Shown: piece by piece, positions 1-64,000 of the stretch
Layout: each line of letters opens with the position of its first letter
Position numbering within the stretch: position 1 is the stretch's first letter
Assembly: GCA_963845755.1 (NCBI GenBank)
Contig: CAWJTV010000041.1
Coordinates: 576,001-640,000 of the forward strand
DNA from: an uncultured Planctomycetota bacterium
Lineage (GTDB): Bacteria > Planctomycetota > Planctomycetia > Isosphaerales > Isosphaeraceae
Length of the DNA: 64,000 nucleotides
Direction of reading: 5' to 3'
Made by a program: the position numbers and the translations under genes
Notes under the pieces: model-generated
Told to the model about the DNA's origin: nothing
What the model saw: the letters and a program-made list of their open reading frames with translations, nothing else
The model's database searches: none

Positions 1-319
1 CGGAGCAAAGTCGTCGAGTCTCCGGCGCGGACAAAGGTGGTCATTTCGAGGAACGCCCGGCGCTCAACGGCCGGAGACGCCATCGCGCGGATCCTCCGGG
101 GGTCACGGCCATGGAGAACTCTCCGAAAAGGGGTTGGCCTGGATCGGGCTTCCCAACTACGCGACCGATCGTGTCAGGCTGGAAAGCCTGGCCTGCGGAA
201 TCCCTCCAGTTTGACTTTCCGCCGAGATTGACGGCGCCGTTTGTGATCGTTACCCTGTAACTTTACGCCACCAAGTGACCAGAATGGTCGCTCTGAGCAA
301 TGACGGGAGAGCATGAACT

Positions 320-1606
320 GTGGGTTCGACCTGCGTGGTGGGGCTTCAATGGGGAGATGAGGCCAAGGGGAAGATTGTCGACCTGTTGTGCGATCAGCAC
401 GACGTGGTCGTACGATACCAGGGGGGGGCCAACGCCGGTCACACGGTCGTCATGGAGGGCGTAACCTACAAGCTCTCCCTGGTTCCCACGGGGATCCTCC
501 GGCCGGGGATCCATTGCGTCATCGGCAACGGCGTGGTGATCCATCCCCCTGCCCTGCTCAGGGAGCTCGAAACCCTGACGGCACAAGGCGTTGATGTGGG
601 TCAACGGTTGCATATCAGCGACCGGGCACATGTCATCCTCCCGTACCACCTGGCCGAGGAACGGTTGACCGAGGAATCCGCCTCCTCGGCCGACCATCTG
701 GGCACCACCCGGCGAGGGATCGGCCCCTGCTATCGCGACAAGGTGGGCCGGGTGCACGGCGTCCGGGTGGCCGATCTCTATCATCCCGGACCGTTCCGCG
801 AACGGTTAGGCCGGATCGTCGATTTCAAGAACCGGCTGCTGGGTGCCCTGCTTCCGGACTTCGTCACTATCGAGGTCGAGGCCGTCGCCGCGGAATACCT
901 GGGTTACGCCGACCGACTGGCACCGTTCGTTCGCGACACAACCTCCTGGCTACATCAGGCTTTGGATCAAAGTCGCCGGCTACTCTTCGAAGGGGCGCAA
1001 GGGTCGCTCCTGGATATCGACCACGGCAGCTATCCCTATGTGACCAGCTCGAACAGCAGCTCTGCGGGGATCGCGGCCGGTTCGGGGGTGCCGACGCGTC
1101 ACATCGATCGCTGGATCGGCGTCGTCAAGGCATACACCACCCGCGTGGGCGGAGGGCCGTTCCCCACAGAGCAGGAGAATGCGACCGGCGAGCGGATCCG
1201 GCGCGTGGGCAAGGAGTTCGGGACGGTCACCGGCCGGCCGCGCCGTTGCGGCTGGTTCGACGCCGTCGTGGTCCGTCATGCCGCGCGGGTTAGCGGCTCG
1301 ACCGAGCTGGCCGTCATGCTGCTCGATGTGCTCAGCGGGATCCCCGAGTTGAACGTCGCGGTCGCCTACGAATTTGACGGCCGCCGGATCACCGAGTTGC
1401 CCGCTGCGCTGCCGGACTTCGAGCGTTGTCAACCGATCTATGAGACCCTCCCCGGCTGGACTGAGGACATTAGCACTGTCCGGCAATGGACCGATCTGCC
1501 TCTGGAGGCCAGGAATTACGTCGAATTCCTGGCCAAGACGGTGGGCACTCCGGCGCGGATCGTCTCGGTGGGACCCGATCGACGGCAGACGCTCATCCGG
1601 CAGTAG
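320..1606 (+). CDS. purA: adenylosuccinate synthetase
   Basis: GLQWGDEAKGK, RYQGGANAGHTV, GIGPCYRDK, EFGTVTGRPRRCGWFD motifs; GTG start; 428 aa. Confidence 0.98.
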   Translation: MGSTCVVGLQWGDEAKGKIVDLLCDQHDVVVRYQGGANAGHTVVMEGVTYKLSLVPTGILRPGIHCVIGNGVVIHPPALLRELETLTAQGVDVGQRLHISDRAHVILPYHLAEERLTEESASSADHLGTTRRGIGPCYRDKVGRVHGVRVADLYHPGPFRERLGRIVDFKNRLLGALLPDFVTIEVEAVAAEYLGYADRLAPFVRDTTSWLHQALDQSRRLLFEGAQGSLLDIDHGSYPYVTSSNSSSAGIAAGSGVPTRHIDRWIGVVKAYTTRVGGGPFPTEQENATGERIRRVGKEFGTVTGRPRRCGWFDAVVVRHAARVSGSTELAVMLLDVLSGIPELNVAVAYEFDGRRITELPAALPDFERCQPIYETLPGWTEDISTVRQWTDLPLEARNYVEFLAKTVGTPARIVSVGPDRRQTLIRQ

Positions 1607-1765
1607 ACCGTAGATCATAGGCAGAAGGCAGTGCGTCTCAGTGCAAGCTCTTCCTGGCGCACCGTCGTATGTTATTCCTGTCCGCGATAACCGACGACCG
1701 GTTCCCCGGCGTTGTGAATGGTTTTCACTGCCTACTCCCTATTGCCTCCTGCGTGAGGACGAGCC

Positions 1766-2548
1766 ATGGCGATCACCGAAGAAGGTCTGGAGCGGATCGC
1801 GGCGGTAGGACTGAAGCCCGATCAGCTTCCCCGGCATGTCGCGATCATCATGGACGGCAACGGACGATGGGCGCAGCGGCGGGGCCTGCCGCGGATCGTG
1901 GGACACCGCCGGGGTATCCAGAGCGTGCGTGCGGTGGTTGAAGAAGGCTGCCGACTGGGACTTGACCAGTTGACGCTGTACTGCCTCTCGGTGGAGAACT
2001 GGAAGCGACCTCCTCGAGAGCTGACGTTCCTCATGCGGCTGCTCCGCCATTTCCTGATCGCCGAGCGCAACGAGTTGATGGAGCAGAACGTGCGCGTGAC
2101 GATGATCGGCCGGCGCGACGGCCTCCCGGCCGACGTGCTCAACGAATACGAGCGCACGGCCGAGCAGACCGCCTTGAATGGGGGAATGACACTGTGTCTG
2201 GCAGTCAACTATGGCGGCCGGACGGAGATCAGCGACGCTGCGCGACGGCTGGCCGAAGATGTGCAGGCGGGCCGCCTCGAACCCGACCAGATTGACGAGA
2301 ACCTGTTCGCCTCGTATCTCTGTACGGCCGGGATGAACGACCCCGACCTACTGATCCGCACCGCCGGTGAGATGCGGATCAGCAACTTCCTCCTCTGGCA
2401 GATCTCCTACGCCGAGCTCTGGATCACGCCGACGCTCTGGCCCGATTTCCGCGGCGATGACTTGCTCCAGGCCTGCAACGCCTTCGCTGCCCGCGAACGC
2501 CGGTTCGGCGGCCTCCCCGCCTTCGCCGCCGGAAACGCCGCGCGCTGA
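1766..2548 (+). CDS. uppS: undecaprenyl diphosphate synthase (isoprenyl transferase)
   Basis: HVAIIMDGNGRWA, SVENWKRP, NYGGRTEI, DPDLLIRTAGEMRISNFLLWQISYAE. Confidence 0.97.
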   Translation: MAITEEGLERIAAVGLKPDQLPRHVAIIMDGNGRWAQRRGLPRIVGHRRGIQSVRAVVEEGCRLGLDQLTLYCLSVENWKRPPRELTFLMRLLRHFLIAERNELMEQNVRVTMIGRRDGLPADVLNEYERTAEQTALNGGMTLCLAVNYGGRTEISDAARRLAEDVQAGRLEPDQIDENLFASYLCTAGMNDPDLLIRTAGEMRISNFLLWQISYAELWITPTLWPDFRGDDLLQACNAFAARERRFGGLPAFAAGNAAR

Positions 2549-2833
2549 GCGGCTGTGAATGAATCGGATGCAAGATTCCCGATTCAAGGTTCAAGAACCG
2601 TAATGCCCTACGAAATTGGAGCTTGCGTCGTTTTCTCGTTGTGGATTCCTGATCCGGGATCAGGTCTTTCATGGATTCCGAGCCGAGATCGACCACGGTC
2701 GCGCCGCGCGACCCGGCATTGCGATCTTGCGACCGTCCCGGTAGCGTGTCTGAGGTTCCCCTGAGGAGGCTCACGCGGACTCCTCCGTTTTCGTAAACCT
2801 TTGGCAGCCAAACCATCGGCTGATCCCTCGAAC

Positions 2834-3745
2834 ATGCTTTCCACTCGCTTGTTGTTCGGTCTGCTGATGGTTGCCGGGCTGTTGCTGGCACTCTGGGTGG
2901 ATGAATGGTTCGCGCCCTGGTTCCCGTTCTGGTTCTTGCTGACGGCCACGACCTGGATCGCCGCGGCGGTCGAGCTGAACGGACTGCTCGGGGCTACCAG
3001 TGCGCGGCCGTCGGGCAACTCGGTGATCGGAGGGGTGCTGGCGCTGCTGATCGCCAATTGGGTCCCGCATCTGGCCGAGAATCACGCCTCGGCGGATCGG
3101 GTCGTCGCCCTGTTCTACGACCCCGTCGGTCCGCTCAACGTGCTGGCCTGGCCGTTCCTTGTCTTCATCGCGGTGCTCATGACCAGCTTCGTGGTCCAGG
3201 GCATCCAGTTCGCCAAGCCCGGTCGGACCTTGGCCAAGATTTCGGGGACTGTGCTGGCCGTCGCCTACATCGGCTTGCTGGGCAGCTTCACGGTCCAGAT
3301 GCGATGGTTCGAGGGGCATCTTCAAGGCATCCTGGCGCTGGTGTTCCTCATCGCCACGGCCAAGGGTACCGATACGGGGGCTTACACGTTCGGACGGCTT
3401 GCTGGCCGGCACAAGCTCTGGCCGCGGCTCAGTCCGCACAAGACGATCGAAGGGGCTCTGGGCGGCCTGGCCTTTGGCGTGGGGGCCTCGCTGCTGGTCG
3501 CGGCGATCGCCCGCTACTGGCTTCATGTCCCGACGCTGGAGTGGTCTTACGCCGTCGTCTACGGTGTGGTCGTCGCCACGGTCGCACAACTCGGCGACTT
3601 GATGGAATCGATGATCAAGCGCGACTGCGAGCGCAAGGACGCATCGCAGGCCGTACCCGGCTTCGGCGGCGTCCTCGACGTCATCGATTCCCTGATCTTC
3701 GCCGGGCCCGTCGCTTATGGACTCTGGCTCTGGTTTGGTCCTTGA
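2834..3745 (+). CDS. cdsA: phosphatidate cytidylyltransferase
   Basis: multi-TM; DTGAYTFGRLAGRHKLWPRLSPHKTIEG, GDLMESMIKR...KD...PGFGGVLDVIDS; follows uppS. Confidence 0.95.
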   Translation: MLSTRLLFGLLMVAGLLLALWVDEWFAPWFPFWFLLTATTWIAAAVELNGLLGATSARPSGNSVIGGVLALLIANWVPHLAENHASADRVVALFYDPVGPLNVLAWPFLVFIAVLMTSFVVQGIQFAKPGRTLAKISGTVLAVAYIGLLGSFTVQMRWFEGHLQGILALVFLIATAKGTDTGAYTFGRLAGRHKLWPRLSPHKTIEGALGGLAFGVGASLLVAAIARYWLHVPTLEWSYAVVYGVVVATVAQLGDLMESMIKRDCERKDASQAVPGFGGVLDVIDSLIFAGPVAYGLWLWFGP

Positions 3746-3917
3746 TTCGTTCAGGAAGGTGTTGGGGGAAGGACGGATCGGGGATGTTGCATTTTCTGAG
3801 GGTCGGGTTCCATAATATCTATTGTACGAGCCGGCCTCATCCTGATGGGGGACTTCACGGGCGGCCGCGGCGATGTCGCGGACTTGTCCTACCACGGAGG
3901 CCGGCGAAAGGGGAGGC

Positions 3918-5003
3918 ATGCCGGAAGTTACCATCAGTCTGGAGGGGCATGCCGAGGAACTAGCCGTCTTCGGCAGTCGCGATCAGTACCTCAGGCAGAT
4001 CCGGGACGCCCTGGGAGTGAAGGTCCTGGCCAGGCATGGAGAGGTCCGCATCGAGGGCGACTCCGATCGGATCGAGCAGGCTCGACGGATCTTCGAGGGG
4101 CTGCGTTCGTTATATCGCGTGCGCAAGGCCGTGTCGTCCAACGACGTCAGTGAGCTGATCGACCTGACGCTCCAGGCCCAAGATACCGATCAGCCCGGCG
4201 CCATCGAGATCCGGGAAGGGAGCCGTTCGGTCCGGCCGCGTTCCGATGGGCAGGCGCGGTATATCCGGGCCCTCATCCAGAACGAGCTGGTCTTCTGCAT
4301 CGGTCCGGCCGGTACGGGCAAGACCTACCTGGCCGTCGCCATGGCCGTCTCGCTCCTCCGCCGCGGCCGGATCAAGAAGATCGTCCTGGTCCGGCCGGCG
4401 GTCGAGGCCGGCGAGCATCTCGGATTCCTGCCGGGCGACCTCGAGGCCAAGATCAATCCCTACCTCCGCCCCTTGCTTGACGCCCTCCACGACCTGATGG
4501 ATTACGACCAGATCCGAAGATACATGGATAACGACCTCATCGAGATCGCCCCGCTGGCCTATATGCGCGGGCGGACGCTCAACGATGCGGTGGTCATCCT
4601 CGATGAGGGGCAGAACGCGACCGTGCCTCAGATGAAGATGTTCCTGACGCGCATGGGCCAAAACGCGCGCATCGTCGTCACGGGCGATATCACGCAGGTC
4701 GACCTGCCCACCGGCACCCGGAGCGGGTTGGCCGATGCGGTGGATCGGCTCGGGCGGATTCCCGGAGTCTCGGCGGTCATGCTCGACCGGTCCGATATTG
4801 TCCGCCACCCGTTGGTGCAGGCGATCGTCAACGCGTACGAGGCGAGCGAGATCGGCTCTGATCGCGACGGTCGCGAGGCCGCGTCAGGGCACAACGAGTC
4901 GTCCCACGGGCCGGCCCCCGATCTATCCTCGGGGGAGCCGGCGCATCCTTTCCCGGCCGATCTCTCGGTCGAGATTCCTACGGATTCAACCGCCCCGGAG
5001 TGA
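3918..5003 (+). CDS. phoH: PhoH-family ATPase
   Basis: GPAGTGKTYLA, RPAVEAGEHLGFLPGDL, APLAYMRGRTL, LTRMG, GDITQVDLP; GGAGG RBS before ATG 3918. Confidence 0.95.
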   Translation: MPEVTISLEGHAEELAVFGSRDQYLRQIRDALGVKVLARHGEVRIEGDSDRIEQARRIFEGLRSLYRVRKAVSSNDVSELIDLTLQAQDTDQPGAIEIREGSRSVRPRSDGQARYIRALIQNELVFCIGPAGTGKTYLAVAMAVSLLRRGRIKKIVLVRPAVEAGEHLGFLPGDLEAKINPYLRPLLDALHDLMDYDQIRRYMDNDLIEIAPLAYMRGRTLNDAVVILDEGQNATVPQMKMFLTRMGQNARIVVTGDITQVDLPTGTRSGLADAVDRLGRIPGVSAVMLDRSDIVRHPLVQAIVNAYEASEIGSDRDGREAASGHNESSHGPAPDLSSGEPAHPFPADLSVEIPTDSTAPE

Positions 5004-5169
5004 GGCGGCGCGATGCGGTTCAGCTCCCACGCTCGAGGTCGTCCTCGATCATGAGATCATCACGATCACGAATGGTTGCGCAACATCGCCAAGCCGGGGC
5101 TGTGTCGTCCCGGCACGCTCTTGCGTGGTACGGGGCTCGTGCCCGGCCATGCCGCTCCGAGACGAGGCT

Positions 5170-7413
5170 ATGAGTATAGGTAAGCGGCGTCCCAAGCTCT
5201 CCCGGGCCAATCTGCGGCCCTCTGCGGCCACGGTCTCTCTGAGGCAGGATCGGCTGGCCCGCCAGCGCAGCCGCGCCGCAGTACTAGGGCTGGTCGCCGC
5301 CTCCCTGGTTGCGACCGCGGCCATCGTCCACGGCTCCGGCCCTCCATTCACATACCGGATTGGCGAGCGGCCGGATCGAGAGCTGCGGGTCAACGTCAAG
5401 GAATTCCGGATCCGCAACCAGACCAAGAGCAGCAACGAGCGGCAGGCCGCCGCCGATCAAGTGGCGCCGGTGATGGTCAATGATCCGACGCCGATCGCCG
5501 AGCTGTCCAAGCGGCTCGACGACCTCACCGTGACCATCGCCAAGGCGTCGCGATTCGAAGACATCCCCGAGAATGTCCGTGCCGCCTGGGGTCTGCTGCC
5601 CGAGTCCTTCCTCGAGCTGAAGTCGGCCACGGACACGCCCGAGCGGCGGGACACCTTGCAGGCGCAGATCGCCGAGGCGTTCCAGCCGCTGATTCGCGAC
5701 GGCATACTCGGCACTGGGACTTTGCCCCCCAATGAGGATGCCAGCGTGAACCTGTCCATCCGCCAACCGAAGGAGTCCCGTCCGGTCACGCGGCTGGTCC
5801 CGCGCGACCGAGTCGTCCCCGAGCGGATGATCAAGCCGGATGGCCCGGTGTACAAGGAATTCTGTAACACCTTCACCTCACCGCGGATCGGCCAGATCCT
5901 CTTCGGCCTGATCGCCAATCGCCTCGACGGCACCCCGACCCTTACCTACGAGGCCCAGGCCACCGCTGCGCTCCGTGAGGAGGCGCGGGCCCGTGTCCCC
6001 GATCATTTCGACACATTCAGCCGCGGCGATGTCCTCGTCGAGCAGGGCGAGACCATCGGCGAAGAGCAGCTCATCTTGCTGCGTCTCGAGCACGACGCTT
6101 TCGTGGAGAGCCTCGGGTTTGGCGACCGCGTGCGACGAGCCGGCGGCATCCTGGCCCTGGTCGCCGCGCTCTATGTGCTGACCGGATACTACATTTCGCG
6201 GCACGAGGCACGCTTCGTTCGCGAGACCGGGCGGATCGCCATGATTTGCGGCCTGGTCGTGCTGGCATTGGGCGCCGTGCGCAGGCCTGGGCATGCAGAC
6301 CTGGGACGCCGAGTTGGTTCCCGTCGCCATCGCCTCCATGATCATCGCGATCGCCTACAATCCGAACTTCGCGATGATGGTCACGTTCGCCCTCTCGGTG
6401 TTGACCAGCATCGCCCTGGGGACCGACATTCCCCACTTCCTGATCGTGATGGGGGGGACCGCCGCAGGGGTGCTCACCCTCACCGAGGTCCGCACTCGAA
6501 CCAAGCTGATCAAGGTCGGCGCCACCGCCTCGATCACCTACTTCCTCATGACGTGGGCCACCGGTTTCTGGCAGGATCGGCCGATCGAGCTGATCCGCGG
6601 CGACAGTTTCTGCGCGCGGGATGGGGATTGATGACCGGCTTCTTCCTGGGCGGGAGCCTGCCGTTCCTCGAAGGCGCCCTGGGGATCGTCACCGGCATCA
6701 GCCTGCTCGAGCTGGGGGACAACACCCACCCCCTGCTCCAGGAGCTGGTCCGGCGCGCCCCGGGGACCCACAACCATTCGATCACGGTCGGGGCGATCGC
6801 CGAAGCGGCGGCCGAGCGCGTCGGCGCCGATTCCCTGCTGGTTCGCATTGGCGCCTATTTCCACGACATCGGCAAGATGCTCAAGCCCCACTACTTCGTG
6901 GAGAACCAGGTCGGCTCGATCAATCGCCACGCCAAGCTCGCCCCGGCGATGAGTACGCTCATCATCATCGGCCACGTCAAGGACGGCGTGGACCTGGGCC
7001 GGCAACACCATCTGCCCGAACCGATCATCGACCTGATCGAGCAGCACCATGGGACGACCCTGGTCGAATACTTCTACTACGAGGCAAACCGCCGGAACGG
7101 CAACAACCCCGACGCCTCATCGGTACCCGAGAGCGCCTTCCGCTACCCTGGGCCCAGGCCCCAGACCAAGGAGGCGGCCATCCTGATGGTCGCCGACGCC
7201 GTCGAGAGCGCCAGCCGCACTCTCTCCGACCCCGCCCCTGCCCGGCTCGAGGGACTCGTCAGCGACCTGATCGACAAGCGGCTCCGCGACGGCCAGTTCG
7301 ACGAGTGCGGCCTGACCCTCCGCGAAATCGCCGAGATCCGCGACAGCCTGATCAAGTCGCTGATCGGCATCTACCACGGCCGGGTCAAGTACCCCGAGCA
7401 TCGGACGGCATGA
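5170..7413 (+). CDS. 7TM-HD (HDIG) membrane phosphohydrolase, PgpH/YqfF-like; two compensating frameshifts (~6285, ~6612)
   Basis: APGTHNHS, GAYFHDIGK, HHGTT, FRYPGPRPQTKEAAILMVAD; the TM segment lies in the alternative frame 6293..6631; typical phoH-HD-ybeY-CBS synteny. Confidence 0.9.
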   Translation: MSIGKRRPKLSRANLRPSAATVSLRQDRLARQRSRAAVLGLVAASLVATAAIVHGSGPPFTYRIGERPDRELRVNVKEFRIRNQTKSSNERQAAADQVAPVMVNDPTPIAELSKRLDDLTVTIAKASRFEDIPENVRAAWGLLPESFLELKSATDTPERRDTLQAQIAEAFQPLIRDGILGTGTLPPNEDASVNLSIRQPKESRPVTRLVPRDRVVPERMIKPDGPVYKEFCNTFTSPRIGQILFGLIANRLDGTPTLTYEAQATAALREEARARVPDHFDTFSRGDVLVEQGETIGEEQLILLRLEHDAFVESLGFGDRVRRAGGILALVAALYVLTGYYISRHEARFVRETGRIAMICGLVVLALGAVRRPGHADLGRRVGSRRHRLHDHRDRLQSELRDDGHVRPLGVDQHRPGDRHSPLPDRDGGDRRRGAHPHRGPHSNQADQGRRHRLDHLLPHDVGHRFLAGSADRADPRRQFLRAGWGLMTGFFLGGSLPFLEGALGIVTGISLLELGDNTHPLLQELVRRAPGTHNHSITVGAIAEAAAERVGADSLLVRIGAYFHDIGKMLKPHYFVENQVGSINRHAKLAPAMSTLIIIGHVKDGVDLGRQHHLPEPIIDLIEQHHGTTLVEYFYYEANRRNGNNPDASSVPESAFRYPGPRPQTKEAAILMVADAVESASRTLSDPAPARLEGLVSDLIDKRLRDGQFDECGLTLREIAEIRDSLIKSLIGIYHGRVKYPEHRTA

Positions 7414-7540
7414 GTCGTGCTCATCTGGAAGGCCGATGGCTGATGGCTGAAGGATGAGTCAGAACTGGGCCGGTCTTGATTCATCCTTCATCCTTCATCC
7501 TTTCCCGAAGCCTTCCCCGAGGCCCTTCCCCGGAGCGGAC

Positions 7541-8122
7541 ATGATCGAAGTGGAGATCAGCGATACGCAGAGGCATTTACGCGTCGACCCGGCCGAGGTC
7601 GTCGACCTGGTCCGCCACGTACTCCTCCGCGAAGGCCGGCGGGAGGCATCGATCTCCATCGCCCTGGTCGATCAAGCGGCGATCCACGCCCTCAACCGCG
7701 TTCACCTCGGTCACGACTGGCCCACCGATGTGATCAGCTTCCCGCTCTCGACTCCCGATGACCCGACCCTGGCCGGCGAACTGGTCGTCTCCGGAGAGCT
7801 GGCGCTGGCGACGGCCTCGGAAGTCGGGGCGGAGCCCCGGGACGAGCTGGCGCTCTACATCATCCACGGCCTCCTGCACCTTTGCGGTTATGACGATCAC
7901 ACGGAGTCGGATACCGCGGCGATCCGACGCCGGGAAAACGAACTCCTGGCCGATCTCGGCTACTCCAACCCGTTCCACTTCCCCCGGGAGGGCGAGACTC
8001 CTGGGTCGGATTCGCGATTGTCCATCCTCGATTCTGGATTGTCGGAAAGCGCCTCGTGTTCGAATCCAGATTCCAAGATCCTAGATCCAACAACGGAGGA
8101 GTCCCGCCCGTGGTCCGGTTGA
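7541..8122 (+). CDS. ybeY: rRNA maturation endoribonuclease YbeY
   Basis: LNRVHLGHDWPTDVISF, HGLLHLCGYDD metal-binding motif. Confidence 0.93.
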   Translation: MIEVEISDTQRHLRVDPAEVVDLVRHVLLREGRREASISIALVDQAAIHALNRVHLGHDWPTDVISFPLSTPDDPTLAGELVVSGELALATASEVGAEPRDELALYIIHGLLHLCGYDDHTESDTAAIRRRENELLADLGYSNPFHFPREGETPGSDSRLSILDSGLSESASCSNPDSKILDPTTEESRPWSG

Positions 8123-9408
8123 GCGTGACCGCGCTGTTCGTGGCGAGTCTGCCCGTCCTGGCGTTGCATCTTTTCGCGATTGCCTTGACGAAAGCACTCC
8201 GATCCTATTCGCCGAGCCTGCTGGATGAACGTTGCACGGCGCGGGGCAGCCCGGAGCGCGCCCAGGCGGTCGCCCATCTCGATCAACGGACGGAGCGCAG
8301 TGCCGAGACCATAGCGGTCCTGACGGGCCTGCTCCTTGTGGCCGTGGTCGGAGTGATGGTCAACCGACTGGGGCCCTCATCCCGGGCGGAATGGATGATC
8401 GGGTTCGTGCTGGGGATCGAGTTGCTGGGCTATGTCCTGGCGGGTGTCCTCGGCAAGGTCTTCGCGGAGGCGATCCTCGATGCGACGTGGCCGGCCACAG
8501 GTGCCGTCCGCGCCGCGGCGTTTCCTCTCACGTTCGGCCTCCGCCAGGTCGAACGGCTGGTGGAATGGTCGGCGGGGATCTCCGAGGCGCCGCAGCGGCC
8601 GGCGAGCGTCGAGGTGGAGATCCCCATCGAAGAGGAGGCCCAGGAGGATCTCGAGCCCGAGCTCTCCGAGCCAGTCCGTGAGTTGTTACAGCGCGTCATC
8701 GAACTGACCCGGACCGACGTTTCCAAGATCATGACTCCGCGCCCGCTCATGGTCTCGCTGCCCGCGACCATCACCGCCGAGTCGGCCGCGGCGACCTTCC
8801 ACCTCAGCGGACTGAGCCGCGTGCCGATCTTCGGCGACAATCACGACGACATCCTGGGCATCCTCTACGCCAAGGACCTGTTCGCTCGCATGACCGAGGT
8901 CAAGGACCTGACCAAGATCCAACCGCACAAGCTGGTGCGTCCGGTCCATTTGGTGCCCGAGACCAAGAACGCGTTCGAGCTTCTGGAGGAGCTGCGGATC
9001 CAGCGCCGTCAAATTGCGATCGTGCTCGACGAGTACGGCGGCGTCGCGGGCCTGGTGACGCTGGAGGACTTGCTCGAGCAGTTGGTCGGCCCGATCAGCG
9101 ACGAGCACGACATCCCCGGCATGGCCGAGCCGATCCGCGAGCTGGGCGAGTCGCGTTACGAGGTCGACGCGACCCTGCCGGTCGAAGTCTTGAACGAGCG
9201 ATTGGGCCTCCACCTCCACACCAACGGCGACTACCTCACCGTCGGCGGCCTGGCGTTGCACGCCCTGGGCCGCGTCCCCGAGCAGGGCGAATCGTTCCAG
9301 GCCGACGGCGTTGCGTTCCAGGTCGTCGACGTCGCGGATCACCGCATCCGTCGGCTGGTCCTCGACATCCAGGGGGCCGAGCGGCTGCGTACAGCATCGC
9401 TCTCATGA
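8110..9408 (+). CDS. hemolysin/CNNM-family protein (DUF21 TM + 2xCBS + CorC_HlyC)
   Basis: N-terminal TMs, IMTPR, SRVPIF, IAIVLDEYGGVAGLVTLEDLLEQLVGPISDEHD; GTG start approximate. Confidence 0.9.
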   Translation: MVRLSVTALFVASLPVLALHLFAIALTKALRSYSPSLLDERCTARGSPERAQAVAHLDQRTERSAETIAVLTGLLLVAVVGVMVNRLGPSSRAEWMIGFVLGIELLGYVLAGVLGKVFAEAILDATWPATGAVRAAAFPLTFGLRQVERLVEWSAGISEAPQRPASVEVEIPIEEEAQEDLEPELSEPVRELLQRVIELTRTDVSKIMTPRPLMVSLPATITAESAAATFHLSGLSRVPIFGDNHDDILGILYAKDLFARMTEVKDLTKIQPHKLVRPVHLVPETKNAFELLEELRIQRRQIAIVLDEYGGVAGLVTLEDLLEQLVGPISDEHDIPGMAEPIRELGESRYEVDATLPVEVLNERLGLHLHTNGDYLTVGGLALHALGRVPEQGESFQADGVAFQVVDVADHRIRRLVLDIQGAERLRTASLS

Positions 9409-9564
9409 GAGGGCCTCGGCCGACGACAATGGCAAGCGGATGCTCTACGAACCCATGAGATTCGACCGAACTCCTCGATCCATGCCGAGCATGTGGGGGG
9501 CAGACGCAACATGGCACCAACCTCCGGCGCCACGGTGGCATTCGTACCGATGTCTGCCCCGACG

Positions 9565-11508
9565 TTACCGATAGAATGGCTGCCCCTTGAGCCACCTTGG
9601 GCCGTACCGCGGCTCTGGCTTTCCGAATTCCAGCGCGCCCAGGTCCGGCGCGTGGCCTATAAAGCCGTCGTTCACGGTCGGAATCCTCTCGCCCGCATCC
9701 ACCGCCTTGCTTGCCGGTTTGAGCCGAAAGTTCAGGTCAACGGCGTGATAGACCGCATGGCGATTGGCCGGATCCGGGGGAGCCAATCCCTCGAAATCGT
9801 CGAAATCGACCTCGACTCCGTGCGCCTCCTGCATCGTCGCTGCGCGGAGGTCGGCCAGAGTGGCGAAGCTCTTCCAGTCTCCGGGCTTTGGCTCGTGCAG
9901 TCGCTGCCCGCTCTTTGGTGCCAGCCAGGTGTACTGCTCGGTCACACCCTTGTTTGGGCGAAACCCATTGTAATCCGAACTGAACGCATCGGTCGAGTTC
10001 GCCCAGCTCATGATGCCGCGGCCAGGTGTGTCCCTGCCCAGGAACAGGTTGTTCCGGAAGTGCATGTTGGACGATGGCTCCCGCACGACCTGTTCCCCGA
10101 TGATTGTATTGTGGTAAACGAAAAGGCCGGCCGGCTTGGCCGAGAACTTGAAGGCCACGCCCGAGGGCACGTGATACAGAAGGTTGCCAATGAAGTAGAC
10201 CGGCCCGCCGAACACCGGCTGGGAACTGTATCCCCCCTGTGCAGCGTTGACTCCGCGATTGTTCATCACCCGCACGTTGTGAACGCCGCCGTCGGTCTCC
10301 ACGAAGTCGTCATTGAGTAGGTGCAGATCGTTGTTGGTGATGTCGATCGACGAGGCCCGCTGGTCGGGATCCTGCGGTGGCGTTCCGTAGGTCGAGATGC
10401 CGATCCCGTCGTGGAAATAGGCGACCGCATTGTGGTCGATCACATGCCCCGTCCCGTAAACCTTGACCGCATAGTAGCTCGTGAGCGGGTGCGAGCCGTA
10501 AGCCCCCGCGCTGGCCCACATTGGTCCGGTCCACCCGATCAGCCGGAAGCGATCATCGCGGCCCAGGAACAGGTTGTCCGCGATGTAGAAGTCACTGGAG
10601 CCGGCGTACTCGGTCCAGACTCCGAACCCGACTCCTTCGAAGCGGCAGTTCTTGACCGTCAGCCCGACCGCGCCGAGCACTTCCTTCTGCCCGGCGAAGA
10701 TGCCCACGTCGGTGTTGCGAATCGTCAGCCCATCGAAGATGTGGTACCGCGAAGCCATGACGTCGAACAGCCTGTGATTGCCGGCCCCGTCGAAGATCAC
10801 TTCTCCATCGCCGGCCGACTTGATCGTGATCGGCTTCTCTGGCGTCCCTTTCAACGTCAGCGACATCGTGCCATCGAAAGGTGTCATCAGCGGGTCCACG
10901 TAGTTCAGCCGCTGGGGCTTGTAGAGTCCGGCATGCATCTGGATCGTATCGCCCGGCTGGGCCCGCCGTTCCCAGACGACGCTCCAGTCGCCCAGGCCCG
11001 CGCCGTAGTAGGCATGCAAAAGGCTCGTGAAACTGGGCTCCTGGCGCGGGCCCTGATAGTCCGGGGGGTACACATGAAGCGTACGCCCTCCCTTGAAGGG
11101 TTGGGGCTCGCTGCGAGTCCTCACCCGCACGGTGTGCTCGGTCTGGCCACTCGCGTCGTCCGGATCGGTCAACCGGAACCGGCACTCATATTCCGTGCCG
11201 GGCTGGAGGTTCAGGATGCTGCCGGCAAAGCCATCGGGAACCGTGTAGTCGAGATTCTCGCGTCGCCGGTAGACGTTCTCGCCGCCGATTCGCACCAGGG
11301 GCAGCGCCGGTCGCCAAGTGGTTTCACCGGCCGCCCGGAACTCCACCGCGACCGTCGCATTCCGATTCGCATCGCCGCGGATTTCCCACTCGAATCCCAA
11401 GTTGAGGAGGGTGGGGTGCTCCACGACAAATCGTCCCGGCAGGGTGCTGTTCTCGGGGCCAGCCCCCATGGCAACCAGGAAGAGAGCGAAGAGACCCGGG
11501 TAGTTCAT
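9565..11508 (-). CDS. secreted right-handed beta-helix (pectin-lyase-like) protein with N-terminal FnIII-like domain
   Basis: signal peptide MNYPGLFALFLVAMGA; GSILNLQPGTEYECRF; AQPGDTI...HAGLY; repeated parallel beta-helix turns; C-terminal APDLGALE. Confidence 0.75.
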   Translation of the reverse strand: MNYPGLFALFLVAMGAGPENSTLPGRFVVEHPTLLNLGFEWEIRGDANRNATVAVEFRAAGETTWRPALPLVRIGGENVYRRRENLDYTVPDGFAGSILNLQPGTEYECRFRLTDPDDASGQTEHTVRVRTRSEPQPFKGGRTLHVYPPDYQGPRQEPSFTSLLHAYYGAGLGDWSVVWERRAQPGDTIQMHAGLYKPQRLNYVDPLMTPFDGTMSLTLKGTPEKPITIKSAGDGEVIFDGAGNHRLFDVMASRYHIFDGLTIRNTDVGIFAGQKEVLGAVGLTVKNCRFEGVGFGVWTEYAGSSDFYIADNLFLGRDDRFRLIGWTGPMWASAGAYGSHPLTSYYAVKVYGTGHVIDHNAVAYFHDGIGISTYGTPPQDPDQRASSIDITNNDLHLLNDDFVETDGGVHNVRVMNNRGVNAAQGGYSSQPVFGGPVYFIGNLLYHVPSGVAFKFSAKPAGLFVYHNTIIGEQVVREPSSNMHFRNNLFLGRDTPGRGIMSWANSTDAFSSDYNGFRPNKGVTEQYTWLAPKSGQRLHEPKPGDWKSFATLADLRAATMQEAHGVEVDFDDFEGLAPPDPANRHAVYHAVDLNFRLKPASKAVDAGERIPTVNDGFIGHAPDLGALEFGKPEPRYGPRWLKGQPFYR

Positions 11509-11956
11509 GGCTGGAGCTCCATACACGACATGACGGCTTCGAGAATCAGAATCCAGTCGCGAAGTGGGCAGCTTAATCTGGGCGTGGACAGCGATACAAG
11601 TGCCAGCGTCGGCCCGGACTCGTGGCAAGGACGTCGTCCAGGAAAAACTCGAGGACGAGCGAGGGCCTGTCGTGGCGAGTGCGTAGGAGTACCAGGAACT
11701 CACAGTGACCGAGCACGATAGCCACATGTTCGTCTTCGGTCGGGGCGGATGAACCGTGAGGGGAGGGGTCGGGGAGAGGAGACTCGTCTCTCCCGAGTTT
11801 CACGAGCGCGGGCGAAACCCGGCACCGCTTTCTTGACGAAACGTCATCGCCTCTAATGTATAGGCTCGTATATAGTTCAGGCAATGCAACATTCCCGGAG
11901 GGTCCACTTTGTCGGCCGTCAATGGTGTAGAGCCCGCAGAGCCGTTCTCCCTCGTG

Positions 11957-12727
11957 TTAGTAACGATCGTCGTGGTACCAGAGTTCACCTCCGTCGATCG
12001 TCAACATGCAGCGGAGCATCGGACCCCCTCCGCGGCCGAACAGCCACCACGCCTCGACCTCGATCGGGGAGAAGAGGAAGTTGATGCCGTGCGGGTGGAG
12101 CGGCTCGTCGGCGAGCCCCTGGCGGTGCAGGTCGTCGATGTCGTCCTCCGCGGCTTTCTTCAGCTCGTCCCAGCCCCCGAGGATCGCCGGTCGCGTCGGC
12201 AGATTCAGGTCGCGCGGCTCGAGCCAGGGGATGCCGGCGCCGCCCAGCTCGACGACCAGGCTGGCCCTGGGGTCCTTGATCTGCGATGCCGACACGCAGG
12301 ACCAGCCCGGGAAGACCGTCCCGGGCCCGACGACGACGGCGTAGCTGGAACGGCCGCGATGGGGGTGTGCGGGGCACTCATAGACCGCGGGCATCCGCCC
12401 GGACAGCCGGGCGTTGTTCGGCCCGTCCCAGGGTTCGTCGAGACGATACGAATTGTACAAGGCATGCTCACCCGCGTACGGGAGGATGAGGGCTCTCCAG
12501 CTATGCATTGGCCTGCCGGACACATTGGTCGTATACGCGGGTGGGAAGCAACCATAGTCCGCGTGATAGCTCCGCAACGCCAGTCCAATCGCTCGCAGGT
12601 TCGCCTTGCAGCCCCTATCCAAGGCTGATACGCTTATTGGTGTGAGCACCAGATACATCAAAGCAGCAACCGAGGCTGTGCCGAATAACAATTGCCATTT
12701 TGAGAATCGAATATGTGGCAGCCACAT
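11957..12727 (-). CDS. DUF1559-like protein (non-pilin N-terminus)
   Basis: CKANLRAIGLALRSYH, GCFPPAY, HSWRALILPY, EPWDGPNN, PWLEPRDL, HPHGINFLF. Confidence 0.75.
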   Translation of the reverse strand: MWLPHIRFSKWQLLFGTASVAALMYLVLTPISVSALDRGCKANLRAIGLALRSYHADYGCFPPAYTTNVSGRPMHSWRALILPYAGEHALYNSYRLDEPWDGPNNARLSGRMPAVYECPAHPHRGRSSYAVVVGPGTVFPGWSCVSASQIKDPRASLVVELGGAGIPWLEPRDLNLPTRPAILGGWDELKKAAEDDIDDLHRQGLADEPLHPHGINFLFSPIEVEAWWLFGRGGGPMLRCMLTIDGGELWYHDDRY

Positions 12728-12988
12728 CGCAGGATTCCCTGGAAAGTCTGATCTCTGGATCGCCTGTTACACGTCCCGCCATCGTCCCTCGCCAGGATGT
12801 CCGCGCCAACCATGATCGAGACTTTACAGCCAGAGGGGCTCATTCGGCATCGATTCGCCTCATCGCTTCGGTGGCAACCTGACGTAAGCGAGGGTCCGGA
12901 TCTTGGCGAGTCATCGCGGCCAGGCGCGGCTTGCGGCGAGCCGGTATTTCTCTCCCAACATTCGGTGCCACTCGAATTTCTGTGGCGA

Positions 12989-13198
12989 TCAGTGTCTCAC
13001 GTTCTCGCCGAGGGCATTGGTCTTGCTAGCCCAGCCTGGTCCGTGAGCATAAACCACCAAACAACTGGCTTCATGATGAGCAGCCATGGCCAGAAATCGA
13101 TCACGGCGGCGCTGCAACTCGACGGCTACACCGAATACTGTCCCGATTGTTGCAACCACAGCCATCCACCACCGAGTCGTCATCCGGGGCAGTCGCAT
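12989..13198 (-). CDS. small membrane-anchored hypothetical protein (possibly truncated)
   Basis: MRLPRMTTRWWMAVVATIG N-terminus typical of small Isosphaeraceae proteins; GGAGG RBS. Confidence 0.55.
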   Translation of the reverse strand: MRLPRMTTRWWMAVVATIGTVFGVAVELQRRRDRFLAMAAHHEASCLVVYAHGPGWASKTNALGENVRH

Positions 13199-13236
13199 GA
13201 CCCGAACCTCCGGGCTGACAGACTGGCCAGTCTGAT

Positions 13237-13320
13237 CTCTAGTCCAGGATTTATACCGCAGACTTGACGTAAGTCCTTTCTCGACGTCTCAGATTCCGTT
13301 GATGGGAGGGGGATATTCAC
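13237..13320. repeat. 84-bp direct repeat, copy 1
   Basis: ctctagtccagg...ttgacgtaagtcctttctcgacgtc...ggagggggatattcac; 74/84 identical to 13940..14023 by manual alignment. Confidence 0.9.
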
Positions 13321-13470
13321 CGGAGGGGTAGGAAGGGGCATTGCTAATCCCCCAGGCAAAATACATAGGATGACGAAGGCGTTGTTTCCCATATTGCCCA
13401 TCCTGCGTTAATGTTAAGCAATCCCCTTTGGCAGGCTTTGTTACTGCTTCAGCGGAGACGGCACGACAAA

Positions 13471-13782
13471 TTAGTCGAGGAGGTGATCACGCATCTGAAC
13501 CTTCCCGCTTGGCTTCGGGATAGGACCTCTTGCACGGCTTCGCTGGGATCTGGTGCCCATGGCCACAAGATACATACCCCCCAGCCAAAAACCGAGAAAG
13601 CTGCCGGCCGCCCCGCCCAAGAACACGAATACGGCAGCAATGAACGCCAGAATAAATAGGGACCCTACGTGATCGATATCATTTGGGTTGTTACTCGGCA
13701 AGAGGAGGATCACCAGGAAACAGATAAGGCCGGCTATAGCCCCGATCACCAAGCCATAGACCGTCGGTCGAAGTAGTCGCAT
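13471..13782 (-). CDS. small two-TM hypothetical protein
   Basis: two hydrophobic helices (VYGLVIGAIAGLICFLVILLL; SLFILAFIAAVFVFLGG); lower GC. Confidence 0.5.
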   Translation of the reverse strand: MRLLRPTVYGLVIGAIAGLICFLVILLLPSNNPNDIDHVGSLFILAFIAAVFVFLGGAAGSFLGFWLGGMYLVAMGTRSQRSRARGPIPKPSGKVQMRDHLLD

Positions 13783-13939
13783 GATGATGCGGTCCTGTTT
13801 TCTCGAATGCTTCCGGACGACCCGATTTCGATGTGCATGGACTCCGAAGGGATTGACGAGGATGCGCATGGCCACGACCTCGACCGCTTCCATCGTCCGC
13901 CGTGAGGAGGTCGCATGCCCCCTTCCTGTGAAGGCTCGA

Positions 13940-14023
13940 CTCTAGTCCAGGCATTGCACCGCAGCCTTGACGTAAGTCCTTTCTCGACGTCCCTGATTTC
14001 GTCGATAGGAGGGGGATATTCAC
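13940..14023. repeat. 84-bp direct repeat, copy 2
   Basis: matches 13237..13320. Confidence 0.9.
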
Positions 14024-14256
14024 TGTTTACACATCGGACACTTGTTAGCCATTCCTCTATCGAGGTTGTCAGACGTTCACAGCACGGCCCAGGGCCTTTC
14101 TCAAGGATACCGCGGCGCAGGTTCGTTGCACCAGCGTCAAACCCTCGCGAGGTGTGAGGAATGGAGAATCCGCACTCTTCACAACACTCGGACCAGGATA
14201 GAAGACCAACTGGTCATGATGAATCGACAAGGGGAACGTCGGGGACAGGCGATGAG

Positions 14257-14327
14257 AGGCGCCGGCGGGAGTCGAACCCGCTTCCGCGGTTTTGCAGACC
14301 GCTGCCCGGCCGTCAGGCTCCGGCGCC
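14257..14327 (-). tRNA. tRNA-Cys(GCA)
   Basis: anticodon arm GCGGT-CTGCAAA-ACCGC; TTCGA T-loop; U73. Confidence 0.9.
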
Positions 14328-14357
14328 CTGAGTGCTTCGACCCTCCCTCGGAGGGCA

Positions 14358-14430
14358 TGTCCTCGCCAGGAATCGAACCTGGTCTCCGACCTTCGCAAAG
14401 TCGTGTGCGCGTCCGTCACACTCCGAGGAC
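14358..14430 (-). tRNA. tRNA-Arg(GCG)
   Basis: CGACT-TTGCGAA-GGTCG; acceptor GTCCTCG/CGAGGAC. Confidence 0.85.
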
Positions 14431-14457
14431 AACGATCGGAACAGGACCGTTGACGAG

Positions 14458-14528
14458 TCCCCCACCCGGGAATCGAACCCGGCCTTGCGGCTTCGAAGAC
14501 CGCCGTGCGTCCGCCACACCCGCAGGGA
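14458..14528 (-). tRNA. tRNA-Arg(UCG)
   Basis: GCGGT-CTTCGAA-GCCGC; GU-rich acceptor stem. Confidence 0.8.
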
Positions 14529-14538
14529 AACAGCCGAG

Positions 14539-14610
14539 TGCCCTTGCCAGGAGTCGAACCTGGTCTTCGACCTTCGGAGGGTCGCGTGCCGTCCGTCACA
14601 CGCCAAGGGC
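14539..14610 (-). tRNA. tRNA-Arg(CCG)
   Basis: CGACC-CTCCGAA-GGTCG. Confidence 0.88.
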
Positions 14611-14618
14611 GCAATCGA

Positions 14619-14690
14619 AGCCGACGGCCGGGCTCGAACCGGCATGAACCTGCTTACAAGGCAGGGGCCTCACCGTTCGGCCACGTCGGC
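14619..14690 (-). tRNA. tRNA-Thr(UGU)
   Basis: CCTGC-CTTGTAA-GCAGG. Confidence 0.9.
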
Positions 14691-14699
14691 AGATAAGAG

Positions 14700-14769
14700 C
14701 AGGGGCGCAAGGATTTGAACCCTGTCCGCGAGCTTTGGAAACTCGCTGCTCTCCCAGGAGCACACCCCT
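14700..14769 (-). tRNA. tRNA-Trp(CCA)
   Basis: CGAGT-TTCCAAA-GCTCG; A1-U72, G73. Confidence 0.88.
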
Positions 14770-14791
14770 ATCATTCGATCGATTGAGCGAG

Positions 14792-14864
14792 GGTATTCGG
14801 CGGGAGTTGAACCCGGCGCCTCGAGATTCACAGTCTCGCATGCTTCCGCTACACCACGAACACC
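14792..14864 (-). tRNA. tRNA-His(GUG)
   Basis: CGAGA-CTGTGAA-TCTCG; G-1:C73 pair present. Confidence 0.9.
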
Positions 14865-14901
14865 ATCAGCAAGTCCGGCCCGAGGTTCACCCGGGCCGAG
14901 G

Positions 14902-14985
14902 CGGAAGGGGCGGGAGTCGAACCCGCAAGGCTCATCGCTCGTCCGCTTTCCAAGCGGGTCCCGTCGCCGGTCGGGTGGCCCTTCC
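14902..14985 (-). tRNA. tRNA-Ser(GGA)
   Basis: CCCGC-TTGGAAA-GCGGA; long variable arm; G73. Confidence 0.88.
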
Positions 14986-15002
14986 GTATCAATCAGTTTC
15001 AG

Positions 15003-15076
15003 TGGGCGATGCAGGGGTCGAACCTGCGGCCTCCAGCGTGTCATGCTGGCGCTCTGGCCGGCTGAGCTAACCGCCC
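15003..15076 (-). tRNA. tRNA-Val(GAC)
   Basis: CCAGC-ATGACAC-GCTGG; canonical cloverleaf. Confidence 0.93.
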
Positions 15077-15087
15077 GGATGATCCAT

Positions 15088-15160
15088 TACCCCGACCAGG
15101 ACTCGAACCCGAAACTCCTCGTTAGGACCGAGGCGTGATCCTCCCTTTCACCATCGGGGC
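15088..15160 (-). tRNA. tRNA-Arg(CCU)
   Basis: CCTCG-GTCCTAA-CGAGG. Confidence 0.88.
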
Positions 15161-15170
15161 CAGGAACAAG

Positions 15171-15256
15171 CGGAAGGCAAGGGATTCGAACCCTCATCCC
15201 CTCTCGAGGAACCGTTTTAGCAGGACGGCTCGGCAAACCGTATCCGACTACCTTCC
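15171..15256 (-). tRNA. tRNA-Ser(GCU)
   Basis: CCGTC-CTGCTAA-AACGG; long variable arm. Confidence 0.88.
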
Positions 15257-15263
15257 GTTCGAG

Positions 15264-15334
15264 TGGACCCACCGGGAGTCGAACCCGGGTCTCCGGCCTG
15301 CCGAGCCGGTGTCGTTCCGCTGGACGATGGGCCC
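15264..15334 (-). tRNA. tRNA-Ala(GGC)
   Basis: CCGGC-TCGGCAG-GCCGG (C33); G3:U70. Confidence 0.88.
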
Positions 15335-15364
15335 TTCAAACTTCCCAACCTGCGTTCAACCGAG

Positions 15365-15435
15365 TGGACCGCCGGGGAGTCGAACCCCGATTCCCGGCGT
15401 GCGATACCGGTGTCGTCCCGTTGGACCAGCAGCCC
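15365..15435 (-). tRNA. tRNA-Ala(CGC)
   Basis: CCGGT-ATCGCAC-GCCGG; G3:U70. Confidence 0.88.
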
Positions 15436-15445
15436 GTTTGCGAGA

Positions 15446-15516
15446 AGGTCCGCCCGAGAATCGAACTCGGTCCCCCTCCTTACCATGGAGGTGTGCTGCC
15501 GGAACACCTGCAGACC
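15446..15516 (-). tRNA. tRNA-Thr(GGU)
   Basis: CCTCC-ATGGTAA-GGAGG; atypical D-arm. Confidence 0.82.
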
Positions 15517-15529
15517 GGACGGCGGAGAG

Positions 15530-15602
15530 TCGTCCCGGCAGGACTCGAACCTGCGCTAACCTGTGTGTAAGACAGGCGTCTTGGCCGCTAGACGACGGGA
15601 CG
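15530..15602 (-). tRNA. tRNA-Val(UAC)
   Basis: CCTGT-CTTACAC-ACAGG. Confidence 0.9.
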
Positions 15603-15614
15603 AATTGCGGTCAG

Positions 15615-15688
15615 TAGCACGGGTGGGATTCGAACCCACAGACACCAGGCCCTCGACCTGGTCGCGATGCCAGTTAGCGTACCGTGCC
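15615..15688 (-). tRNA. tRNA-Leu(GAG), short variable loop
   Basis: CCAGG-TCGAGGG-CCTGG (C33); A73. Confidence 0.82.
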
Positions 15689-15702
15689 AGGAACACCGAC
15701 AG

Positions 15703-15771
15703 TTGCGGGTCGGGGAGTCGAACCTCCGTCTCCGAGCGTATGAAACTCGGCCGAGCACCGGCCCACCCGCA
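15703..15771 (-). tRNA. tRNA with CAU anticodon (Met or Ile2), truncated D-arm
   Basis: CGAGT-TTCATAC-GCTCG; perfect acceptor TGCGGGT/ACCCGCA; D region only GGGCCGGTGCTCGGC. Confidence 0.75.
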
Positions 15772-15772
15772 G

Positions 15773-15842
15773 TCCCAGGCCCCGGTATCGAGCCGGGCGG
15801 ATCGGCCTCATGAAAGCCAACCGGGCACCTGCCTCGCCTGGG
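15773..15842 (-). tRNA. second tRNA-like gene with CAU anticodon, truncated D-arm
   Basis: TGGCT-TTCATGA-GGCCG; acceptor CCCAGGC/GCCTGGG; T-loop CTCGATA. Confidence 0.7.
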
Positions 15843-15875
15843 AAACTCGCAGTATCAGTCCAACCGATCAATCAG

Positions 15876-15958
15876 TCGCCAGGGGGAGATTCGAACTCCC
15901 ACGCCTCGAGGGCACGTGCTTCTGAGGCCCGCGCGTCTACCAGTTCCGCCACCCGGCG
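15876..15958 (-). tRNA. tRNA-Leu(CAG), long variable arm
   Basis: CGGGC-CTCAGAA-GCACG; TGGCGGAACTGGTAGACGC D-arm. Confidence 0.92.
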
Positions 15959-15973
15959 CGTCGTCCAGTACAG

Positions 15974-16046
15974 TAGTCCGTGCGGGAATCGAACCCGCCT
16001 CTTCAGCTTGAGGGGCTGATATCCTGAGCCGATAGACGAACGGACC
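15974..16046 (-). tRNA. tRNA-Glu(CUC)
   Basis: TCAGC-CCCTCAA-GCTGA (C33). Confidence 0.88.
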
Positions 16047-16064
16047 TTGAATAAGAACCTCCAG

Positions 16065-16150
16065 TGGGTAGTGAAGGAGTTGAACCTTCCGCCTTCCGCC
16101 TCACAACTTGAGGGCAACGGTTTTACAGACCGCCGTGAGGAACACCACCC
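16065..16150 (-). tRNA. tRNA-Tyr(GUA)-like, D-arm absent, enlarged variable region
   Basis: GCGGT-CTGTAAA-ACCGT; acceptor GGGTGGT/ACTACCC-A; only 10 nt between acceptor and anticodon stems. Confidence 0.75.
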
Positions 16151-16169
16151 GAGAAAAACCATCCGCGAG

Positions 16170-16244
16170 TAGCACGGGTGGGAGTCGAACCCACAGAATC
16201 CCCGGGTTTGAGCCGGGTCGCTTTGCCGGTTTGCGTACCGTGCC
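16170..16244 (-). tRNA. tRNA-Leu(CAA), short variable loop
   Basis: CCCGG-CTCAAAC-CCGGG. Confidence 0.85.
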
Positions 16245-16260
16245 ATCTCTCCTACTCCAG

Positions 16261-16335
16261 CGCCCCCGGCGGGATTCGAACCCGCGACCTCCACTGTGAC
16301 AGAGTGGCGAGCTCTCCAGGCTGCTCCACGAAGGC
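16261..16335 (-). tRNA. tRNA-Asp(GUC)
   Basis: CCACT-CTGTCAC-AGTGG; G73. Confidence 0.92.
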
Positions 16336-16344
16336 GTGATCGAA

Positions 16345-16418
16345 TGGCTCAGGAGGGAGTCGAACCCTCAGCATCCCTCGTTCTAAGCGAGAGTGGTCTG
16401 CCGATTGCCTACCGAGCC
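16345..16418 (-). tRNA. tRNA-Leu(UAG), short variable loop
   Basis: TCTCG-CTTAGAA-CGAGG. Confidence 0.85.
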
Positions 16419-16443
16419 GAGAACTCTTGCACCGAGAACCCAT

Positions 16444-16516
16444 TACCCAGGGTGGGAGTCGAACCCACAGGCGCCCGGGTTTAAGCCGGGCCGCTCAGCC
16501 GTTGGCGTACCTGGGT
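16444..16516 (-). tRNA. tRNA-Leu(UAA), short variable loop
   Basis: CCCGG-CTTAAAC-CCGGG. Confidence 0.85.
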
Positions 16517-16529
16517 CCTCTCTCCGAGG

Positions 16530-16614
16530 CGGAAGCCGTGGGACTCGAACCCACAAGCGGCCTGCGCCGCCACCTGCTTTCAAGACAGGCCCCTGATCCA
16601 GCCGGTTGGCTTCC
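16530..16614 (-). tRNA. tRNA-Ser(UGA)
   Basis: CCTGT-CTTGAAA-GCAGG; long variable arm; G73. Confidence 0.85.
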
Positions 16615-16634
16615 GTGAGGGCATTCCACGCGAG

Positions 16635-16709
16635 TTCCGGGGGCTGGAATCGAACCAGCGGCCTCCGCGTTCAGAGCGCGGCGTCACTACCACCAGCAAC
16701 TGCCCCGGA
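16635..16709 (-). tRNA. tRNA-Gln(CUG)
   Basis: CCGCG-CTCTGAA-CGCGG; U1-A72. Confidence 0.87.
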
Positions 16710-16782
16710 TTCGGGAAGGAGGAATTCGAACCCCCACCGCCTGATTCAAAGTCAGGGAGCCTACCACTTAGCCGATTCCCGA
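16710..16782 (-). tRNA. tRNA-Gln(UUG)
   Basis: CCTGA-CTTTGAA-TCAGG; abuts tRNA-Gln(CUG) with no spacer. Confidence 0.9.
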
Positions 16783-16783
16783 G

Positions 16784-16853
16784 AGCGCCCCGCGGGAGTC
16801 GAACCCGCCTTTCGGACCTGGGAAGCCCGCCCTGACCGCTCGGCCAGGGACGC
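16784..16853 (-). tRNA. tRNA-Gly(CCC)
   Basis: CGGGC-TTCCCAG-GTCCG; U73. Confidence 0.83.
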
Positions 16854-16871
16854 ATCAACCGTCGCTTCGAG

Positions 16872-16942
16872 TGCGGGATCGGGGAGTCGAACCCCGATCG
16901 CCTGGTTGGAAGCCAGGAATCTTGCCATTGGACCAATCCCGC
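16872..16942 (-). tRNA. tRNA-Gly(UCC)
   Basis: CCTGG-CTTCCAA-CCAGG; A73. Confidence 0.9.
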
Positions 16943-16952
16943 GGCCTGCCAG

Positions 16953-17036
16953 CGGAAGGAGAGGGAGTCGAACCCTCAAGGCTCATCGCTCGTCCGGATT
17001 CGAGCCGGGTGCCGTCGCCAATCGGCTTGCCCTTCC
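16953..17036 (-). tRNA. tRNA-Ser(CGA)
   Basis: CCCGG-CTCGAAT-CCGGA; variable arm identical to tRNA-Ser(GGA). Confidence 0.88.
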
Positions 17037-17046
17037 CCAGGAACAG

Positions 17047-17121
17047 CTCCGGCGGCAGGAATCGAACCTGCGTCCCCCCGGTTAACAGCCGGGCGCTCGT
17101 ACCAGCACGAACTCCACCGGA
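17047..17121 (-). tRNA. tRNA-Asn(GUU)
   Basis: CCCGG-CTGTTAA-CCGGG; U1-A72, G73. Confidence 0.9.
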
Positions 17122-17138
17122 ATCATCGCGTCAGACAG

Positions 17139-17213
17139 TCGGGATGGCCGGATTTGAACCGGCGATTTCCTGCTCCCAAGGCAGGCGGATTAGCCAGGCT
17201 TTCCTACATCCCG
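17139..17213 (-). tRNA. tRNA-Pro(UGG)
   Basis: CCTGC-CTTGGGA-GCAGG; C1-G72. Confidence 0.92.
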
Positions 17214-17233
17214 AGTCGCCTCGTTTTCCGACA

Positions 17234-17304
17234 AGTGCCCAGCGGGAGTCGAACCCGCACGTCCGCCTTGGCAAAGCGGTAGGCTTCCGCTACATCATGG
17301 GCAC
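17234..17304 (-). tRNA. tRNA-Gly(GCC)
   Basis: CCGCT-TTGCCAA-GGCGG; U73. Confidence 0.87.
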
Positions 17305-17336
17305 GATCGCCGTCCCCGAATTGTCAAGGAACCGAG

Positions 17337-17408
17337 AGCACCGGGTGGGACTCGAACCCACGTCGCCGCCTTACGAGAGCGGAGTCTTCGCCGCTGGACG
17401 ACCAGTGC
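17337..17408 (-). tRNA. tRNA-Thr(CGU)
   Basis: CCGCT-CTCGTAA-GGCGG. Confidence 0.88.
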
Positions 17409-17419
17409 CTGCATCACGA

Positions 17420-17492
17420 TGGGACCGGAGGGGCTCGAACCCTCACCGAACCGGTTAAGAGCCGGACGTTCTGCCGCTAGAACTTCAGTCCC
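17420..17492 (-). tRNA. tRNA-Lys(CUU)
   Basis: TCCGG-CTCTTAA-CCGGT. Confidence 0.88.
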
Positions 17493-17506
17493 GACTGGTA
17501 GATGAG

Positions 17507-17579
17507 TAGCCCGTGTGGGAATCGAACCCACCTCTCCGCCTTGAAAGGGCGGTATCCTGCGCCGATAGACGAACGAGCC
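17507..17579 (-). tRNA. tRNA-Glu(UUC)
   Basis: CCGCC-CTTTCAA-GGCGG. Confidence 0.92.
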
Positions 17580-17590
17580 ATCTTCACGAG

Positions 17591-17662
17591 TGGGCCGGGG
17601 GGCGCTCGAATCCCCGTCTGCCGGGCTTCAACCGGCCGCTAGACCGTCTCAGCTACCGACCC
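17591..17662 (-). tRNA. tRNA-Phe(GAA), first gene of the array
   Basis: GCCGG-TTGAAGC-CCGGC; weak T-arm. Confidence 0.82.
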
Positions 17663-17675
17663 ATTCCGCGATCCC

Positions 17676-17711
17676 AACAAAAAGGCCCGGTGTCTTCGTC
17701 ACACCGGGCCT
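17676..17711 (-). terminator. intrinsic terminator (attenuator) just upstream of the first tRNA
   Basis: minus strand AGGCCCGGTGT-GACGAAG-ACACCGGGCCT followed by TTTTGTT; perfect 11-bp stem. Confidence 0.88.
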
Positions 17712-17749
17712 GAGACTCCACGCGAGGGATGTCCGAGACCGGGTGTCAC
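17698..17749 (-). promoter_or_regulatory. antiterminator hairpin overlapping the leader stop codon and the terminator 5' arm
   Basis: GUGACACCCGGUCUCGGAC (17749-17731) pairs with GUCUCAGGCCCGGUGUGAC (17716-17698); 16 of 19 positions pair, including 2 G-U. Confidence 0.75.
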
Positions 17750-17847
17750 GTCTGCAAGGGATAGAACCGGAGCGGGTTCGCCGACAGGTCGGCGGATCGC
17801 TTCGTTTCTTGACAACCCAGGGTGTAACGCGGACTCCCGGCGAACAT
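17746..17847 (-). CDS. 33-aa leader peptide of the tRNA-array attenuator (MFAGSPRYTLGCQETKRSADLSANPLRFYPLQT)
   Basis: GAGGT SD 5 nt before ATG; TGA lies inside the antiterminator 5' arm; below the ORF-track length cutoff. Confidence 0.7.
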   Translation of the reverse strand: MFAGSPRYTLGCQETKRSADLSANPLRFYPLQT

Positions 17848-17929
17848 GGACAACCTCGATGTTACGGGTGTCTCAGGCCGACTGGACTCGGGGCCAACCT
17901 CACGGCTCGCCCGTCGTCTTGTACCCTTA

Positions 17930-17958
17930 CAGACGCATCACCCCGGGAGGATGTTCGC
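17930..17958 (-). promoter_or_regulatory. candidate ECF-sigma promoter for leader + tRNA array
   Basis: GCGAAC-N17-CGTCTG on the minus strand, ~85 nt upstream of the leader ATG; resembles the GAAC/CGTC ECF consensus. Confidence 0.4.
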
Positions 17959-18259
17959 GCGATTTCGAAGAGATTATTGGTGGAGCCATTTCCGATCCCG
18001 ATTCGCTGCATTACGGCCCGCCATCGAGCGTTCGCCGGGACCATGAACGATACGATCTCTTCGAGGCCGAGCACCAGGGGCGTATCCGTTCTCTCGCCGC
18101 AAGTCCAAATCGCTCAAGCCCTCGGGAGATGTCGAGATGGGCGAGGGGCCTCGAAAATCATTGGACCTGACGTGTTCCGTGCCGGTACGTCGCATAGAGG
18201 GGAGATGGGTGACTGAGCGGGACAGGCAAGCCGTCTGCCACACTTTACAGGAGAAGCTC

Positions 18260-19324
18260 ATGCAGACCATGACCACGGAACTCGAGCGGTTGATCGGCAA
18301 GGTCATTGGGGACCTGGGCGGCACGGCCAACGCGGCCCTCGTTATCGTCGGCGACCGGCTCGGGTTATATCGGACCCTCGCCGAGATCGGCCCCACTACC
18401 TCGCACGAACTGGCCCAGCAGACTGGCACGCACGAGCGATATATCCGCGAGTGGCTTGCCGCCCAGGCGGCTTCCGACTATGTCGACTACGACCCGGCCA
18501 CCAAGCGGTTCAGCATGTCCCGCGAGCAAGCCATGCTCTTTGCCGATGAGAACAGTCCGGTGTACATGGCCGGAGGCTTCTTCGCCGCGGCGGCGGCCAT
18601 CAACGACGAACGACACCTGGCGGAGGCGTTCCGGTCGGGACGTGGGATCGCATGGAGCGATCACCACGACTGCCTGTTCTGCGGCACGGAGAAGTTCTTC
18701 CGCCCGTCCTATGCCGGAAACCTCCTCCAGTCGTGGATCCCGTCGCTGGGGGACATGCACGCGAGGCTCCAGGCCGGGGGAACCGTGGCCGATCTCGGCT
18801 GTGGGCACGGTTGCTCCACCGTCCTCATGGCGAAGGCCTATCCGGCCTCCACGTTCGTCGGCTTCGATAGCCACATGCCGTCGATCGAGCGCGCCCGCGA
18901 GACGGCGGCCGCGCAGGAACTCCCCAACGCACGCTTCGAGGTCGCGACGGCGCAAAACTTCACACGGATTGATGGAGACGGCTACGACCTGGTCGCGATC
19001 TTCGACGCCCTGCATGACATGGGCGACCCGCACGGCGCGGCCCGTCGAGTGCGAGAGATGTTGAAAGCCGATGGAACCTGGATGATCGTCGAACCGGCCG
19101 CGGGCGATCGGCTGGAGGAGAACCTCAACCCGGTGGGCCGCGTGTTCTATGCCCTCTCCACGGCCGTCTGCGTCCCCTCGGCCTTGAGCCAGAAAGGGGG
19201 CGAATCGCTTGGGGCTCAGGCCGGACCTGCCGTGTTGGAGAACGTGGTCACCAGCAGCGGCTTCTCCAGATTCCGGATCGCCACAAAGTCCCCGTTCAAT
19301 CTGGTGATCGAGGCCAAGCGATAA
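18260..19324 (+). CDS. class I SAM-dependent methyltransferase with N-terminal wHTH (Rv2258c-like)
   Basis: GDRLGLYRTL, ERYIREWL, VADLGCGHG, FDALHDMGDP, LGAQAGP; AGGAG RBS. Confidence 0.9.
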   Translation: MQTMTTELERLIGKVIGDLGGTANAALVIVGDRLGLYRTLAEIGPTTSHELAQQTGTHERYIREWLAAQAASDYVDYDPATKRFSMSREQAMLFADENSPVYMAGGFFAAAAAINDERHLAEAFRSGRGIAWSDHHDCLFCGTEKFFRPSYAGNLLQSWIPSLGDMHARLQAGGTVADLGCGHGCSTVLMAKAYPASTFVGFDSHMPSIERARETAAAQELPNARFEVATAQNFTRIDGDGYDLVAIFDALHDMGDPHGAARRVREMLKADGTWMIVEPAAGDRLEENLNPVGRVFYALSTAVCVPSALSQKGGESLGAQAGPAVLENVVTSSGFSRFRIATKSPFNLVIEAKR

Positions 19325-19340
19325 CCCCAGATTTGTCGAT

Positions 19341-20204
19341 CTACTCCAGCCCCGGGATCTTCGCCGGGCCGCCGGACTTGCCGTCGCCCTCGGTGTTTTT
19401 CTTCTCCCGGATCCGTTTCGCGAGGAATCTGGCCGACTCGTCGCCGATCACGTGGTAACCAGCCGGGTTGGGATGGCGATCGCCGAACCAGCCGGGCAGC
19501 TCGCGGAAATGGGCGTCGAGCCGGTTGTCCATCACCACGACCCGGCCGTCCCTGACGAACGGCTTGACCCAATCGCGGTCCTTCTCCGGGATCTTCTCCA
19601 GCGGGTAGCGGCGGTAGTTGAGCATGTGCGATCCGTGCTTCAGCTCAGCCCGGTAGCGGGTATACACGTCGAACAAGACCAGGCGCTCCGACTCGGCCAC
19701 CTTCCGGATGAGACGGTTCACCGTCTCGTCGCGCTCCGGAGTCATGTAGGGGATGATCGTCATTGGGACGATGGTCGCGCACGGGAAGTGCCGGCGCAGG
19801 CGCCCGATCAGGTCGGAGTAGTCCTTCGGGAAGTTGACCTCGAACCCCTCGCGCCTGACGATGTCATTCAGGCCGTAGCGGATGAGGACGTAATCGATGC
19901 CTTCGAGAGTGGCGATGTCCTTGTCGAACCGACCGGAGGCGAGCAGGCCCTGGATGAACTCGCCGTCTCGCCCCTGATTGATGACCTCGGCCGGCGGCAG
20001 GTCCTTCTCCGCCGCGAGCAGCAGCCGGATCACGTCTTCGAGGTGGGGACCATCGGGATCGACCTGGCGGCAGACGCTGCCGATGGTTGTGCTGTCGCCC
20101 AGAAGGAGGATCCTGAGTTTTCCCGCCTCCTCACCCGAGGCCGCAGCCGGTACGGTCATGAGCCCGACGATGCACCACGACCGCAAAGAGTTCATCAGAC
20201 GCAT
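19341..20204 (-). CDS. secreted SGNH/GDSL hydrolase
   Basis: signal peptide; LLGDSTT, INQGRDG, YGLND, DRHPNPAGY blocks. Confidence 0.88.
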   Translation of the reverse strand: MRLMNSLRSWCIVGLMTVPAAASGEEAGKLRILLLGDSTTIGSVCRQVDPDGPHLEDVIRLLLAAEKDLPPAEVINQGRDGEFIQGLLASGRFDKDIATLEGIDYVLIRYGLNDIVRREGFEVNFPKDYSDLIGRLRRHFPCATIVPMTIIPYMTPERDETVNRLIRKVAESERLVLFDVYTRYRAELKHGSHMLNYRRYPLEKIPEKDRDWVKPFVRDGRVVVMDNRLDAHFRELPGWFGDRHPNPAGYHVIGDESARFLAKRIREKKNTEGDGKSGGPAKIPGLE

Positions 20205-20451
20205 CGGACCGGTTCTCCTGGGATGTGGGCTGCCGCTTGTTCCGGGCCGATCTCGGTTCCGCTCGCCCGCGAATCGCTCATCGGGGAGTGTCCCACCGCC
20301 ACACCTACCAGGTCGCGGGCTGGGGACAGGTCCATTCAGAATAATCGCCCAGTATGCCAGGGAGTAGACCACGCCGGATTCACCGGGCCATGCGTTAACA
20401 ACGGGACCGGCGTCAAGAGCGCGGCGTGAGGCGGTCGCGCCGGGGAACGGG

Positions 20452-21525
20452 CTATTTCCCCGAGAGTGAGGCGAGTCTCGAGAGCGTCTCCTCTCCGAGC
20501 CGCCTCGTGAGCTCGCCCGCCGGTAACTCGCGGCAGAGGTGCGCCGCCTGCCCCGACCAGAGCGGCGAGAAGTCCCCCGAGCCTTCCGCCTCGGACTTCG
20601 ACCGAAGGGGCGCCACTGCACCCGCCGCGAGCGGGAACCTCGGTGCGATCTCGGACAGGGGACCGACTTCGCGAACAAGACGGTTCATGATCCCCCGCGC
20701 GGGGCGGCCCGTGAAGACGTTTGTGATTGTCGTCTCGCCGGCACCTTTCAGCGCCGTCCGGTGGACCTCGCTCGTCGTCGCCTCCGGGCAGAGGAGATAG
20801 GCCGTGCCGATCTGGACGGCCGAGGCCCCGAGCGCGAGGGCCGCGACGACGCCTCGCGCGTCGGCGATGCCGCCCGCGGCGATAACCGGCACGCGCACAG
20901 CGTCGGCCACCTGTGGGACGAGCGCCATCGTCCCGACCTGGGTCGAGACGTCCTCCGACAGGAACATCCCCCGATGCCCCCCCGCCTCGGCGCCCTGAGC
21001 GATGATCGCGTCGCAGCCCCTGGCCTCGAGCCAGCGTGCCTCCTCGACCGAGGTCGCAGACGAGATGACCTTCGCGCCCGATGACTTGACCCGGGCCAGG
21101 AGCTCCCCATCCGGGAGACCGAAATGAAAACTCACGACCTCGGCCTTGAGCTCGCAGACGACCTCGCACATCGCCTTGTCGAACGGTAGGCGGCTCGTCA
21201 CCGCGGTCGGGGCCGTCGGGTCGAGCCCGAGCTCGACGTAGTATCGCTCGAGGCGATTCTTCCACACGGAGACGCGGTCGGGATCTGGGCCGGGAGGCGT
21301 GTGACAGAAGAAATTCAGGTTGATAGGTTTCGAGGATTGCCGACGAATAGACTTCACCTCGCTTCGAACCTGATCCGACCCGAGCAGTGCGCAGGGAAGT
21401 GATCCCAGTCCCCCGGCCTCAGAGACGGCGATCGCAAGCCCGGAGCCATTCGACCCCGCCATGGGGGCCTGGATGATCGGAAGTTCAATCCCGAAGAGGT
21501 CGAGGATCCGACGGTCCGGCCACAT
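20452..21525 (-). CDS. nitronate monooxygenase family flavoprotein
   Basis: PIIQAPMAG, VSFHFGLP, AQGAEAGGHRGMF, PVIAAGGIAD, LWSGQA. Confidence 0.93.
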   Translation of the reverse strand: MWPDRRILDLFGIELPIIQAPMAGSNGSGLAIAVSEAGGLGSLPCALLGSDQVRSEVKSIRRQSSKPINLNFFCHTPPGPDPDRVSVWKNRLERYYVELGLDPTAPTAVTSRLPFDKAMCEVVCELKAEVVSFHFGLPDGELLARVKSSGAKVISSATSVEEARWLEARGCDAIIAQGAEAGGHRGMFLSEDVSTQVGTMALVPQVADAVRVPVIAAGGIADARGVVAALALGASAVQIGTAYLLCPEATTSEVHRTALKGAGETTITNVFTGRPARGIMNRLVREVGPLSEIAPRFPLAAGAVAPLRSKSEAEGSGDFSPLWSGQAAHLCRELPAGELTRRLGEETLSRLASLSGK

Positions 21526-22693
21526 ATCGATTCTCCTCACCAACCGGCGCAACGACCGCAGACTTCGCGCCCATGCGCCTCAGATAGTCCACGATCCTTT
21601 TTTTATCGTTCTTGATCGCCATGTCGAGAGCCGTCTCTCCGTTGTTGTTCACCGCGATCGGGCTTGCGCCGCGTTCCAGCAGCAATTCGACGACCTTGAG
21701 CGTAGAGTTTCTCTCGCAGGCTTTATGCAAAGGCGTGTTGCTTCCATGATCCGTTACGTTGATCATGGCGCCATGATCGACCAACCACCTTGTACCGACG
21801 ATATCGCCCTGGTGTGCGAATGCGTGCAATAACGTGCGACTACCGAGTTTTTCGTCGATATCGACGCCCGATTCCAGACATAGGGCCGCAACCTCGTAAT
21901 TCCCTCGACCGTGACGCTGGCCATGCCCCAAGGCCGCGAACACCGTTCCAATGCCTGGCTGCCATCCATGCGCCATGAGAAGTTGAGCGATCTTCACGTT
22001 TCCTCCGCGCGACGCACACAGATCGAGAGGACTCACGTCACGATCCACGCGCATCGGCCCCTGGTCCAGTAACCGTTCAGCACAAAGGACGAGTTGCTTC
22101 GCATAGGCTGGATCCGATTTTCCCAGCTCGGACCTGCAGGCGTAGTCCAGCGCGGTCATGCCCTTCTCGCCCAGCAAATCATAATCTGTCGTTCTACCGG
22201 CCAGCGCCGGGTCCGCGAGAAGCCAGTCGCGAACACGATCCATGTCGCCGATCGCAGCGGCTGTGTACAGGTTTTGTTCTGCCCCCGCGTCGATCAATAT
22301 ATGCATGATGTCAATGTGAGGCCCTACTGTCGCGGCACACACGAGATGGTAATCCGGCCTCGCGCCAATCTGGATCAAGAACCTGACCAGCTCCAGGTGG
22401 CTTGGCTTCTTGGGCGCCGACTTGAAATCCATGACGGCCAGGGCGAGTAGCCTGTCCCGATTGGCGGCGGTGATCAGGCTCCGATTCTGCTTGAGGGCAG
22501 CATAGTCCCCCTTTTTTGCGAGCGTCCCGAGGTGAGCAGGTTTTCGATCACCTCTCCCGCTCGCGTGAAGTTCACGCCTCCGCCTGTTAACACAAGCGGA
22601 ACACTTTTTCGCCAGCCCATCCGGCTCCTTGCGACTTCCGGAAAAGGAGGAAGAATCCAAGACGCGCTTGCACTCCTGGCATTGCTTCTTCAT
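21485..22693 (-). CDS. ankyrin-repeat protein with N-terminal CxxC...CxxC zinc-binding motif
   Basis: CQEC...CSAC; TALDYA, TLLHAFA, TPLHKAC, GETALDMA repeats. Confidence 0.82.
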   Translation of the reverse strand: MKKQCQECKRVLDSSSFSGSRKEPDGLAKKCSACVNRRRRELHASGRGDRKPAHLGTLAKKGDYAALKQNRSLITAANRDRLLALAVMDFKSAPKKPSHLELVRFLIQIGARPDYHLVCAATVGPHIDIMHILIDAGAEQNLYTAAAIGDMDRVRDWLLADPALAGRTTDYDLLGEKGMTALDYACRSELGKSDPAYAKQLVLCAERLLDQGPMRVDRDVSPLDLCASRGGNVKIAQLLMAHGWQPGIGTVFAALGHGQRHGRGNYEVAALCLESGVDIDEKLGSRTLLHAFAHQGDIVGTRWLVDHGAMINVTDHGSNTPLHKACERNSTLKVVELLLERGASPIAVNNNGETALDMAIKNDKKRIVDYLRRMGAKSAVVAPVGEENRYVAGPSDPRPLRD

Positions 22694-22934
22694 GGTCTGA
22701 ACCCGAGGAAGGGGCTCAATCTCTCGAGAGAGCTGAACGCTTGAGTCGAGCATACCCCAGGGCGGATAGGAATCCACCCCCCCTGCCCCTCTTCGTAAGA
22801 GCGTTCGGGAAGAATGAGCGTGCAGGCCAATAGACCGACCCTCCAAGCTGGGATTCCACACAGGGTTCGCGCCGGAGACAATCGCGTGAAAGGTTCTCGC
22901 TCTGGCTGTGTGTATCCTTGTGGAAGGAGGACTG

Positions 22935-23579
22935 ATGGACGACGAGCCGCCCGCACCGGCCACGCGACACACGTTGATCGTCAAGTTACGCGATCCGGCC
23001 GATGCCGGCGCCTGGCGCGAGTTCGTGGCGCTGTATGAGCCGTTGGTCTACCGGCTGGCGCGGCGCAAGGGGCTCCAGGACGCCGATGCGCGGGACCTCT
23101 GCCAGGAGGTGTTTCGCGCGGTGTCTCAGGCCATTGATCGCTGGGACATCGACCCGACGCGCGGGAGCTTCCGCGGCTGGCTCTCCCGCATCGCACGCAA
23201 CCTCCTGGTGAACTTCCTGACCCGACGGCCCTATCGGGTCCGCGGCAGCGGATCCACCAGCGTCCAGGAATTACTCGAGGCTCAACCGGCCGGCGATCCG
23301 TCGGCCACGGCCCTGTTCGAGGCCGAGTACCGCCGCCGGTTGTTCCGTTGGGCTGCTGATGAGGTGAAGAGCGAGTTCGCCGCGACGACCTGGGACGCGT
23401 TCTGGCAGACGGCCGTCGAAGGCCGCACGCCGGCAGACGTGGCGGCCGAGCTGAGTCTGTCCGTCGGCGCGGTTTACATTGCTCGGAGCCGGGTGCTGGC
23501 CCGCTTGCGGAAGCGGATCGGAGAACTGGGTGAAGAGGCATCGGCGATCATTCGCGAGGTCGATCATGGTAGCTCGTAG
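22935..23579 (+). CDS. ECF sigma factor, kinase-associated planctomycete type
   Basis: AWREFVALYEPLVYRLARRKGLQDADARDLCQEVF, GSFRGWL, RGSGS loop, VGAVYIARSRVL; AGGAGG RBS. Confidence 0.9.
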   Translation: MDDEPPAPATRHTLIVKLRDPADAGAWREFVALYEPLVYRLARRKGLQDADARDLCQEVFRAVSQAIDRWDIDPTRGSFRGWLSRIARNLLVNFLTRRPYRVRGSGSTSVQELLEAQPAGDPSATALFEAEYRRRLFRWAADEVKSEFAATTWDAFWQTAVEGRTPADVAAELSLSVGAVYIARSRVLARLRKRIGELGEEASAIIREVDHGSS

Positions 23580-25101
23580 GACATCGTGTGATCCCCAACG
23601 GCTCCGGTTGCTGGCCGAGGACCGCTTGCCGGCCAATGAGCTGGAGCGACTCGAAGGCCATTTGCAACAGTGCGCGGGATGCCGCGAAGAGCTGGACAGC
23701 CTGGCCGGCGGCGAGCCCTGGCGCGAGGCCGTCCGTCATTACCTCGGCGACGCCGCGACGGATCTCTACGAGGCAAGCCCGCTCGCGGATATCGACGAGC
23801 CGCTCGGCTTCCTGGCACCCTCGGACTGGCCCGACTCGCTTGGTCGGCTCGGGACCTACGAGGTCAAGGGCGTGATCGGCCGCGGGGGGATGGGCGTGGT
23901 GCTCAAGGCGTTCGACCCGGCCCTGAGCCGGAACGTCGCGATCAAGGTGCTGTCGGCGTCGCTCGCCACCTGTGGGGCGGCGCGGCGGCGGTTCCTCCGC
24001 GAGGCCAAGGCCGCGGCGGCGGTTGCTCATGAGCATGTCGTCTCGGTCTTTGCCGTCGAAGAGAAGGCGGGGTTGCCGTTCCTGGTCATGGAATACATCG
24101 CCGGACATTCGCTCCAGGACCGGCTCGATTCGCAGGGATCGCTGGCCCTGCCCGAGATCCTGCGCATCGGCATGCAGACGGCCGCCGGCCTGGCGGCGGC
24201 CCATGCCCAGGGGCTGGTCCACCGCGACGTCAAGCCGGCCAACATCCTGATGGAGAACGGTATCGAGCGGGTCAAGCTGACCGACTTCGGCCTCGCCCGG
24301 GCAGCCGCCGACGCCAGCATGACCCAGAGCGGGCTGATCTCCGGTACGCCCCACTATATGGCACCCGAGCAGGCGCGCGGCGAGTTGACCGACCATCGCG
24401 CCGACCTCTTCAGCCTGGGGAGCACGCTTTACGCGATGTGCGCCGGCCATCCGCCGTTCCGCGCCGAGTCGCCGCTGGCCGTGCTGCGCAGGGTTTCCGA
24501 CGACGAACCAAGGCCACTCCGCCAGATCAATCCTGAGATCCCGCAATGGCTCGAGGCGGTCATCGAGCGGCTCCATTCCAAGGACCCGGCCCGGCGCTTT
24601 TCCTCCGCGTCCGAATTGGCCGGATTGCTGGGCCACTGCCTGGCTCACGTCCAGGCGCCGCTTGCGGTCTCGTTGCCCGCCGAGCTGGTCCCGTCCATCA
24701 GGGAGATGCGCCCGAAACGACGTTGGTCCGCAGCGGCCCTGCTGGGATTCGCCGCCATCGTGGGCGGAGCCCTCTTCCTCTGGCCGGTTCGTCCACCGAG
24801 ACCTCGTGCGTCGATCCCAGCCAGCCAGGAGATCCCGTACGTCGCACGAACGTCCAGCCTTTCGAAGATCGCCCCGGATGAGATCGATCAATCGGCCCGG
24901 GAGGCCTGGGATCAGGCCGGGGCGATCGAGGCCGAACTTCATCGGCGAGCCGATGCGGGCGGTCCCGATCCGATCTCTGAACTCGCCCGGCACCTGGCCA
25001 ATCGAGCCGGCTCTCTTGAGCGAGAGCTCGGCTCCGGCCGCGTCGCGGCCCCAGGTGCCTCGACCGATTCCCCGTTTCCCAACCCCGATGACAGGAGATG
25101 A
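23566..25101 (+). CDS. Hanks-type Ser/Thr kinase with N-terminal ZAS zinc finger and one TM
   Basis: HLQQCAGC; GRGGMGVV, VAIK, HRDVKPANIL, DFGLA, GTPHYMAPEQ. Confidence 0.93.
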   Translation: MVARRTSCDPQRLRLLAEDRLPANELERLEGHLQQCAGCREELDSLAGGEPWREAVRHYLGDAATDLYEASPLADIDEPLGFLAPSDWPDSLGRLGTYEVKGVIGRGGMGVVLKAFDPALSRNVAIKVLSASLATCGAARRRFLREAKAAAAVAHEHVVSVFAVEEKAGLPFLVMEYIAGHSLQDRLDSQGSLALPEILRIGMQTAAGLAAAHAQGLVHRDVKPANILMENGIERVKLTDFGLARAAADASMTQSGLISGTPHYMAPEQARGELTDHRADLFSLGSTLYAMCAGHPPFRAESPLAVLRRVSDDEPRPLRQINPEIPQWLEAVIERLHSKDPARRFSSASELAGLLGHCLAHVQAPLAVSLPAELVPSIREMRPKRRWSAAALLGFAAIVGGALFLWPVRPPRPRASIPASQEIPYVARTSSLSKIAPDEIDQSAREAWDQAGAIEAELHRRADAGGPDPISELARHLANRAGSLERELGSGRVAAPGASTDSPFPNPDDRR

Positions 25102-25104
25102 CCC

Positions 25105-25632
25105 ATGATGTGGAAGCTCGCATCGATCGCAATGGTCTTGGTGGGTACCAGCGCCTTCGTCGCGCCCTCGCCGGCGCAGCAACTGTTGCCCGATAACCCG
25201 ACCGTGTTCCCTGTGACAGCCCCTGCGCAGCCCATTCCACCGCCCCCGGCCCCGCCAATTCCGTTGACCTTCACGACCGTGAATTCGAACGGGTTTTTCC
25301 AGGTGGATCGTGACGGATCGACACCCTTCGTAGCGAGGTGGAACGCTGCGCCCGAGGAGGCCAGTCTCGCCCATGAAACCGACCGGTTGGCTCGACAACT
25401 CGTCGAGGCCAAGTCCGATACCGATCGGGACAAGCTCAAGACCAGGCTAGGCGAACTCCTCGAGAAGCAATTCGACCAGCGACAAAAGCGGCACGAGCGC
25501 GAGCTCGAGTCGCTCGAGACCCAGGTCAAGAAGCTCAGGGACCTGGTCGCAAAGCGGCAGGAGAATCGCCGTGAGATCATCGGCCGGCGACTCGAGCAGA
25601 TCCAACGCGAATCGCAGGGGCTGGGCTGGTAG
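25105..25632 (+). CDS. secreted coiled-coil hypothetical protein
   Basis: signal peptide, Pro-rich linker, helical C-terminus; AGGAG RBS; same operon as the kinase. Confidence 0.7.
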   Translation: MMWKLASIAMVLVGTSAFVAPSPAQQLLPDNPTVFPVTAPAQPIPPPPAPPIPLTFTTVNSNGFFQVDRDGSTPFVARWNAAPEEASLAHETDRLARQLVEAKSDTDRDKLKTRLGELLEKQFDQRQKRHERELESLETQVKKLRDLVAKRQENRREIIGRRLEQIQRESQGLGW

Positions 25633-25924
25633 TCGAGCGGAGTACACATCACTTCCCCTGCCGCGATCCATGGGCAGCCGAAGCCCGAAGACGAATGCAA
25701 TCGCGATCCTCGACTCGCCCTCGCTCGGCCGTCCCTCGGTCCGGGCGAGGGCGACGAGTCGTTACTTGAAACTTGCGTCTGCCGATGCATTTCAACCTCT
25801 CGCCCCTCCCCACGCGATGATCCAGGCCTCCCGATCCCGAGCCCTCGGATTCGACCGAGCCACGAGCCCGAAATGGTCCCTCTCAATATTCTCCCACCTC
25901 CTGCGAATCATCTCTTGTGGTCTT

Positions 25925-25959
25925 CTACAGATTGTAGTAGAACCTACTACATCTTGTAG
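25925..25959. promoter_or_regulatory. two tandem CTACA-N3-TGTAG palindromes (BlaI/MecI/CopY-like operators)
   Basis: CTACAgatTGTAG (25925-25937) and CTACAtctTGTAG (25947-25959), 22 bp apart. Confidence 0.5.
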
Positions 25960-26039
25960 AAATCCCTCCTTGACAGGCGTACGCGCCGAGCGGTGCCCGT
26001 GGTCGGATTCTGCGCTGCCCAATCGAACGACCCAGGGGT

Positions 26040-26068
26040 TTGACAAATGTCGTTTGAAGTCCTAAAAT
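26040..26068 (+). promoter_or_regulatory. near-consensus sigma70 promoter
   Basis: TTGACA-17 nt-TAAAAT. Confidence 0.6.
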
Positions 26069-26269
26069 CTTAGTTGATCCCTGGAGCGGCTGTCCGTCGG
26101 TGACCTCAAGGGGTGAAGAGCTACATCACGAATCGATCGGCCCGAAGTCTCAAAGAGATAGGGGCCTCGCGTCACCGGCTCGTGTTGGGGCTCCGAGGGG
26201 ATCGGCTCCAGCTTGGCGGGTATGGGCGATATGAGTGACTCTCCTTGCAAAGCTCAGATCGGGGCTCCA

Positions 26270-27552
26270 AGAATCCAATATAATAAGGACTTGCATCAGG
26301 AATTCTTCGTTCCAGCCGCAACTGCGGCGTTTCATGGCGACGCTCGTGCGGTCGGGATGCTGCTTCAGGAGCGACAAGCGTGAAGCGATTGCAGCCAGGC
26401 GAAGTTCTCCCGCAGCGTCTTCTCCCGGATCCGCGACTCGTCCTCGCGATAGGTCAAATCGAGGACTCCAATGGCAGCTATTCTCGATACCCCAATGGCT
26501 GCGGACCGCCTGCGCAAAACGCTTCACGCCCATGCCCAAGCTGCTGATGTAATAGCGGACCTCGACGGTCTCTTTCCCGTCGCGGATGCACATCGAGGTC
26601 ACCACGCCGATCGTCTTCAGCCCCTTCCACAGCCCGAACCCCGGCAGGCCCTCGGGGGCCGGCATCTGGAGATACGTGCGCGTCTCCTCGCGGCCGTGCC
26701 CCTTCTCGGTCGTCACCCTGCTCACTGCGCCCCGGCAAAATCGTTCTCCCACTGTTCGCCGATGTAGTCGATGACCGCCTGATGCAGCGTCTCCTGATTG
26801 CCTTTCAGGGCCAGGACGTAGTCGGCCTTCGCCATCGATGATCTCCGCGGCAATCGCCTTCTGCGCCCCCATCGCGTCGATGGTGATGATCGCCCCCTTG
26901 ATGTCCACCAGCCGCAGGAGTTCGGGGATCGCCGTGATCTCGTTGGATTTCTCGGCGCAGGCCACCTGCCCCAGCGACAGCCCGAACTCGCTGGCCCAGA
27001 CGCTGACCGAATGCAAGGCGCCCAGGCCGTTCTTGCGGTCATGGCTCCGCCGCGCCGTCTTGCCGTCCACCGCGAGGACCGGCTGCTCCACGCCGGTCGC
27101 CGCGGCCGCCGTCGGCGCGCAACGACTCCAGCCAGCTCGGCGAAACAGGCTTGGAAGGCCGCCCGGCTGCAAGGCCATCAGGACGCGGCGAAAGACATCC
27201 TTGCCGCGGGACCCCATCGGGCAAGTCCAGCGCCTGCCACGAGGAACTCCTCCTTGAGGGCGGCCCATTTGGCGATCGCGGTGGGCCCGCCGGCACCGGC
27301 CAGGACCGCCATCAGGGCGATGACGACCACGCTGACCAGCGGATGCTTGCGATTGACCGTGGAGCGCGGGTCCTCCAACTCTTCGAAGTGCCGTGCGACC
27401 TCGTCCAGACCGATCCGCCGAACTTCCGCCATGCCCCATCCTCCGTGGGTAGTCGCAAAGGGATGCGCATGGAGAATGATAGACAAAGGATCACAAAAAG
27501 GAAACGTGGCCCAGTTTGCCCAGTCTAACCAGGGGTTACCGCGCTAGCCCTG
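26270..27552 (-). mobile_element. ISAs1-family insertion sequence; transposase frameshifted and 3'-truncated
   Basis: start 27432 MAEVRR...HFEELEDPR; AVDGKTARRS, KSNEITAIPELL, ITIDAMG, YVLALKGNQ, KGHGREETR, RSHWGIEN; terminal GCGCTAGCCCTG at 27541-27552; the other end is not visible. Confidence 0.88.
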
Positions 27553-27696
27553 AAGGGAATCCGCTCCAGTCGCAGCATCCTACGACTCCGGAGGAGTATG
27601 ATGTCCAGAGATTCCCACGGCGTGGGTGACTCAACGCGGCGTCGCGACGACCACCTAGCGGAGACCAAGGTCGGCAAGGCTGTCCCGTTTCGGCTT

Positions 27697-28700
27697 ATGA
27701 CCCGGACACATGCCGTCCTCCTTGCCTTGTTTCTGCTCGCCCCGTTGATTCCCATGGGCGGGTCAGGTCCAGACCCCACCTTGGAGCTCCACACGGGGCA
27801 CTCGGCCCTGGTTGAGGCGGTGGCGATTACAGAGACGGTGGGCAGATCGCGGCGGCGGCAGAGGATGGCGGCGTGTTCCTTTGGGAAGAAGGCCGAGGCG
27901 GCCAGACGGATCCCTTGGTATGGCCTTCTTGCAGGGTTCTAGCCTGGCCTTTTCAGGGGACGGTGCCATCCTCGCCGCTGGTTGTCGCAATGGCGAGGTC
28001 TGTGCTCTGGGATATCGTCGCGGAGCGGATGCGCGCGACGCTCCGCGATCATGCCGACACCATACGTCTCGCCTCGATTTCTCGCCCGATGGGTCACTCC
28101 TGGCCACCGGGGAGTGCGGACGCGAGCGTCCGACTCTGGAACGTCGCGACGGGAAAGGTAACCTCCGTCGTGCGCGGTCGACGGCCACCCGGTCTGTGAA
28201 GTCGGCTTCTCGCCCGCGGGCGCGTCCTCGCCACGGGGACTTCAGATGGTCAGATGAACGCTCTGGGATGTCGGGATCGGCGAACTCCGAGAACGACATC
28301 AAGTCCGGGCCCACCGCACGGCTGTACTCGCCATGGCGTTCTCACCTGATGGATCGACCCTTGCGTCCGGGGGTTACACGGACGGGGTGAAGCTCTGGGA
28401 CGTGGCGACCGGTCGTGAACGATCCACGCCGCTGGAGGCTGGCGGCTGCATCCGGGCAGTCGGATTCTCAGGCGACGGAGGGATGCTCTAACGTTCTGAA
28501 TGGGTCGGGGAGTCTGCAGCGGTGGGAGGTTGCCGCGGGACATGGGTGAGTCATGTTGCAGGACTCGGGCGGCGTCTGTTCCGCGGCGCTTTCCACCGAC
28601 GCGAGCCGTGTGGTTCTGGGAGGAGTCCACGCGGTTGCGAGGGTTTGGGACCTTGATTCTAAGGCCCCGTAAGGCACGACTTCGAAGAGTGCATGCGCAT
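27697..28700 (+). pseudogene. WD40-repeat protein, heavily frameshifted
   Basis: GHSALVEAVA, LAFSGDGAILAAG, VLWDI, FSPDGSLLATG, VRLWNVATGK pieces in different frames; bounds approximate. Confidence 0.65.
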
Positions 28701-28778
28701 TAGCGCAGAAGCCCTTCCAGGTCAAGACGCCAAGAACACGTGGGTCAAAGGGGAAGCCAAGTTCGGATCACGCGACAG

Positions 28779-30201
28779 TCAGGTCAGCAGCTCCGGTACG
28801 ATCTTGGCCTTGGTGACCTCGGCGTCGGTGAGGCTGTCGAGCCGTCCTTCGTGGGGGTAGGTGAGCTTGCGGTGATCGAGTCCCAGGGCGTGCAGCAGCG
28901 TAGCCTGGAGGTCGTAGACCGTGACGACCTTCTCGACAGACTTGTAGCCGAACTCGTCCGTCGCGCCGTGAGTATACCCAGGCTTGAACCCGCCGCCGGC
29001 CAGCCACAGCGAGAAGCCGTGGCGATTGTGGTCGCGGCCGTCAGTTCCTTGGGAGACTGGCAGTCGGCCGAATTCGCCCGTCCAGAGCACGATCGTCTCG
29101 TCCAGCAGGCCGCGCTGCTTGAGGTCGCGGACCAAGGCGGCGCTTGGTTGGTCCGTCTGCGCACAAAGAGATTCGAGCGTCTTGGCGTTATTGCTGTGCG
29201 TGTCCCATGGCTGGCCGCTGAGGAAAAGTTGAACGAACCGTACACCCCGCTCGACCAGGCGCCGGGCCATCAGGCAGCGGGTGCCGTACTCGCGCGTGGC
29301 CGGGCGGTCCAGCCCGTACATCCGCCGGGTGGCCTCGGTTTCTTGTGACAGGTCCAGAGCCTCGGGGACGGCGGTCTGCATCGCGGCGGCGACCTCGAAG
29401 TTGGCGATCCGCGCTTCCAGCTCGCCGTTGCCGGGGTGCCGCTTCAGGTGGATGCGGTTCAGTTCGTCGAGGAATTCCAGCCGCCCCGCGCGGGCCTCGG
29501 GCGTGACGCCCGGCGGCGTCTTCAGGTGGAGTACCGGCGCATCGCCCGATCGGAACGGTGTCCCCTGGTAAACCGCCGGCAGCCAGCCGCTCGACCAGTT
29601 CCGAATGCCGTCGACTGGCAGCCCGCCCGGGTCCGACAGCACGACGTAAGCCGGCAGATTGCGGTTCTCCGTCCCTAGGCCGTAGACAACCCATGAGCCC
29701 CAAACCGGCCGGCCCGCCGCGAACTTCCCGCTGTGGATCAACCGCAAGGCCGACTCGTGATCCACGGAATCGGTTGAACATCGAACGAATCATCGTCAGG
29801 TCGTCGACGATCCCTGAAAGATGCGGCATCAGATCGCTGAGCACCATGCCCGATCCGCCGTGCGGCCGGAACCGGAACGGCGAGGCCAGGAGCTTCCCCG
29901 CCTGCGTGTTGAAGTGGATCTCGAGCTGGCCGGGATACGGCTTGCCGTGATGCTTCGAGAGCATGGGCTTGGGGTCGAAGAGATCCATCTGGCTCGGTCC
30001 GCCGTGCTGGAACAGGCAGATGACCGAGCGGGCGCGAGCGCGCGGTTTCGCGATTGGCTCGCCGTCGGACGCACGCGATTCGCCCTCCAGCAGGCTCGCC
30101 AGGGCCAGCGTCCCGATCGCCCCGGCATAACGGGCCAGGAACGCCCGGCGCGGGATCGCGAACGGAGAGGTATCGTCGGGTCGGATCAGTTTTGTGCTCA
30201 T
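28779..30201 (-). CDS. DUF1501 protein (one frameshift ~29770)
   Basis: Tat-like RRAFL; FQHGGPSQMDLFDPKP, ARRLVERGVRFVQ, WDTH, GEFGRLP, GRDHN. Confidence 0.92.
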
Positions 30202-30207
30202 TATAAT

Positions 30208-32672
30208 TTACTCGACATACAAAAATGCGTCGCTGGCCAGCAGCATCTGGCAGAGGTCGGCCCAGGCGCGACGGCGGGCATCGAGGTCGGCCAGGCCGGG
30301 ATACCGGGCCGGCTGCGCCTGGAGGAACCGCCGACTGGCCTCGCGTTCGTCCCGGCTCGGTCCGCGGCCGGTGACGAGTTCGAACGCCCGCGTGATGCGG
30401 GCGTCGGTCTCGTCGGAGACGTGGCGGCCTGAACCGCAGTCTTGCTCCAGCCGCTCGGCGAGCTTCCGGGCGCGGGCCACGACGAACTCGGAGTTGAGCA
30501 GGCTGAGCGATTGTAGGGGGATGGTCGAGGGGAGCCGGCGGGTGCAGGTCGTGACGATGGAGGGCGCGTCGAAGACGTCGAGCATGCTGGCGATCTGGGT
30601 GCGCCGCTGCTGGAGATAGACCGAGCGCCGGGTCGCGCCGGGGGTCGACTCCGGCACGACGACCTCGCCGGAATGCGCCCGATCGGTCGGGACGTACGGA
30701 CCGCCGAGTCGGTCGTCCAGCTCGCCGGAGGCGGCGAGCATCGCGTCGCGGATGGCCTCGGCGTCGAGCCTCCTGAGGGGGTAATTCGCGAGCAGATGGT
30801 TGTCGGGATCGACACGCGAGGCTACGGGTTCCGGGCGCGGGCGCTCGACTGGCGATAGACTGTCGATGACACGATCAGGCGGTGCAGCGCCTTGGCGCTC
30901 CAGCCCGATCGCGCCAGCTCGTCGGCGAGGAAATCGAGTAATTCGGGGTGAGTCGGCGGCGAACCGGAGTAACCCAGGTTGTCGGATGTGGCGACCAGGC
31001 CGTCGCCAAAGTGATGCTGCCAGATCCGATTGACCAGCACCCGCGCGAGCAACGCCGATGGGCGGGACCCCGGCTTCGTCAGCCAGCGTGCAAAGGCCAG
31101 CCGCCGGCCGGTCGAGATCGAGCCCGTCGTGGGCGGCTTGGCGTAGTAGCGGTTGTCGGGATCGGTCAAGAAGGCTGGGACATCGGGGCCGACCTTGGGA
31201 CCGGGCGTGGCGGGGTTGCCCCGGATCAGGATCGGGGCGCCGTCGGGATTGCTCGACACATCGCCGACCCAGGCGATCCGGGCGGGATTCGGGCGCCGAC
31301 GGCCTTCCAGGGTCTCGATCAATGGCTTGAGCGCCTCCCTCTTTTTCTTCCGCGTCTCCTTCGTACCGTCGGCGAACGATCGCTTCAGTGAGGCGATCTC
31401 GGCGGAGATTCTCTTGTCGTCGACCTCCCAGCGCGACAGCTCCTCGCGCGGGCCGGCGATCGCCATGCGATCGTTCGGCTTGACCCAGTGCTCGATGTTG
31501 AGCGCCGGGTAGAGGATCGCCTGGAGCTGGTAGTACTCCTTCTGGGTGACCAGCTCGAACTTGTGATCGTGGCACTTGGTACACTGGAGTGTCAGTCCCA
31601 GCATCGACGAGCCGATGATCTGGACCGTGCCCTCGAGAACGGCGTACTTGTCGACGCGGACCTCGTCCGGGTTGCCGTCGCTCTCGCCGGTGCCGTCCTG
31701 GGAATTGCGCAAGAAGTGGGTGGCGACCAGTTGATCGACCACTTCGGGTGGAGTGCCCGGGCCACGACGATCTCCGGCCAGCTCATCTCCGGCCAGTTGC
31801 TCGCGGACGATCTGGTCGAGCGGTCGATCGGCGTGGAACGCGCGAATGATGTAATCGCGATAGCGGTAGGCGAGCGGCCGGTCGGAATCGGCGCTAAAGT
31901 ACCCGTTGGAATCGGCGTATCCCGAGGCATCCAGCCAGTGTTTGCCCCAGCGCTCGGCATATCGGGGCGATGCCAGCAGGCGATCGACTGATCGTTCATA
32001 AGCGTCCGGGGCCGGGTCGTCGACGAACGCGGCGATCGCCTCGGGCTCTGGCGGCAGGCCGGTCAGGTCGAAGGTGAGGCGGCGGATCAAGGTCCTGCGA
32101 TCGGCCTCAGGGCCGAGGGTCAACCCGCGCTCCTCGAGCGCCCGCTGGATGAAGCGGTCGACCGGGGTGCGGATGCGGCTTCGGTCCTGGACGGGAGGCG
32201 GAACCGGGCGATTCGGCGCGGCGAATGCCCAATGGTCGGCGCCGGGTGCGGTCCTGGCCAATGTACCGACGTCCGGCAGGCCCTCGGCACCGTGTTCGAT
32301 CCATCGGCGGAGGATCGCCTTCTCGTCGCTCGAGAGTGCCTCCTCTGGCTTCGGCGGCATCTCGTCGCTGGAGACCAGGTCCCAGAGCGGGCTCTCGTCC
32401 AGATTCCCCGCCACCACGGCCGCCCCGTTCGATCCGCCCCGGGCCATCGATCGTGGGTTGCTCAGGTTGAGCTTCCCCTTGGGCTTGATCGGCCCGTGGC
32501 ATTTCACGCAGCGTGCCTTGAGCAACGGCAGGATCTCACGGTCGAGGCTCGGGCGCGCGTGGGCGTCGCCGCCGCGCGCCGGTACGCCCGTCAGCAGGAG
32601 CGTCGCGACCGCCACGATGCGTGCGAGATTCCGCCTCCTTCCCGCTTTCCGGATCATCTTGATACCGATCAT
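30208..32672 (-). CDS. planctomycete cytochrome c / DUF1549 / DUF1553 (PSD1) protein (frameshift ~30830)
   Basis: CVKCH and CTKCH heme motifs; HWAF, RRLTFDLTGLPP, ERWGKHWLD, VNRIWQHHFG, RRLDAEAIRDAML. Confidence 0.92.
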
Positions 32673-32774
32673 CAGCCCCCCCCGCGATGCGTCCAACCCA
32701 CCGGCCACCTATCGGTTATTATGGGGGGAGTTCGGGCGTGTCTACAACCCGAGAGGTCGAGGTTCGTGCGCCGG

Positions 32775-33368
32775 TCACTTCACGATGCGTGCCGTACCGT
32801 CCTCGGCGACCTCGATATCGATGGTGTTCGAGCCGCTCGCAACATCCACCTCCAAGCCCGATTCCTCGGGCACTCCGAGCTTCTTGGGCGTCACATAGCG
32901 GTAGGCTCGTCCTCCGCGATCGCTGAACGTGTCTCCCGTCGCCTCGGCCCCGGCTTTCCGAGGCGGGGGACGGCGCGACTGATCGAGGGCCTTGGCCCGG
33001 TTCTTCATGAACTCCAGGGGCGCCTGATCGGGGGTGGGCAAGGGCTTATCACCGTCCTTGGTGACCGGCGTCGGATCGAGGCCGACGACGGAGATCTTGT
33101 GGTGGCCCACCAGAGCGCCATCACCTCCTTCGTCGGTGGAGAGGATATAGGTGCCGTCGCTCTTGATGGTCCCTGTCGCGATAGGGCCGTCGGACCCCTT
33201 CGAGGCGTCCGGCACGAAGGAGACGGTTCCGAACTTCACGGGCTCGCCCTTGTAGGTCACCTTCCCCTGGACGCGGCCGAGCGTCATTCCGTGGCCCGGA
33301 CCGCAGCCGGCCAGGGCTGCCGCCAGCAGCCCAGGCGCATACCATGGCAATCGCCATCGTTTCTGCAT
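32775..33368 (-). CDS. DUF1559-associated lipoprotein (carboxypeptidase-regulatory-like fold)
   Basis: lipobox LAGC; VQGKVTYKGEP, GTVSFVP, DGTYIL, GALVGHHKISV. Confidence 0.85.
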   Translation of the reverse strand: MQKRWRLPWYAPGLLAAALAGCGPGHGMTLGRVQGKVTYKGEPVKFGTVSFVPDASKGSDGPIATGTIKSDGTYILSTDEGGDGALVGHHKISVVGLDPTPVTKDGDKPLPTPDQAPLEFMKNRAKALDQSRRPPPRKAGAEATGDTFSDRGGRAYRYVTPKKLGVPEESGLEVDVASGSNTIDIEVAEDGTARIVK

Positions 33369-33401
33369 CGCGATCTCCCTCACCTCGTTTGTGGTGCCCA
33401 C

Positions 33402-34454
33402 TCAGTACGAATCCGACGAGATGATCTCGCCACCGGCCCGCGAGCCCAGCGCGTTATACGGGCGCGGGCTGATCGATTGCTTGACGAACCGGACCGAGCC
33501 GTCGGCCATCGCGAAGTTTCCGCCGCCCGGGTGCTTGCTCTTGAAGCCGTAGTTGTAGGTCTGGTTGCGGAAACAATGCGGTGTCGTAATCACGTTGAGG
33601 GCGCCGATGTTGCAGGTCGTCCCGTTGACGTCGATCTGGCCGTCCTGGAGGTTGGTCCGCCAGTTCAACGGGATGGCCGTCGATGAGTAGATCCCGTCAC
33701 CGTTGGTCCAGAGCAGGGATCCGTTGTAATAGGGCGAGTTCTCACCGACCAGGAAGGTGTTGCTCGTGCCGTCGGTCACGGCGGCGATCGTCACTACGGC
33801 GCCGTTGCTGCAATCGCCGAACATGCCGCGGAACGTGTTATTGCATCCCCATGACTGGGCCCCGTTGATGAGGGGGTCGCCGGTGTATTGATCGAAGATC
33901 GGGTTACCCACCCGCATATCGCCCCAGTTCGCCACGTAGCAGATCACCGCCCCGGTGAAGTTATTCGCGCCATTGGCGATCTGGGTGGTCGAGACCCAGT
34001 TCAAGTTGGTGAAGAGCTTGAGGGTATCATCCGACGGGCATTGGTACGTGTTGATGATCGTGAGGTAGACCGTGGAGTTCTCGGGGCTGGTGTCGCCGCC
34101 GGAGTTGTTGTCCCAGGTGAGCAGCCCGTGCGCCGAGAAGTTGATCGAATTGTAGAGCGGTCCCATCTCCATGTCGGGCAGGATGTACGCCGCCCACGGC
34201 CACCAGGGGCCCGACCACAAGCCACCGGGAGAGTTGCTGCCGCCGGCGAGAGAACCGGGCGGGAAGCTTCCCACGTTGCTGACGTAGTTGTGCATCGCCA
34301 GGCCGATCTGCTTCAGGTTGTTGGTACACTGGGCGCGCCGCGCCGCCTCCCGCGCCGCCTGGACCGCCGGCAAGAGCAGCGCGATCAGGACCGCGATGAT
34401 CGCGATCACCACCAGGAGCTCGATCAACGTAAAGCCGCCTCGTCGCAAACGCAT
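33402..34454 (-). CDS. DUF1559 prepilin-type protein
   Basis: [56 protein letters not shown]. Confidence 0.95.
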
Positions 34455-34893
34455 CGTTCGCCTCCTCCGCGATTGCGGGGATGAGGGAGATGAAGATAAG
34501 AGACTGATCGGACACGTTTGGCCATGATCAGGAGAGATCCGACATCGTCGCCTTGTGCTCGCGTGGCGAGGTCTTCGCCAGTAACTCACCCCCGAGGCGA
34601 CCTCGCTTCGGCGGACATCGAAACTCGGAGCTGTTCCCACATCCCAACCCGAATGTCCAGCAATCCTCCGTCGCGTGAGATGAGTCTGGAGATCGGCCTG
34701 GAGAATCCTGACAAGCATGAAGTCATCTGAGGATGCGGAGACTCTCGACGACCGATTCCGACCGGAGCCATCCACGCTGCTTCTTGGGGTCTTCGGGAAC
34801 TCTCGAAACTCTAACGAGATCATGCGAAGATAGGCAACAAAAAATTTTAAAATCCCCAGGCGCAGGAGTTCTTTGGGATCGGAGGACCCTTTC

Positions 34894-35286
34894 ATGGCAC
34901 TGGCACACATCACGCTAGCGACCCGCGATGTGCGGCGGTCGACGGCCTTCTTCGAGGAAACACTAGGTTGGCAGCCTCTGGCCCGGCCGAACAACATCGG
35001 CCGGCCGGCCGCCTGGCTGGCGATCGCTCCGGGGGTGGAGCTGCACCTGATCGAGGACCCCGAGTTCGAACCCTCGCCGTTCGAACGCGAGTACGGCCGG
35101 CACGTCGCCATCACCGTCCCGCTTGATGAGTTCCCGGCGCTCCAGGAGCGACTGAAAGCCCACGGCGCGACGCTCATGGACCCCCTGCGCGGCACGCCGT
35201 TCCAGCGGTTCTTCTTCCGCAGCCCGGACGGATACGTCTTCGAAGTCGTCGAAGACGATCACCACGAGCCAAGATCCCTGACTTGA
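34894..35286 (+). CDS. VOC/glyoxalase family protein
   Basis: [42 protein letters not shown]. Confidence 0.88.
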
Positions 35287-35350
35287 CGTTGGACCAGGCA
35301 GCCTCCTTACAGTCTTCCTCCGTAGGATCCCTGCGCCTCCGCGCCTCTGG

Positions 35351-35432
35351 GGATTCCGAATTCCGGATTCGAGATTCCCGATTCCCGGATCATTCCCCTT
35401 CGGGAATCCGGAATCGCGAATCGGGAATCCCG
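35351..35432. repeat. inverted clusters of degenerate heptamer repeats (GATTCCn / nGGAATC)
   Basis: ggattccgaattccggattcgagattcccgattcccgg...cgggaatccggaatcgcgaatcgggaatcc; similar heptamer tracts at ~1602-1750, 7431-7503 and 8028-8089. Confidence 0.65.
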
Positions 35433-35491
35433 ATGGGGTTGCGGCCGAGGAACGCTGACGAAACAACTTCCCGGAATCGGACCAGCCCTAA

Positions 35492-35611
35492 CTCGTTCCG
35501 ACGCTCTGCGTGGGAATGCCTTCTTCGACGCTCTGCGTCGCGGCCTTCGGCCCCGCCCGTGGGACGCGGAGCGTCCCGGACGGCATTCCCACGCGGAGCA
35601 TTGGGAACGAG
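35492..35611. repeat. REPIN/MITE-like nested palindromic element
   Basis: CTCGTTCCGACGCTCTGCGTGGGAATGCC...GACGCTCTGCGTC...GACGCGGAGCGTC...GGCATTCCCACGCGGAGCATTGGGAACGAG, between convergent genes. Confidence 0.8.
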
Positions 35612-35652
35612 GGGAAATCGGGAGGTTGTTTCGTCAGCGTTCCAAGGCCGCG

Positions 35653-35949
35653 TTAGGGCTTCTTGGGCTCCGCGGGCGGTGGCGTGGAGGAAGTATCCGG
35701 CTTGATCACCGGCGAAGCCAGATCGTGCTGCAGGTCCTGCTCGAGCTTCGACGACTTCCCGGGTTCGACGGGGTTCGTCTGAGGTGGCACCGGCGGCGCC
35801 GGCGGTCGAGACGGTCCGGCGTTGGGTAACGGGCTGATCGGGGCGCTCGTCGGTGCCGATTCCTCCGGGGCACAGCCGGAGGCGACCATGGAGGCGACCA
35901 CCAGGGCCGGTAGAGTCAACCAGGCTTTCCGATTCGTTCTGACCGACAT
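35653..35949 (-). CDS. small Pro-rich lipoprotein
   Basis: VASGC lipobox; AGGAG RBS. Confidence 0.7.
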   Translation of the reverse strand: MSVRTNRKAWLTLPALVVASMVASGCAPEESAPTSAPISPLPNAGPSRPPAPPVPPQTNPVEPGKSSKLEQDLQHDLASPVIKPDTSSTPPPAEPKKP

Positions 35950-36089
35950 GGGTTTTCTCCTATCAAAGCGTGATGAAGATTCCCTGCCGGTCACTTTCCT
36001 GCACGATGCGTGCCTCCGAGGTTGGAAATACCGCGCAATCCGGGGACCAGGGGGTACGCCTGCTTCCTTCCCCGTCCGGTTGACTCTTC

Positions 36090-36653
36090 TTAGCGACCCA
36101 CCCCCAGCGAATCCGCCACGCGGTTGATGTAGTTGAACCACGACGCGATCAGGGTGATCTGGAGTATGGCGCGGTCGTCGAAGCCCGAGGCGCGGAGCCG
36201 CTCATGGTCATCCGGCGAGACCCTGGTCGCATCCTTGGTGAGCTTGACGACGTAATCGATCATGACCCGCTCCTGATCGGTGATCGGAGCCTTCGTGTAA
36301 TCCTCGCGAAGCGCCTGGACGAGGTCGTCGTCCAGGGTGACCCGACGCAGAAACTCTGCGTGTGAGACAATTCAGTAATGACACTTGTTCGTGAGCGAGA
36401 CCATGGTCGCGATCATCTCATGCTGCCGGCGCCGGAGCGGCAGGTCCGGCGACATGAGGGAGCCGAATGTGGCGAACGCGTGGTAGAGCGCCTGCGGGAT
36501 CAAGGAGTGTGAGGCGACGATCCCCGGCAGGCCCTGGTCGAGCTCCTGCACGGGCTGCGCATATTCCGGGGGATAGAGCGTGCGCTGATCGGCCATCGCC
36601 TTGAGTACTGCGTCATCCTCGCCGTCCAACGGAGTTGTTCGAATCCAGGCCAT
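36090..36653 (-). CDS. AhpD/CMD-family selenoprotein (CHYU), UGA at 36372-36374, 187 aa
   Basis: [28 protein letters not shown]...[15 protein letters not shown] continues in frame; hairpin ACGCAGA-GTT-TCTGCGT 10 nt after UGA. Confidence 0.85.
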
Positions 36654-36679
36654 GAGTGGAAACCCCTCTCCGGTTCAGT

Positions 36680-38113
36680 TCAAAGGTCGGTGAAGGCGGT
36701 CGCCGCGGAAGATTCCTCGCCCGATCCCTTTGGCAGGCGATCAGCCGCGCCGGCCGGCGGTCGCCGCGACATGACCCATGCGGCGACGGGCACTCCCAGC
36801 AGGACGACGGCGAACCCGATCCCGACGCGCCGGGGATCGCGCAGAGTCTGCAGGAGGATCACGATCACGATCGGGACGAGGGCCAGCAGGAGCGTAACGG
36901 GATAGCCGGGCACGGACAAGGGGGTCTTCGTCAGCCGGCGTGCGCGGCGTTGGAGGACGAAGACCCCGGCCAGGGCGAGCGCCAGGAAGGCCAGGGTCGG
37001 GACCATGAAATAATCGAGGATCTGTTCGAACGTGCCGGTCAAGGTGAGCACGCAGGCCAGCGCGGACTGGATCGCGATGGCCCGCAGGGGAGTCCCCCAG
37101 CGCGGGTCGATCGCGGCGATGGTGGGGAAGAACAATCCATCTCGCGCCATCGCGTAATACACGCGCGGGAATGCCATGAGGACCGCGGCCAGGCTGCCGG
37201 CCACCGAGGCGACCACGCCGGCCGCGAAGAGGATCTCCCCTGTGCCGCCGAAGAGGGCCCGGCCGGCCAGGGCCGCGAACGCCGCCCGGTCCTGGTCCGT
37301 CGTGATCTGGTCCGGCGCGACCAGATAGAGGAACACCACACTGACGGCAATGTAGACCATCGTGACGATCGACACGCCCAGCACCAATGCGCGGGGCATG
37401 GTGCGTTCGGGATCGCGGACCTCGCCCGCGATCTTGCTGGCATCCCACCAGCCCGCGATCGAGATGAAGGCCAGGATCAGGCCGCCGCCCAGGGCCGTCA
37501 GCGGCGGGTCCGAGCCGGCTCGCTGGGTCCAGAACGGCGTCAGGTTCGACCAGTCGCCGCCGCCGGAAGCGAAGCCCCAGACGACGAGGAAACCGAGCAG
37601 GCCCAGCTTCAACCCCGTCAAGGCGCGGAGGACCCCCGAGCCCAGCGCGATGCCCACCATGTTGAACGCGGCCAGGCCCACGATCGCGGCGATGGCCACC
37701 GCCTTCAGTGCCCAGCCGGAGAGCGGTGCCAGGTGCGCGACGTAGTCCGCCAGGCCGACGGCCAGCATCGCGGTCAAACCCGGGTCGGTGACCAGCATCG
37801 AGAGCCACCCGTAGAGGAAGGCCGTGCGCGGTCCGAACGCTTCTCTCAGATAAACGTAGACCCCGCCGGCCTCGGGATAGCGCGCCGCCAGGCCGCCGAA
37901 GCACAGGGCCCCGCCGATGGCGCTGATCCCCATCGCCAGCCAGACCGCCACGATCCATGTTGGCGAGCCCAGCGACTTTGCCATCCCGGCCGGCGCCAGG
38001 AAGATCCCCACGCCGATCACCTCGCCCACGACCAGGGCGGTCGCGGTCGCCAGGCCGAGTCGACGCGCCAGGTCCCGCTTCGGCGCGATGGTATCGTCCG
38101 TCTGGTTGTCCAT
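36680..38113 (-). CDS. APC-family amino acid permease
   Basis: VIGVGIFLAP, PEAGGVYVYLREAFG, GEVRDPERTMPRAL, PRVYYAMARDG, VPGYP; ~12 TM. Confidence 0.92.
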   Translation of the reverse strand: MDNQTDDTIAPKRDLARRLGLATATALVVGEVIGVGIFLAPAGMAKSLGSPTWIVAVWLAMGISAIGGALCFGGLAARYPEAGGVYVYLREAFGPRTAFLYGWLSMLVTDPGLTAMLAVGLADYVAHLAPLSGWALKAVAIAAIVGLAAFNMVGIALGSGVLRALTGLKLGLLGFLVVWGFASGGGDWSNLTPFWTQRAGSDPPLTALGGGLILAFISIAGWWDASKIAGEVRDPERTMPRALVLGVSIVTMVYIAVSVVFLYLVAPDQITTDQDRAAFAALAGRALFGGTGEILFAAGVVASVAGSLAAVLMAFPRVYYAMARDGLFFPTIAAIDPRWGTPLRAIAIQSALACVLTLTGTFEQILDYFMVPTLAFLALALAGVFVLQRRARRLTKTPLSVPGYPVTLLLALVPIVIVILLQTLRDPRRVGIGFAVVLLGVPVAAWVMSRRPPAGAADRLPKGSGEESSAATAFTDL

Positions 38114-38186
38114 GATCCGTCATCCGGAAGAGATGCTCCCGGCCCTCGCCTCGTCGGGGCGGGTTCCGAGAGCATCGATCGTTCAT

Positions 38187-39257
38187 TCAATAGTCCGACG
38201 CACTGATCACTTCGTTGCCATTCCGGGTGCTCAGGGCGCGCCACACGGTCAGGGCCACGCTGTCCTTGATGAACCGGACCGACCCGTCGCCGAACAGGAG
38301 GTTGACCCCGCCGGGGTGAGAGCTCGACGGGGGGAGATCCACGGCCATGTTCGCCATCGAGCCCATCATCATTCCAGAGGACATGCTCGCACAAGTCCGC
38401 GTATTCGGCGTGCCGACGTGGTTGTAGGTCGAGCAGCTCATGTCGCCGATGGCCCAGGTGGCTCCCATCCAGCTCGTGAGGGGCATGGCCATGCTCGGGC
38501 TCATGCTGGTGCACATCTGCAGGGTTTGATCGATGGTCAAGGCGGTGTTCATCATGTACATGTCGTTCTTCAGGTCGGGTGTCCCCTGGCCGCGGCGCCG
38601 CTCGCTGAAGAAGGCGGTGTTGCTGGTCCCGTCGGTCATGCTCGCCAGGTTGACGCAGCTCATGTTGTAGAGCGGGCCCTGGGGCAGATAGCCCGGCGCG
38701 ACCGTGCTGGGGGTCTGCTGGCAGCAGTCGCAGAGCCATGACCCCTCGTTGCCGAAGTAGTTGTTGCCGCCGTCCCAGCCGGGCGGGCCGCTCGCCGAGG
38801 ACGGGTCCGACGGGCACAGGAATGCCGACATCGCGATCCGGCACACCGTGCTGTTCTCGCGGTTCGGGTCCTGGAACGCCGGCATGAACCCCATGTTGTA
38901 ATTGTCCATGAACGGCGTTTCCGGCGGCAGGTTGAAGTTGATCGCGTTGAATAAGGGTGTTTGCTCGAAGAAACCGAGGATCTGGCTGTGAGTGGACCAT
39001 CGGGCGTAGGTCGGCGCCATGGGGATCACACTCATGTAATTATTCCCCTTGCCGAAGGGGAGGCTATTGAGCGCATCGACGTAGTTGTGCAGGGCCAACC
39101 CGAACTGCTTGAGGTTGTTGGTGCACTGGAACCGCCGGGCCGCCTCCCGCGCCGATTGCACGGCCGGCAGGAGCAGCGCGATTAGGACCGCGATGATCGC
39201 GATCACCACCAGGAGCTCGATCAGGGTGAAACCCGATCGGCGATGATTCCGAAGCAT
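38187..39257 (-). CDS. DUF1559 prepilin-type protein, Met-rich
   Basis: GFTLIELL...; [16 protein letters not shown]; 24 Met in 356 aa. Confidence 0.95.
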
Positions 39258-39338
39258 GGATCATCCTTTCATAGGATAAGATCAGGGCCGTTCACGGTGC
39301 AAAGGCCTTCTGAAACGCCCGTCACGTCGGGATGCGAT

Positions 39339-39814
39339 TCACTTCCGAAGCATGTCGCGAAAGACGGTCACCGATGGACTCGTGCCGACGAGGTACCACA
39401 CCGTCTTCTCGGCGGCCTTCCCTTGACTCTTTCCCGGGCCGTTCAGCGTGAGCTTGACCTGGACGCGAAGATTGGCGTCGTAGGCCTTGCCGTCGTCGAT
39501 CACCTGATAGTCGACCAGCCTGGCGCCGGCGGCCCAGTCGAAGTCCTGGACGGTCATCGGCGTCGCGGACGATGCGAGCGACCTGGGATCCTCCCCTTTC
39601 TTCCACTGCTCCAGGGCGGTCTTGAGCGCCTCGCGGGCGCAGGCGGGTTAACGGCATGAGCACCGGCGGAGCCCGAGCAGCCCGAGAAGAACAGGGTAGC
39701 CAGCACGCCGAGGCAGGCGGCCAGCACGCCGAGCGTGCCGTACCAGCTCAAGTCGCGGTCGCCCCGCCGGGCCACGGAATGCGCGAACGTCATCGATTTC
39801 GTCGTGATGATCAT
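39339..39814 (-). CDS. DUF1559-associated lipoprotein (frameshift ~39645)
   Basis: FSGC lipobox; C-terminal frame VQDFDWAAGARLVDYQV...VWYLVGT; same family as 43306..43713. Confidence 0.75.
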
Positions 39815-39850
39815 CAGTCACCTCCAATTCGTTGATAAGTCCCTGGACGC

Positions 39851-40810
39851 TCAGAAGCTGTCGGCACTGACGATCTCGCCACCGTTCCGAGTCCCCAGTG
39901 CACGCCAGGTTTGCAGGTTGACCGAGTCCTTGACGAACTTGACCGATCCGTCGCCGAAGCAGACATTGACGCCGCCGGGATGACGGCTGCTCGGCGGCAT
40001 CACCGCGCGAAGGGCGATGAAGAACCCGCAGGACCGCGAGTTCGGCGGCGTGACGTGCAGGAAGATGTGCTGCCCATTCAGCCACGGCGCGCCCATGAAG
40101 AGCGGGAACTGATTGTTCAGGTCGAAGATATTCACGGCCTGGCAGATCTGCATGGCCTGGTCGGGCGTCGTGGGGGACGCGGGCGAGAAGAACACGTCCG
40201 CGACCGGGCTGACGACCGCGTTGTTGCCGTCGGCCAGGACCCGCTCGCTGAAGAACGTCGTATTGGATAGCCCGTCGGTGATCGCGGCGAACGTCGTGGC
40301 GCTGTCGCCGTAGAAGATGCCATTGGGCTGGGGCAGCCCGGCGTTGCCGCCGACCGCCTGCTGCCAGACGATGCCGCTGCCCATGTTGGCCATGTAGTTC
40401 GTCTGACCCCCCAACGAGGGGATCGGATCCGGCAGGTCCGAGGGACAGATGAAGCCGTTGATGACCGTCATCATGGCGGTGAAGTTGGTCGGATCCTGAT
40501 AGGAAAAGTCGCAGTTGATCGTGTTATACACGTTCGACTGCTCCAGGTACGGCAAGATCTGCGAGAGGGCCGAAAGCTCGGTGGCGTTGGGGCTGTTGTA
40601 CACCATGTCGGCCCCCGGCAAGGCATTGCGCGACTCGAAATAATTGTGCAGGCCAAGGCCGATCTGCTTGAGATTGTTGACGCACTGAGCCCGCCGCGCG
40701 GCCTCCCGCGCCGCCTGCACTGCGGGCAAGAGCAGCGCGATTAACACGGAGATAATGGCAATGACCACCAGCAGCTCGATGAGCGTGAATGCGGAACGGC
40801 GACGAATCAT
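39851..40810 (-). CDS. DUF1559 prepilin-type protein
   Basis: AFTLIELL...; [24 protein letters not shown]. Confidence 0.95.
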
Positions 40811-41187
40811 GGGGATCTCCTTCGATCGTATGTGGGTCAATGATGGAAACGGAATTGAAGCGATTGATTGACTCGTGCGCACATTCACACCAGGGACCGG
40901 TCCTCGATGGGTCGAGTCAGGGGCCACGGGCTCTTCATGACGTCACGGAGCCGCGGTGGAATCCAGGCCCTGAGATCGATCCGGTGTCATCGCGAACGGA
41001 GCCGGGTGGGTCAGCTGGTGTGCGACGCGGTAGCCCGATCGAACCGGGATAGCTCTCTGCCCATGCGATGACGATCGAACCTCGACCCAGCAAGGGTCAC
41101 CTCGAACCTGGAGGGAGAAAGGCCCGATTCGCTCGAGTCTTGCGACCATGCGCACATGAAGATTGAGCGGACTGTTGAGATGTCGGG

Positions 41188-41627
41188 TCAGGCGGGAGGA
41201 GGATGGAAGATGGAGGGCTTTTCTCCGGCGGCCCGCTCGGACGGTTCATCGACCGTTCGACTCGGCGGAGTGAGTGGGGGAGGATCGCCAGCGTTGTCAA
41301 GACGCCCCATTGGTCGGAGCGGTCGGAGTCTGGGGAAGCGTCGTCGGGGCCGGCATGGGAACTCGGTTCGAGCAACCCGGACCCGAGCACGGTGTAGGAT
41401 GCTTGGGTCCCGGCTCTCCCGCGGGATCATCCGAGCGTGAGGAAGGCGAGCCGCCGGTAATGAGCTTATCGAGCTGGTTGATGCCGAGGAGCCGATGGGA
41501 ATGCGAGGAGACGAGGTGATTGCAGACGGCCCAGGCGGGGCGAGCCATACCGAGACCGTGGACCAAGAGCAGCATCAGCGCCTCCGGTTGCCCACCGCGT
41601 CACTCGCTCAAAACGCCTGTACTTCAT
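41188..41627 (-). CDS. secreted Cys-motif leader ORF, copy 1 (frameshifted in assembly)
   Basis: pieces: MKYRRF...LLLVHGLGMARPAWA-VCNH...PCSGPGCS...DQWG...IFHPPPA*. Confidence 0.65.
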
Positions 41628-41735
41628 TATTGTCTCACGGCCGAACGGGAGATATCCCGTTCGCGGAAACCCATCTTGAGGTTGATACCTTGAGATGCCG
41701 AGTTGAAGGGACAATGTCCCCACTTTCGTTGAGAT

Positions 41736-41765
41736 AACATACACGCTCGGGGCATGGCATTGCAA
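41736..41765 (-). promoter_or_regulatory. sigma70-like promoter of module 1
   Basis: TTGCAA-18 nt-TATGTT upstream of leader copy 1. Confidence 0.45.
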
Positions 41766-41967
41766 GAAGTTACCAGAGAGAAATCCCATGCCCCGTTCCG
41801 AGACGAGGGACCGAGGTCATCGATCGCAGCGAAACGGGTCGTGTCTCCTTCGAGGGCCGCAAATCACTTCTGGCTCATGTGAGGAAGCTCGTGGGCGGGC
41901 AGGTCCCGCGGGAAACCAGTCAGGTCTTCCCGCGGGAATCCCACTCCAGCGAAAGCCACCCCTCCCG

Positions 41968-43281
41968 TCATTTCGGCCGAACGATTCGCTGTCGCGGCGC
42001 GGGACCAGTCTCCGTTCTCACTCTCTGGCTGCGGTCGGCGGCCACCCCGGTGGGTTCGGGACCTTCGGCCGATTCCTGGTCGAGCAAGAGCATCACTAAA
42101 GACTGTTCCAGTTCACCCGGCTTGAACCCCATGGGGCCGCGCCCTCCCTTGTAGACAACCCGGCCATCCCGGTTGATGAGGTAGAGTCGGTCCGGCATGC
42201 CGCTGTAGGCGTGGCCCACCCGATCGTCCAACTCGTCCACGAGCAGGGGCATCGTCATCTTCAGGAGCGTGCAACACTTCTTGGCCACGGCGAATCGCTC
42301 GCCGGGGTCAGTCGGCTGACTGAGGGCAATTCCGGCCTTCTCGTTGCTCGGGAGCGGCCAGCCATCGGTCGGATGGGCCTCGCGGACGTAGACCCCCAGA
42401 AATGCAACGCGATCATCGTACCGCTTGTACATCTCTTCGAGGACCCCAAACTGGGATCGGTAGGGCGGTCAGGTGAAGCTGCCGAAGATCAGGACGACAG
42501 GTTTCTTGCCGCGGTACTGTGAGAGCCCGATGACGCCACTGTGGTCGTGGGTCGTGAGCGTGAAGTCCGGGGCCGGTGCCCCGAGGTCCGGACCTTCGAA
42601 CGTCGAGCCGATATCGCCGTTGAGTATCACTTTGAGTCGATCCACGCGGTCTGCGAAGGTGGCGAATCGGGATCTTGGCCGCTCCGCATTGATGAACATC
42701 GCGTCGCGGAGGTCATCGTTGGTAAGGTGGTCCTTACCCTGGGCGACGATGGTGAAGAATGCCTTCCACTCGCCCTCGGTAATCCGGCCGTTCGCGTCGG
42801 AATCGATCATATCGAACCGGCGGCTCCCCTGCCGTGCCATCTGGTACCACGCCGACCGCTCCGACCAGTCGAAGTCGGTTGCGGCGATCACGCCGTCGTG
42901 GTCGCGGTCGAGCCGGTCCCAGTCGGGGGCCGGTCCCGTGAACTCATGGCGGAGGATCACGCCGTTGCGATCACGGTCGAACCGGGAGGCGAGCCACTCC
43001 CACGTGTAGCGCGAGATGCTGGGGTGATACCAACCGCCCGGCGAACCGCTGGTACGCGGTGCGGTCGAGAAATTGGACCGGATCTGTTCGAACAGTTCGG
43101 GCATGCGGCCGGCGCGGATGGCCGGTGCGATAGCCTGCCGGAGACGGTTCGGATCGATCGCGTTGAGTCGTGGCCGTTGCGGCGCCGGTTTGGCTTCGTC
43201 TGCCGCCGGAGCGGGGACGCCGCCAGCCAGCGCGAACAGGGCCGCCAGCGCGGCGGCCCTGGTTCGTGAGTTCATCGTCAT
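41968..43281 (-). CDS. secreted EF-hand + iodothyronine-deiodinase-like selenoprotein (FGSFTUPPY), UGA at 42469-42471, 437 aa
   Basis: PVVLIFGSFT-UGA-PPYRSQ continues in frame into VYVREAHPTDGW...AYSGMPDRLYLI...YKGGRGP; hairpin GATCCCA-GTT-TGGGGTC 10 nt after UGA; DRDRNG/DRDHDG/DSDANG EF-hand loops. Confidence 0.88.
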
Positions 43282-43305
43282 GTCCTCCAGAGGGTAAGAT
43301 TGTGA

Positions 43306-43713
43306 TTAGTTGAATACCAAGCGAGAGACCGTCCCGACCGGGTTGGTGCTGACCCGATACTCAGCCGATTCCTTCGTCTGTTTCCCCTTGACGTTGGTCA
43401 GCCAGAGTGTGACCTCGAATGCCTGCTGGCCTCCCTTGGGTGAACCCGGGCCTTTCAACTCGAACTTCGTCAGCTTGCTGCCGCTTTCCCATTTCGGCTC
43501 GGAGACCTTGATCGGCGGGTTGGCCTTCTCCATCCCTTCGAGGGTCTCTCCGTTCTGCCAGGATGTGAGCGCCCGCTCCAGGGTTCGTTTCGCCTCGTCG
43601 AGGTTCGGGGGGGACGGTGCCGGGATGCTCTCGCATCCGAATAGGACGATCAGAACGGACGCCGCCAGGACTGACCTGGAGCGAAGGTAGGGTGCGAAAC
43701 GTCGTTCACGCAT
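43306..43713 (-). CDS. DUF1559-associated lipoprotein
   Basis: LFGC lipobox; AKRTLERALTSWQNG; GGAGG RBS. Confidence 0.8.
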   Translation of the reverse strand: MRERRFAPYLRSRSVLAASVLIVLFGCESIPAPSPPNLDEAKRTLERALTSWQNGETLEGMEKANPPIKVSEPKWESGSKLTKFELKGPGSPKGGQQAFEVTLWLTNVKGKQTKESAEYRVSTNPVGTVSRLVFN

Positions 43714-43747
43714 TATGAGACCTCCTCGTCAGGTGTTTGCGAATGGA

Positions 43748-44743
43748 TCAATAGTTGTCGCTCGAGATCACCTCACCGCCATTCCTCGAGCCGATCGCGC
43801 GCCAGACGGTCCGATCGATCGTCTGCTTGAAGAAGCGGACCGAGCCGTCGCACATGCCGACGTTCACGCCGCCGGGGTGGAGGCTCGTGGAGGTCAAGGT
43901 GAGCCGTTCTGGGTAGTAATAGCAGGACATCGTGTTGGGTGGGGACACGTGCTTGTAGGGCGTGACCGAAACCGTGCCGGAAATCCAGGGCGTGCCTTCG
44001 GTTGACGATCCATTGGACGGTGTCGCGGTGGGGTCGAGCGCCTGGCAGTACTGGTAGGCCTGCTCCGGAGTGGTCGGGATAACCGTTCCGACGTAGATGT
44101 CGCGGATCTGGTTGGCGACGGCGGTATTGAAGTCGCCCAGCAGCTTCTCGGCGGTCGCCGCCGTGTTGCTCGTGCCGTCTGTGATCTGGGCCAGGGTCAC
44201 CGCGGTGTTGTCGAAGAACGGCCCATCGGGCGCCGGCAGCGACGCGTTATACCCCGACGGGTCAGTCGCGCCCCATTCGTAAGCGATGGTCGTTCCCTCA
44301 CTGAAGCGGTAATCACTGCCTGCCTCGCCCGCGGGCACTTGCTGGGGGTCGGTAGGGCAGAGGAGACCCGAGATGACGGTGGCCAACGCCGTGGTGTTAC
44401 CGGCCTGGTATGTGGTCCCCGACGGCAGGTTGAAGTTGATCGACGCGTAAAGGGGCGCCTGCTCGATGAATGGCAGCAACATGGCGAACGCCGAGTACGC
44501 GTATGGGGTTGGCACCGGGGGTGCGGCTACAAAAACGCTACGGTTGATCGGGAAGCTCCCGAAGGAGCTGTTGTAGTTGTGCAGCGCCAGTCCCAGTTGC
44601 TTCAAGTTGTTGACGCACTGCGCCCGCCGGGCCGCCTCGCGGGCGGCCTGGACGGCGGGCAGCAAGAGTGCGATCAGTACCGAGATGATTGCGATCACCA
44701 CTAAGAGCTCGATCAGCGTGAAACCGGATCGTTGCCTGTTCAT
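43748..44743 (-). CDS. DUF1559 prepilin-type protein
   Basis: GFTLIELL...; [16 protein letters not shown]. Confidence 0.95.
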
Positions 44744-45074
44744 GACTGGGACTCCTCAAGGTTCGAGATCGTAACAACAGCTTCGTCTTCAAGGACACCG
44801 GAGGGCGACATTGCCGGCGCGTAGGCCGGACCCGAGCCTCTCAGGGAGTGGCTGTGCCGGGTACCGGCCACGGGCGCGTACCATCGTTCGGGGATGGATC
44901 GGGCGCGGTGAGTGGACTCACACCCCGACCGAAACCGGACAACACAGTGCATTGCGTACGACGGTCATGGCGATCGCCGCACGCAAAGCGACGACCGCGG
45001 GACTTCGACTCGGAAGACTTGGGGCGATTTCCTTTCGTGCCAGATGTGCTCAGAAATCGGCATGAACGCGAGGA

Positions 45075-46544
45075 TCATCGGCTCGAGGCCGCCTGGCCGG
45101 GCTTCGGCGGTTCCGAGTCCGGCAGCAAGAAGTCCATGAAAACATTCTCTTTCTCCAGGGCGAGCTGGAAGCCGTTGGAGATCCGGGTCATGTAGTTATC
45201 GTGGCTGGCGGTCCGGATGATGACGAAAGCGCGCTCGGGGCCGAAGTCCCGCTTCAAGCTCTCGATGTCGGCGGCTGAGATCGTCCAGGGAGCGCGAGTG
45301 AGCTTGCGGGCGAAGGCGAACGCCCGCTGCTCTTCCGCCGGGAAGCTCGACCAGTCCTCGCCGGCCAGGAGTTGGGCACGCTCGGCGACCTCGGACTTGG
45401 TCAACCCGTTGCGCTCCATGATCATCTCGGTGTGGCCCATGCAATAGGGGCAATTGATGGAACGCGTGACAACCCAGAACACGCTCGTCAAGAAGACCGG
45501 CTCCAGCCGATTCGTGTTATTGTTCGCGGACCCCCGCGTGCCCTGGCCGCCATACCGGCTCCAGGCCGCGGCCAGCTCGGGCTGATAACCGCTACACACC
45601 AGGTTCCAGATGATTCGGGTCGGGCGCCGGTTCGCATTCGGGATGGGATTCGGATTGTTGCTCGGCGGCGCGACCGCCCTGACCTCCTCCCAGGTCGGGA
45701 CTCGCACCCGCGTCTTTTTGTTCTTCTGCCGCTCCAGCCGCTCCTGCAATTCCTCATAGGGGACGCCGGTCCACTCCAGGTCGTCCTCGATCAGGTCCTT
45801 GCCCGTCGGCTTGGGTAGTGGCGATGGCCGGCTGGTCGGGCGCCGCTGGTTCTGTTGACCGTCGCCCCTGCCGGGCTCGGGGATCACGACCGCATCGATC
45901 GGTGGATACGGCCCGTCCGGCTCCAGCGGGGCACCCAGGCAGAGGAGGAATCGATCCTGGAAGTTCGAGTAGGCCATCAGCATGACCATCGCTGCGGCAT
46001 TCTTCTCGCCGTATGCCTTGGCCAGCTCGGCGAACTCGTCATCGGTGACCGAGTATGAGTTGACGGTCATCTTGCGGGCGAACTCCAGCGCGGCCTTCTC
46101 GGCGGCAGACATCTTGGAGTGATCGCCGCGGCGGAGGGCTTGGATGGCCGCGTCATCGAGCCCGGCGCGTCGGGCATCGGCGAGGGCGTAGGCTTCGGTA
46201 TAGGCGCAGTGGTTGGCGTGCGCGGCGACCCAGCGCATCTCGGCCCGGATCTTGGGGTCGAGCGGGCTGTGCGCCCGATGGACGAAGTCGAGATGGAGCA
46301 AACCGGCGGCCATGCGAGGATTGGGCCCGGCGAGCAGCCTGGCCCATGACGGGAGCGGTTCGCCCGTGCGTTTCTCGACCGGTAATTTCTTCCAGCTCTC
46401 CTCATTACTCAGCGGTGCGAATCCGAGAATGGCAGCACCCCCGGCACCCGCGCTCGGCGGATCGGCCTTCACGGCCACCGGGAACAACCCAGCGCCTATC
46501 GCCAGTAACAATCCGATCCGCGTCATCATCGCGATTCGAGACAT
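45075..46544 (-). CDS. secreted two-domain AhpD/CMD-like protein, Cys version (CPYC)
   Basis: signal peptide; EMRWVAAHANHCAY; EKAALEFARKMT; FWVVTRSINCPYCMGHTEM; YMTRISNGFQL. Confidence 0.85.
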   Translation of the reverse strand: MSRIAMMTRIGLLLAIGAGLFPVAVKADPPSAGAGGAAILGFAPLSNEESWKKLPVEKRTGEPLPSWARLLAGPNPRMAAGLLHLDFVHRAHSPLDPKIRAEMRWVAAHANHCAYTEAYALADARRAGLDDAAIQALRRGDHSKMSAAEKAALEFARKMTVNSYSVTDDEFAELAKAYGEKNAAAMVMLMAYSNFQDRFLLCLGAPLEPDGPYPPIDAVVIPEPGRGDGQQNQRRPTSRPSPLPKPTGKDLIEDDLEWTGVPYEELQERLERQKNKKTRVRVPTWEEVRAVAPPSNNPNPIPNANRRPTRIIWNLVCSGYQPELAAAWSRYGGQGTRGSANNNTNRLEPVFLTSVFWVVTRSINCPYCMGHTEMIMERNGLTKSEVAERAQLLAGEDWSSFPAEEQRAFAFARKLTRAPWTISAADIESLKRDFGPERAFVIIRTASHDNYMTRISNGFQLALEKENVFMDFLLPDSEPPKPGQAASSR

Positions 46545-46978
46545 GGTTTAGACCCTCAGTTAGTTGAGCCTGTTGTAAATTAGCATCAAATTCACATGTT
46601 TTGAAAGTTATGGACGCGTCGTCCCGCACGTGGTCCGAGCCCGTCACGCCTAGAAAGCAGTCGATCCGGACCCGGATCGTTGCGCAGGCGCGATTCGAGT
46701 CGAAGGAGCATGGTGCCGCGACGATGCGGCCCGAGTGATCCTCGACCGGTTCCTGAGTCGCAGCTCGTGGACTTTCCGGACCTAGGGCGCATCGACGCCC
46801 CGGAGTCGGATGTGATCACCGGAGGAGCACACGCCAGGCGATCATTTGGCCCATCGGGCGCGAGACATCATCGAAGATGTCCCTCCCCGCGGCGGGAAAC
46901 CGACGACGGATTCGGCGCAACTACCGAGGGGTCCGCGTCGGGACCGCACGCAGGAAACCCATCGCGACGATCGGGTCT

Positions 46979-47420
46979 TCAGGCGCACGGAGGAGGAGTC
47001 GAGGCGGATGGAACACTCGGCTCCCCCGATGAACTGGGCGAGGAGCGGTCATTACCCCTGCGAGGAAGGTGGGACATTGCGGGCGCATCGCCCGGAACGA
47101 CGAGCACCACGCCCAGGTATCGATTCGTCCGTCGCTGACGCCGGCCGGAACCGCCGGCGCGGCCGGTTGTCCTGAGCAGAACGCCCCTGAGCAGGGGCGC
47201 GGACGTGAGGGCTCCGGGATGGGATCGGCGGGAATGGCCAGATCGTGCATCAAGGAATCCGTCAACATGGAGGGCTTGTGTCGATCGGTCCGGGACGTGA
47301 CGAGGTGCGAGCAACCGGCCTGCGCCCGGGGGCGCAATCGGTAGCCAGCGCCAGGAGAACCACGAGAGCTCTTGCCGGCGGCGACACCAGTCGTTGAAGG
47401 AAGAAGGACCTCGCCATCAT
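46979..47420 (-). CDS. secreted Cys-motif leader ORF, copy 2 (frameshifted in assembly)
   Basis: MMARSFF...LVVLLALA...RAQA-GCSH...PCSGAFCS...DTWAW...RVFHPPR; 3' end either 46979 or 46921. Confidence 0.7.
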
Positions 47421-47507
47421 ACCCGCTTGTTGAGCATCGATCCCGCCCGTCTCGAGAGGGGTACGCAATGAGGCGAACGGGACCGCGAGTTATCAAGAAT
47501 TTCGAAT

Positions 47508-47536
47508 AAGGTATACGTGAACTGATCGGTTTTCAA
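47508..47536 (-). promoter_or_regulatory. sigma70-like promoter of module 2
   Basis: TTGAAA-17 nt-TACCTT; context conserved with the module 3 promoter. Confidence 0.6.
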
Positions 47537-47608
47537 GAGCCTTGTCATTTTTCCGGGGGTCCATGATACTGCGGGCGAGTGGAAAAAGGGGATGGGATTG
47601 TTGTGTCC

Positions 47609-48995
47609 TCACTTGCCACTCGTCGCGGCCTTGTCCTTCTCCCTGGGCGGCTGGTTATCCTTGAAAACATTCTCGCGCTCCAGGGGGATCTGGAAGGCGT
47701 CGGCAACCCGGGTCATATAGTGACAACGGCACGCCCAAAACAGGATGTCGAGTGTGCGTTCGGCGCCGAAGTGATCGATGAGCCGGTTCATGTCCTCGGC
47801 CGTGATCGACCAGGGCTCCCTGGACTGTTTGCGAGCAAAACGGTATGCGGCCCGATCGCCGGGAGGAAAAGAAGACCAATCCCCACTGGCCAACCGCCGT
47901 GTCCGTTCATCGAGTGCCAACTTGTCGAGGCCCGCGACCGCGAGCAGCATTTCGCAGTGCCCCATTCAGTAAAAGCAATGGATCGTGCGCGTCACGATCC
48001 AGAAGAGGCTCTCCTCGAAGACACGGTCCTGTTTCGATTCTTCGCGAAACGCGCGGGTGCAGGCCGACCAGGCCATCGCCAGCTCGGGCTGGTAGCCCAT
48101 GGTCACCAGGCTCCATCGGATGCGGATCGGCTTCTCAGGCCGGGAGACCCCCGGGGGCATCGCGCGGAGCACTTCCTCCCAGGACGGGACGCGAATCCGG
48201 CTGGGCCTTGCCCGCTGTTCCATGAGCCGCCCCTGGAGATCGTTGAACTCCATGGACAGCCAGAAGGGATCGTTGAACTCGCGACGGCTCTTCTGGGATG
48301 GGTCGGCCTTCGGAACGCTTCCGGGCCGGGACCGGTGGCGGTTCGGTCTTGGAATCGAGGCGGACCTCCAGCGGAGGCAACGGGCCACCAGGCTCGATGG
48401 GCGAGCCAAGGGCCAGGAGGAGTCGGTCCTGGAAGTTGGCATGGGCCAGCAGCAAGACCATGGCCACGACCTTCTCTTCGCCGTACCAGCCGATCAGATG
48501 CGCGACCTCGGCATCGGTGACCTCGGAGGCATCCTCGGTCATCTGGCGAGCAAAGTCGAGTGCTGCCCGCTCGGGTTCGGGCAGATCCCGATGGTCCCCT
48601 TTCAGGGAACGGAGCCCGGCCTCATCGAGGCCGTCACGCCGCAGGTCGGCCTCGGCATACGCCATGCTGTATTCGCAACGATTGGCATGACCGGCCACCC
48701 ATCGCATCTTGCCTCGGAGCATCGGCCCGAGGGGATTCCGCGCCCGATGCGCGAAGTCGAGACGGATCATCGCCGCCGTGGTTCGCGGCATCGCACCGGC
48801 CATCGCGCCCGCCCAGGACGGCAGGGCCCGGCCATTTCGCTCCTTGGTCGGCGAGAGCTTTCGCCAGCACTCGTCATCGCTCAAGAGCGGGAAGATGCCG
48901 GCCGCACCGTTGCGGGGCGGTTCGGCCGCCAGGTCGCTCGGCAGCAGGAGGGCCACCATCGGTAGCAGGATGCCGAGATTGATCACTCTAAACAT
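47609..48995 (-). CDS. secreted two-domain AhpD/CMD-like selenoprotein (CFYU), UGA at 47966-47968; one frameshift ~48290
   Basis: colinear paralog of 45075..46544; FWIVTRTIHCFY-UGA-MGHCEM aligns with INCPYCMGHTEM; hairpin GCTCGC-GGTC-GCGGGC with its loop 26 nt after UGA. Confidence 0.82.
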
Positions 48996-49071
48996 AAAAG
49001 AGACTCCTCGATTCAATGATCCAGGACCGACGAGAGGATGGATCGGCCTGCCGAAGGCGGTGTCGAGTGAC

Positions 49072-49635
49072 TCATGGGTTTGACGTTGTGGACGGACGGT
49101 TCTTTTGATACGAACGCAGCAACTGCGTGAGCCGCTGTCGCGCTTCTATGCTGAGATCGCAGTACAACTCATATTTCGGTCCGAACATCTTGACCTCTCC
49201 GCATTCCAGGCAAATCAGGGCCTGGGTTGCGGCTTCTCCCGCCTTCCACTCGATGGCGTAGTCGGGAGAGTAACCGCCGCATCGCTTTTTCTCGTCGTAT
49301 CGTTTGAATGACGCCTTGGAGGAAAACAGCGCAGTGAATGGCTCGGAGTCCGTCCCTTGTAACGTACGTTGCTCCTCGTAAAACGGGTAACCATGAAACG
49401 TGATCGTCTTCTTCTGAGTCAGCTCCTGTTCCCGTAATTCCGGTTCCCAAAACTCGCTGGGGAGTCCTTCATGGAGCAAGATATCCCCCGATTTCGGAAT
49501 GCCTGCGAGAAGCTGCGGCAGTCGGGCGAAATCCGTATCGGTTTTCTGCGGTGGTTCAGGCTCGCCCTGGATTTGTGTGGCTTGCGAGCAGCCCGCGAAC
49601 AGGATCGCCGCCAATAACAGCCAGCGACGATCCAT
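49072..49635 (-). CDS. hypothetical lipoprotein
   Basis: FAGC lipobox; LHEGLP, KRCGGYSPDYAIEW, ICLECGE. Confidence 0.7.
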   Translation of the reverse strand: MDRRWLLLAAILFAGCSQATQIQGEPEPPQKTDTDFARLPQLLAGIPKSGDILLHEGLPSEFWEPELREQELTQKKTITFHGYPFYEEQRTLQGTDSEPFTALFSSKASFKRYDEKKRCGGYSPDYAIEWKAGEAATQALICLECGEVKMFGPKYELYCDLSIEARQRLTQLLRSYQKNRPSTTSNP

Positions 49636-49791
49636 GACTGGACTCCAGGCCTTGAATTGCACCTCAGGAACTAGGCCGCGCGAGCCTGCGGTCTCGCTCG
49701 AGGAGCGTCGCCTTCCGAAGAGCCAGCAGGTCCGGGTTGCTCGCATATTCGCGTCAGGTCTCCGCTCGGTTCCCCACATCTCCAGCCTGGA

Positions 49792-50706
49792 TCAATAGCC
49801 GTCGATGATCTGTCCGTCGTTTCTCACAGCCAGCTTGTTGAGGACGCTGAGGTCGGTCGAGTTAATCACGGCCATCACATGGCCGTCGGTGAAAAGAAAC
49901 TGGCAGATGCCGGGGTGGTAGCTGCCGAACTTGCAATGCCACGGGCCACTCAGGTCGTAGAGCCCCTGACCCAGGTTGAATTGCGGAAGACCGGCGATTC
50001 GGGAGAAATTGCGTGGGAAGTCACCGTTGTAGATCGCGCCGTCTCCCCACGACGGTCCGCTCTGGCCGAACTTGCTCAGCGGGACGTGTTTCTCGCCGAC
50101 GAGAAACGTATGACTGGTCCCGTCGGTAACGTCGCGTAACCGAGTTTGCGATTGCGTTTGCACCAGTTGACTGTTGGTGATTTGCGACTGGGCCTGGCAC
50201 ATGGCGCCGTTGCACAACGGATTATCCACGATCGAGCCGGCAAACTGCCCACCATTGCCGGCATAATCCCCCACCACTCCCGGATACTGCTGAGTATCGG
50301 GAATCCCGGTGCTGGAGATCTCGAACTGCGTGCTCAGCATGGGCGGCCGCCGGGTGGGGCAATAGAACGCCTCGACAGCCGTGGCCCTCACCGTCGATTG
50401 CTGCAAGTAATAGGTGTTTGTGAGGTTCCACGCGTTGTAGAGGGGGGTCTGCTCCATGAAAGGAAGGATCTCGATGAACCAGGTGGCGTGCTGAGGTCCG
50501 ACGCGGCTCGAGGGCAGGGTCTGCTGCACCTGCTCGAAGTTATGAATGGCCAGGCCGATCTGTTTGAGGTGGTTGGCACACTGAGCCCGCCGGGCCGCCT
50601 CACGACTCTGCTGCACGGCGGGCAGCAACAAGGCGATCAAGACCGAGATGATCGCGATCACCACCAAGAGCTCGATCAAGGTGAATGCTGCTCGTTGTCT
50701 TCTCAT
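49792..50706 (-). CDS. DUF1559 prepilin-type protein
   Basis: AFTLIELL...; [24 protein letters not shown]. Confidence 0.95.
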
Positions 50707-51108
50707 GGGTTGAAACTCCGTGTTGAGTCAGAATGAGCCGGCTTGGGTCGAAACGTCTCATGAGAGAGGATTGCGCTGGGATTCTTAGGTAAACGGTCAT
50801 CTCGCGGGCTGCGCGTGCAGGCAGGCGGGATGTCTCCGCCACAAGACCGAATTGAATCGAATGTTTAGGAGCCTGTTCTCGAGTAACAACTCGCGAACTA
50901 TCCCGGTCAGGGCGCAGACGACATTACGGAGTCGGATGCCCGGACCGGACAAGTCTACGCGCAGCAACGATCCCAACGGCGGGCGGGAGACCGCATCGAA
51001 GATGTCCACTCCCATCGCTGCAACTCGACGACGAATCCGGCGCAGGCGACAAGCGAACCCGAGACGAGATCGGCATCTCGGAAGGGACCAACCGCGAGGA
51101 TCAATTCG

Positions 51109-51548
51109 TCATGTCGGCTGGATGAGCGATGGGGGCGGATGGAACACGCCAATCCCTCGCCGCACGGGGCGCATCGCGGTCGCTTCCCAGGAAAGGAAGG
51201 AGGATTGTACGGAGTTCAAGAGGTGGGCCGACGAAGACCAGGGCCAGGAATCAATCCGAACGTCAGTCACCCCGGCCGGGACGGCCGGCACATCCGGCTG
51301 TCCCGAGCAAAACGCGCCCGAGCAGGGGCGCGACGGCGGGCGCTCCGGAAGCCGATCGGAAGGGGCGACCAGATCGCGCACCAAGGACTCGGTCAGCGCG
51401 GAGGACTCGGGCCGATTGGTCAGGGACGTGACGCGGTGCGAGCAGCCGGCCTGCGCGCGGGTGGCGCAATCGCAGCCATCGCCAGGAACGCCAGAACGGC
51501 TCCTGCCGGAATCGAGACCGGTCGCTGGAAGGTAACGGACCTCGTCAT
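51109..51548 (-). CDS. secreted Cys-motif leader ORF, copy 3 (one frameshift ~51460)
   Basis: MTRSVTF...AVLAFLAMAAIAP...AQA-GCSH...PCSGAFCS...DSWPW...GVFHPPPSLIQPT*. Confidence 0.72.
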
Positions 51549-51638
51549 CGCACCAAGTTCTTGGGGATCGATCGCTTCCATCCCGAAAGAGAGTCGCAAC
51601 GGAGCGATCGAGATCGTGAGCCATCAAGAGTTCCGAAT

Positions 51639-51667
51639 AAGCTACAGGTGAAACGATCGTGTTTCAA
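51639..51667 (-). promoter_or_regulatory. sigma70-like promoter of module 3, with palindrome TGAAAC-N6-GTTTCA over the -35 and spacer
   Basis: TTGAAA-17 nt-TAGCTT. Confidence 0.6.
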
Positions 51668-51807
51668 GGGCCTCGTCATTTTTCCCGGGGCCTGGTGGGT
51701 CGATGGGACTCACCCCCTGCTGAAGTCGTAGTTGGCGTAGCCCTGGTTGGCCAGAAGCAAGGTTGGGTCTAACTTTCCCGGTGGCGGACTCGGTGAGCCG
51801 GCAGGGC

Positions 51808-52355
51808 TCACCGCTTGCCGAAGTCGTAATTCACGTACCCCTGGTTGGCCAGCCGCAATCCCGACTCCTCGTAGGCAGCGGGTCGCTCGGGGCCCAGGTT
51901 CCCAGGCCATCCACGTACCGATTGAACATGCAGAACGCCGCGGCGATCAGGACCGTATCGTGGATCGCCTTGTCATCGGCACCCTCGGCACGGGCGCGAT
52001 CGACGTCCGCCGCCTCGACGAGCCGTCCGTCGCGCCGGACTTTGTCGGCGATTGCGAGCAGAGCCTTCAATTTCGGCGAAACCAGGGCGGAATCGGGATT
52101 CTCGAGTACCTCATCGACAACCACGGTTCTCCCCGTAGTGTACCCGGGCTGCTGCCGCATGCGACTGCGTGCAGAAGTGACACCGATTCCTCGACGACAC
52201 ATAGGAGGCGATCAGCTCGCGCTCGGCCGACGTCAGTGACGACGGCGCTCTCAGAGCGCCTCGGCCAGGCCACTCAGATGGACCTGGGTTTCCGGGTAGG
52301 CGATCATCGGCCCGACGATGCCCGGTACGCCTTCGGGCAATGAGATATGCGCCAT
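51808..52355 (-). CDS. cytoplasmic AhpD/peroxidase-related enzyme, Cys version (CHFC); several frameshifts
   Basis: MAHISLPEGVPGI...ERELIASYVSSRNRCHFCTQSH...KLKALLAIADKV...IHDTVLIAAAFCMFNRYVDGL...ANQGY. Confidence 0.8.
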
Positions 52356-52399
52356 GGATGTCTTCCTCCACTGGTTCGTGAGTTCCCGAGAAGTCCGGG

Positions 52400-53682
52400 T
52401 CAGTTCGAGGACGGACGCGTCACATGCGATGACTCGCGCTGAACCTGGACTCCACTGGGCGTTGAAGCCGCGGCCTGGGTCGGCCGCGTCGCACCTTCCT
52501 GAAGGAGCAGGATGAGCGAGTGCTCCAGTTCGGCCGGCTTGAACAGGTACGGGCCGCGTCCACTCTTGAAGCCGACCTTGCCCTCTCGGTCGATGACATA
52601 AAGGCGGCCGGGCATGCCGCTATAGCGGTTGCCGGCCAGGTCGTCGATCGAATCGACGAGCATCGGGAAGCCGAGCCCGAGGAGCCGACTGCAGGTCTGG
52701 GCGACTTCGCGCGCTCGTCGTAGGTCCGGGGCTGGGCCGTGGCGACGTTCGCGCGATCGTTGCTGTCCATCCGCCAGCCATCGGTCGGATGGGCTTCCCG
52801 CACGTAGACCATCACGAACGTGGCGCGGTCCTTGTAACGCCGGTAGAGCTTCTCCATGTTCCCGGCCTGGCTGCGGAACGGCCCGCAGGTGAAGTTCCCG
52901 AAGACCAGGACGACCGGCTTGGGGCCGATCAGTTTCGAGAGCGTGATCTCGCCCTTGCCGTCATTGGTCTTGAGCGTAAAATCGGGCGCACTCTCGTCGA
53001 GCTTCGGACCCGGCTCGAGCGAACCGACCTCTCGACGAAACAGGCCGCGGATCAGCGTCGCCTTCGAAGGCCGCCCCGTGTTCGGGCCGGTCGGAGGCAT
53101 CGGAGGTGGGGCGAACGCCTCTTGCAGGTCGGAGAGCGACAGGAAGTCCTGACCGCCGCTGTCGGCCGCCCGGAAGAACGCGTCAACCTCCTCGCGCGTG
53201 ACCTTGCCGTTGCTGTCGCGATCCATGCGCGAGAATATCAGAGATCCCGGCGAAGGTGCCAGCGAGCTGCCCGAGAAGTCGAAATCGGGCGGTGTCAATA
53301 CACCGTCGTGATTGCGGTCCAGCCGCGCGAAGTCGTCGCCGCCGCCGAACTCCTGGCGCGTGATCTTGCCGTTAGCGTCGCGGTCGAATCGCTTGCGAGT
53401 CGCGTTCCAGTCGAATCGCGTTTGCGAAACGGCCGTGCGAAACCAGCCGAAGTTGGGACTCATCGGTTCTTCTTCGAGAATGCTTGCGAGCATATCGACC
53501 CACTCGGGATGATCGGGCCAGGATTCATTCAGAGCCGCGGCCACCTCTGCCACCTCTCGCTGGTGGGCCTCAGCCGGTGAGGCCGGCGGCTTCCTCGGGT
53601 CGTCGGCCGCCACCAGCGCCGCCACGACCCACGGGAGGAGGATCGTGCTCGCGGTCGTCCGGATTCCAGGTCGTCTGTTCAT
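52400..53682 (-). CDS. secreted EF-hand + deiodinase-like protein, Cys version (FGNFTCGPF); frameshift ~52715
   Basis: colinear paralog of 41968..43281; VYVREAHPTDGW; YSGMPGRLYVI...FKSGRGP. Confidence 0.85.
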
Positions 53683-54219
53683 CAGGAGGCTCCTCAGTTC
53701 TTTGATTCGTGTCTGGGCAGGAAATGGGGCGCGCGGTCGGCCGGGGGCAGCACTCCGGAGCGGGAATCGGCGCGGTCCGATGGGCGCGCGCGGGGTCGTC
53801 CTCGGCACAGGGCGAGGTATCCGAGAGCGGGACTACCTGGGTTGGCGGAGGCGCGTCCTTCTCGATCCGCCTCGCCATGAGTCGCACGGCGATGAAATCG
53901 GCCAGGAATCGCCTTGAAATATTGTTGCTGTCATCCATAGCAGGCAATCCTTTCACGCTCGGTTTCTCGGAGGCATACTGACGAATGGCGAGCGCAAACG
54001 AGCTCTGTGTAACCCGCCTCGAGTGGCCCCTCGACCCCCTTGGGGCTGGGTCACCGGAGCCTTGCAACAGGGTAAGGAGAGTCGGTGGACCGAGATCGAT
54101 CGATCACGATTCGAGATCGAGCATCGTGCTGCTCGCAATCACCTGCGATCGCCGGTCCGATGGGATACGCGCCGCGCACGGATTGAAACGATCCCACCGG
54201 GTCAACTCCGTTGAGGCGA

Positions 54220-54672
54220 TTAAGAGTGTGAATGCGACTGGAGATGCCGGGGAGGCCGTTCCGGCGGAGAGGAATTGTGCCGTGGATGTGCCCGGAGGAT
54301 CTCGGGCCGTATCTCGGTCGAGTTCGGGCTATCCCAGCCGGGTGCTACGGTTGTGCAGCACCAGGATTCACTTCGCAAGGAAGTCGCTGGCGATGGTGCC
54401 GGCGGCAACGGTTGTCCCTGCGAGCAGGATAGGCCGGAACACGGTTGGTTGCGCCGGGGCCCGGGCAGCGCCGAATCGCGAGGGCTGGCGAGGGAAGCAT
54501 CGAGCCATGCCAGGTCAGCGAGCGATTCTTGGACCGATCGGCTCAGTTGAGAAGTGACGCCATGACTGCAACCCGCCCGAGCTGTTGAGGGCGCAATGCC
54601 CCCGACCGTCAGGAGCACGCAGAATGCCCCCGTAACCCAGTGCTTCGCTCGCTGGCGGAACGAAGAGATCAT
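54220..54672 (-). CDS. secreted Cys-motif leader ORF, copy 4 (intact, 150 aa)
   Basis: MISSFRQRAKHWVTGAFCVLLTVGGIAPSTARA-GCSH...PCSGLSCS...ESWCC...PPERPPRH. Confidence 0.75.
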   Translation of the reverse strand: MISSFRQRAKHWVTGAFCVLLTVGGIAPSTARAGCSHGVTSQLSRSVQESLADLAWLDASLASPRDSALPGPRRNQPCSGLSCSQGQPLPPAPSPATSLRSESWCCTTVAPGWDSPNSTEIRPEILRAHPRHNSSPPERPPRHLQSHSHS

Positions 54673-54718
54673 TTCGACTCGAGTTGGTGAGGGAACGGCG
54701 ATCTGAGAAATCAGTAAA

Positions 54719-54747
54719 AGGCTATCCGGTAAAAGGTCGGATTTCAA
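54719..54747 (-). promoter_or_regulatory. sigma70-like promoter of module 4
   Basis: TTGAAA-17 nt-TAGCCT. Confidence 0.55.
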
Positions 54748-54907
54748 GGGACTGCCGAGACTCCGGTCGTTTTTCGAGACCGAGGCCATTCCTCTTTGCG
54801 GAAGGGCCGGGAGTCCAGGTCGCGCCGAGGCGCGAGGCTCGCAAGGCGAACTACGCCGGGAAATCTCCCGATGTGCGCAGGACGCTGCGATCCACCGGAG
54901 GAACACG

Positions 54908-55982
54908 CTACTGAGCGATGACCACTCGCCCAGGTTGGCCGTCTTCGGTAGGCTCCTCGATGGTGATCGAGCGGTCGAGGAAGGCGGAGATGGTCTCGAC
55001 GTTGGTGCGAAGGTGGTCGGTGACTTCACTGACGGTGAACTCGCTCCGGCCGGCTGCGAAGGCCAGTGGCAGGAGGATCTGGTCGGCGGAGTGGGGGTCA
55101 ACCGCGGCATCGGCGACGGTCTCGAAGGCCAGCAACTGGTCAACGGCCTCATCGGCGACCGCTTCCGACGGCTTACCGCGCTCGCCCAGGCCGACGAATG
55201 TGGCGGGGATCCCGCCGTCGTGTTCGGCCGTCAAGCTCAATGCAGCCCCCTGTCCCGGGCTGGTCCAGCGGACGAGGTCGATCTCGGCGGAGAGGCCGTG
55301 GGCCAGGAGGCGATGGACGACGCGGTCGCGCATCCGGCTGGCGATGTCGTCGCGAAGGTTGGCGACTCCGGCGAGGCCATGAATACGGCGAAGCGGGCCG
55401 CGATCGGTCTGGACCCACGCGCGGGGACGCGCCGGCTCGATCCAGGCTTCGAGTTGTCCGCCGCCGCGAGGATAGAAACCGGCCGAAGACATCGCCAGCG
55501 AGATCGGCATGCCGAACGCTTCGAGGTAGGCGCGCCAGGTGGATTCCAGGAAGGGGAAGGCCGGCGCCTTGGGGTTGAAGGTCCCCCCGGCGAGCACGAT
55601 CCGGGACGGCCGGGTGGCGCGCAAGGCCAGTGGCAGGTGCAAGGTCTGAAGGACCAGGCCGGTCGAGCCGGCCGTACCGATGTCGATTGTCAGGTCGCGC
55701 GGCTCGTAGGCCCCGGGCTGAAAGGACAGCTCCCGCGCCGACGGTCGCGCCGACAACGTCCGCGCGGCCCAGCTCGACGGCCGCATCCACTGCCGTCTTG
55801 TGCTGGGGACGCAGGCCCGGATTGTCACGATTGGCGCGGATCCGGGTCATGCGGAATGGCCGGCCGGTCAAGAGTGCGAGCGTCAACGCGGTGCGGAGGA
55901 TCTGGCCGCCCCCCTCACCGCGCGAGCCATCCAGCCGCACCGGGTCCGGCCGTTCCGGCGAGTTTGTTGTCTCCGGCGCCAT
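54908..55982 (-). CDS. rtcA: RNA 3'-terminal phosphate cyclase (frameshift ~55735)
   Basis: DGSRGEGGGQILRTAL, IRANRDNPGLRPQH, DIGTAGSTGLVLQT, GFYPRGGG, VDPHSADQ, HLRTN. Confidence 0.92.
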
Positions 55983-56269
55983 GACCCGAAGCTCCGATCG
56001 ACCTGACATCCAGGGCCGCGACGCCCGATGCGGCATCGCGACCGAACCGGGCTCGTGCGCCCATGCGCCCGCCACCGCCGCGTCCCGACGCTCCTGAGCC
56101 GCGGACCACTCCACTCTACCCGCTCCGGTGCTGCGTAACCATCCATGGTCGTTGGTCCTCGGTCCTTCGATTGATTTCGAGGGCCCTCCATCCTCGCAGA
56201 GGGCGGCTCGGTCGGCTTGCGAACCAAAGCCCGAAGACTAAGGGCCATTCGAAGCGGGTAACGGTGGCG

Positions 56270-57353
56270 CTGGGAATCGGGCGGGGTGATCGAGCTCGTC
56301 GTCGTGACGTTGGGTGCGGCGGCATTCGGCTGGGCTTTCGTATCGGGCCTGGCGGGTCGGGGGGTGCTGGCGGTGGAATCCGCCCGGGGGGGCGGCGGCG
56401 GTGTTGGAGTCGTGCTCGGTACCGCGGGTGGTTCCGGAGGCGGCCCGACCAGCCGCTGGAACAGCTTGGGACGGTCGTTCGTCTTGGGAGCCTCACCGAA
56501 CACGCCGTTAAGGTTGCGGGAGGCCCAGATCAGGATTAACCGCTGGTGACGCTGGTCGCGATCGGATGGCGACTCGCTGAAGAGAAAGCTGCCGAGGCTG
56601 CTCGGGCTCTCGGGCCGGCAGCCGATGACCGCGACCTGGCCCGGTTCGAGCTCGAGGTCCACGGTCAGCTCGCGGACGGTCAATTCCTGCTGGCCGTCGC
56701 GCAGGCTCAACTCCTGGGGGGCCAAACCGGGCGTGCTGTTCAGCGCGGGGAAGGAGGCGCTGCATCGGGCCGTGGTGGACCTCGGGGATCAACCGCAGCG
56801 AGACACCATGGGCACCGTCGTGTCGCGGGGTCACCCGGAAGTAGCCGCTGGCCGCCTCATAATCCTTGCCCGTGACCCGGTTGTCCCGGTTGAGCAGCAG
56901 GGTGGTCTGGTCCACGGCCTCGCTGACGTTGATCAAGTTCTGCTCGCCGCTCTCGAGCACCAGAGTCGTCGGGATGACTGTCGGATGCTGCGGGCCGCCA
57001 TCCTTGAGGATCGTCTGGAGCTCCGACGGGAGCTCGCCGAGGATCCGGCCGACTCGAAGACCATTGGCCTGGAGCGCGCGCCTTTGGGGCGGCGAGACGA
57101 TCTGCTCGTCGGCCACGCGCCAGACCAGCTCATTGATCGCCGGCTCGTTGAACGGCCGGCTCAAGATCGCGACCTGGAGCAGGCAGCGCTTGGGCTCGAT
57201 GAGCTGGCCGGCATGGCCACCGATCCGGTTGAAGATCTGCTGGGGCCGGCTCCCGGGCTTATCCATCGAGCAGCCCGCGACGATCAGCAGGCCGCACGTT
57301 GACACGGCGGTCAGGATCGCAAGCCACACCGGCATCCGGCTCGTCGAGCGCAT
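56270..57353 (-). CDS. hypothetical lipoprotein (frameshift ~56760; 3' end uncertain)
   Basis: VAGC lipobox; LQANGLRVG, LRLIPEVHHG, SLGSFLF; Pro-rich tail. Confidence 0.6.
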
Positions 57354-57562
57354 AGGGCGGAATCCTTTCCGCTGGGAAGAGTGGCGGGCCCAGGAGCCCG
57401 CTCCACTGAGGGACCCGTATCCTGGGATCAGTGGGTCGGGCACCCCTGCCCGTCGGCACGTGAGCGTGCCCATCCCGGCCGCGCGGCGCGAGCCGAGCTG
57501 CCGGCGTTGTTTCCAACGGGACTCGGTCTGGAGTCTAGAACCAGACCGCCGACACGTCAACC

Positions 57563-60500
57563 TCAAGTCGTCGGTCGTCGGTTGCGCGACACGGCCATCG
57601 GCCCGTCGAGCAATCGCTCGATCTCGCCGATCGGCGCGCCGGTCGTACCGTCGAAGATCTCGACCAATGTCTGATGGCGCCCTCGAGACTCCGCGACGAT
57701 CTCGGGCGTACTTTCGCCGCTGACATTACGGGTCGTGACCTGGATCCCGCGGTGGAACACATGCCGGAACGCCGTGATGGACTCGATGCGCCGGCCGGTG
57801 ACACCGTCGAAGACATCGATCACCGTCCGGCCGCCGCGCGTCCCTGCGGCGATGATCTCGGAACTGCCATCCCGGTTGAGGTCCGCCATGGCCACCGACA
57901 CGCCGCGAGAGTTCGCGCGACCGAACGGGTAGAACCGGCGGATCACCGCACCGGTCAACCCATTGATCAACTCCACCGGCTCTCGACGGCCTGGCCTCGG
58001 GGCGACGAGGATCTCCGGAGCGCCATTGGCGCTGACCTGTCCCTCCGCCACGTTCACACCGCCACGGCCTGAGGGCTTGTAAGGCCGGATCAGGACCTGC
58101 GGCGAGCCGCTGGGATTCTCGACCTCGATCTTCGACCGGGTCACGACGACCGGATCGACCCCGACCATCAGGACTCCCGAATCGCTCCCGGAATGCTTCG
58201 AATCCCCTTCGTAGACGGCCTGAATCGCCTGAGTGCCGGCGGGCAGTTGCACGTTCAGCGTGGCCACGCCGCCGCTCTCGGGGACGATCCCCAGTACGTT
58301 CGCTCCATCCAGGAACGCCACCAGGCCGGAGCCCAGGGGACTTCCCGTCGCCGTGGAGTTGACCAGGGCGGTCAGTGTGATGGACTCGCCGGTCAGGGCC
58401 GTTGAGGGGCCGACCAGGAGGGTCAACGTGGTCGACGGCGGCGGCGGCGGCGGATTGGCGCCAAGGGTCGGCCCGTGGGGGTTGCCCACAACCAGCACGC
58501 TGTTCGCCCCCAACGACCCGGCCAGGCCGGGCACCGGCAGCGACGGGTCCGCGGCCTGATGGTTGTAGGCGTCCTGGATCGTGGTGCTGGGCGGAATCAT
58601 CAGCGCCGCGGAGGACAGGTAATCCAGCCGCGCACTCCGTTGACCGGCGCCGACGGTATAGTCGAACGTCAGCGTGTTCGTCCCCGAGCCGCCGCTATAA
58701 TTCACCACGGCGGCGCCGCCACCGGCGCCGGTGCTGGCGGCCAGCACGAGCGCGGGCGTGCCGGTCACGATCACGGGCCGGTCGAACTGGACCTGGATCG
58801 GGATCACGTCGCCGGCCTGATACCGACCATCGGGCACCGTGGTCGTGACGGACGACACCACGGGCACCGGCGCGGCCGCGGTATTGATGGCGATCCGATT
58901 GTTATTGCCCAGCGACCCCGGCGCCCCCACCGCCGGCAGGGCCAGGTTCGTGGACCCGTTCAGGACGAGATCGGTGCCGTCATCGAGCCGCGAGCTGCCC
59001 TGACCGGCCGCGACGGTGTAGTCGAACGTCAGGAGATTCGTGCCCGAACCCTTCACGTAGGTGGCGATCGCGGTCTGGCCGCCGCCGAGCGCCAGTTGCA
59101 ACTGCGTGTGCGACGGGTCGGTCACCGTCGCGGGCACGCTGAGGTTCACCGTGATCGGGATGGTCGCGCCCAGGCCGTACGTGCCGTTGATGGCCGTCGA
59201 ACTGACGTTGGCGACCACCGGCGTTGCGGACGCGACCGTCTGGACCGCCAGCGAGCTACTGCCTGGCAGCGAGGCGGCCGATCCCGGTGCCGGCAGCGTC
59301 AGGTTGGCCGGCACGGTCGAGAACTGTTTCGACATGATCGTCGCGCCGTTGAGCTCGAGCGCATCGGTCCCGGCGTAGTCCAGCAGCGGGCTACTCTGGC
59401 CCGCCTGGGGCGTGGCGAGCGTGTAGATAAACTGGAGGATCGGAAGCGTGTCCAGGACCAGGGCGTTGTAGACCGCGACCGCACCGGTGCCGGAGTTCAG
59501 GAGCAGGGTCGGCTTACCCTTCGTGGTATCGACCGTCACGAGGGAGCTGAACGTCACATCGATCACGATCGACGAATTGACCGTACCGCTGGCATCGAGC
59601 CCATAGCCGCCGTTGACGGACTCGGCGGTGACGCTGACCACCTGAGGCGGGGCACCGGCCACCGTCGTGTTATTGCTCCGGAGCGAGCCGGACCCGCCCG
59701 GCGGCGGCAGCATCAGGTTGGCGTTATTTCCCAGCGCGTCGACGATCGTCGCGCCTTTGAGCGCCAGGGCGCCGGCGGAGGCGTAATCCAGATCGCGGCT
59801 CGTGTCGCTGGTCCCGACGGTGTAATCGAACTCCAGCGAGGTGGTGCCCGAGCCGGCCGTGTAGTTGACCGCGACGGTCTGGCCGTTATCGAGCGCCAGG
59901 GTGAGCGTCGGCGTCCCGCCGGTGGTGTGCACCGTCACGGGACTATCGAAGGTGACGAAGATTTGAATGACGCCAGCCGGGCCCACGGTCGCGTTCGTCT
60001 GGTTGTCCCAGACGGCGAGCACCTGCGCGGGATGGTCAACGACGGCCACGGCCCCGCTGGTGCCCAGCGACCCCAGCGTCCCCGGCGGCGGCAGCGTCAA
60101 GTCGGCCGGGGCCGCGGTATTCCCGATCAGGATCTGGCCGCCGTTGAGACTCAGGGCGCCGGTGGACGTATAGTCGAGGGCCGGACTGGCCTGTCCGGCA
60201 ATCGGCGTGAAGTCGAACGTGAGGGTATCCGTCCCGGAACCGCTCACATAGGTGGCATTGGCCGTGCCGGTCCCCCCGGCGACCGCCAGCGCGAGCGTGG
60301 GCGTCCCGCCCGTGGTCTTCACCGTGACCGGCGCGTTGAACTGCACCGTGATCGGGATGAGCGTACCCACTCCGTAGATCCCGTCGGGCTTGGTGGAGCT
60401 GACGTCGATCACGCCGGTCGCCGCGGCGCCGACGGCGATCTGGGTGTTGCCGCCCAGCGAACGCGGACTGCCGGGGTCGAACAAGACCGGCGTCGGGATC

Positions 60501-63500
60501 GCGTTCTTGGTCGTCGCATCCAGGATGTTCCCGGCGATCAGGTTGCTCTGCCCCAGCGAGATGAACGCGGAGCTGGAGAATTCATCGAGGTGCGCGGTCC
60601 GCTGGCCGGCCTGGACGACGTAGTTGAAGACCAGTGTGGTGCTGGGCGCGTTGGGCGACCCGCCCCCCACGTAGGTGGCCATGGCGTTGCCGCCCGGCCC
60701 GTCCGCGTTGAGGAGCAGCACGGGGAGCCCCACGGCTGTGTTCACGATGACCGGGCTGCTGAACGTGACCTGGACCGGGATCAGCGAGCCGGGCAGCTCC
60801 GTGCCGCTGGCATTCGACGTGACGTTCGTCACGACCGGGCCGGCGACGAGATTGCGAATCAAGGTGAAGGAGAGCCCCGTCAGCGGCTTGCCGCTCGTCA
60901 CGCCCGTGATCCCCCCCGCGTTGATGCCGACCTGAACCGAGTTCGGGCTGCCCACGGGGGTGAGGTCGAACGTGTACTGCTCCAGGTCCTGGGGATTCTG
61001 CTGGAAGTTCGAGACCGTGGCATTCGGCGAATAGTTGTTGAGGCTGCCTGCCGTGAAACCGGTGACCGGTTCGGAGAACGTGGCGGTGACCGGGATGGCG
61101 GTGTTGGACCAGTAATCGTGCGTCTGGCCCGAGGTGAGGATCACGGTCGGGCCCGTGATCGTACCGGTGTCGATCGTGAGGCTCGCCGGGGTCGCCAAGG
61201 GGATCCCATCGACGCCAGTGGCGGCGCCCTTCGGGATCGTGACGGTCAACGTCATCGACGACCCGATATCGCTCTGCGCCGGGTTCGCGGCCACGTAGAA
61301 GTTATAGAGGTTGCCACTGCCCTGGAATCCCCAGACCAACGCATTGGGGGAGACCTGGATCTTGGACGCGTCGAAGTTGGTCACCGAGGGTTGGTTGAAC
61401 TGGACTTGCACGAAGTTATAGGCCCCCGCCGTCCCGATCAGTTTGAGCGTGGGCGTCAGGGTCGCATATTGCGAATAGGTAAATCGATAGTTATTCGAAC
61501 CCTGATTCTGGTTCCCGAATGCGTCGGTCGCGGCAAGCTGGAGCAGCGTCACGGTGACGGCGGTGCTCTGCTGGCCAGACGGAAGGGTCGGCTGCACGTG
61601 GATGAGGTAGGTGGTCGGGCTGACCTGGGTCACCGCCCCTTGGATCGAGCCCTGGACGACGGTGATGCCCGAGGCACTGAGCCGGACCGGCTCGTTGAAC
61701 TGGATGTAGACGGGGACGTCCGTGCTGGTGGTATTGGCCGGCGCCGTGGAGTACATGATCGCGACGGGAGCGACTTCGAAGACGCGGGAGAAGGCATTGG
61801 AGGCCGTGTTCGCGTTCCCGGCCGCGTCCTGCGCCGCGCCGCGCGGACCTGGGCCGTGACGGGCCCGATGCCATTCGGGACCAGGTTGAACGTGTAGCGG
61901 GCGCCGCTGCCCGAGAAGTCTTCCAGGGTCGCGTTGCCGACGGTGATGCTCGAGGCGGCGAGGCCGGTGACCGGCTTGCTGAAGATCATGGTGACCGGGA
62001 TCGGGGATTGGAACGTCCCCGGCGAGTCGGCCGACGTGAGGACGACGGAGGGCGGCGTGTTGTCGAACGTGACGGAGAACGGCGCGGCGGCCGTGTTCGC
62101 GTGTCCCGAACCATCCTCGGCCGCGCCCGCGGGGACCTGCACGCTCACCGTCACGGGTCCCGGCCCCGAGGGGGACAGGTTGAAGTGGTAGGTGCTGCTG
62201 TCCGCGGTCGCCTGGGCCACGGCGAGCGTGCCGCCGGTGACCAGGATCTCGTTGAGGAGCGCCGGCGGCGGTGATGTTCACCGCGCTGCTGAACGTCACG
62301 GTCAAGGGGACCTGCGAGAGATTCGTCGTGTTCGAGCCCGGCGTCGAGACCAGGACACTCGGCCCGGTGGTGACCAGGGGCACGCTGAGCTGGGACGAGG
62401 CCGGATTCACGTTCCCGGCCGCGTCCCGCGCCACGCCCGCCAGCACGCCGGCCGTCACCGGCGCGCGGGGGACGTCGGGGTCAGGTCGAAGCTGTACTGG
62501 TTGCCGCTCCCCTGGAAGTTGGTCAGCGTGGCGTTTCCGACCTTCACCCCGCCGGCACCGAAACCGGAGACCGGCTTGCTGAAGAGCACCGTCACCGGGA
62601 TCGGCGTCGTCTGGCCGGTGGCCGTGGTGAACAGCGAGGCGGTCGGCGACGACTGGTCCAGGACCCAACTGACGGAGGCCGTCCCGCTCCCGGCCTGGCC
62701 GGCTGGGTTGAAGATCTGGGACGCGTCGATCGTGAGCACGTAGTTGCCGGGCTGGGTCTGCGTGGCCGCCAATCCCTGGATCTGATAGGTCCCGTCGGGT
62801 TGTCGGACGACGGAGACCCCGTCTCCCAGCACCACCCCGACCCCATCCCACGTCAAGGTCAGCGCGCCGATCCCGAAGCCCTGGAGCGCGGCCGGCGTGG
62901 AGAGGTCCACCGTCACGGAACCGACCGGGCTGCTGCGCAGGACGGGCGAGACGGGCTGGATGGCGGACACCGTGAGCGGGGTCTCGGCGTTGCCGCTGCC
63001 ATCGGTGACGGTGTACGGGATGATCAGCCGGGACGTGCGGGCCATCTGCTCGATCGTGTTGACGGAGATCGCGAAATCCTTGGGCCCCAGGGGGGAGTTG
63101 GTGGCCCCACCCCAGATCTGGACCTTCACCCGGCCGTCCACCATCGGCTGGAACGGCTGGTTCGCCAGGTTGGCCTGGTTGAACAGCGGACTGAACGAGA
63201 CGGTGGGGTCGGCCACCGTCGTGTCGTAGAGCACGAACTGATTGTTTGGCTGGAGCTTGGCCGTGTACCACTCGACGCGGTCCGTGAACGTGGCATTCGC
63301 GCCGGTCGGGTCGTTGCTGTCGTTGAACTGGTAGGAGATCTCGATATTGAAGCTCGGGTTGCCGAGCGCTGTGTTCTGCACGACCCCGGGCCCGTACTGC
63401 CGGCCGTAGGTCGAGTTCGGGGCCGGCGTGTTGTAGGTCCAGGTCAGGAGGTTGTCGAGGAAAACCTGGAACTCCGTCGAACCGCCGGCGATCGGCGTGC

Positions 63501-64000
63501 CATTGATCGGCGCGGAGATGAACGTCAGGGCATACTGGTCGCCCGGGAAGGCGTCGCCGGTCTGTGTCGCGTTCGGGTTCGCGGGGACGTCGGCGAACGT
63601 GCCGACGTACGTGTTGATGTCCAGCGGGTTGCCGTCGGGGTTCGGCACGGCGGTGCCGGGCTGGAGCCCGAGCGTGTTCTGATTACCGGAGCTGAGCAGG
63701 TACAGGCTCGCGCCCTGGTTGGCGACCTGGTAGTCCTCCAGCCGGTCGTTCAGCAGTTGGCCCGAGCCGAGCCGGGTGACCATCTGGCCGGGGCCGACGG
63801 TCAGCACGGCCAGCGCCGTGCCGCTCTGGGCGTCGCGGAACGTCACGTCGATCGTTTGGCTCGTGGGGTTGAAGGCCACGAAGCTTCGCTGGCCGTCCTG
63901 GATGAAGGCGGCGTAGCTGGGCGCGTTCGCGGTCACGGTCGGATCGACCTGGCCGAGGTCCTGGAGGGTATCGATCCAGTTCAGCGCCTGGGTGCGCGTG
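57563..64000 (-). CDS. giant secreted protein: GH81-like C-terminal segment + Ig-like repeats + C-terminal FG-GAP-like repeats; partial, several frameshifts
   Basis: window edge reads ALNWIDTLQDLGQVDPTVTANAPSYAAF...FVAFNP, like the GH81 beta-1,3-glucanase tail; repeats IPVTVxFSxPVTGF and GSGTxTLxFxYTV; GGVNVAEG / GVSVAMADLNRDG. Confidence 0.75.

Follow-up and report, generated by a model that had tools for sequence, protein, structure and literature searches.

A putative ribosome-dependent transcription attenuator at the head of redundant tRNA arrays in Planctomycetia

Results

A divergent tRNA set behind a promoter and a leader

The window analysed here, a 64,000-nucleotide stretch of DNA from an uncultured planctomycete of the family Isosphaeraceae, carries on its minus strand a long tRNA array that is headed by a promoter and a leader containing a short upstream open reading frame (uORF) (Table 1). 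The array constitutes a second, divergent tRNA set: the genome holds 66 further tRNAs, and for 33 of the 36 array tRNAs identified by ARAGORN a tRNA with the same anticodon occurs elsewhere in the genome, with a sequence identity of 47-77%. A 37th gene, located at approximately 16065-16151 and resembling tRNA-Tyr(GTA), scored 29.7 bits against the Rfam tRNA-Sec model (gathering score 47), and an anticodon-loop-like CTGTAAA is visible in it. A preliminary description of this locus had counted 38 genes; the array is present as described, but the 38th gene was not confirmed.

Table 1. Positions of the leader features and of the tRNA array in the window.
Feature	Position	Strand	Details
ECF-type promoter	17931-17960	minus	-35 GCGCGAAC (17960-17953), 17-nt spacer, -10 CGTCT (17935-17931)
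5' UTR segment GGCCTGAGAC	17870-17879	minus	complementary to GTCTCAGGCC (17716-17707), overlapping the terminator 5' arm
Shine-Dalgarno-like GAGG	17854-17857	minus	6 nt 5' of the ATG
Leader uORF	17746-17847	minus	ATG at 17847, 33 sense codons and TGA (17748-17746); peptide MFAGSPRYTLGCQETKRSADLSANPLRFYPLQT
Hairpin H1, inside the uORF	17775-17798	minus	inverted repeat CGCCGA - loop - TCGGCG, around codons 18-24
Stop codon and antiterminator strand GTGACACCCGGTCTCGGAC	17731-17749	minus	pairs with 17716-17698
Intrinsic-terminator hairpin (termination predicted)	17683-17711	minus	11 pairs, 8 of them G-C, 7-nt loop; from the terminator scan
T tract TTTTGTT	17676-17682	minus	directly after the terminator hairpin
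tRNA array	14256-17662	minus	36 genes by ARAGORN and one tRNA-Tyr-like gene

Promoters of the ECF type combine a GGAAC-like -35 element with a CGT-containing -10 element at a spacing of about 16-17 nt. A motif of this kind lies upstream of the leader, in agreement with the preliminary description, and we infer that transcription starts near 17925; no sigma-70-like site was found in 13500-21500. The motif [GC]GAAC-N15-18-CGT[CTA] was present in 55 of 59 related leaders, 44-104 nt 5' of the uORF start. When the genome under study (G000) was scanned with a loose version of the motif, 70 sites were returned, compared with 18 in the reversed genome. Among these, the full GCGCGAACAT...GCGTCT form was confined to three leaders, an orphan copy at C20:720436, which adjoins an IS66 transposase, and a near-match at C26:150654; no recognisable gene was found 3' of either of the last two sites. 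This regulon scan of G000 yielded no sigma factor for the leader promoter. A gene for an ECF sigma factor is located at 22908-23579, 5 kb from the leader, and is a candidate by proximity alone.

The leader uORF bears the signs of a translated frame

The Shine-Dalgarno sequence, the ATG and the 33-codon frame that had been described for this leader were all found. Related leaders carry Shine-Dalgarno sequences of GAGG or GGGAC types ahead of the start codon, which is ATG in 54 and GTG in 5 of the 59 uORFs found. The stop codon (TGA in 56, TAG in 2, TAA in 1) is kept at one place, and 41 of the 59 have a length of precisely 33 codons. Starts that were picked by Shine-Dalgarno score alone, blind to frame, proved to be in frame in 60 of 67 leaders; for leaders of variant length this held for 18 of 25, where approximately 8 would be expected. 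Moreover, the codons of the conserved residues Arg17, Arg21 and Arg32 vary at the third position. Because the ribosome-binding sequence, start codon, length, kept stop, frame-blind starts and third-position variation all point the same way, the uORF appears to behave as a translated coding frame.

Other coding signals were faint. Coding periodicity is weak (entropy 1.36, 1.46 and 1.48 at codon positions 1, 2 and 3), the peptide is weakly conserved overall, and the 5' half of the uORF shows poor sequence conservation across leaders. The other two frames are nearly open as well, with 15 and 26 stops in 1757 codons, since open frames come cheap in such G+C-rich DNA. A few copies are broken: the frame is lost in G103 and G090, the stop codon in G015_L069, and CTG replaces ATG in G085_L057. 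In addition, the covariance model with which relatives were collected takes in the last 11 uORF codons, so conservation of the peptide C-terminus in distant matches is partly a matter of ascertainment.

A recount of codon usage in this leader gave 28 distinct codons and 16 amino acids, the same figures as previously proposed, and none of the leaders contains a run of codons for one amino acid. The idea that codon diversity is a design feature did not survive comparison with the other frames: the uORF frame has on average 25.2 distinct codons, versus 23.7 and 24.7 in the other two. We therefore rejected codon diversity as a selected trait, attributing it to composition only, in which the uORF is like the other two frames. 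An arginine-rich sensor was likewise considered and rejected, because the other frames carry the same share of arginine.

A conserved terminator and a covarying hairpin

The perfect 11-bp terminator stem and its T tract were located as described, and tRNA-Phe, which starts at 17662, follows the T tract after a gap of 13 bases. A predicted terminator was present in all 40 aligned leaders, and RNAalifold kept nine core pairs in 35 to 40 of the 40. Terminators at gene ends in the family have the same form, with a common GGCCCGG...CCGGGCC core. The T tract is interrupted in many relatives (TTGTCGTTTG); three of its T columns show conservation of 90% or more.

Within the uORF, hairpin H1 covaries better than any other helix of the leader: two-sided changes were observed at all six of its pairs, and its covariation score was reached by none of 500 shuffles. 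H1, which was partly kept by RNAalifold, is possibly an RNA polymerase pause or timing element. RNAalifold conserved no helices besides H1 and the terminator, which argues against an aptamer-like or T-box-like fold. Consistent with this, an Rfam scan of 13000-22000, judged by E-value, returned tRNA-type matches and others at chance level, and no known leader family.

The stop-codon region is complementary to the terminator arm

According to the preliminary description, the segment containing the stop codon pairs with the 5' arm of the terminator. This was borne out, with 16 of 19 positions paired (14 Watson-Crick and 2 G-U). The predicted duplex has an energy of -24.1 kcal/mol in this copy, compared with a shuffle mean of -14.5, and none of 100 dinucleotide shuffles was as good. 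Averaged over the leaders, the duplex reached -20.0 kcal/mol versus -13.6 when shuffled, and no more than 5 of 100 shuffles were as good in 41 of 59 leaders. On the 40 aligned leaders, 84.7% of antiterminator cells were paired, as opposed to 24-46% when the strands were slid against each other. One pair occurs as AU in 16, GU in 16 and GC in 5 leaders, and a central C.C mismatch, conserved in 37 of 40, weakens the antiterminator; covariation is otherwise small because both strands are nearly invariant. The uORF stop sits 34-46 nt 5' of the terminator arm across leaders.

Two further pairings were considered as general features and rejected. The 5' UTR segment listed in Table 1 could pair with the terminator arm, and its equivalent in G015 (GGCCCGAGAC with GTCTCGGGCC) shows a two-sided change from T:A to C:G. 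This pairing was significant in 15% of the 59 leaders, which marks it as lineage-specific. In the minimum-free-energy folds of this copy, the stop region instead pairs with the uORF start (-25.1 kcal/mol), weakly above shuffles, 8 of 100 of which were as good; this pairing, which resembles the 1:2 helix of classical attenuators, was significant in 14% of the 59 leaders. Both may matter in the lineage of G000, G015, G065 and G070.

Equilibrium folding favours the terminator at every ribosome position

Folding at equilibrium with ribosome positions masked gave the terminator pairs a median probability of 0.98 in each of the 13 states. A ribosome footprint reduced pairing between the arm and the stop region from 0.4-0.6 to 0.01-0.15, only when the A site was at codons 31-34. 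The terminator arm was predicted to have some pairing partner in 0.74-0.83 of the ensemble, whatever the ribosome state; with the ribosome at the stop codon the share was still about 0.75-0.8. Masking the stop region thus removed the antiterminator pairing, but the terminator was dominant with or without the mask. Since the terminator is favoured at every ribosome position, these calculations do not discriminate between states and do not demonstrate a switch. We accordingly claim no thermodynamic switch, and any switch would have to be kinetic, decided during transcription.

It had also been suggested that failed initiation would release the array. For this copy the suggestion is doubtful: because the stop region pairs with the uORF start in the minimum-free-energy folds, an untranslated leader could terminate, as in trp. 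The pairing itself is not common to the leaders at large.

The leader recurs ahead of tRNA arrays across the class

A covariance model covering the stop-to-terminator part of the leader matched 69 of 121 genomes of the family, in 38 of 53 genera, and 48 of 151 genomes of the class, in at least nine families. Same-strand tRNAs lay within 300 nt after 70 of the 80 extracted matches. Repeated occurrence of the whole arrangement ahead of tRNA arrays, across many genera, makes it more than chance. Three copies occur in G000, each ahead of a different tRNA block, and across the class the cassette precedes both arrays and sub-arrays. Four loci inspected from other families all combine a uORF with a tRNA array that starts with Phe or Glu. 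The alignment of regions upstream of planctomycete arrays, a check put forward in the preliminary description, revealed a conserved uORF whose stop lies in the antiterminator.

The 3' end of the model match, a few bases past the T tract, is mostly 0-60 nt from the first tRNA, leaving no space for a second promoter. Upstream neighbour genes differ between genera, which suggests that promoter, leader and array form an autonomous module; the 15 ORFs compared, from 12 loci upstream of arrays, included no conserved neighbour gene.

A weak hint comes from soil RNA libraries (four runs from four studies), whose contigs span the leader and run across the terminator into tRNA-Phe, although their ends, strand and level are undeterminable and DNA carry-over is possible. 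One example spans 17611-17734 with 3 differences. The absence of such cover beyond approximately 18000 is uninformative, since relatives differ in sequence there. None of the sequencing runs contained the stretch, and the shares were at most 0.15.

Discussion

A ribosome-dependent attenuator as the preferred reading

We propose, with a probability of roughly 0.65, that the leader is a ribosome-dependent transcription attenuator heading a module of promoter, leader and tRNA array. The proposal, which agrees with the preliminary description, draws its support from sequence comparison: the conserved uORF, the overlap of its stop with the antiterminator, the terminator, and the promoter, all ahead of arrays. 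Transcription would start at the ECF-sigma-type promoter, and the uORF, about 80 nt downstream, would be translated. The strand that follows the UGA has its complement in the 5' arm of a terminator that ends just short of the first tRNA. A ribosome arriving on time, and occupying the last codons or the UGA while the terminator is being synthesized, would cover this strand; the terminator would then form and the array would stay off. If the ribosome were late or stalled, the strand would pair with the terminator arm first and polymerase would read into the tRNAs. Such delay could arise when any tRNA is cleaved or in short supply, or from starvation or ribosome-targeting antibiotics, among other causes. 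The polarity of the switch and its inducing signals are inferred from this arrangement, by which tRNA supply would probably be tied to ribosome performance.

Alternative explanations

The same parts would also serve a leader that senses termination at the stop codon itself. A conserved C-terminus ([YHF]-[PA]-[LQ]-R-x) together with a UGA-C context would make release by RF2 slow or conditional, and the output would then be set through the dwell of the ribosome on the antiterminator strand, not through its time of arrival. Dwell could be modulated by RF2 activity, by the nascent chain or by a small molecule bound in the exit tunnel. Arrest of the TnaC and SpeFL type at stop codons is established, and the ribosomal exit tunnel holds about 33 residues, approximately the fixed length of this peptide. 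The predominance of TGA is accompanied by TGAC in 51 of the 59 leaders. Arg32 occurs in 34 of 38 leaders, encoded by CGC, CGA and CGG; Tyr29, Pro30 and Pro27 are enriched; and a YPLR[LMT] ending directly before the stop is found again in other families. However, the C that follows TGA doubles as base two of the antiterminator strand, and the search model itself spans the last codons; both forms of conservation thus have other explanations. Moreover, 3 of the 59 leaders use TAG or TAA, and the G000 leader itself ends in LQT and lacks Arg32. We regard sensing at the stop codon as unlikely.

A trans-acting factor, such as an RNA-binding protein, a small RNA or an uncharged tRNA, might instead make the choice, for example at H1, with the uORF being auxiliary. 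H1 covaries best of all helices and has no assigned role, and since the terminator always wins at equilibrium something must hold the antiterminator. A precedent is the cyanobacterial array, which is controlled by the protein TrcR according to the available text of PMC10272220. Nevertheless, the leader matches no Rfam cis-regulatory family, RNAalifold conserves H1 and the terminator but no other helix, sequence conservation is poor in the 5' half of the uORF, and no conserved neighbour gene could encode a dedicated factor. Such a factor would also leave the Shine-Dalgarno sequence, the ATG and the frame-preserving changes in length unexplained, and we consider it quite improbable. Still less probable, in our judgement, is that there is no switch. 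The uORF would then encode a small protein or be inconsequential, the hairpin would be a leaky terminator or a 5' stability or processing element of the pre-tRNA, and the ECF-type promoter would by itself set the level. That promoter is indeed the most conserved part of the leader and could alone give stress induction; imperfect T tracts in many copies and RNA contigs that bridge the terminator fit as well. What this account leaves unexplained is the complementarity of the stop-adjacent strand to the terminator arm, along with the fixed stop-to-arm spacing and uORF length, and the weak conservation of the peptide disfavours a functional small protein. The attenuator is therefore the reading that we carry forward.

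Relation to known systems

In the attenuators of amino-acid operons (E. coli trp, his, leu, thr and pheA; the Yanofsky model), a leader peptide is combined with a terminator and an exclusive antiterminator. The planctomycete leader has a similar layout, in which a short translated frame precedes an intrinsic terminator and an antiterminator that exclude each other. Its stop codon borders on the antiterminator strand, where a ribosome would favour termination, and a hairpin within the leader could serve as a pause site. In contrast to the trp and his types, it has no codon run for one amino acid, and a 1:2 anti-antiterminator is found in only 14% of the leaders. The targets are tRNAs, not biosynthetic enzymes, and the promoter is of the ECF type.

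Another parallel is the uORF of whiB7 (wblC) in mycobacteria and other Actinobacteria. In the available text of PMC10274678, stalling is believed to cause antitermination there, in response to amino-acid starvation, depletion of tRNAs and synthetases, and antibiotics; the uORF sequence differs between species and is specifically Ala-rich, and the target is a transcription factor. Both systems would thus use uORF-based attenuation with a species-variable uORF. The present leader differs in having a tRNA array as its target and no amino-acid enrichment beyond composition, and the two, from different phyla, share no sequence homology. Stalled ribosomes are also sensed by a uORF with terminator and antiterminator in B. 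subtilis vmlR (PMC9226507), where control includes RNA polymerase pausing, and in Streptomyces lmrC (PMC8546547). As far as the accessible parts of these sources go, such leaders induce ABCF resistance proteins in Firmicutes and Actinobacteria, and none is reported for tRNA genes.

The regulated object itself has its counterpart in the trn operon (L-array) of Anabaena, a long and redundant run of tRNAs that is off by default and that translation stress switches on (PMC8421152, available text, which lists Planctomycetes among the phyla with such arrays). [quoted passage not shown] The words terminator, attenuat- and leader are absent from the accessible portion of PMC8421152. An attenuator of a tRNA array was not found in the literature searched, mostly outside subscription journals. 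The mechanism suggested by the sequence would therefore be of a known kind (trp, whiB7, vmlR), and we found no paper on its target, a redundant tRNA set.

Implications for Planctomycetia

Redundant long tRNA arrays are found in many phyla of bacteria as well as in phages, and activation is known for one cyanobacterium only, by way of a protein repressor. A conserved cis-acting leader would be a second, mechanistically different answer, coupling tRNA supply to ribosome performance. It would explain in one step the silence of the array in normal growth and its appearance under translation stress. Compact and clearly delimited, the element occurs in many genera of a class that includes cultured strains. 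Together, the covariance model and the ECF-type promoter motif provide a search handle for arrays and their transcription units in metagenomes.

More tentatively, and as a speculation that goes beyond the attenuator itself, Planctomycetia may hold a complete divergent tRNA set in reserve, gated by a pan-codon transit-time sensor, in which any slowing on a 33-codon test frame releases the spares. The triggers would be tRNA cleavage by an anticodon nuclease, starvation and antibiotics, with the ECF sigma factor as a second, independent gate. Since the spare tRNAs are so divergent from the housekeeping ones, they could escape sequence-specific attack. If this is true, the leader would be the first attenuator that has translation's own adaptor RNAs as its output, forming a direct closed feedback loop, and the switch would be old enough to be common to most families of the class.

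Leader and promoter upstream of the tRNA array

Since the gene upstream of the tRNA array runs in the opposite direction, the stretch between them (17663-18136) is a divergent intergenic region; a minus-strand ORF at 17974-18429 gave no family match. Reading of the sequence recovered, on the minus strand, every leader element claimed in the preliminary description, and these are collected below with their neighbours. The T tract and the tRNA-Phe gene are 13 bases apart.

Coordinates of the leader, the tRNA array and adjacent features in the window
Feature	Position	Strand	Remarks
ECF-type promoter motif	17960-17931	minus	pattern shared with other leaders
Shine-Dalgarno-like GAGG	17857-17854	minus	upstream of ATG 17847
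uORF	ATG at 17847, TGA at 17748-17746	minus	33 codons
Terminator stem	17711-17683	minus	11 pairs, then TTTTGTT
tRNA array	14256-17662	minus	head-to-tail tRNA genes by ARAGORN
tRNA-like gene	~16065-16151		GTA anticodon, long arm; Rfam tRNA-Sec model 29.7 bits, gathering score 47
Winged-helix + SAM methyltransferase gene	18137-19324	opposite to array	upstream neighbour of array
GDSL lipase-like ORF	19341-20678		overlaps nitronate monooxygenase ORF 20452-21552

The predicted promoter, described beforehand as ECF-like, is conserved: 55 of 59 leaders carry [GC]GAAC, 15-18 nt and CGT[CTA], placed 44-104 nt 5' of the uORF start and usually reading GCGCGAACATC ... GCGTCT, a motif that we take to fit the consensus of the ECF-sigma promoter type. 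Among loose-pattern hits in the source genome (14.3 Mb, 64% G+C), the full GCGCGAACAT...GCGTCT form occurs only at the three leaders and at a single orphan site; a near-match lies at position 150654 of contig C26. The orphan, a fourth strict copy of the motif, lies on contig C20 near 720436 (minus strand, locus L097), with no leader and no tRNAs behind it. It adjoins an IS66-family transposase and a serine-recombinase-like gene, and looks like the remnant of an array head severed by a mobile element. In the window, 22908-25101 (plus strand) encodes an ECF-type sigma factor (Sigma70_r2/r4) and, after it, a Ser/Thr kinase whose N-terminus carries a zf-HC2 (anti-sigma-like) motif; this pair, 5 kb from the ECF-type promoter of the array, is a candidate regulator of it.

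Composition of the array

Of the 38 genes originally attributed to the array, ARAGORN called 36 tRNAs, to which one tRNA-like gene can be added, but a 38th was not confirmed. A 103-nt gap (15772-15874, minus strand) folds strongly (-44.6 kcal/mol), with a CAT at a loop-like position. It is not recognised as a tRNA by ARAGORN or Rfam, and may represent an unusual or degenerate one. Because 66 further tRNAs elsewhere in the genome cover the same anticodons, the array constitutes a second tRNA set. A same-anticodon counterpart exists elsewhere for 33 of the 36 array tRNAs, at an identity of only 47-77%, and Leu-caa, Arg-gcg, Lys-ttt and Ile-tat are among the anticodons found only in arrays (that of the window and two sub-arrays on C20). 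ARAGORN also reported a 92-nt 'tRNA-Phe(gaa)' at 20543-20634 (minus strand), within the overlap of two long ORFs, which is probably a false call. A DUF1559 gene, of a kind typical of planctomycetes, lies nearby.

Evidence on the uORF as a coding frame

Openness of the frame alone is no evidence of coding, since frames easily stay open in this DNA: over 1757 codons, the two remaining leader frames contain just 15 and 26 stops. The start after the Shine-Dalgarno sequence is conserved (ATG in 54 leaders, GTG in 5), 41 of the 59 uORFs share a length of exactly 33 codons, and the stop occupies one aligned place while its identity varies (TGA 56, TAG 2, TAA 1). We employed a frame-blind test in which the start was picked by Shine-Dalgarno score alone, 45-135 nt 5' of the stop. 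Of the 67 starts picked in this way, 60 were in frame, as were 18 of the 25 whose start-stop distance differed from 99 nt, against about 8 expected, a significance somewhat overstated because related genomes are not independent. Arg17, Arg21 and Arg32 are conserved while the third positions of their codons vary freely. Against coding count the weak overall codon periodicity (1.36, 1.46 and 1.48 bits) and four broken uORF copies.

The codon diversity to which the preliminary description drew attention is real for this copy, which uses 28 codons for 16 amino acids (mean of 21.5 distinct codons in 33-codon windows of window genes). It does not, however, support design: diversity is as high in the other frames of the leaders, and with a leader GC3 of 0.65 it reflects a lack of codon bias. 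Arginine richness was likewise discarded as a special trait, the leader's share of 16.4% being matched by the other frames.

Antiterminator pairing and ribosome position

RNAalifold, applied to 40 leaders, kept two helices, the terminator and a hairpin inside the uORF (H1), whose covariation is clear (two-sided changes in 6 of 6 pairs; none of 500 shuffles reaches the score). The predicted antiterminator consists of ten bases, from the A of UGA, pairing with the terminator 5' arm at a stop-to-arm distance of 34-46 nt. Nine of its ten positions are paired in at least 31 of the 40 leaders, and 84.7% of all cells are paired versus 24-46% with a slid partner; one position is AU in 16, GU in 16 and GC in 5, and 37 of the 40 leaders keep a C.C mismatch at its centre. 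Over 59 leaders the mean duplex energy was -20.0 kcal/mol versus -13.6 for shuffles, with at most 5 of 100 shuffles matching the native energy in 41 of them. The pairing proposed for the window copy (17749-17731 with 17716-17698) does join 16 of 19 positions, at -24.1 kcal/mol, an energy that no dinucleotide shuffle out of 100 attained. Two additional pairings in the source genome are lineage-specific.

In partition-function folds with a masked ribosome footprint, the arm paired with the stop region at a probability of 0.4-0.6 when the ribosome stood upstream and of 0.01-0.15 when its A site was at codons 31-34, but once the full terminator was included, equilibrium folding gave the terminator in every ribosome state (median probability 0.98). 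Any switch must therefore be kinetic. In minimum-free-energy folds of the window copy the stop region pairs with codons 3-8, so that an untranslated leader may terminate.

Distribution and linkage to tRNA arrays

Homologous arrays turned up when the intergenic region was compared by BLAST with 61 related genomes; most open with tRNA-Phe and tRNA-Glu and share the same upstream block. A covariance model (R1) covering the leader from stop to terminator, at thresholds that admit some ordinary terminators, matched in 69 of 121 family genomes (38 of 53 genera) and in 48 of 151 genomes sampled class-wide, from at least 9 families. Same-strand tRNAs lie within 300 nt downstream in 70 of the 80 extracted family matches and are absent in 10. 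These blocks are full arrays headed by Phe and Glu, or sub-arrays opening with Pro-ggg, Lys-ttt, Ile-tat; Asp, Leu-caa; Gln-ctg, Ser-tga; Lys-ctt, Thr-cgt; or Arg-tct. The source genome has two additional leader copies, both on C20, preceding Pro-ggg, Lys-ttt, Ile-tat, Ile-gat and Ala-tgc, Arg-tct, Val, His, Trp, respectively; Lys-ttt, Ile-tat, Ile-gat, Ala-tgc and Arg-tct are absent from its main array.

Upstream gene neighbours vary between genera, and all four inspected loci from other families have a uORF of 29-38 codons, ending in ...YPLR[LMT] or ...HSLRW, and then an array. On this evidence the unit of promoter, leader and tRNAs is an old and autonomous one that goes specifically with tRNA arrays. 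The conservation anticipated ahead of homologous arrays, a uORF whose stop lies in the antiterminator, was found.

In one related genome (G008, locus L012 ~1350-2350, minus strand) the part of the array between tRNA-Leu-cag and tRNA-Asp holds two ~50-nt direct repeats and a small ORF, along with another complete promoter and a 32-codon leader, which suggests that insertions split arrays into separately gated units. Some weak R1 matches lacking downstream tRNAs (L087, L088, L090, L091) resemble ordinary terminators. They have in common a GGCCCGG...CCGGGCC stem and a T tract with interruptions, apparently the form that terminators usually take in the family; L088 and L090 lie directly 3' of reading frames, one of them presumably DUF1559-like from its C-terminal sequence pattern.

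Proposed mechanism and relation to known systems

We propose that the antiterminator strand would be covered by a ribosome whose A site holds UGA or one of the last three codons. The choice would be kinetic, in the manner of classical attenuators: with no ribosome on its strand, the antiterminator would be the first to form, so that a ribosome reaching the stop in time would lead to termination and a late one to read-through into the tRNAs. H1 may pause RNA polymerase and thereby synchronise it with the ribosome. This reading matches both the earlier model, in which a ribosome at the stop codon masks the antiterminator, and the behaviour of the Anabaena array. None of the public sequencing runs was found to contain the window stretch. 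Contigs from four soil RNA libraries (four studies), 85-99% alike, cover leader and tRNAs, some running across the terminator as far as tRNA-Phe (such as 17611-17734, 3 differences); since contigs reveal no transcript ends and no strand, and DNA may have been carried over, they are only a weak hint of expression.

The proposed mechanism is of the same kind as in trp/his attenuators, whereas this leader has neither regulatory codon runs nor a general 1:2 helix. Functionally closest, from the available parts of the papers, are whiB7 (PMC10274678), vmlR (PMC9226507) and lmrC (PMC8546547), uORF attenuators that sense general translation stress. As regulated object, the array corresponds to the Anabaena L-array, which is reported to be induced by translation inhibitors (PMC8421152) and to have TrcR as its repressor, acting at a sigma-70 promoter (PMC8421152, PMC10272220). 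A literature search for an attenuator of a tRNA array found no paper describing one. Judged by sequence comparison, the leader cassette is real, conserved and class-wide, and is most likely a ribosome-dependent attenuator, in which the mechanism would be of a known kind and the target, a tRNA array, new.

Follow-up and report, generated by a model that had tools for sequence, protein, structure and literature searches.

Four homologous small ORFs lie on the minus strand of the window, as we call the whole 64,000-nucleotide stretch of DNA that was analysed (Table 1). All four have a signal-like N-terminus, AxA-[GV]-C-[SN]-H, PCSGxxCS, a conserved Trp and FHPP or ERPP, as the initial annotation had described, and a tblastn search with copy 4 as query found copy 2 (E 7e-10), copy 3 (E 2e-8) and copy 1 (E 9e-4). 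That annotation was also right that three copies are frameshifted: there are three frame changes in copy 1, and one net change each in copies 2 and 3. Its end for copy 2, at 46979, presumes another indel; the assembled stop is at 46921, 26 codons past the PP. The promoter pattern it placed upstream of each copy was found in all four cases (54747-54719, 51667-51639, 47536-47508 and 41765-41736); a generic scanner omitted these patterns because they score under its 9-of-12 threshold. The gaps of 380-540 nt that it reported hold in length (537, 402, 376 and 377 nt to the first long gene), but within the one behind copy 4 lies a small ORF that starts at 53938, has homologs at 10 other loci and is 61 aa long in genome G015.

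Table 1. Leader copies, promoter-like patterns and downstream genes in the window
Feature	Coordinates	Strand	Remarks
Copy-1 module, second part	36150..38113	-	APC amino-acid permease 36680-38113; AhpD-like protein from 36653
In-frame TGA in AhpD-like protein (start 36653)	36372-36374	-	CHY-TGA, predicted selenocysteine
Copy-1 module, first part	38187..40810	-	DUF1559 39851-40810; predicted lipoprotein 39339-39814, frameshifted; Met-rich DUF1559 38187-39257, 7.5% Met
Leader copy 1	41188..41627	-	VCNH, PCSGPGC, IFHPPPA-stop; three frame changes
Promoter-like TTGCAA-18-TATGTT	41736..41765	-	upstream of copy 1
Deiodinase-family protein	41968..43281	-	in-frame TGA 42469-42471, GSFT-TGA-PPY, predicted selenocysteine
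DUF1559 gene and predicted lipoprotein	43306..44743	-	DUF1559 43748-44743; lipoprotein 43306-43713
Tandem CMD/AhpD-like protein	45075..46544	-	Cys form (CPYC), signal-like N-terminus
Leader copy 2	46921..47420	-	PCSGAFC, 55-residue linker, VFHPPR (47016-46999); frameshift at signal peptide end
Promoter-like TTGAAA-17-TACCTT	47508..47536	-	upstream of copy 2
Tandem CMD/AhpD-like protein	47609..49016	-	signal-like N-terminus, frameshifted
In-frame TGA in 47609..49016 protein	47966-47968	-	CFY-TGA-MGH, predicted selenocysteine
DUF1559 prepilin-type protein	49792..50706	-	outside main leader-linked clade
Leader copy 3	51109..51548	-	PCSGAFC, 55-residue linker, VFHPPP; one frameshift at signal peptide end
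Promoter-like TTGAAA-17-TAGCTT	51639..51667	-	upstream of copy 3
AhpD/CMD-family protein	51831..52371	-	in two frames
EF-hand and deiodinase-like thioredoxin-fold protein	52420..53682	-	Cys form, signal-like N-terminus, frameshifted near end
Small conserved ORF in gap after copy 4	53570..53938	-	conserved only over first ~30 residues
Leader copy 4	54220..54672	-	intact 150-aa ORF, 55-residue linker
Copy 4 motifs	GCSH 54562-54576; PCSGLSC 54424-54444; PERPPR 54247-54264	-	
Promoter-like TTGAAA-17-TAGCCT	54719..54747	-	46 nt upstream of copy 4

When its TGA is read through, the deiodinase-family protein scores 410.6 bits against NF038285 (cut-off 250), and the AhpD-like protein that starts at 36653, its far end unmapped, scores 93.7 bits against TIGR01926 (cut-off 81.8). 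Across loci, the CFY-TGA-MGH site is TGA in 12 cases and Cys in four.

We doubt that pseudogene decay, as opposed to assembly error, explains the three frameshifted copies of the window, in a family that is functional elsewhere. Decay would fit the three breaks in copy 1 and the frameshifts in five of the six leader copies of this assembly, above both the background of its DUF1559 genes (25/81) and a broken share of about 15% per 440 nt expected by hand estimate. However, the assembly is rich in indels, with selB likewise in pieces, copies 2 and 3 are broken within the same GC-only run, every motif and promoter is kept in the broken copies, and in G015 all 11 of 11 leader copies are full length.

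The family to which these leaders belong comprises 2,686 clusters at 50% identity and is present in 146 of 301 Planctomycetia genomes. It has no match in Pfam or NCBIfam, and its members, among them APW60738.1 of Paludisphaera borealis and WP_277860715.1 of P. mucosa, are annotated merely as hypothetical. The layout is a signal peptide, a Cys, a linker that varies, Cx4C, a second linker that is constant in length, [IVL]-[FED]-[HR]-PP-[RP] and a stop close behind, and the length from the likely start is 138-156 aa in 22 of the 23 members listed, the remaining one having a long tail. A hydrophobic stretch followed by AxA-x-C, our criterion for a predicted signal peptide, was seen in 136/136 leaders scored, with a Tat motif in none and a lipobox in nine. 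The initial annotation had proposed a CxH plus Cx4C sensor, of which the three Cys stand as the constant part, accompanied by a conserved Trp (Cx4C in 148 of 149 members examined); the His is not universal, being 86% conserved among the best 149 matches, and other families have CGD[YWH] instead. Structure prediction yields no folded domain (pTM 0.24).

The PP is conserved at 99%, and in 141 of the 145 motif-bearing leaders (149 examined) at most 13 residues follow it, in a tail that is free in both length and sequence. The distance from Cx4C to PP is 54-58 residues in 144 of 145 leaders, exactly 55 in 113 (the sole outlier has 184), whereas the Cys-to-Cx4C linker ranges from 36 to 60, although a tight ruler is favoured by search profiles that themselves carry the motif spacing. 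A second set of leaders gave 54-59 residues in 52/53 (SD 1.2, against SD 10 for the Cys-to-Cx4C linker), and leaders at loci from other families gave 55-58 in 18/18. The sequence of the linker is not fixed. Two positions ahead of PP stands F (79%), E (13%) or D (5%), and H or R directly precedes PP; we therefore rejected a RAPP-like (RQH) motif, [RHQ]-[AG]-P-P, for these ORFs, whose motif is in a different register. Neither HPP nor RPP is known as a strong pause motif, which counts against arrest.

The idea that a leader heads each module was borne out by a family-wide profile search, in which 107 of 110 leaders shared their strand with the next gene called by a crude gene caller, no more than 1,000 nt away for 96 of the 107; in the three exceptions a same-strand ORF is present that the caller missed. 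There is one leader per module, even in G015, where eight copies lie within 27 kb. The promoter pattern occurs upstream of 64 of 112 leaders, far above the 1-5 seen in shuffles, and its strict form is missing from the other 48. Between leader and gene, over a median of 410 nt, the same pattern was found in just one of 75 gaps (0-5 when shuffled), and neither the gap nor the RBS downstream of it showed excess folding (mean z -0.65 to +0.70, the latter value from around the RBS in 38 of the 75 gaps).

Family-wide, the same-strand modules contain genes for DUF1559, AhpD/deiodinase-like (Cys or Sec), FG-GAP/UnbV, transporter and CusA-type proteins. A prepilin-type DUF1559 gene is the most frequent first target (66/109), and most targets are thiol/selenol redox-type proteins. 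Several observations point towards a soft metal: CusA-type pumps at four loci, an HMBD/CusB-like gene at one, a YtkA-like gene headed by the leader at one locus, and DUF1559 proteins richer in Met when leader-linked (median 3.3% versus 2.1%). Counter to a metal cue, copper-type genes stand behind just 5 of the 112 leaders.

Around the PP, the C/G ratio of the mRNA is 2.09; ordinary gene ends have 0.96 and internal PP 1.28. The motif avoids synonymous G, with 80 observed against 135 expected (694/765 at ordinary ends), though the leaders are kin and the z-scores therefore overstate the effect. Outside the window's own family the signal is weaker (C/G 1.49, n=15). These features make the motif mRNA resemble a Rho site, although selection for slow codons could be the cause instead. 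Both Rho and EF-P are present. Unmasking of the RBS as in CutF, with a short gap and a hairpin over the RBS, was not supported by gap length and folding. Rho attenuation is favoured over it because the gap is long and unstructured and the leader 3' end is C-rich.

With moderate confidence, and from sequence evidence, we suggest that these leaders are Planctomycetia-wide, cis-acting ribosome-arrest leaders that combine periplasmic thiol sensing with Rho-dependent read-through. Of its parts, the assignment as an arrest leader seems likely to us, and Rho as the output, once arrest is granted, fairly probable. The peptide would be exported while under synthesis, and a thiol-reactive signal in the periplasm, most probably a metal of the copper or silver type, would be sensed by its three Cys. 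With PP at the catalytic centre, 55 residues would, by ribosome and channel geometry, put Cx4C just beyond the ribosome tunnel and the SecY channel. Disulfide formation or folding could then pull the chain free unless a ligand occupied the Cys, as in the CutF model, and a ribosome held at xHPP/xRPP would stand in the way of Rho-dependent termination and thereby allow transcription of the downstream genes.

As to the cue, we put copper or silver, the most likely candidate, at about an even chance; thiol oxidation or another oxidant is possible but clearly less probable, and other soft metals or metalloids less so again. In a related but improbable scheme, the leaders would be class-wide nascent-chain sensors of the periplasmic thiol-redox state or of reactive oxidants, rather than metal, in which disulfides among the three Cys at the SecY exit set the xHPP/xRPP arrest and so gate Rho termination. 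The regulon, conserved across Planctomycetia, may then consist of the DUF1559 prepilin-type proteins, the AhpD and deiodinase-like (seleno)proteins, FG-GAP/UnbV proteins and a pentaheme cytochrome.

Two other readings deserve consideration against a metal-sensing arrest leader. The peptide could be a stable, trans-acting periplasmic protein that binds metal or thiols and is merely the first gene of its operon, the C-terminal motif being a binding or degradation signal. The signal-like N-terminus and AxA site of all leaders scored, the three invariant Cys and the Trp are all compatible with this, but we consider it unlikely: no fold is predicted, the linker is constant in length and not in sequence, each module has a single copy even inside one cluster, a synonymous-site signal lies at the motif, and the tail past PP is free. 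Slightly less likely still is an arrest leader that monitors export or pilin-type assembly capacity, like SecM or VemP, or one that unmasks the RBS rather than acting through Rho. A signal peptide with a C-terminal diproline, the predominance of prepilin-type DUF1559 as first target and the small ORF within some gaps would suit such a device; however, neither sec nor yidC genes occur among 48 module clusters, the gaps are long without a folding excess, and a ligand or disulfide is implied because the invariant Cys stand at a fixed distance.

A selenium-specific sensor that tunes selenoprotein expression to selenium supply is very improbable, despite the three in-frame TGA redox sites of the window modules, the Sec/Cys alternation across loci (25/5, 3/20 and 12/4) and the presence of selA and selB, because genomes that are 99-100% complete and without a selA match (G074, G103, G104, G106 and G107) carry four to six leader copies each; moreover, many targets are Cys forms, and TGA codons inside leader matches are terminal stops in those read.

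The leader would mark a coherent regulon of families whose function is unknown: one DUF1559 clade, bacterial deiodinase-like and AhpD selenoproteins, FG-GAP/UnbV proteins and the pentaheme cytochrome. The identity of the inducer would reveal the role of the regulon proteins; if thiol-redox sensing proved true, it would offer a first clue to function for every one of these families.

Among named ESM Atlas clusters, CzcI, DUF2946 and DUF6660 come closest, at a similarity of 0.86-0.87 that is below the 0.9 bar and serves as a lead only. DUF6660 and CzcI are small Cys-containing proteins that precede metal efflux genes, from which our leaders differ in that none of 24 members has a Pfam match. That the family is an analog of DUF2946 and not a member, as first proposed, agrees with Pfam, profile-profile and motif tests, all of them negative: PF11162 matched none of the four window peptides and none of 24 family members at E<=10, while a planctomycete DUF2946 used as control passed at 26.2 bits; hhalign against 20 planctomycete DUF2946-like proteins gave probabilities of 2.7% and 4.7%; and the motifs are Cx4C, not CXXC, and [IVL]-[FED]-[HR]-PP-[RP] at 54-59 residues, not RAPP at 45 +/- 2. 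Those DUF2946-like CxxC/RAPP leaders occur in the same genomes, have a fixed ruler (42-44) and precede DUF1559-type genes in 11 of 20 cases, but they are non-homologous and precede another DUF1559 clade (five tested).

LPPP of the uA_LPPP peptides, which come from Planctomycetota, stalls ribosomes and the group precedes secA; metal, thioredoxin and ECF genes lie behind some of the RAPP leaders (PMC10987492, PMC12992588). Our leaders share with RAPP-like (RQH) and uA_LPPP peptides a small exported upstream ORF with a diproline end, and differ in motif register, with H/R directly before PP; 'HPP' is absent from the main texts of both papers. The CutF of Rhodobacter capsulatus is modelled as a periplasmic sensor in which Cu blocks disulfide-driven release (PMC9973294; bioRxiv 10.1101/2025.02.05.636593). 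Like CutF, the planctomycete leader has a predicted Sec signal, one Cys close to the mature N-terminus and a Cys pair at the centre, first place in the operon and a proline motif at the C-terminus with Arg behind it (PEPEGPPPRL in CutF). By the CutF-like rule of PMC9973294 it agrees in size and predicted N-terminal Sec signal (<= ~150 aa) and in having PP among its last 15 residues (141 of 145 motif-bearing leaders), as well as in the strand of the next gene (the same in 107 of 110). Metal-homeostasis neighbours, CusA/CusB-type, occur at 5 of 112 loci, and most targets are DUF1559, AhpD/CMD, deiodinase-like or FG-GAP/UnbV. The main text and three supplements of that paper contain no planctomycete term. 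CutF itself has four Cys with CxxxC and a multicopper oxidase target, in contrast to three Cys with Cx4C, a 55-residue linker, usually two prolines, a gap of ~400 nt that gives no signal of an RBS-masking hairpin, and DUF1559/AhpD/deiodinase/UnbV modules.

CruR (Bp2923 of Bordetella pertussis, DUF2946/PF11162) has a fixed Cys-to-PP spacing, a dispensable signal peptide and a stall that copper relieves (PMC9426467). The planctomycete leaders resemble it in being ~145 aa long and poorly structured with such a spacing, and they match its Rho attenuator in sequence signature, namely a C>G stretch in the 3' part, a long promoter-free gap and the presence of Rho. They differ in motif and ruler (CXXC/RAPP and 45 residues in CruR, Cx4C/xHPP and 55 residues here), and their CusA-type targets suggest induction where copper relieves the CruR stall. 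If our proposal is true, the planctomycete leaders would add a new candidate arrest motif with a ruler about ten residues longer, and would represent a third design of metal-sensing upstream ORF, in which CutF-like periplasmic sensing is joined to a CruR-like Rho output.

The leaders belong to a real, large and unannotated family of predicted secreted peptides, each with a Cys, a variable linker, a Cx4C motif, a linker of fixed length and a terminal diproline. With leader copy 4 of the window as query, five proteins were recovered among 104 candidates, with matches in 10/31 relatives. A 24-member profile found matches in 92/121 genomes of the own family, Isosphaeraceae (up to 13 per genome; 2,686 clusters at 50% identity), and a broader 17-member profile in 146/301 genomes of the class Planctomycetia (families f1 58/73, f4 44/73, f5 32/66, f3 9/30). 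Named matches are Isosphaeraceae and Pirellulaceae proteins labelled hypothetical; five matches came from outside the class, and the four of these that were inspected lack the motifs. No meaningful Pfam match was seen for the four window leaders or the 24 members (one DUF6142 at E 0.21), NCBIfam matched 0/5 leaders, ESM Atlas structure matches reached TM≤0.33, and AlphaFold2 predicted a signal helix alone, with no domain (pTM 0.24). Literature searches covering open papers gave no account of the family among the matches listed.

In the best 149 matches, Cys35 is conserved at 100%, the Cx4C cysteines at 99% and 100%, a Trp at 93% and both prolines at 99%, and the end motif reads [IVL]-[F 79, E 13, D 5]-[H 74, R 24]-P-P-[R 87, P 11] (in %). 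The CxH motif of the initial annotation keeps its Cys, but the His is not constant, being present in 86% of these matches and replaced by CGD[YWH] in other families. Reading the N-terminus as a lipoprotein or Tat signal was rejected (lipobox 9/136, Tat 0/136), as was selenocysteine within the leader, since TGA codons serve as terminal stops in those matches that were read.

All four minus-strand ORFs proposed for the window were found with their motifs, and three are indeed frameshifted. The second ORF stands, but its end was placed at 46979 and the assembled stop lies at 46921. A gap does follow each copy, but that behind copy 4 is not empty, as it contains a small conserved ORF without a Pfam match, with counterparts at ten extracted loci (L023, L030, L083, L090, L105, L110, L113, L115, L117, L120). 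Two further leader copies of this assembly (14.3 Mb, 49 contigs), on contigs C28 and C14, are both broken. The assembly is indel-rich, with 25/81 resolved DUF1559 genes broken and selB in pieces; leaders in genome G015 are full length in 11/11. At 5/6, breakage of own-genome leaders is above the DUF1559-based rate (a hand estimate), and copy 1 especially may be a gene in decay. A search for sequencing runs listed none, a result that bears neither on expression nor on the breaks. The frameshifts in the window leave the family-level result untouched.

Features of the window and of related loci, with coordinates
Position	Strand	Feature	Remarks
14256-17662	-	Array of 36 tRNA genes	3.4 kb; most amino acids covered
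20543		37th ARAGORN tRNA call	Within an ORF; probably spurious
26150-27439	-	Transposase-like ORF	Apparently frameshifted; ISAs1-type, we assume from its motif
36372, 42469, 47966	-	In-frame TGA in three genes	Codons at CxxU or deiodinase active sites; products predicted to be selenoproteins
38187-39257	-	DUF1559 protein	7.5% Met, clustered MxM motifs
39814 downward		Lipoprotein with lipobox Cys	Homolog of the L121 and L106 copies
41188-41627	-	Leader copy 1	Broken
46921-47420	-	Leader copy 2	Broken
51109-51548	-	Leader copy 3	Broken
53938 downward	-	Small conserved ORF inside the gap behind some leaders	N-terminus type RRF[FL]A[DE]FIAxR
54220-54672	-	Leader copy 4	Intact
54908-56114	-	Frameshifted gene directly upstream of copy 4	Presumably RNA 3'-phosphate cyclase-like
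57563-63271	-	Repeat-rich adhesin-like ORF	1,902 aa
L121:2802-2945, L106:12602-12745		Lipoprotein N-terminus copy between leader and DUF1559	TGA replaces the lipobox Cys; candidate remnant or exapted small membrane peptide
G000:C11:86673-86978 (L124)		DUF2946-like leader	CxxC/RAPP type

A further property of the family is the distance from the last Cys of Cx4C to the His or Arg before the terminal diproline, which we call the ruler. It measures 54 residues in 4 leaders, 55 in 113, 56 in 23, 57 in 3 and 58 in 1, with a single outlier of 184; the linker preceding Cx4C, against this narrow range, spans 36-60 residues. A second set gave a ruler of 54-59 in 52/53 (SD 1.2, against an SD of 10 for the first linker), leaders of other families gave 55-58 in 18/18 loci, and window copies 2-4 have exactly 55, with the caveat that the search profiles themselves contain the motif spacing. 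The sequence of the ruler linker is poorly conserved. A length that is fixed, free in sequence and counted from the terminal diproline matches what a nascent-chain sensor requires.

The proposed promoter pattern, TTG-17/18-TAnnnT, is present 46-108 nt upstream of every window copy. A generic promoter/terminator scanner missed these four at its threshold and showed no excess over shuffles. The specific pattern lies upstream of 64/112 copies (shuffles 1-5) and within the gap in just 1/75 (shuffles 0-5), and the modules, that is, the same-strand genes behind each leader, therefore probably depend on the leader's promoter. Neither the gaps nor the RBS regions fold more than expected in any consistent way, and Rfam returned no match over 35000-57000 at E≤1, which argues against a known riboswitch there. 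The mRNA at the motif does carry a signature: C/G rises to 2.45 within the 30 nt preceding the end of PP, and third-position G, with amino acids fixed, is depleted at the motif (observed/expected 80/135) and just after it (26/77). Depletion is mild at ordinary gene ends (694/765), internal PP sites show enrichment (1370/1203), and the C-rich trend is weaker in other families (C/G 1.49, 15 loci). A similar C>G stretch has been mapped in cruR as a rut site; alternatively, the C-rich, G-poor composition of the leader mRNA could reflect selection for slow codons. Rho and EF-P are both present.

The ribosomal tunnel and SecY channel together would be spanned by 55 residues when PP is at the peptidyl-transferase centre. 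We suggest that transcription would start at the leader's own promoter and that the peptide would be exported during its translation, the 55-residue spacing putting Cx4C at the periplasmic face, with the first Cys within reach on a flexible tether. A ribosome held at this point would cover the C-rich stretch and block Rho, allowing the module to be transcribed, and its release would lead to termination inside the gap. In the CutF model of bioRxiv 2025.02.05.636593, disulfide formation frees the chain by pulling on it, which bound copper prevents. Against arrest, HPP, RPP and PPR are absent from the strong pause motifs in the accessible part of PMC6238534, and PMC10987492 and PMC9973294 describe, respectively, most tested RAPP-like motifs as not stalling by themselves and CutF's motif alone as no strong staller.

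That leaders come first in their operons, as initially annotated, is borne out by a survey of 112 copies (74 stretches): the gene called next shares the leader's strand in 107/110, and the three exceptions each have a same-strand ORF overlooked by the caller. The median gap is 410 nt with this crude gene caller. Among 109 first genes scanned, 66 encode DUF1559 proteins (2 on the opposite strand), 11 FG-GAP/UnbV, 4 EF-hand/deiodinase, 3 CMD, 3 ECF sigma and 1 NMT1, with none assigned in 21. Clustering sorts the 374 module proteins into a small number of groups: CMD/deiodinase (93), DUF1559 (78), a predicted lipoprotein (59), FG-GAP/UnbV (31), and AhpD, APC permease and small TGA-ending AhpD (13 each), followed by a 328-aa membrane protein (10). 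A RiPP-precursor reading was dropped, since the scanned clusters yielded no identifiable peptidase or maturase family. In other families, where same-strand ORFs alone were listed, first genes are pentaheme cytochromes (10/18), DUF1559 (5), deiodinase-like, NMT1 and unassigned (1 each), and FG-GAP/UnbV follows the cytochrome in the three loci scanned. These shared downstream genes point to a regulon conserved across the class. The cytochrome of these loci (L198-L215) is a membrane protein of ~940-1040 aa.

One DUF1559 clade (support 0.775) holds 55/59 leader-linked proteins and excludes 46 other own-genome DUF1559s and five DUF2946-linked ones; the target of copy 3 is one of the four outside. 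A general DUF1559 leader was rejected: of 96 own-genome DUF1559 starts, three have a Cys-ruler leader (one of RAPP type), in addition to broken copy 1, against a control of 1/1,500 genes. The Met-rich window DUF1559 belongs to a subclade often linked to APC permease and TGA-containing AhpD. Two of the three window TGA genes, read through, pass curated cut-offs, and TGA alternates with Cys among related loci. A recurring unit (L025, L074, L080, L089, L103, L107 and others) comprises a 665-aa FG-GAP/UnbV protein, the 328-aa membrane protein, which has a weak NQR2/RnfD match, and a TGA-split CMD protein. UnbV has a role in the enediyne context, and we take the first two to resemble enediyne UnbV/UnbU. 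A halogen link, suggested by deiodinase-like proteins and UnbV, found no support among the literature matches listed.

Pump loci and Met-rich targets point to copper or silver as the cue. At four loci, our C28 copy included, the leader precedes DUF1559 and/or lipoprotein genes and then an RND pump, and at a fifth an HMBD/CusB-like gene; of the five leaders involved, four group in a single clade (support 1.0). The complete pump scores above the TIGR00914 cut-off (868.9 vs 701.45) and is nearer CusA (716 bits) than ZneA (447). Leader-linked DUF1559s have a median Met content of 3.3% vs 2.1%, exceeding 4% in 16/59 vs 1/46. However, such metal-type loci are just 5/112 and the majority of targets are redox-type proteins of the thiol/selenol kind, so the cue may instead be an oxidant or disulfide. 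Among the literature matches listed, none related AhpD to copper. Selenium is unlikely as a general cue, since five genomes (99-100% complete) with no selA match have 4-6 leader copies each.

The family was proposed as an analog, not a member, of DUF2946 (PF11162), and this view holds: there is no Pfam match, hhalign probability is 2.7-4.7%, and motifs and spacing differ. True DUF2946 genes exceed the cut-off in 11/81 own-family genomes, and the DUF2946-like CxxC/RAPP leaders of these genomes and the own one (L124 and L144-L167), which are distinct from the Cx4C leaders, have a ruler of 42-44. DUF1559-type genes lie behind 11/20 extracted DUF2946 genes, one below-cut-off gene of the own genome included, and four of the 20 precede one ~420-450-aa membrane protein. 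In the ESM Atlas, the leader's neighbours comprise 30 clusters without a name, of which the three displayed come from Planctomycetota, followed by CzcI/DUF2946/DUF6660 at 0.86-0.87. The family fits the rule-based criteria for CutF-like proteins as to length, N-terminal signal, terminal PP and same-strand genes behind it. CruR, according to PMC9426467, has a ruler of 45 ± 2 and loses regulation when five residues are added. Judged from sequence, the leader family most likely works like CutF and CruR though unrelated to them.
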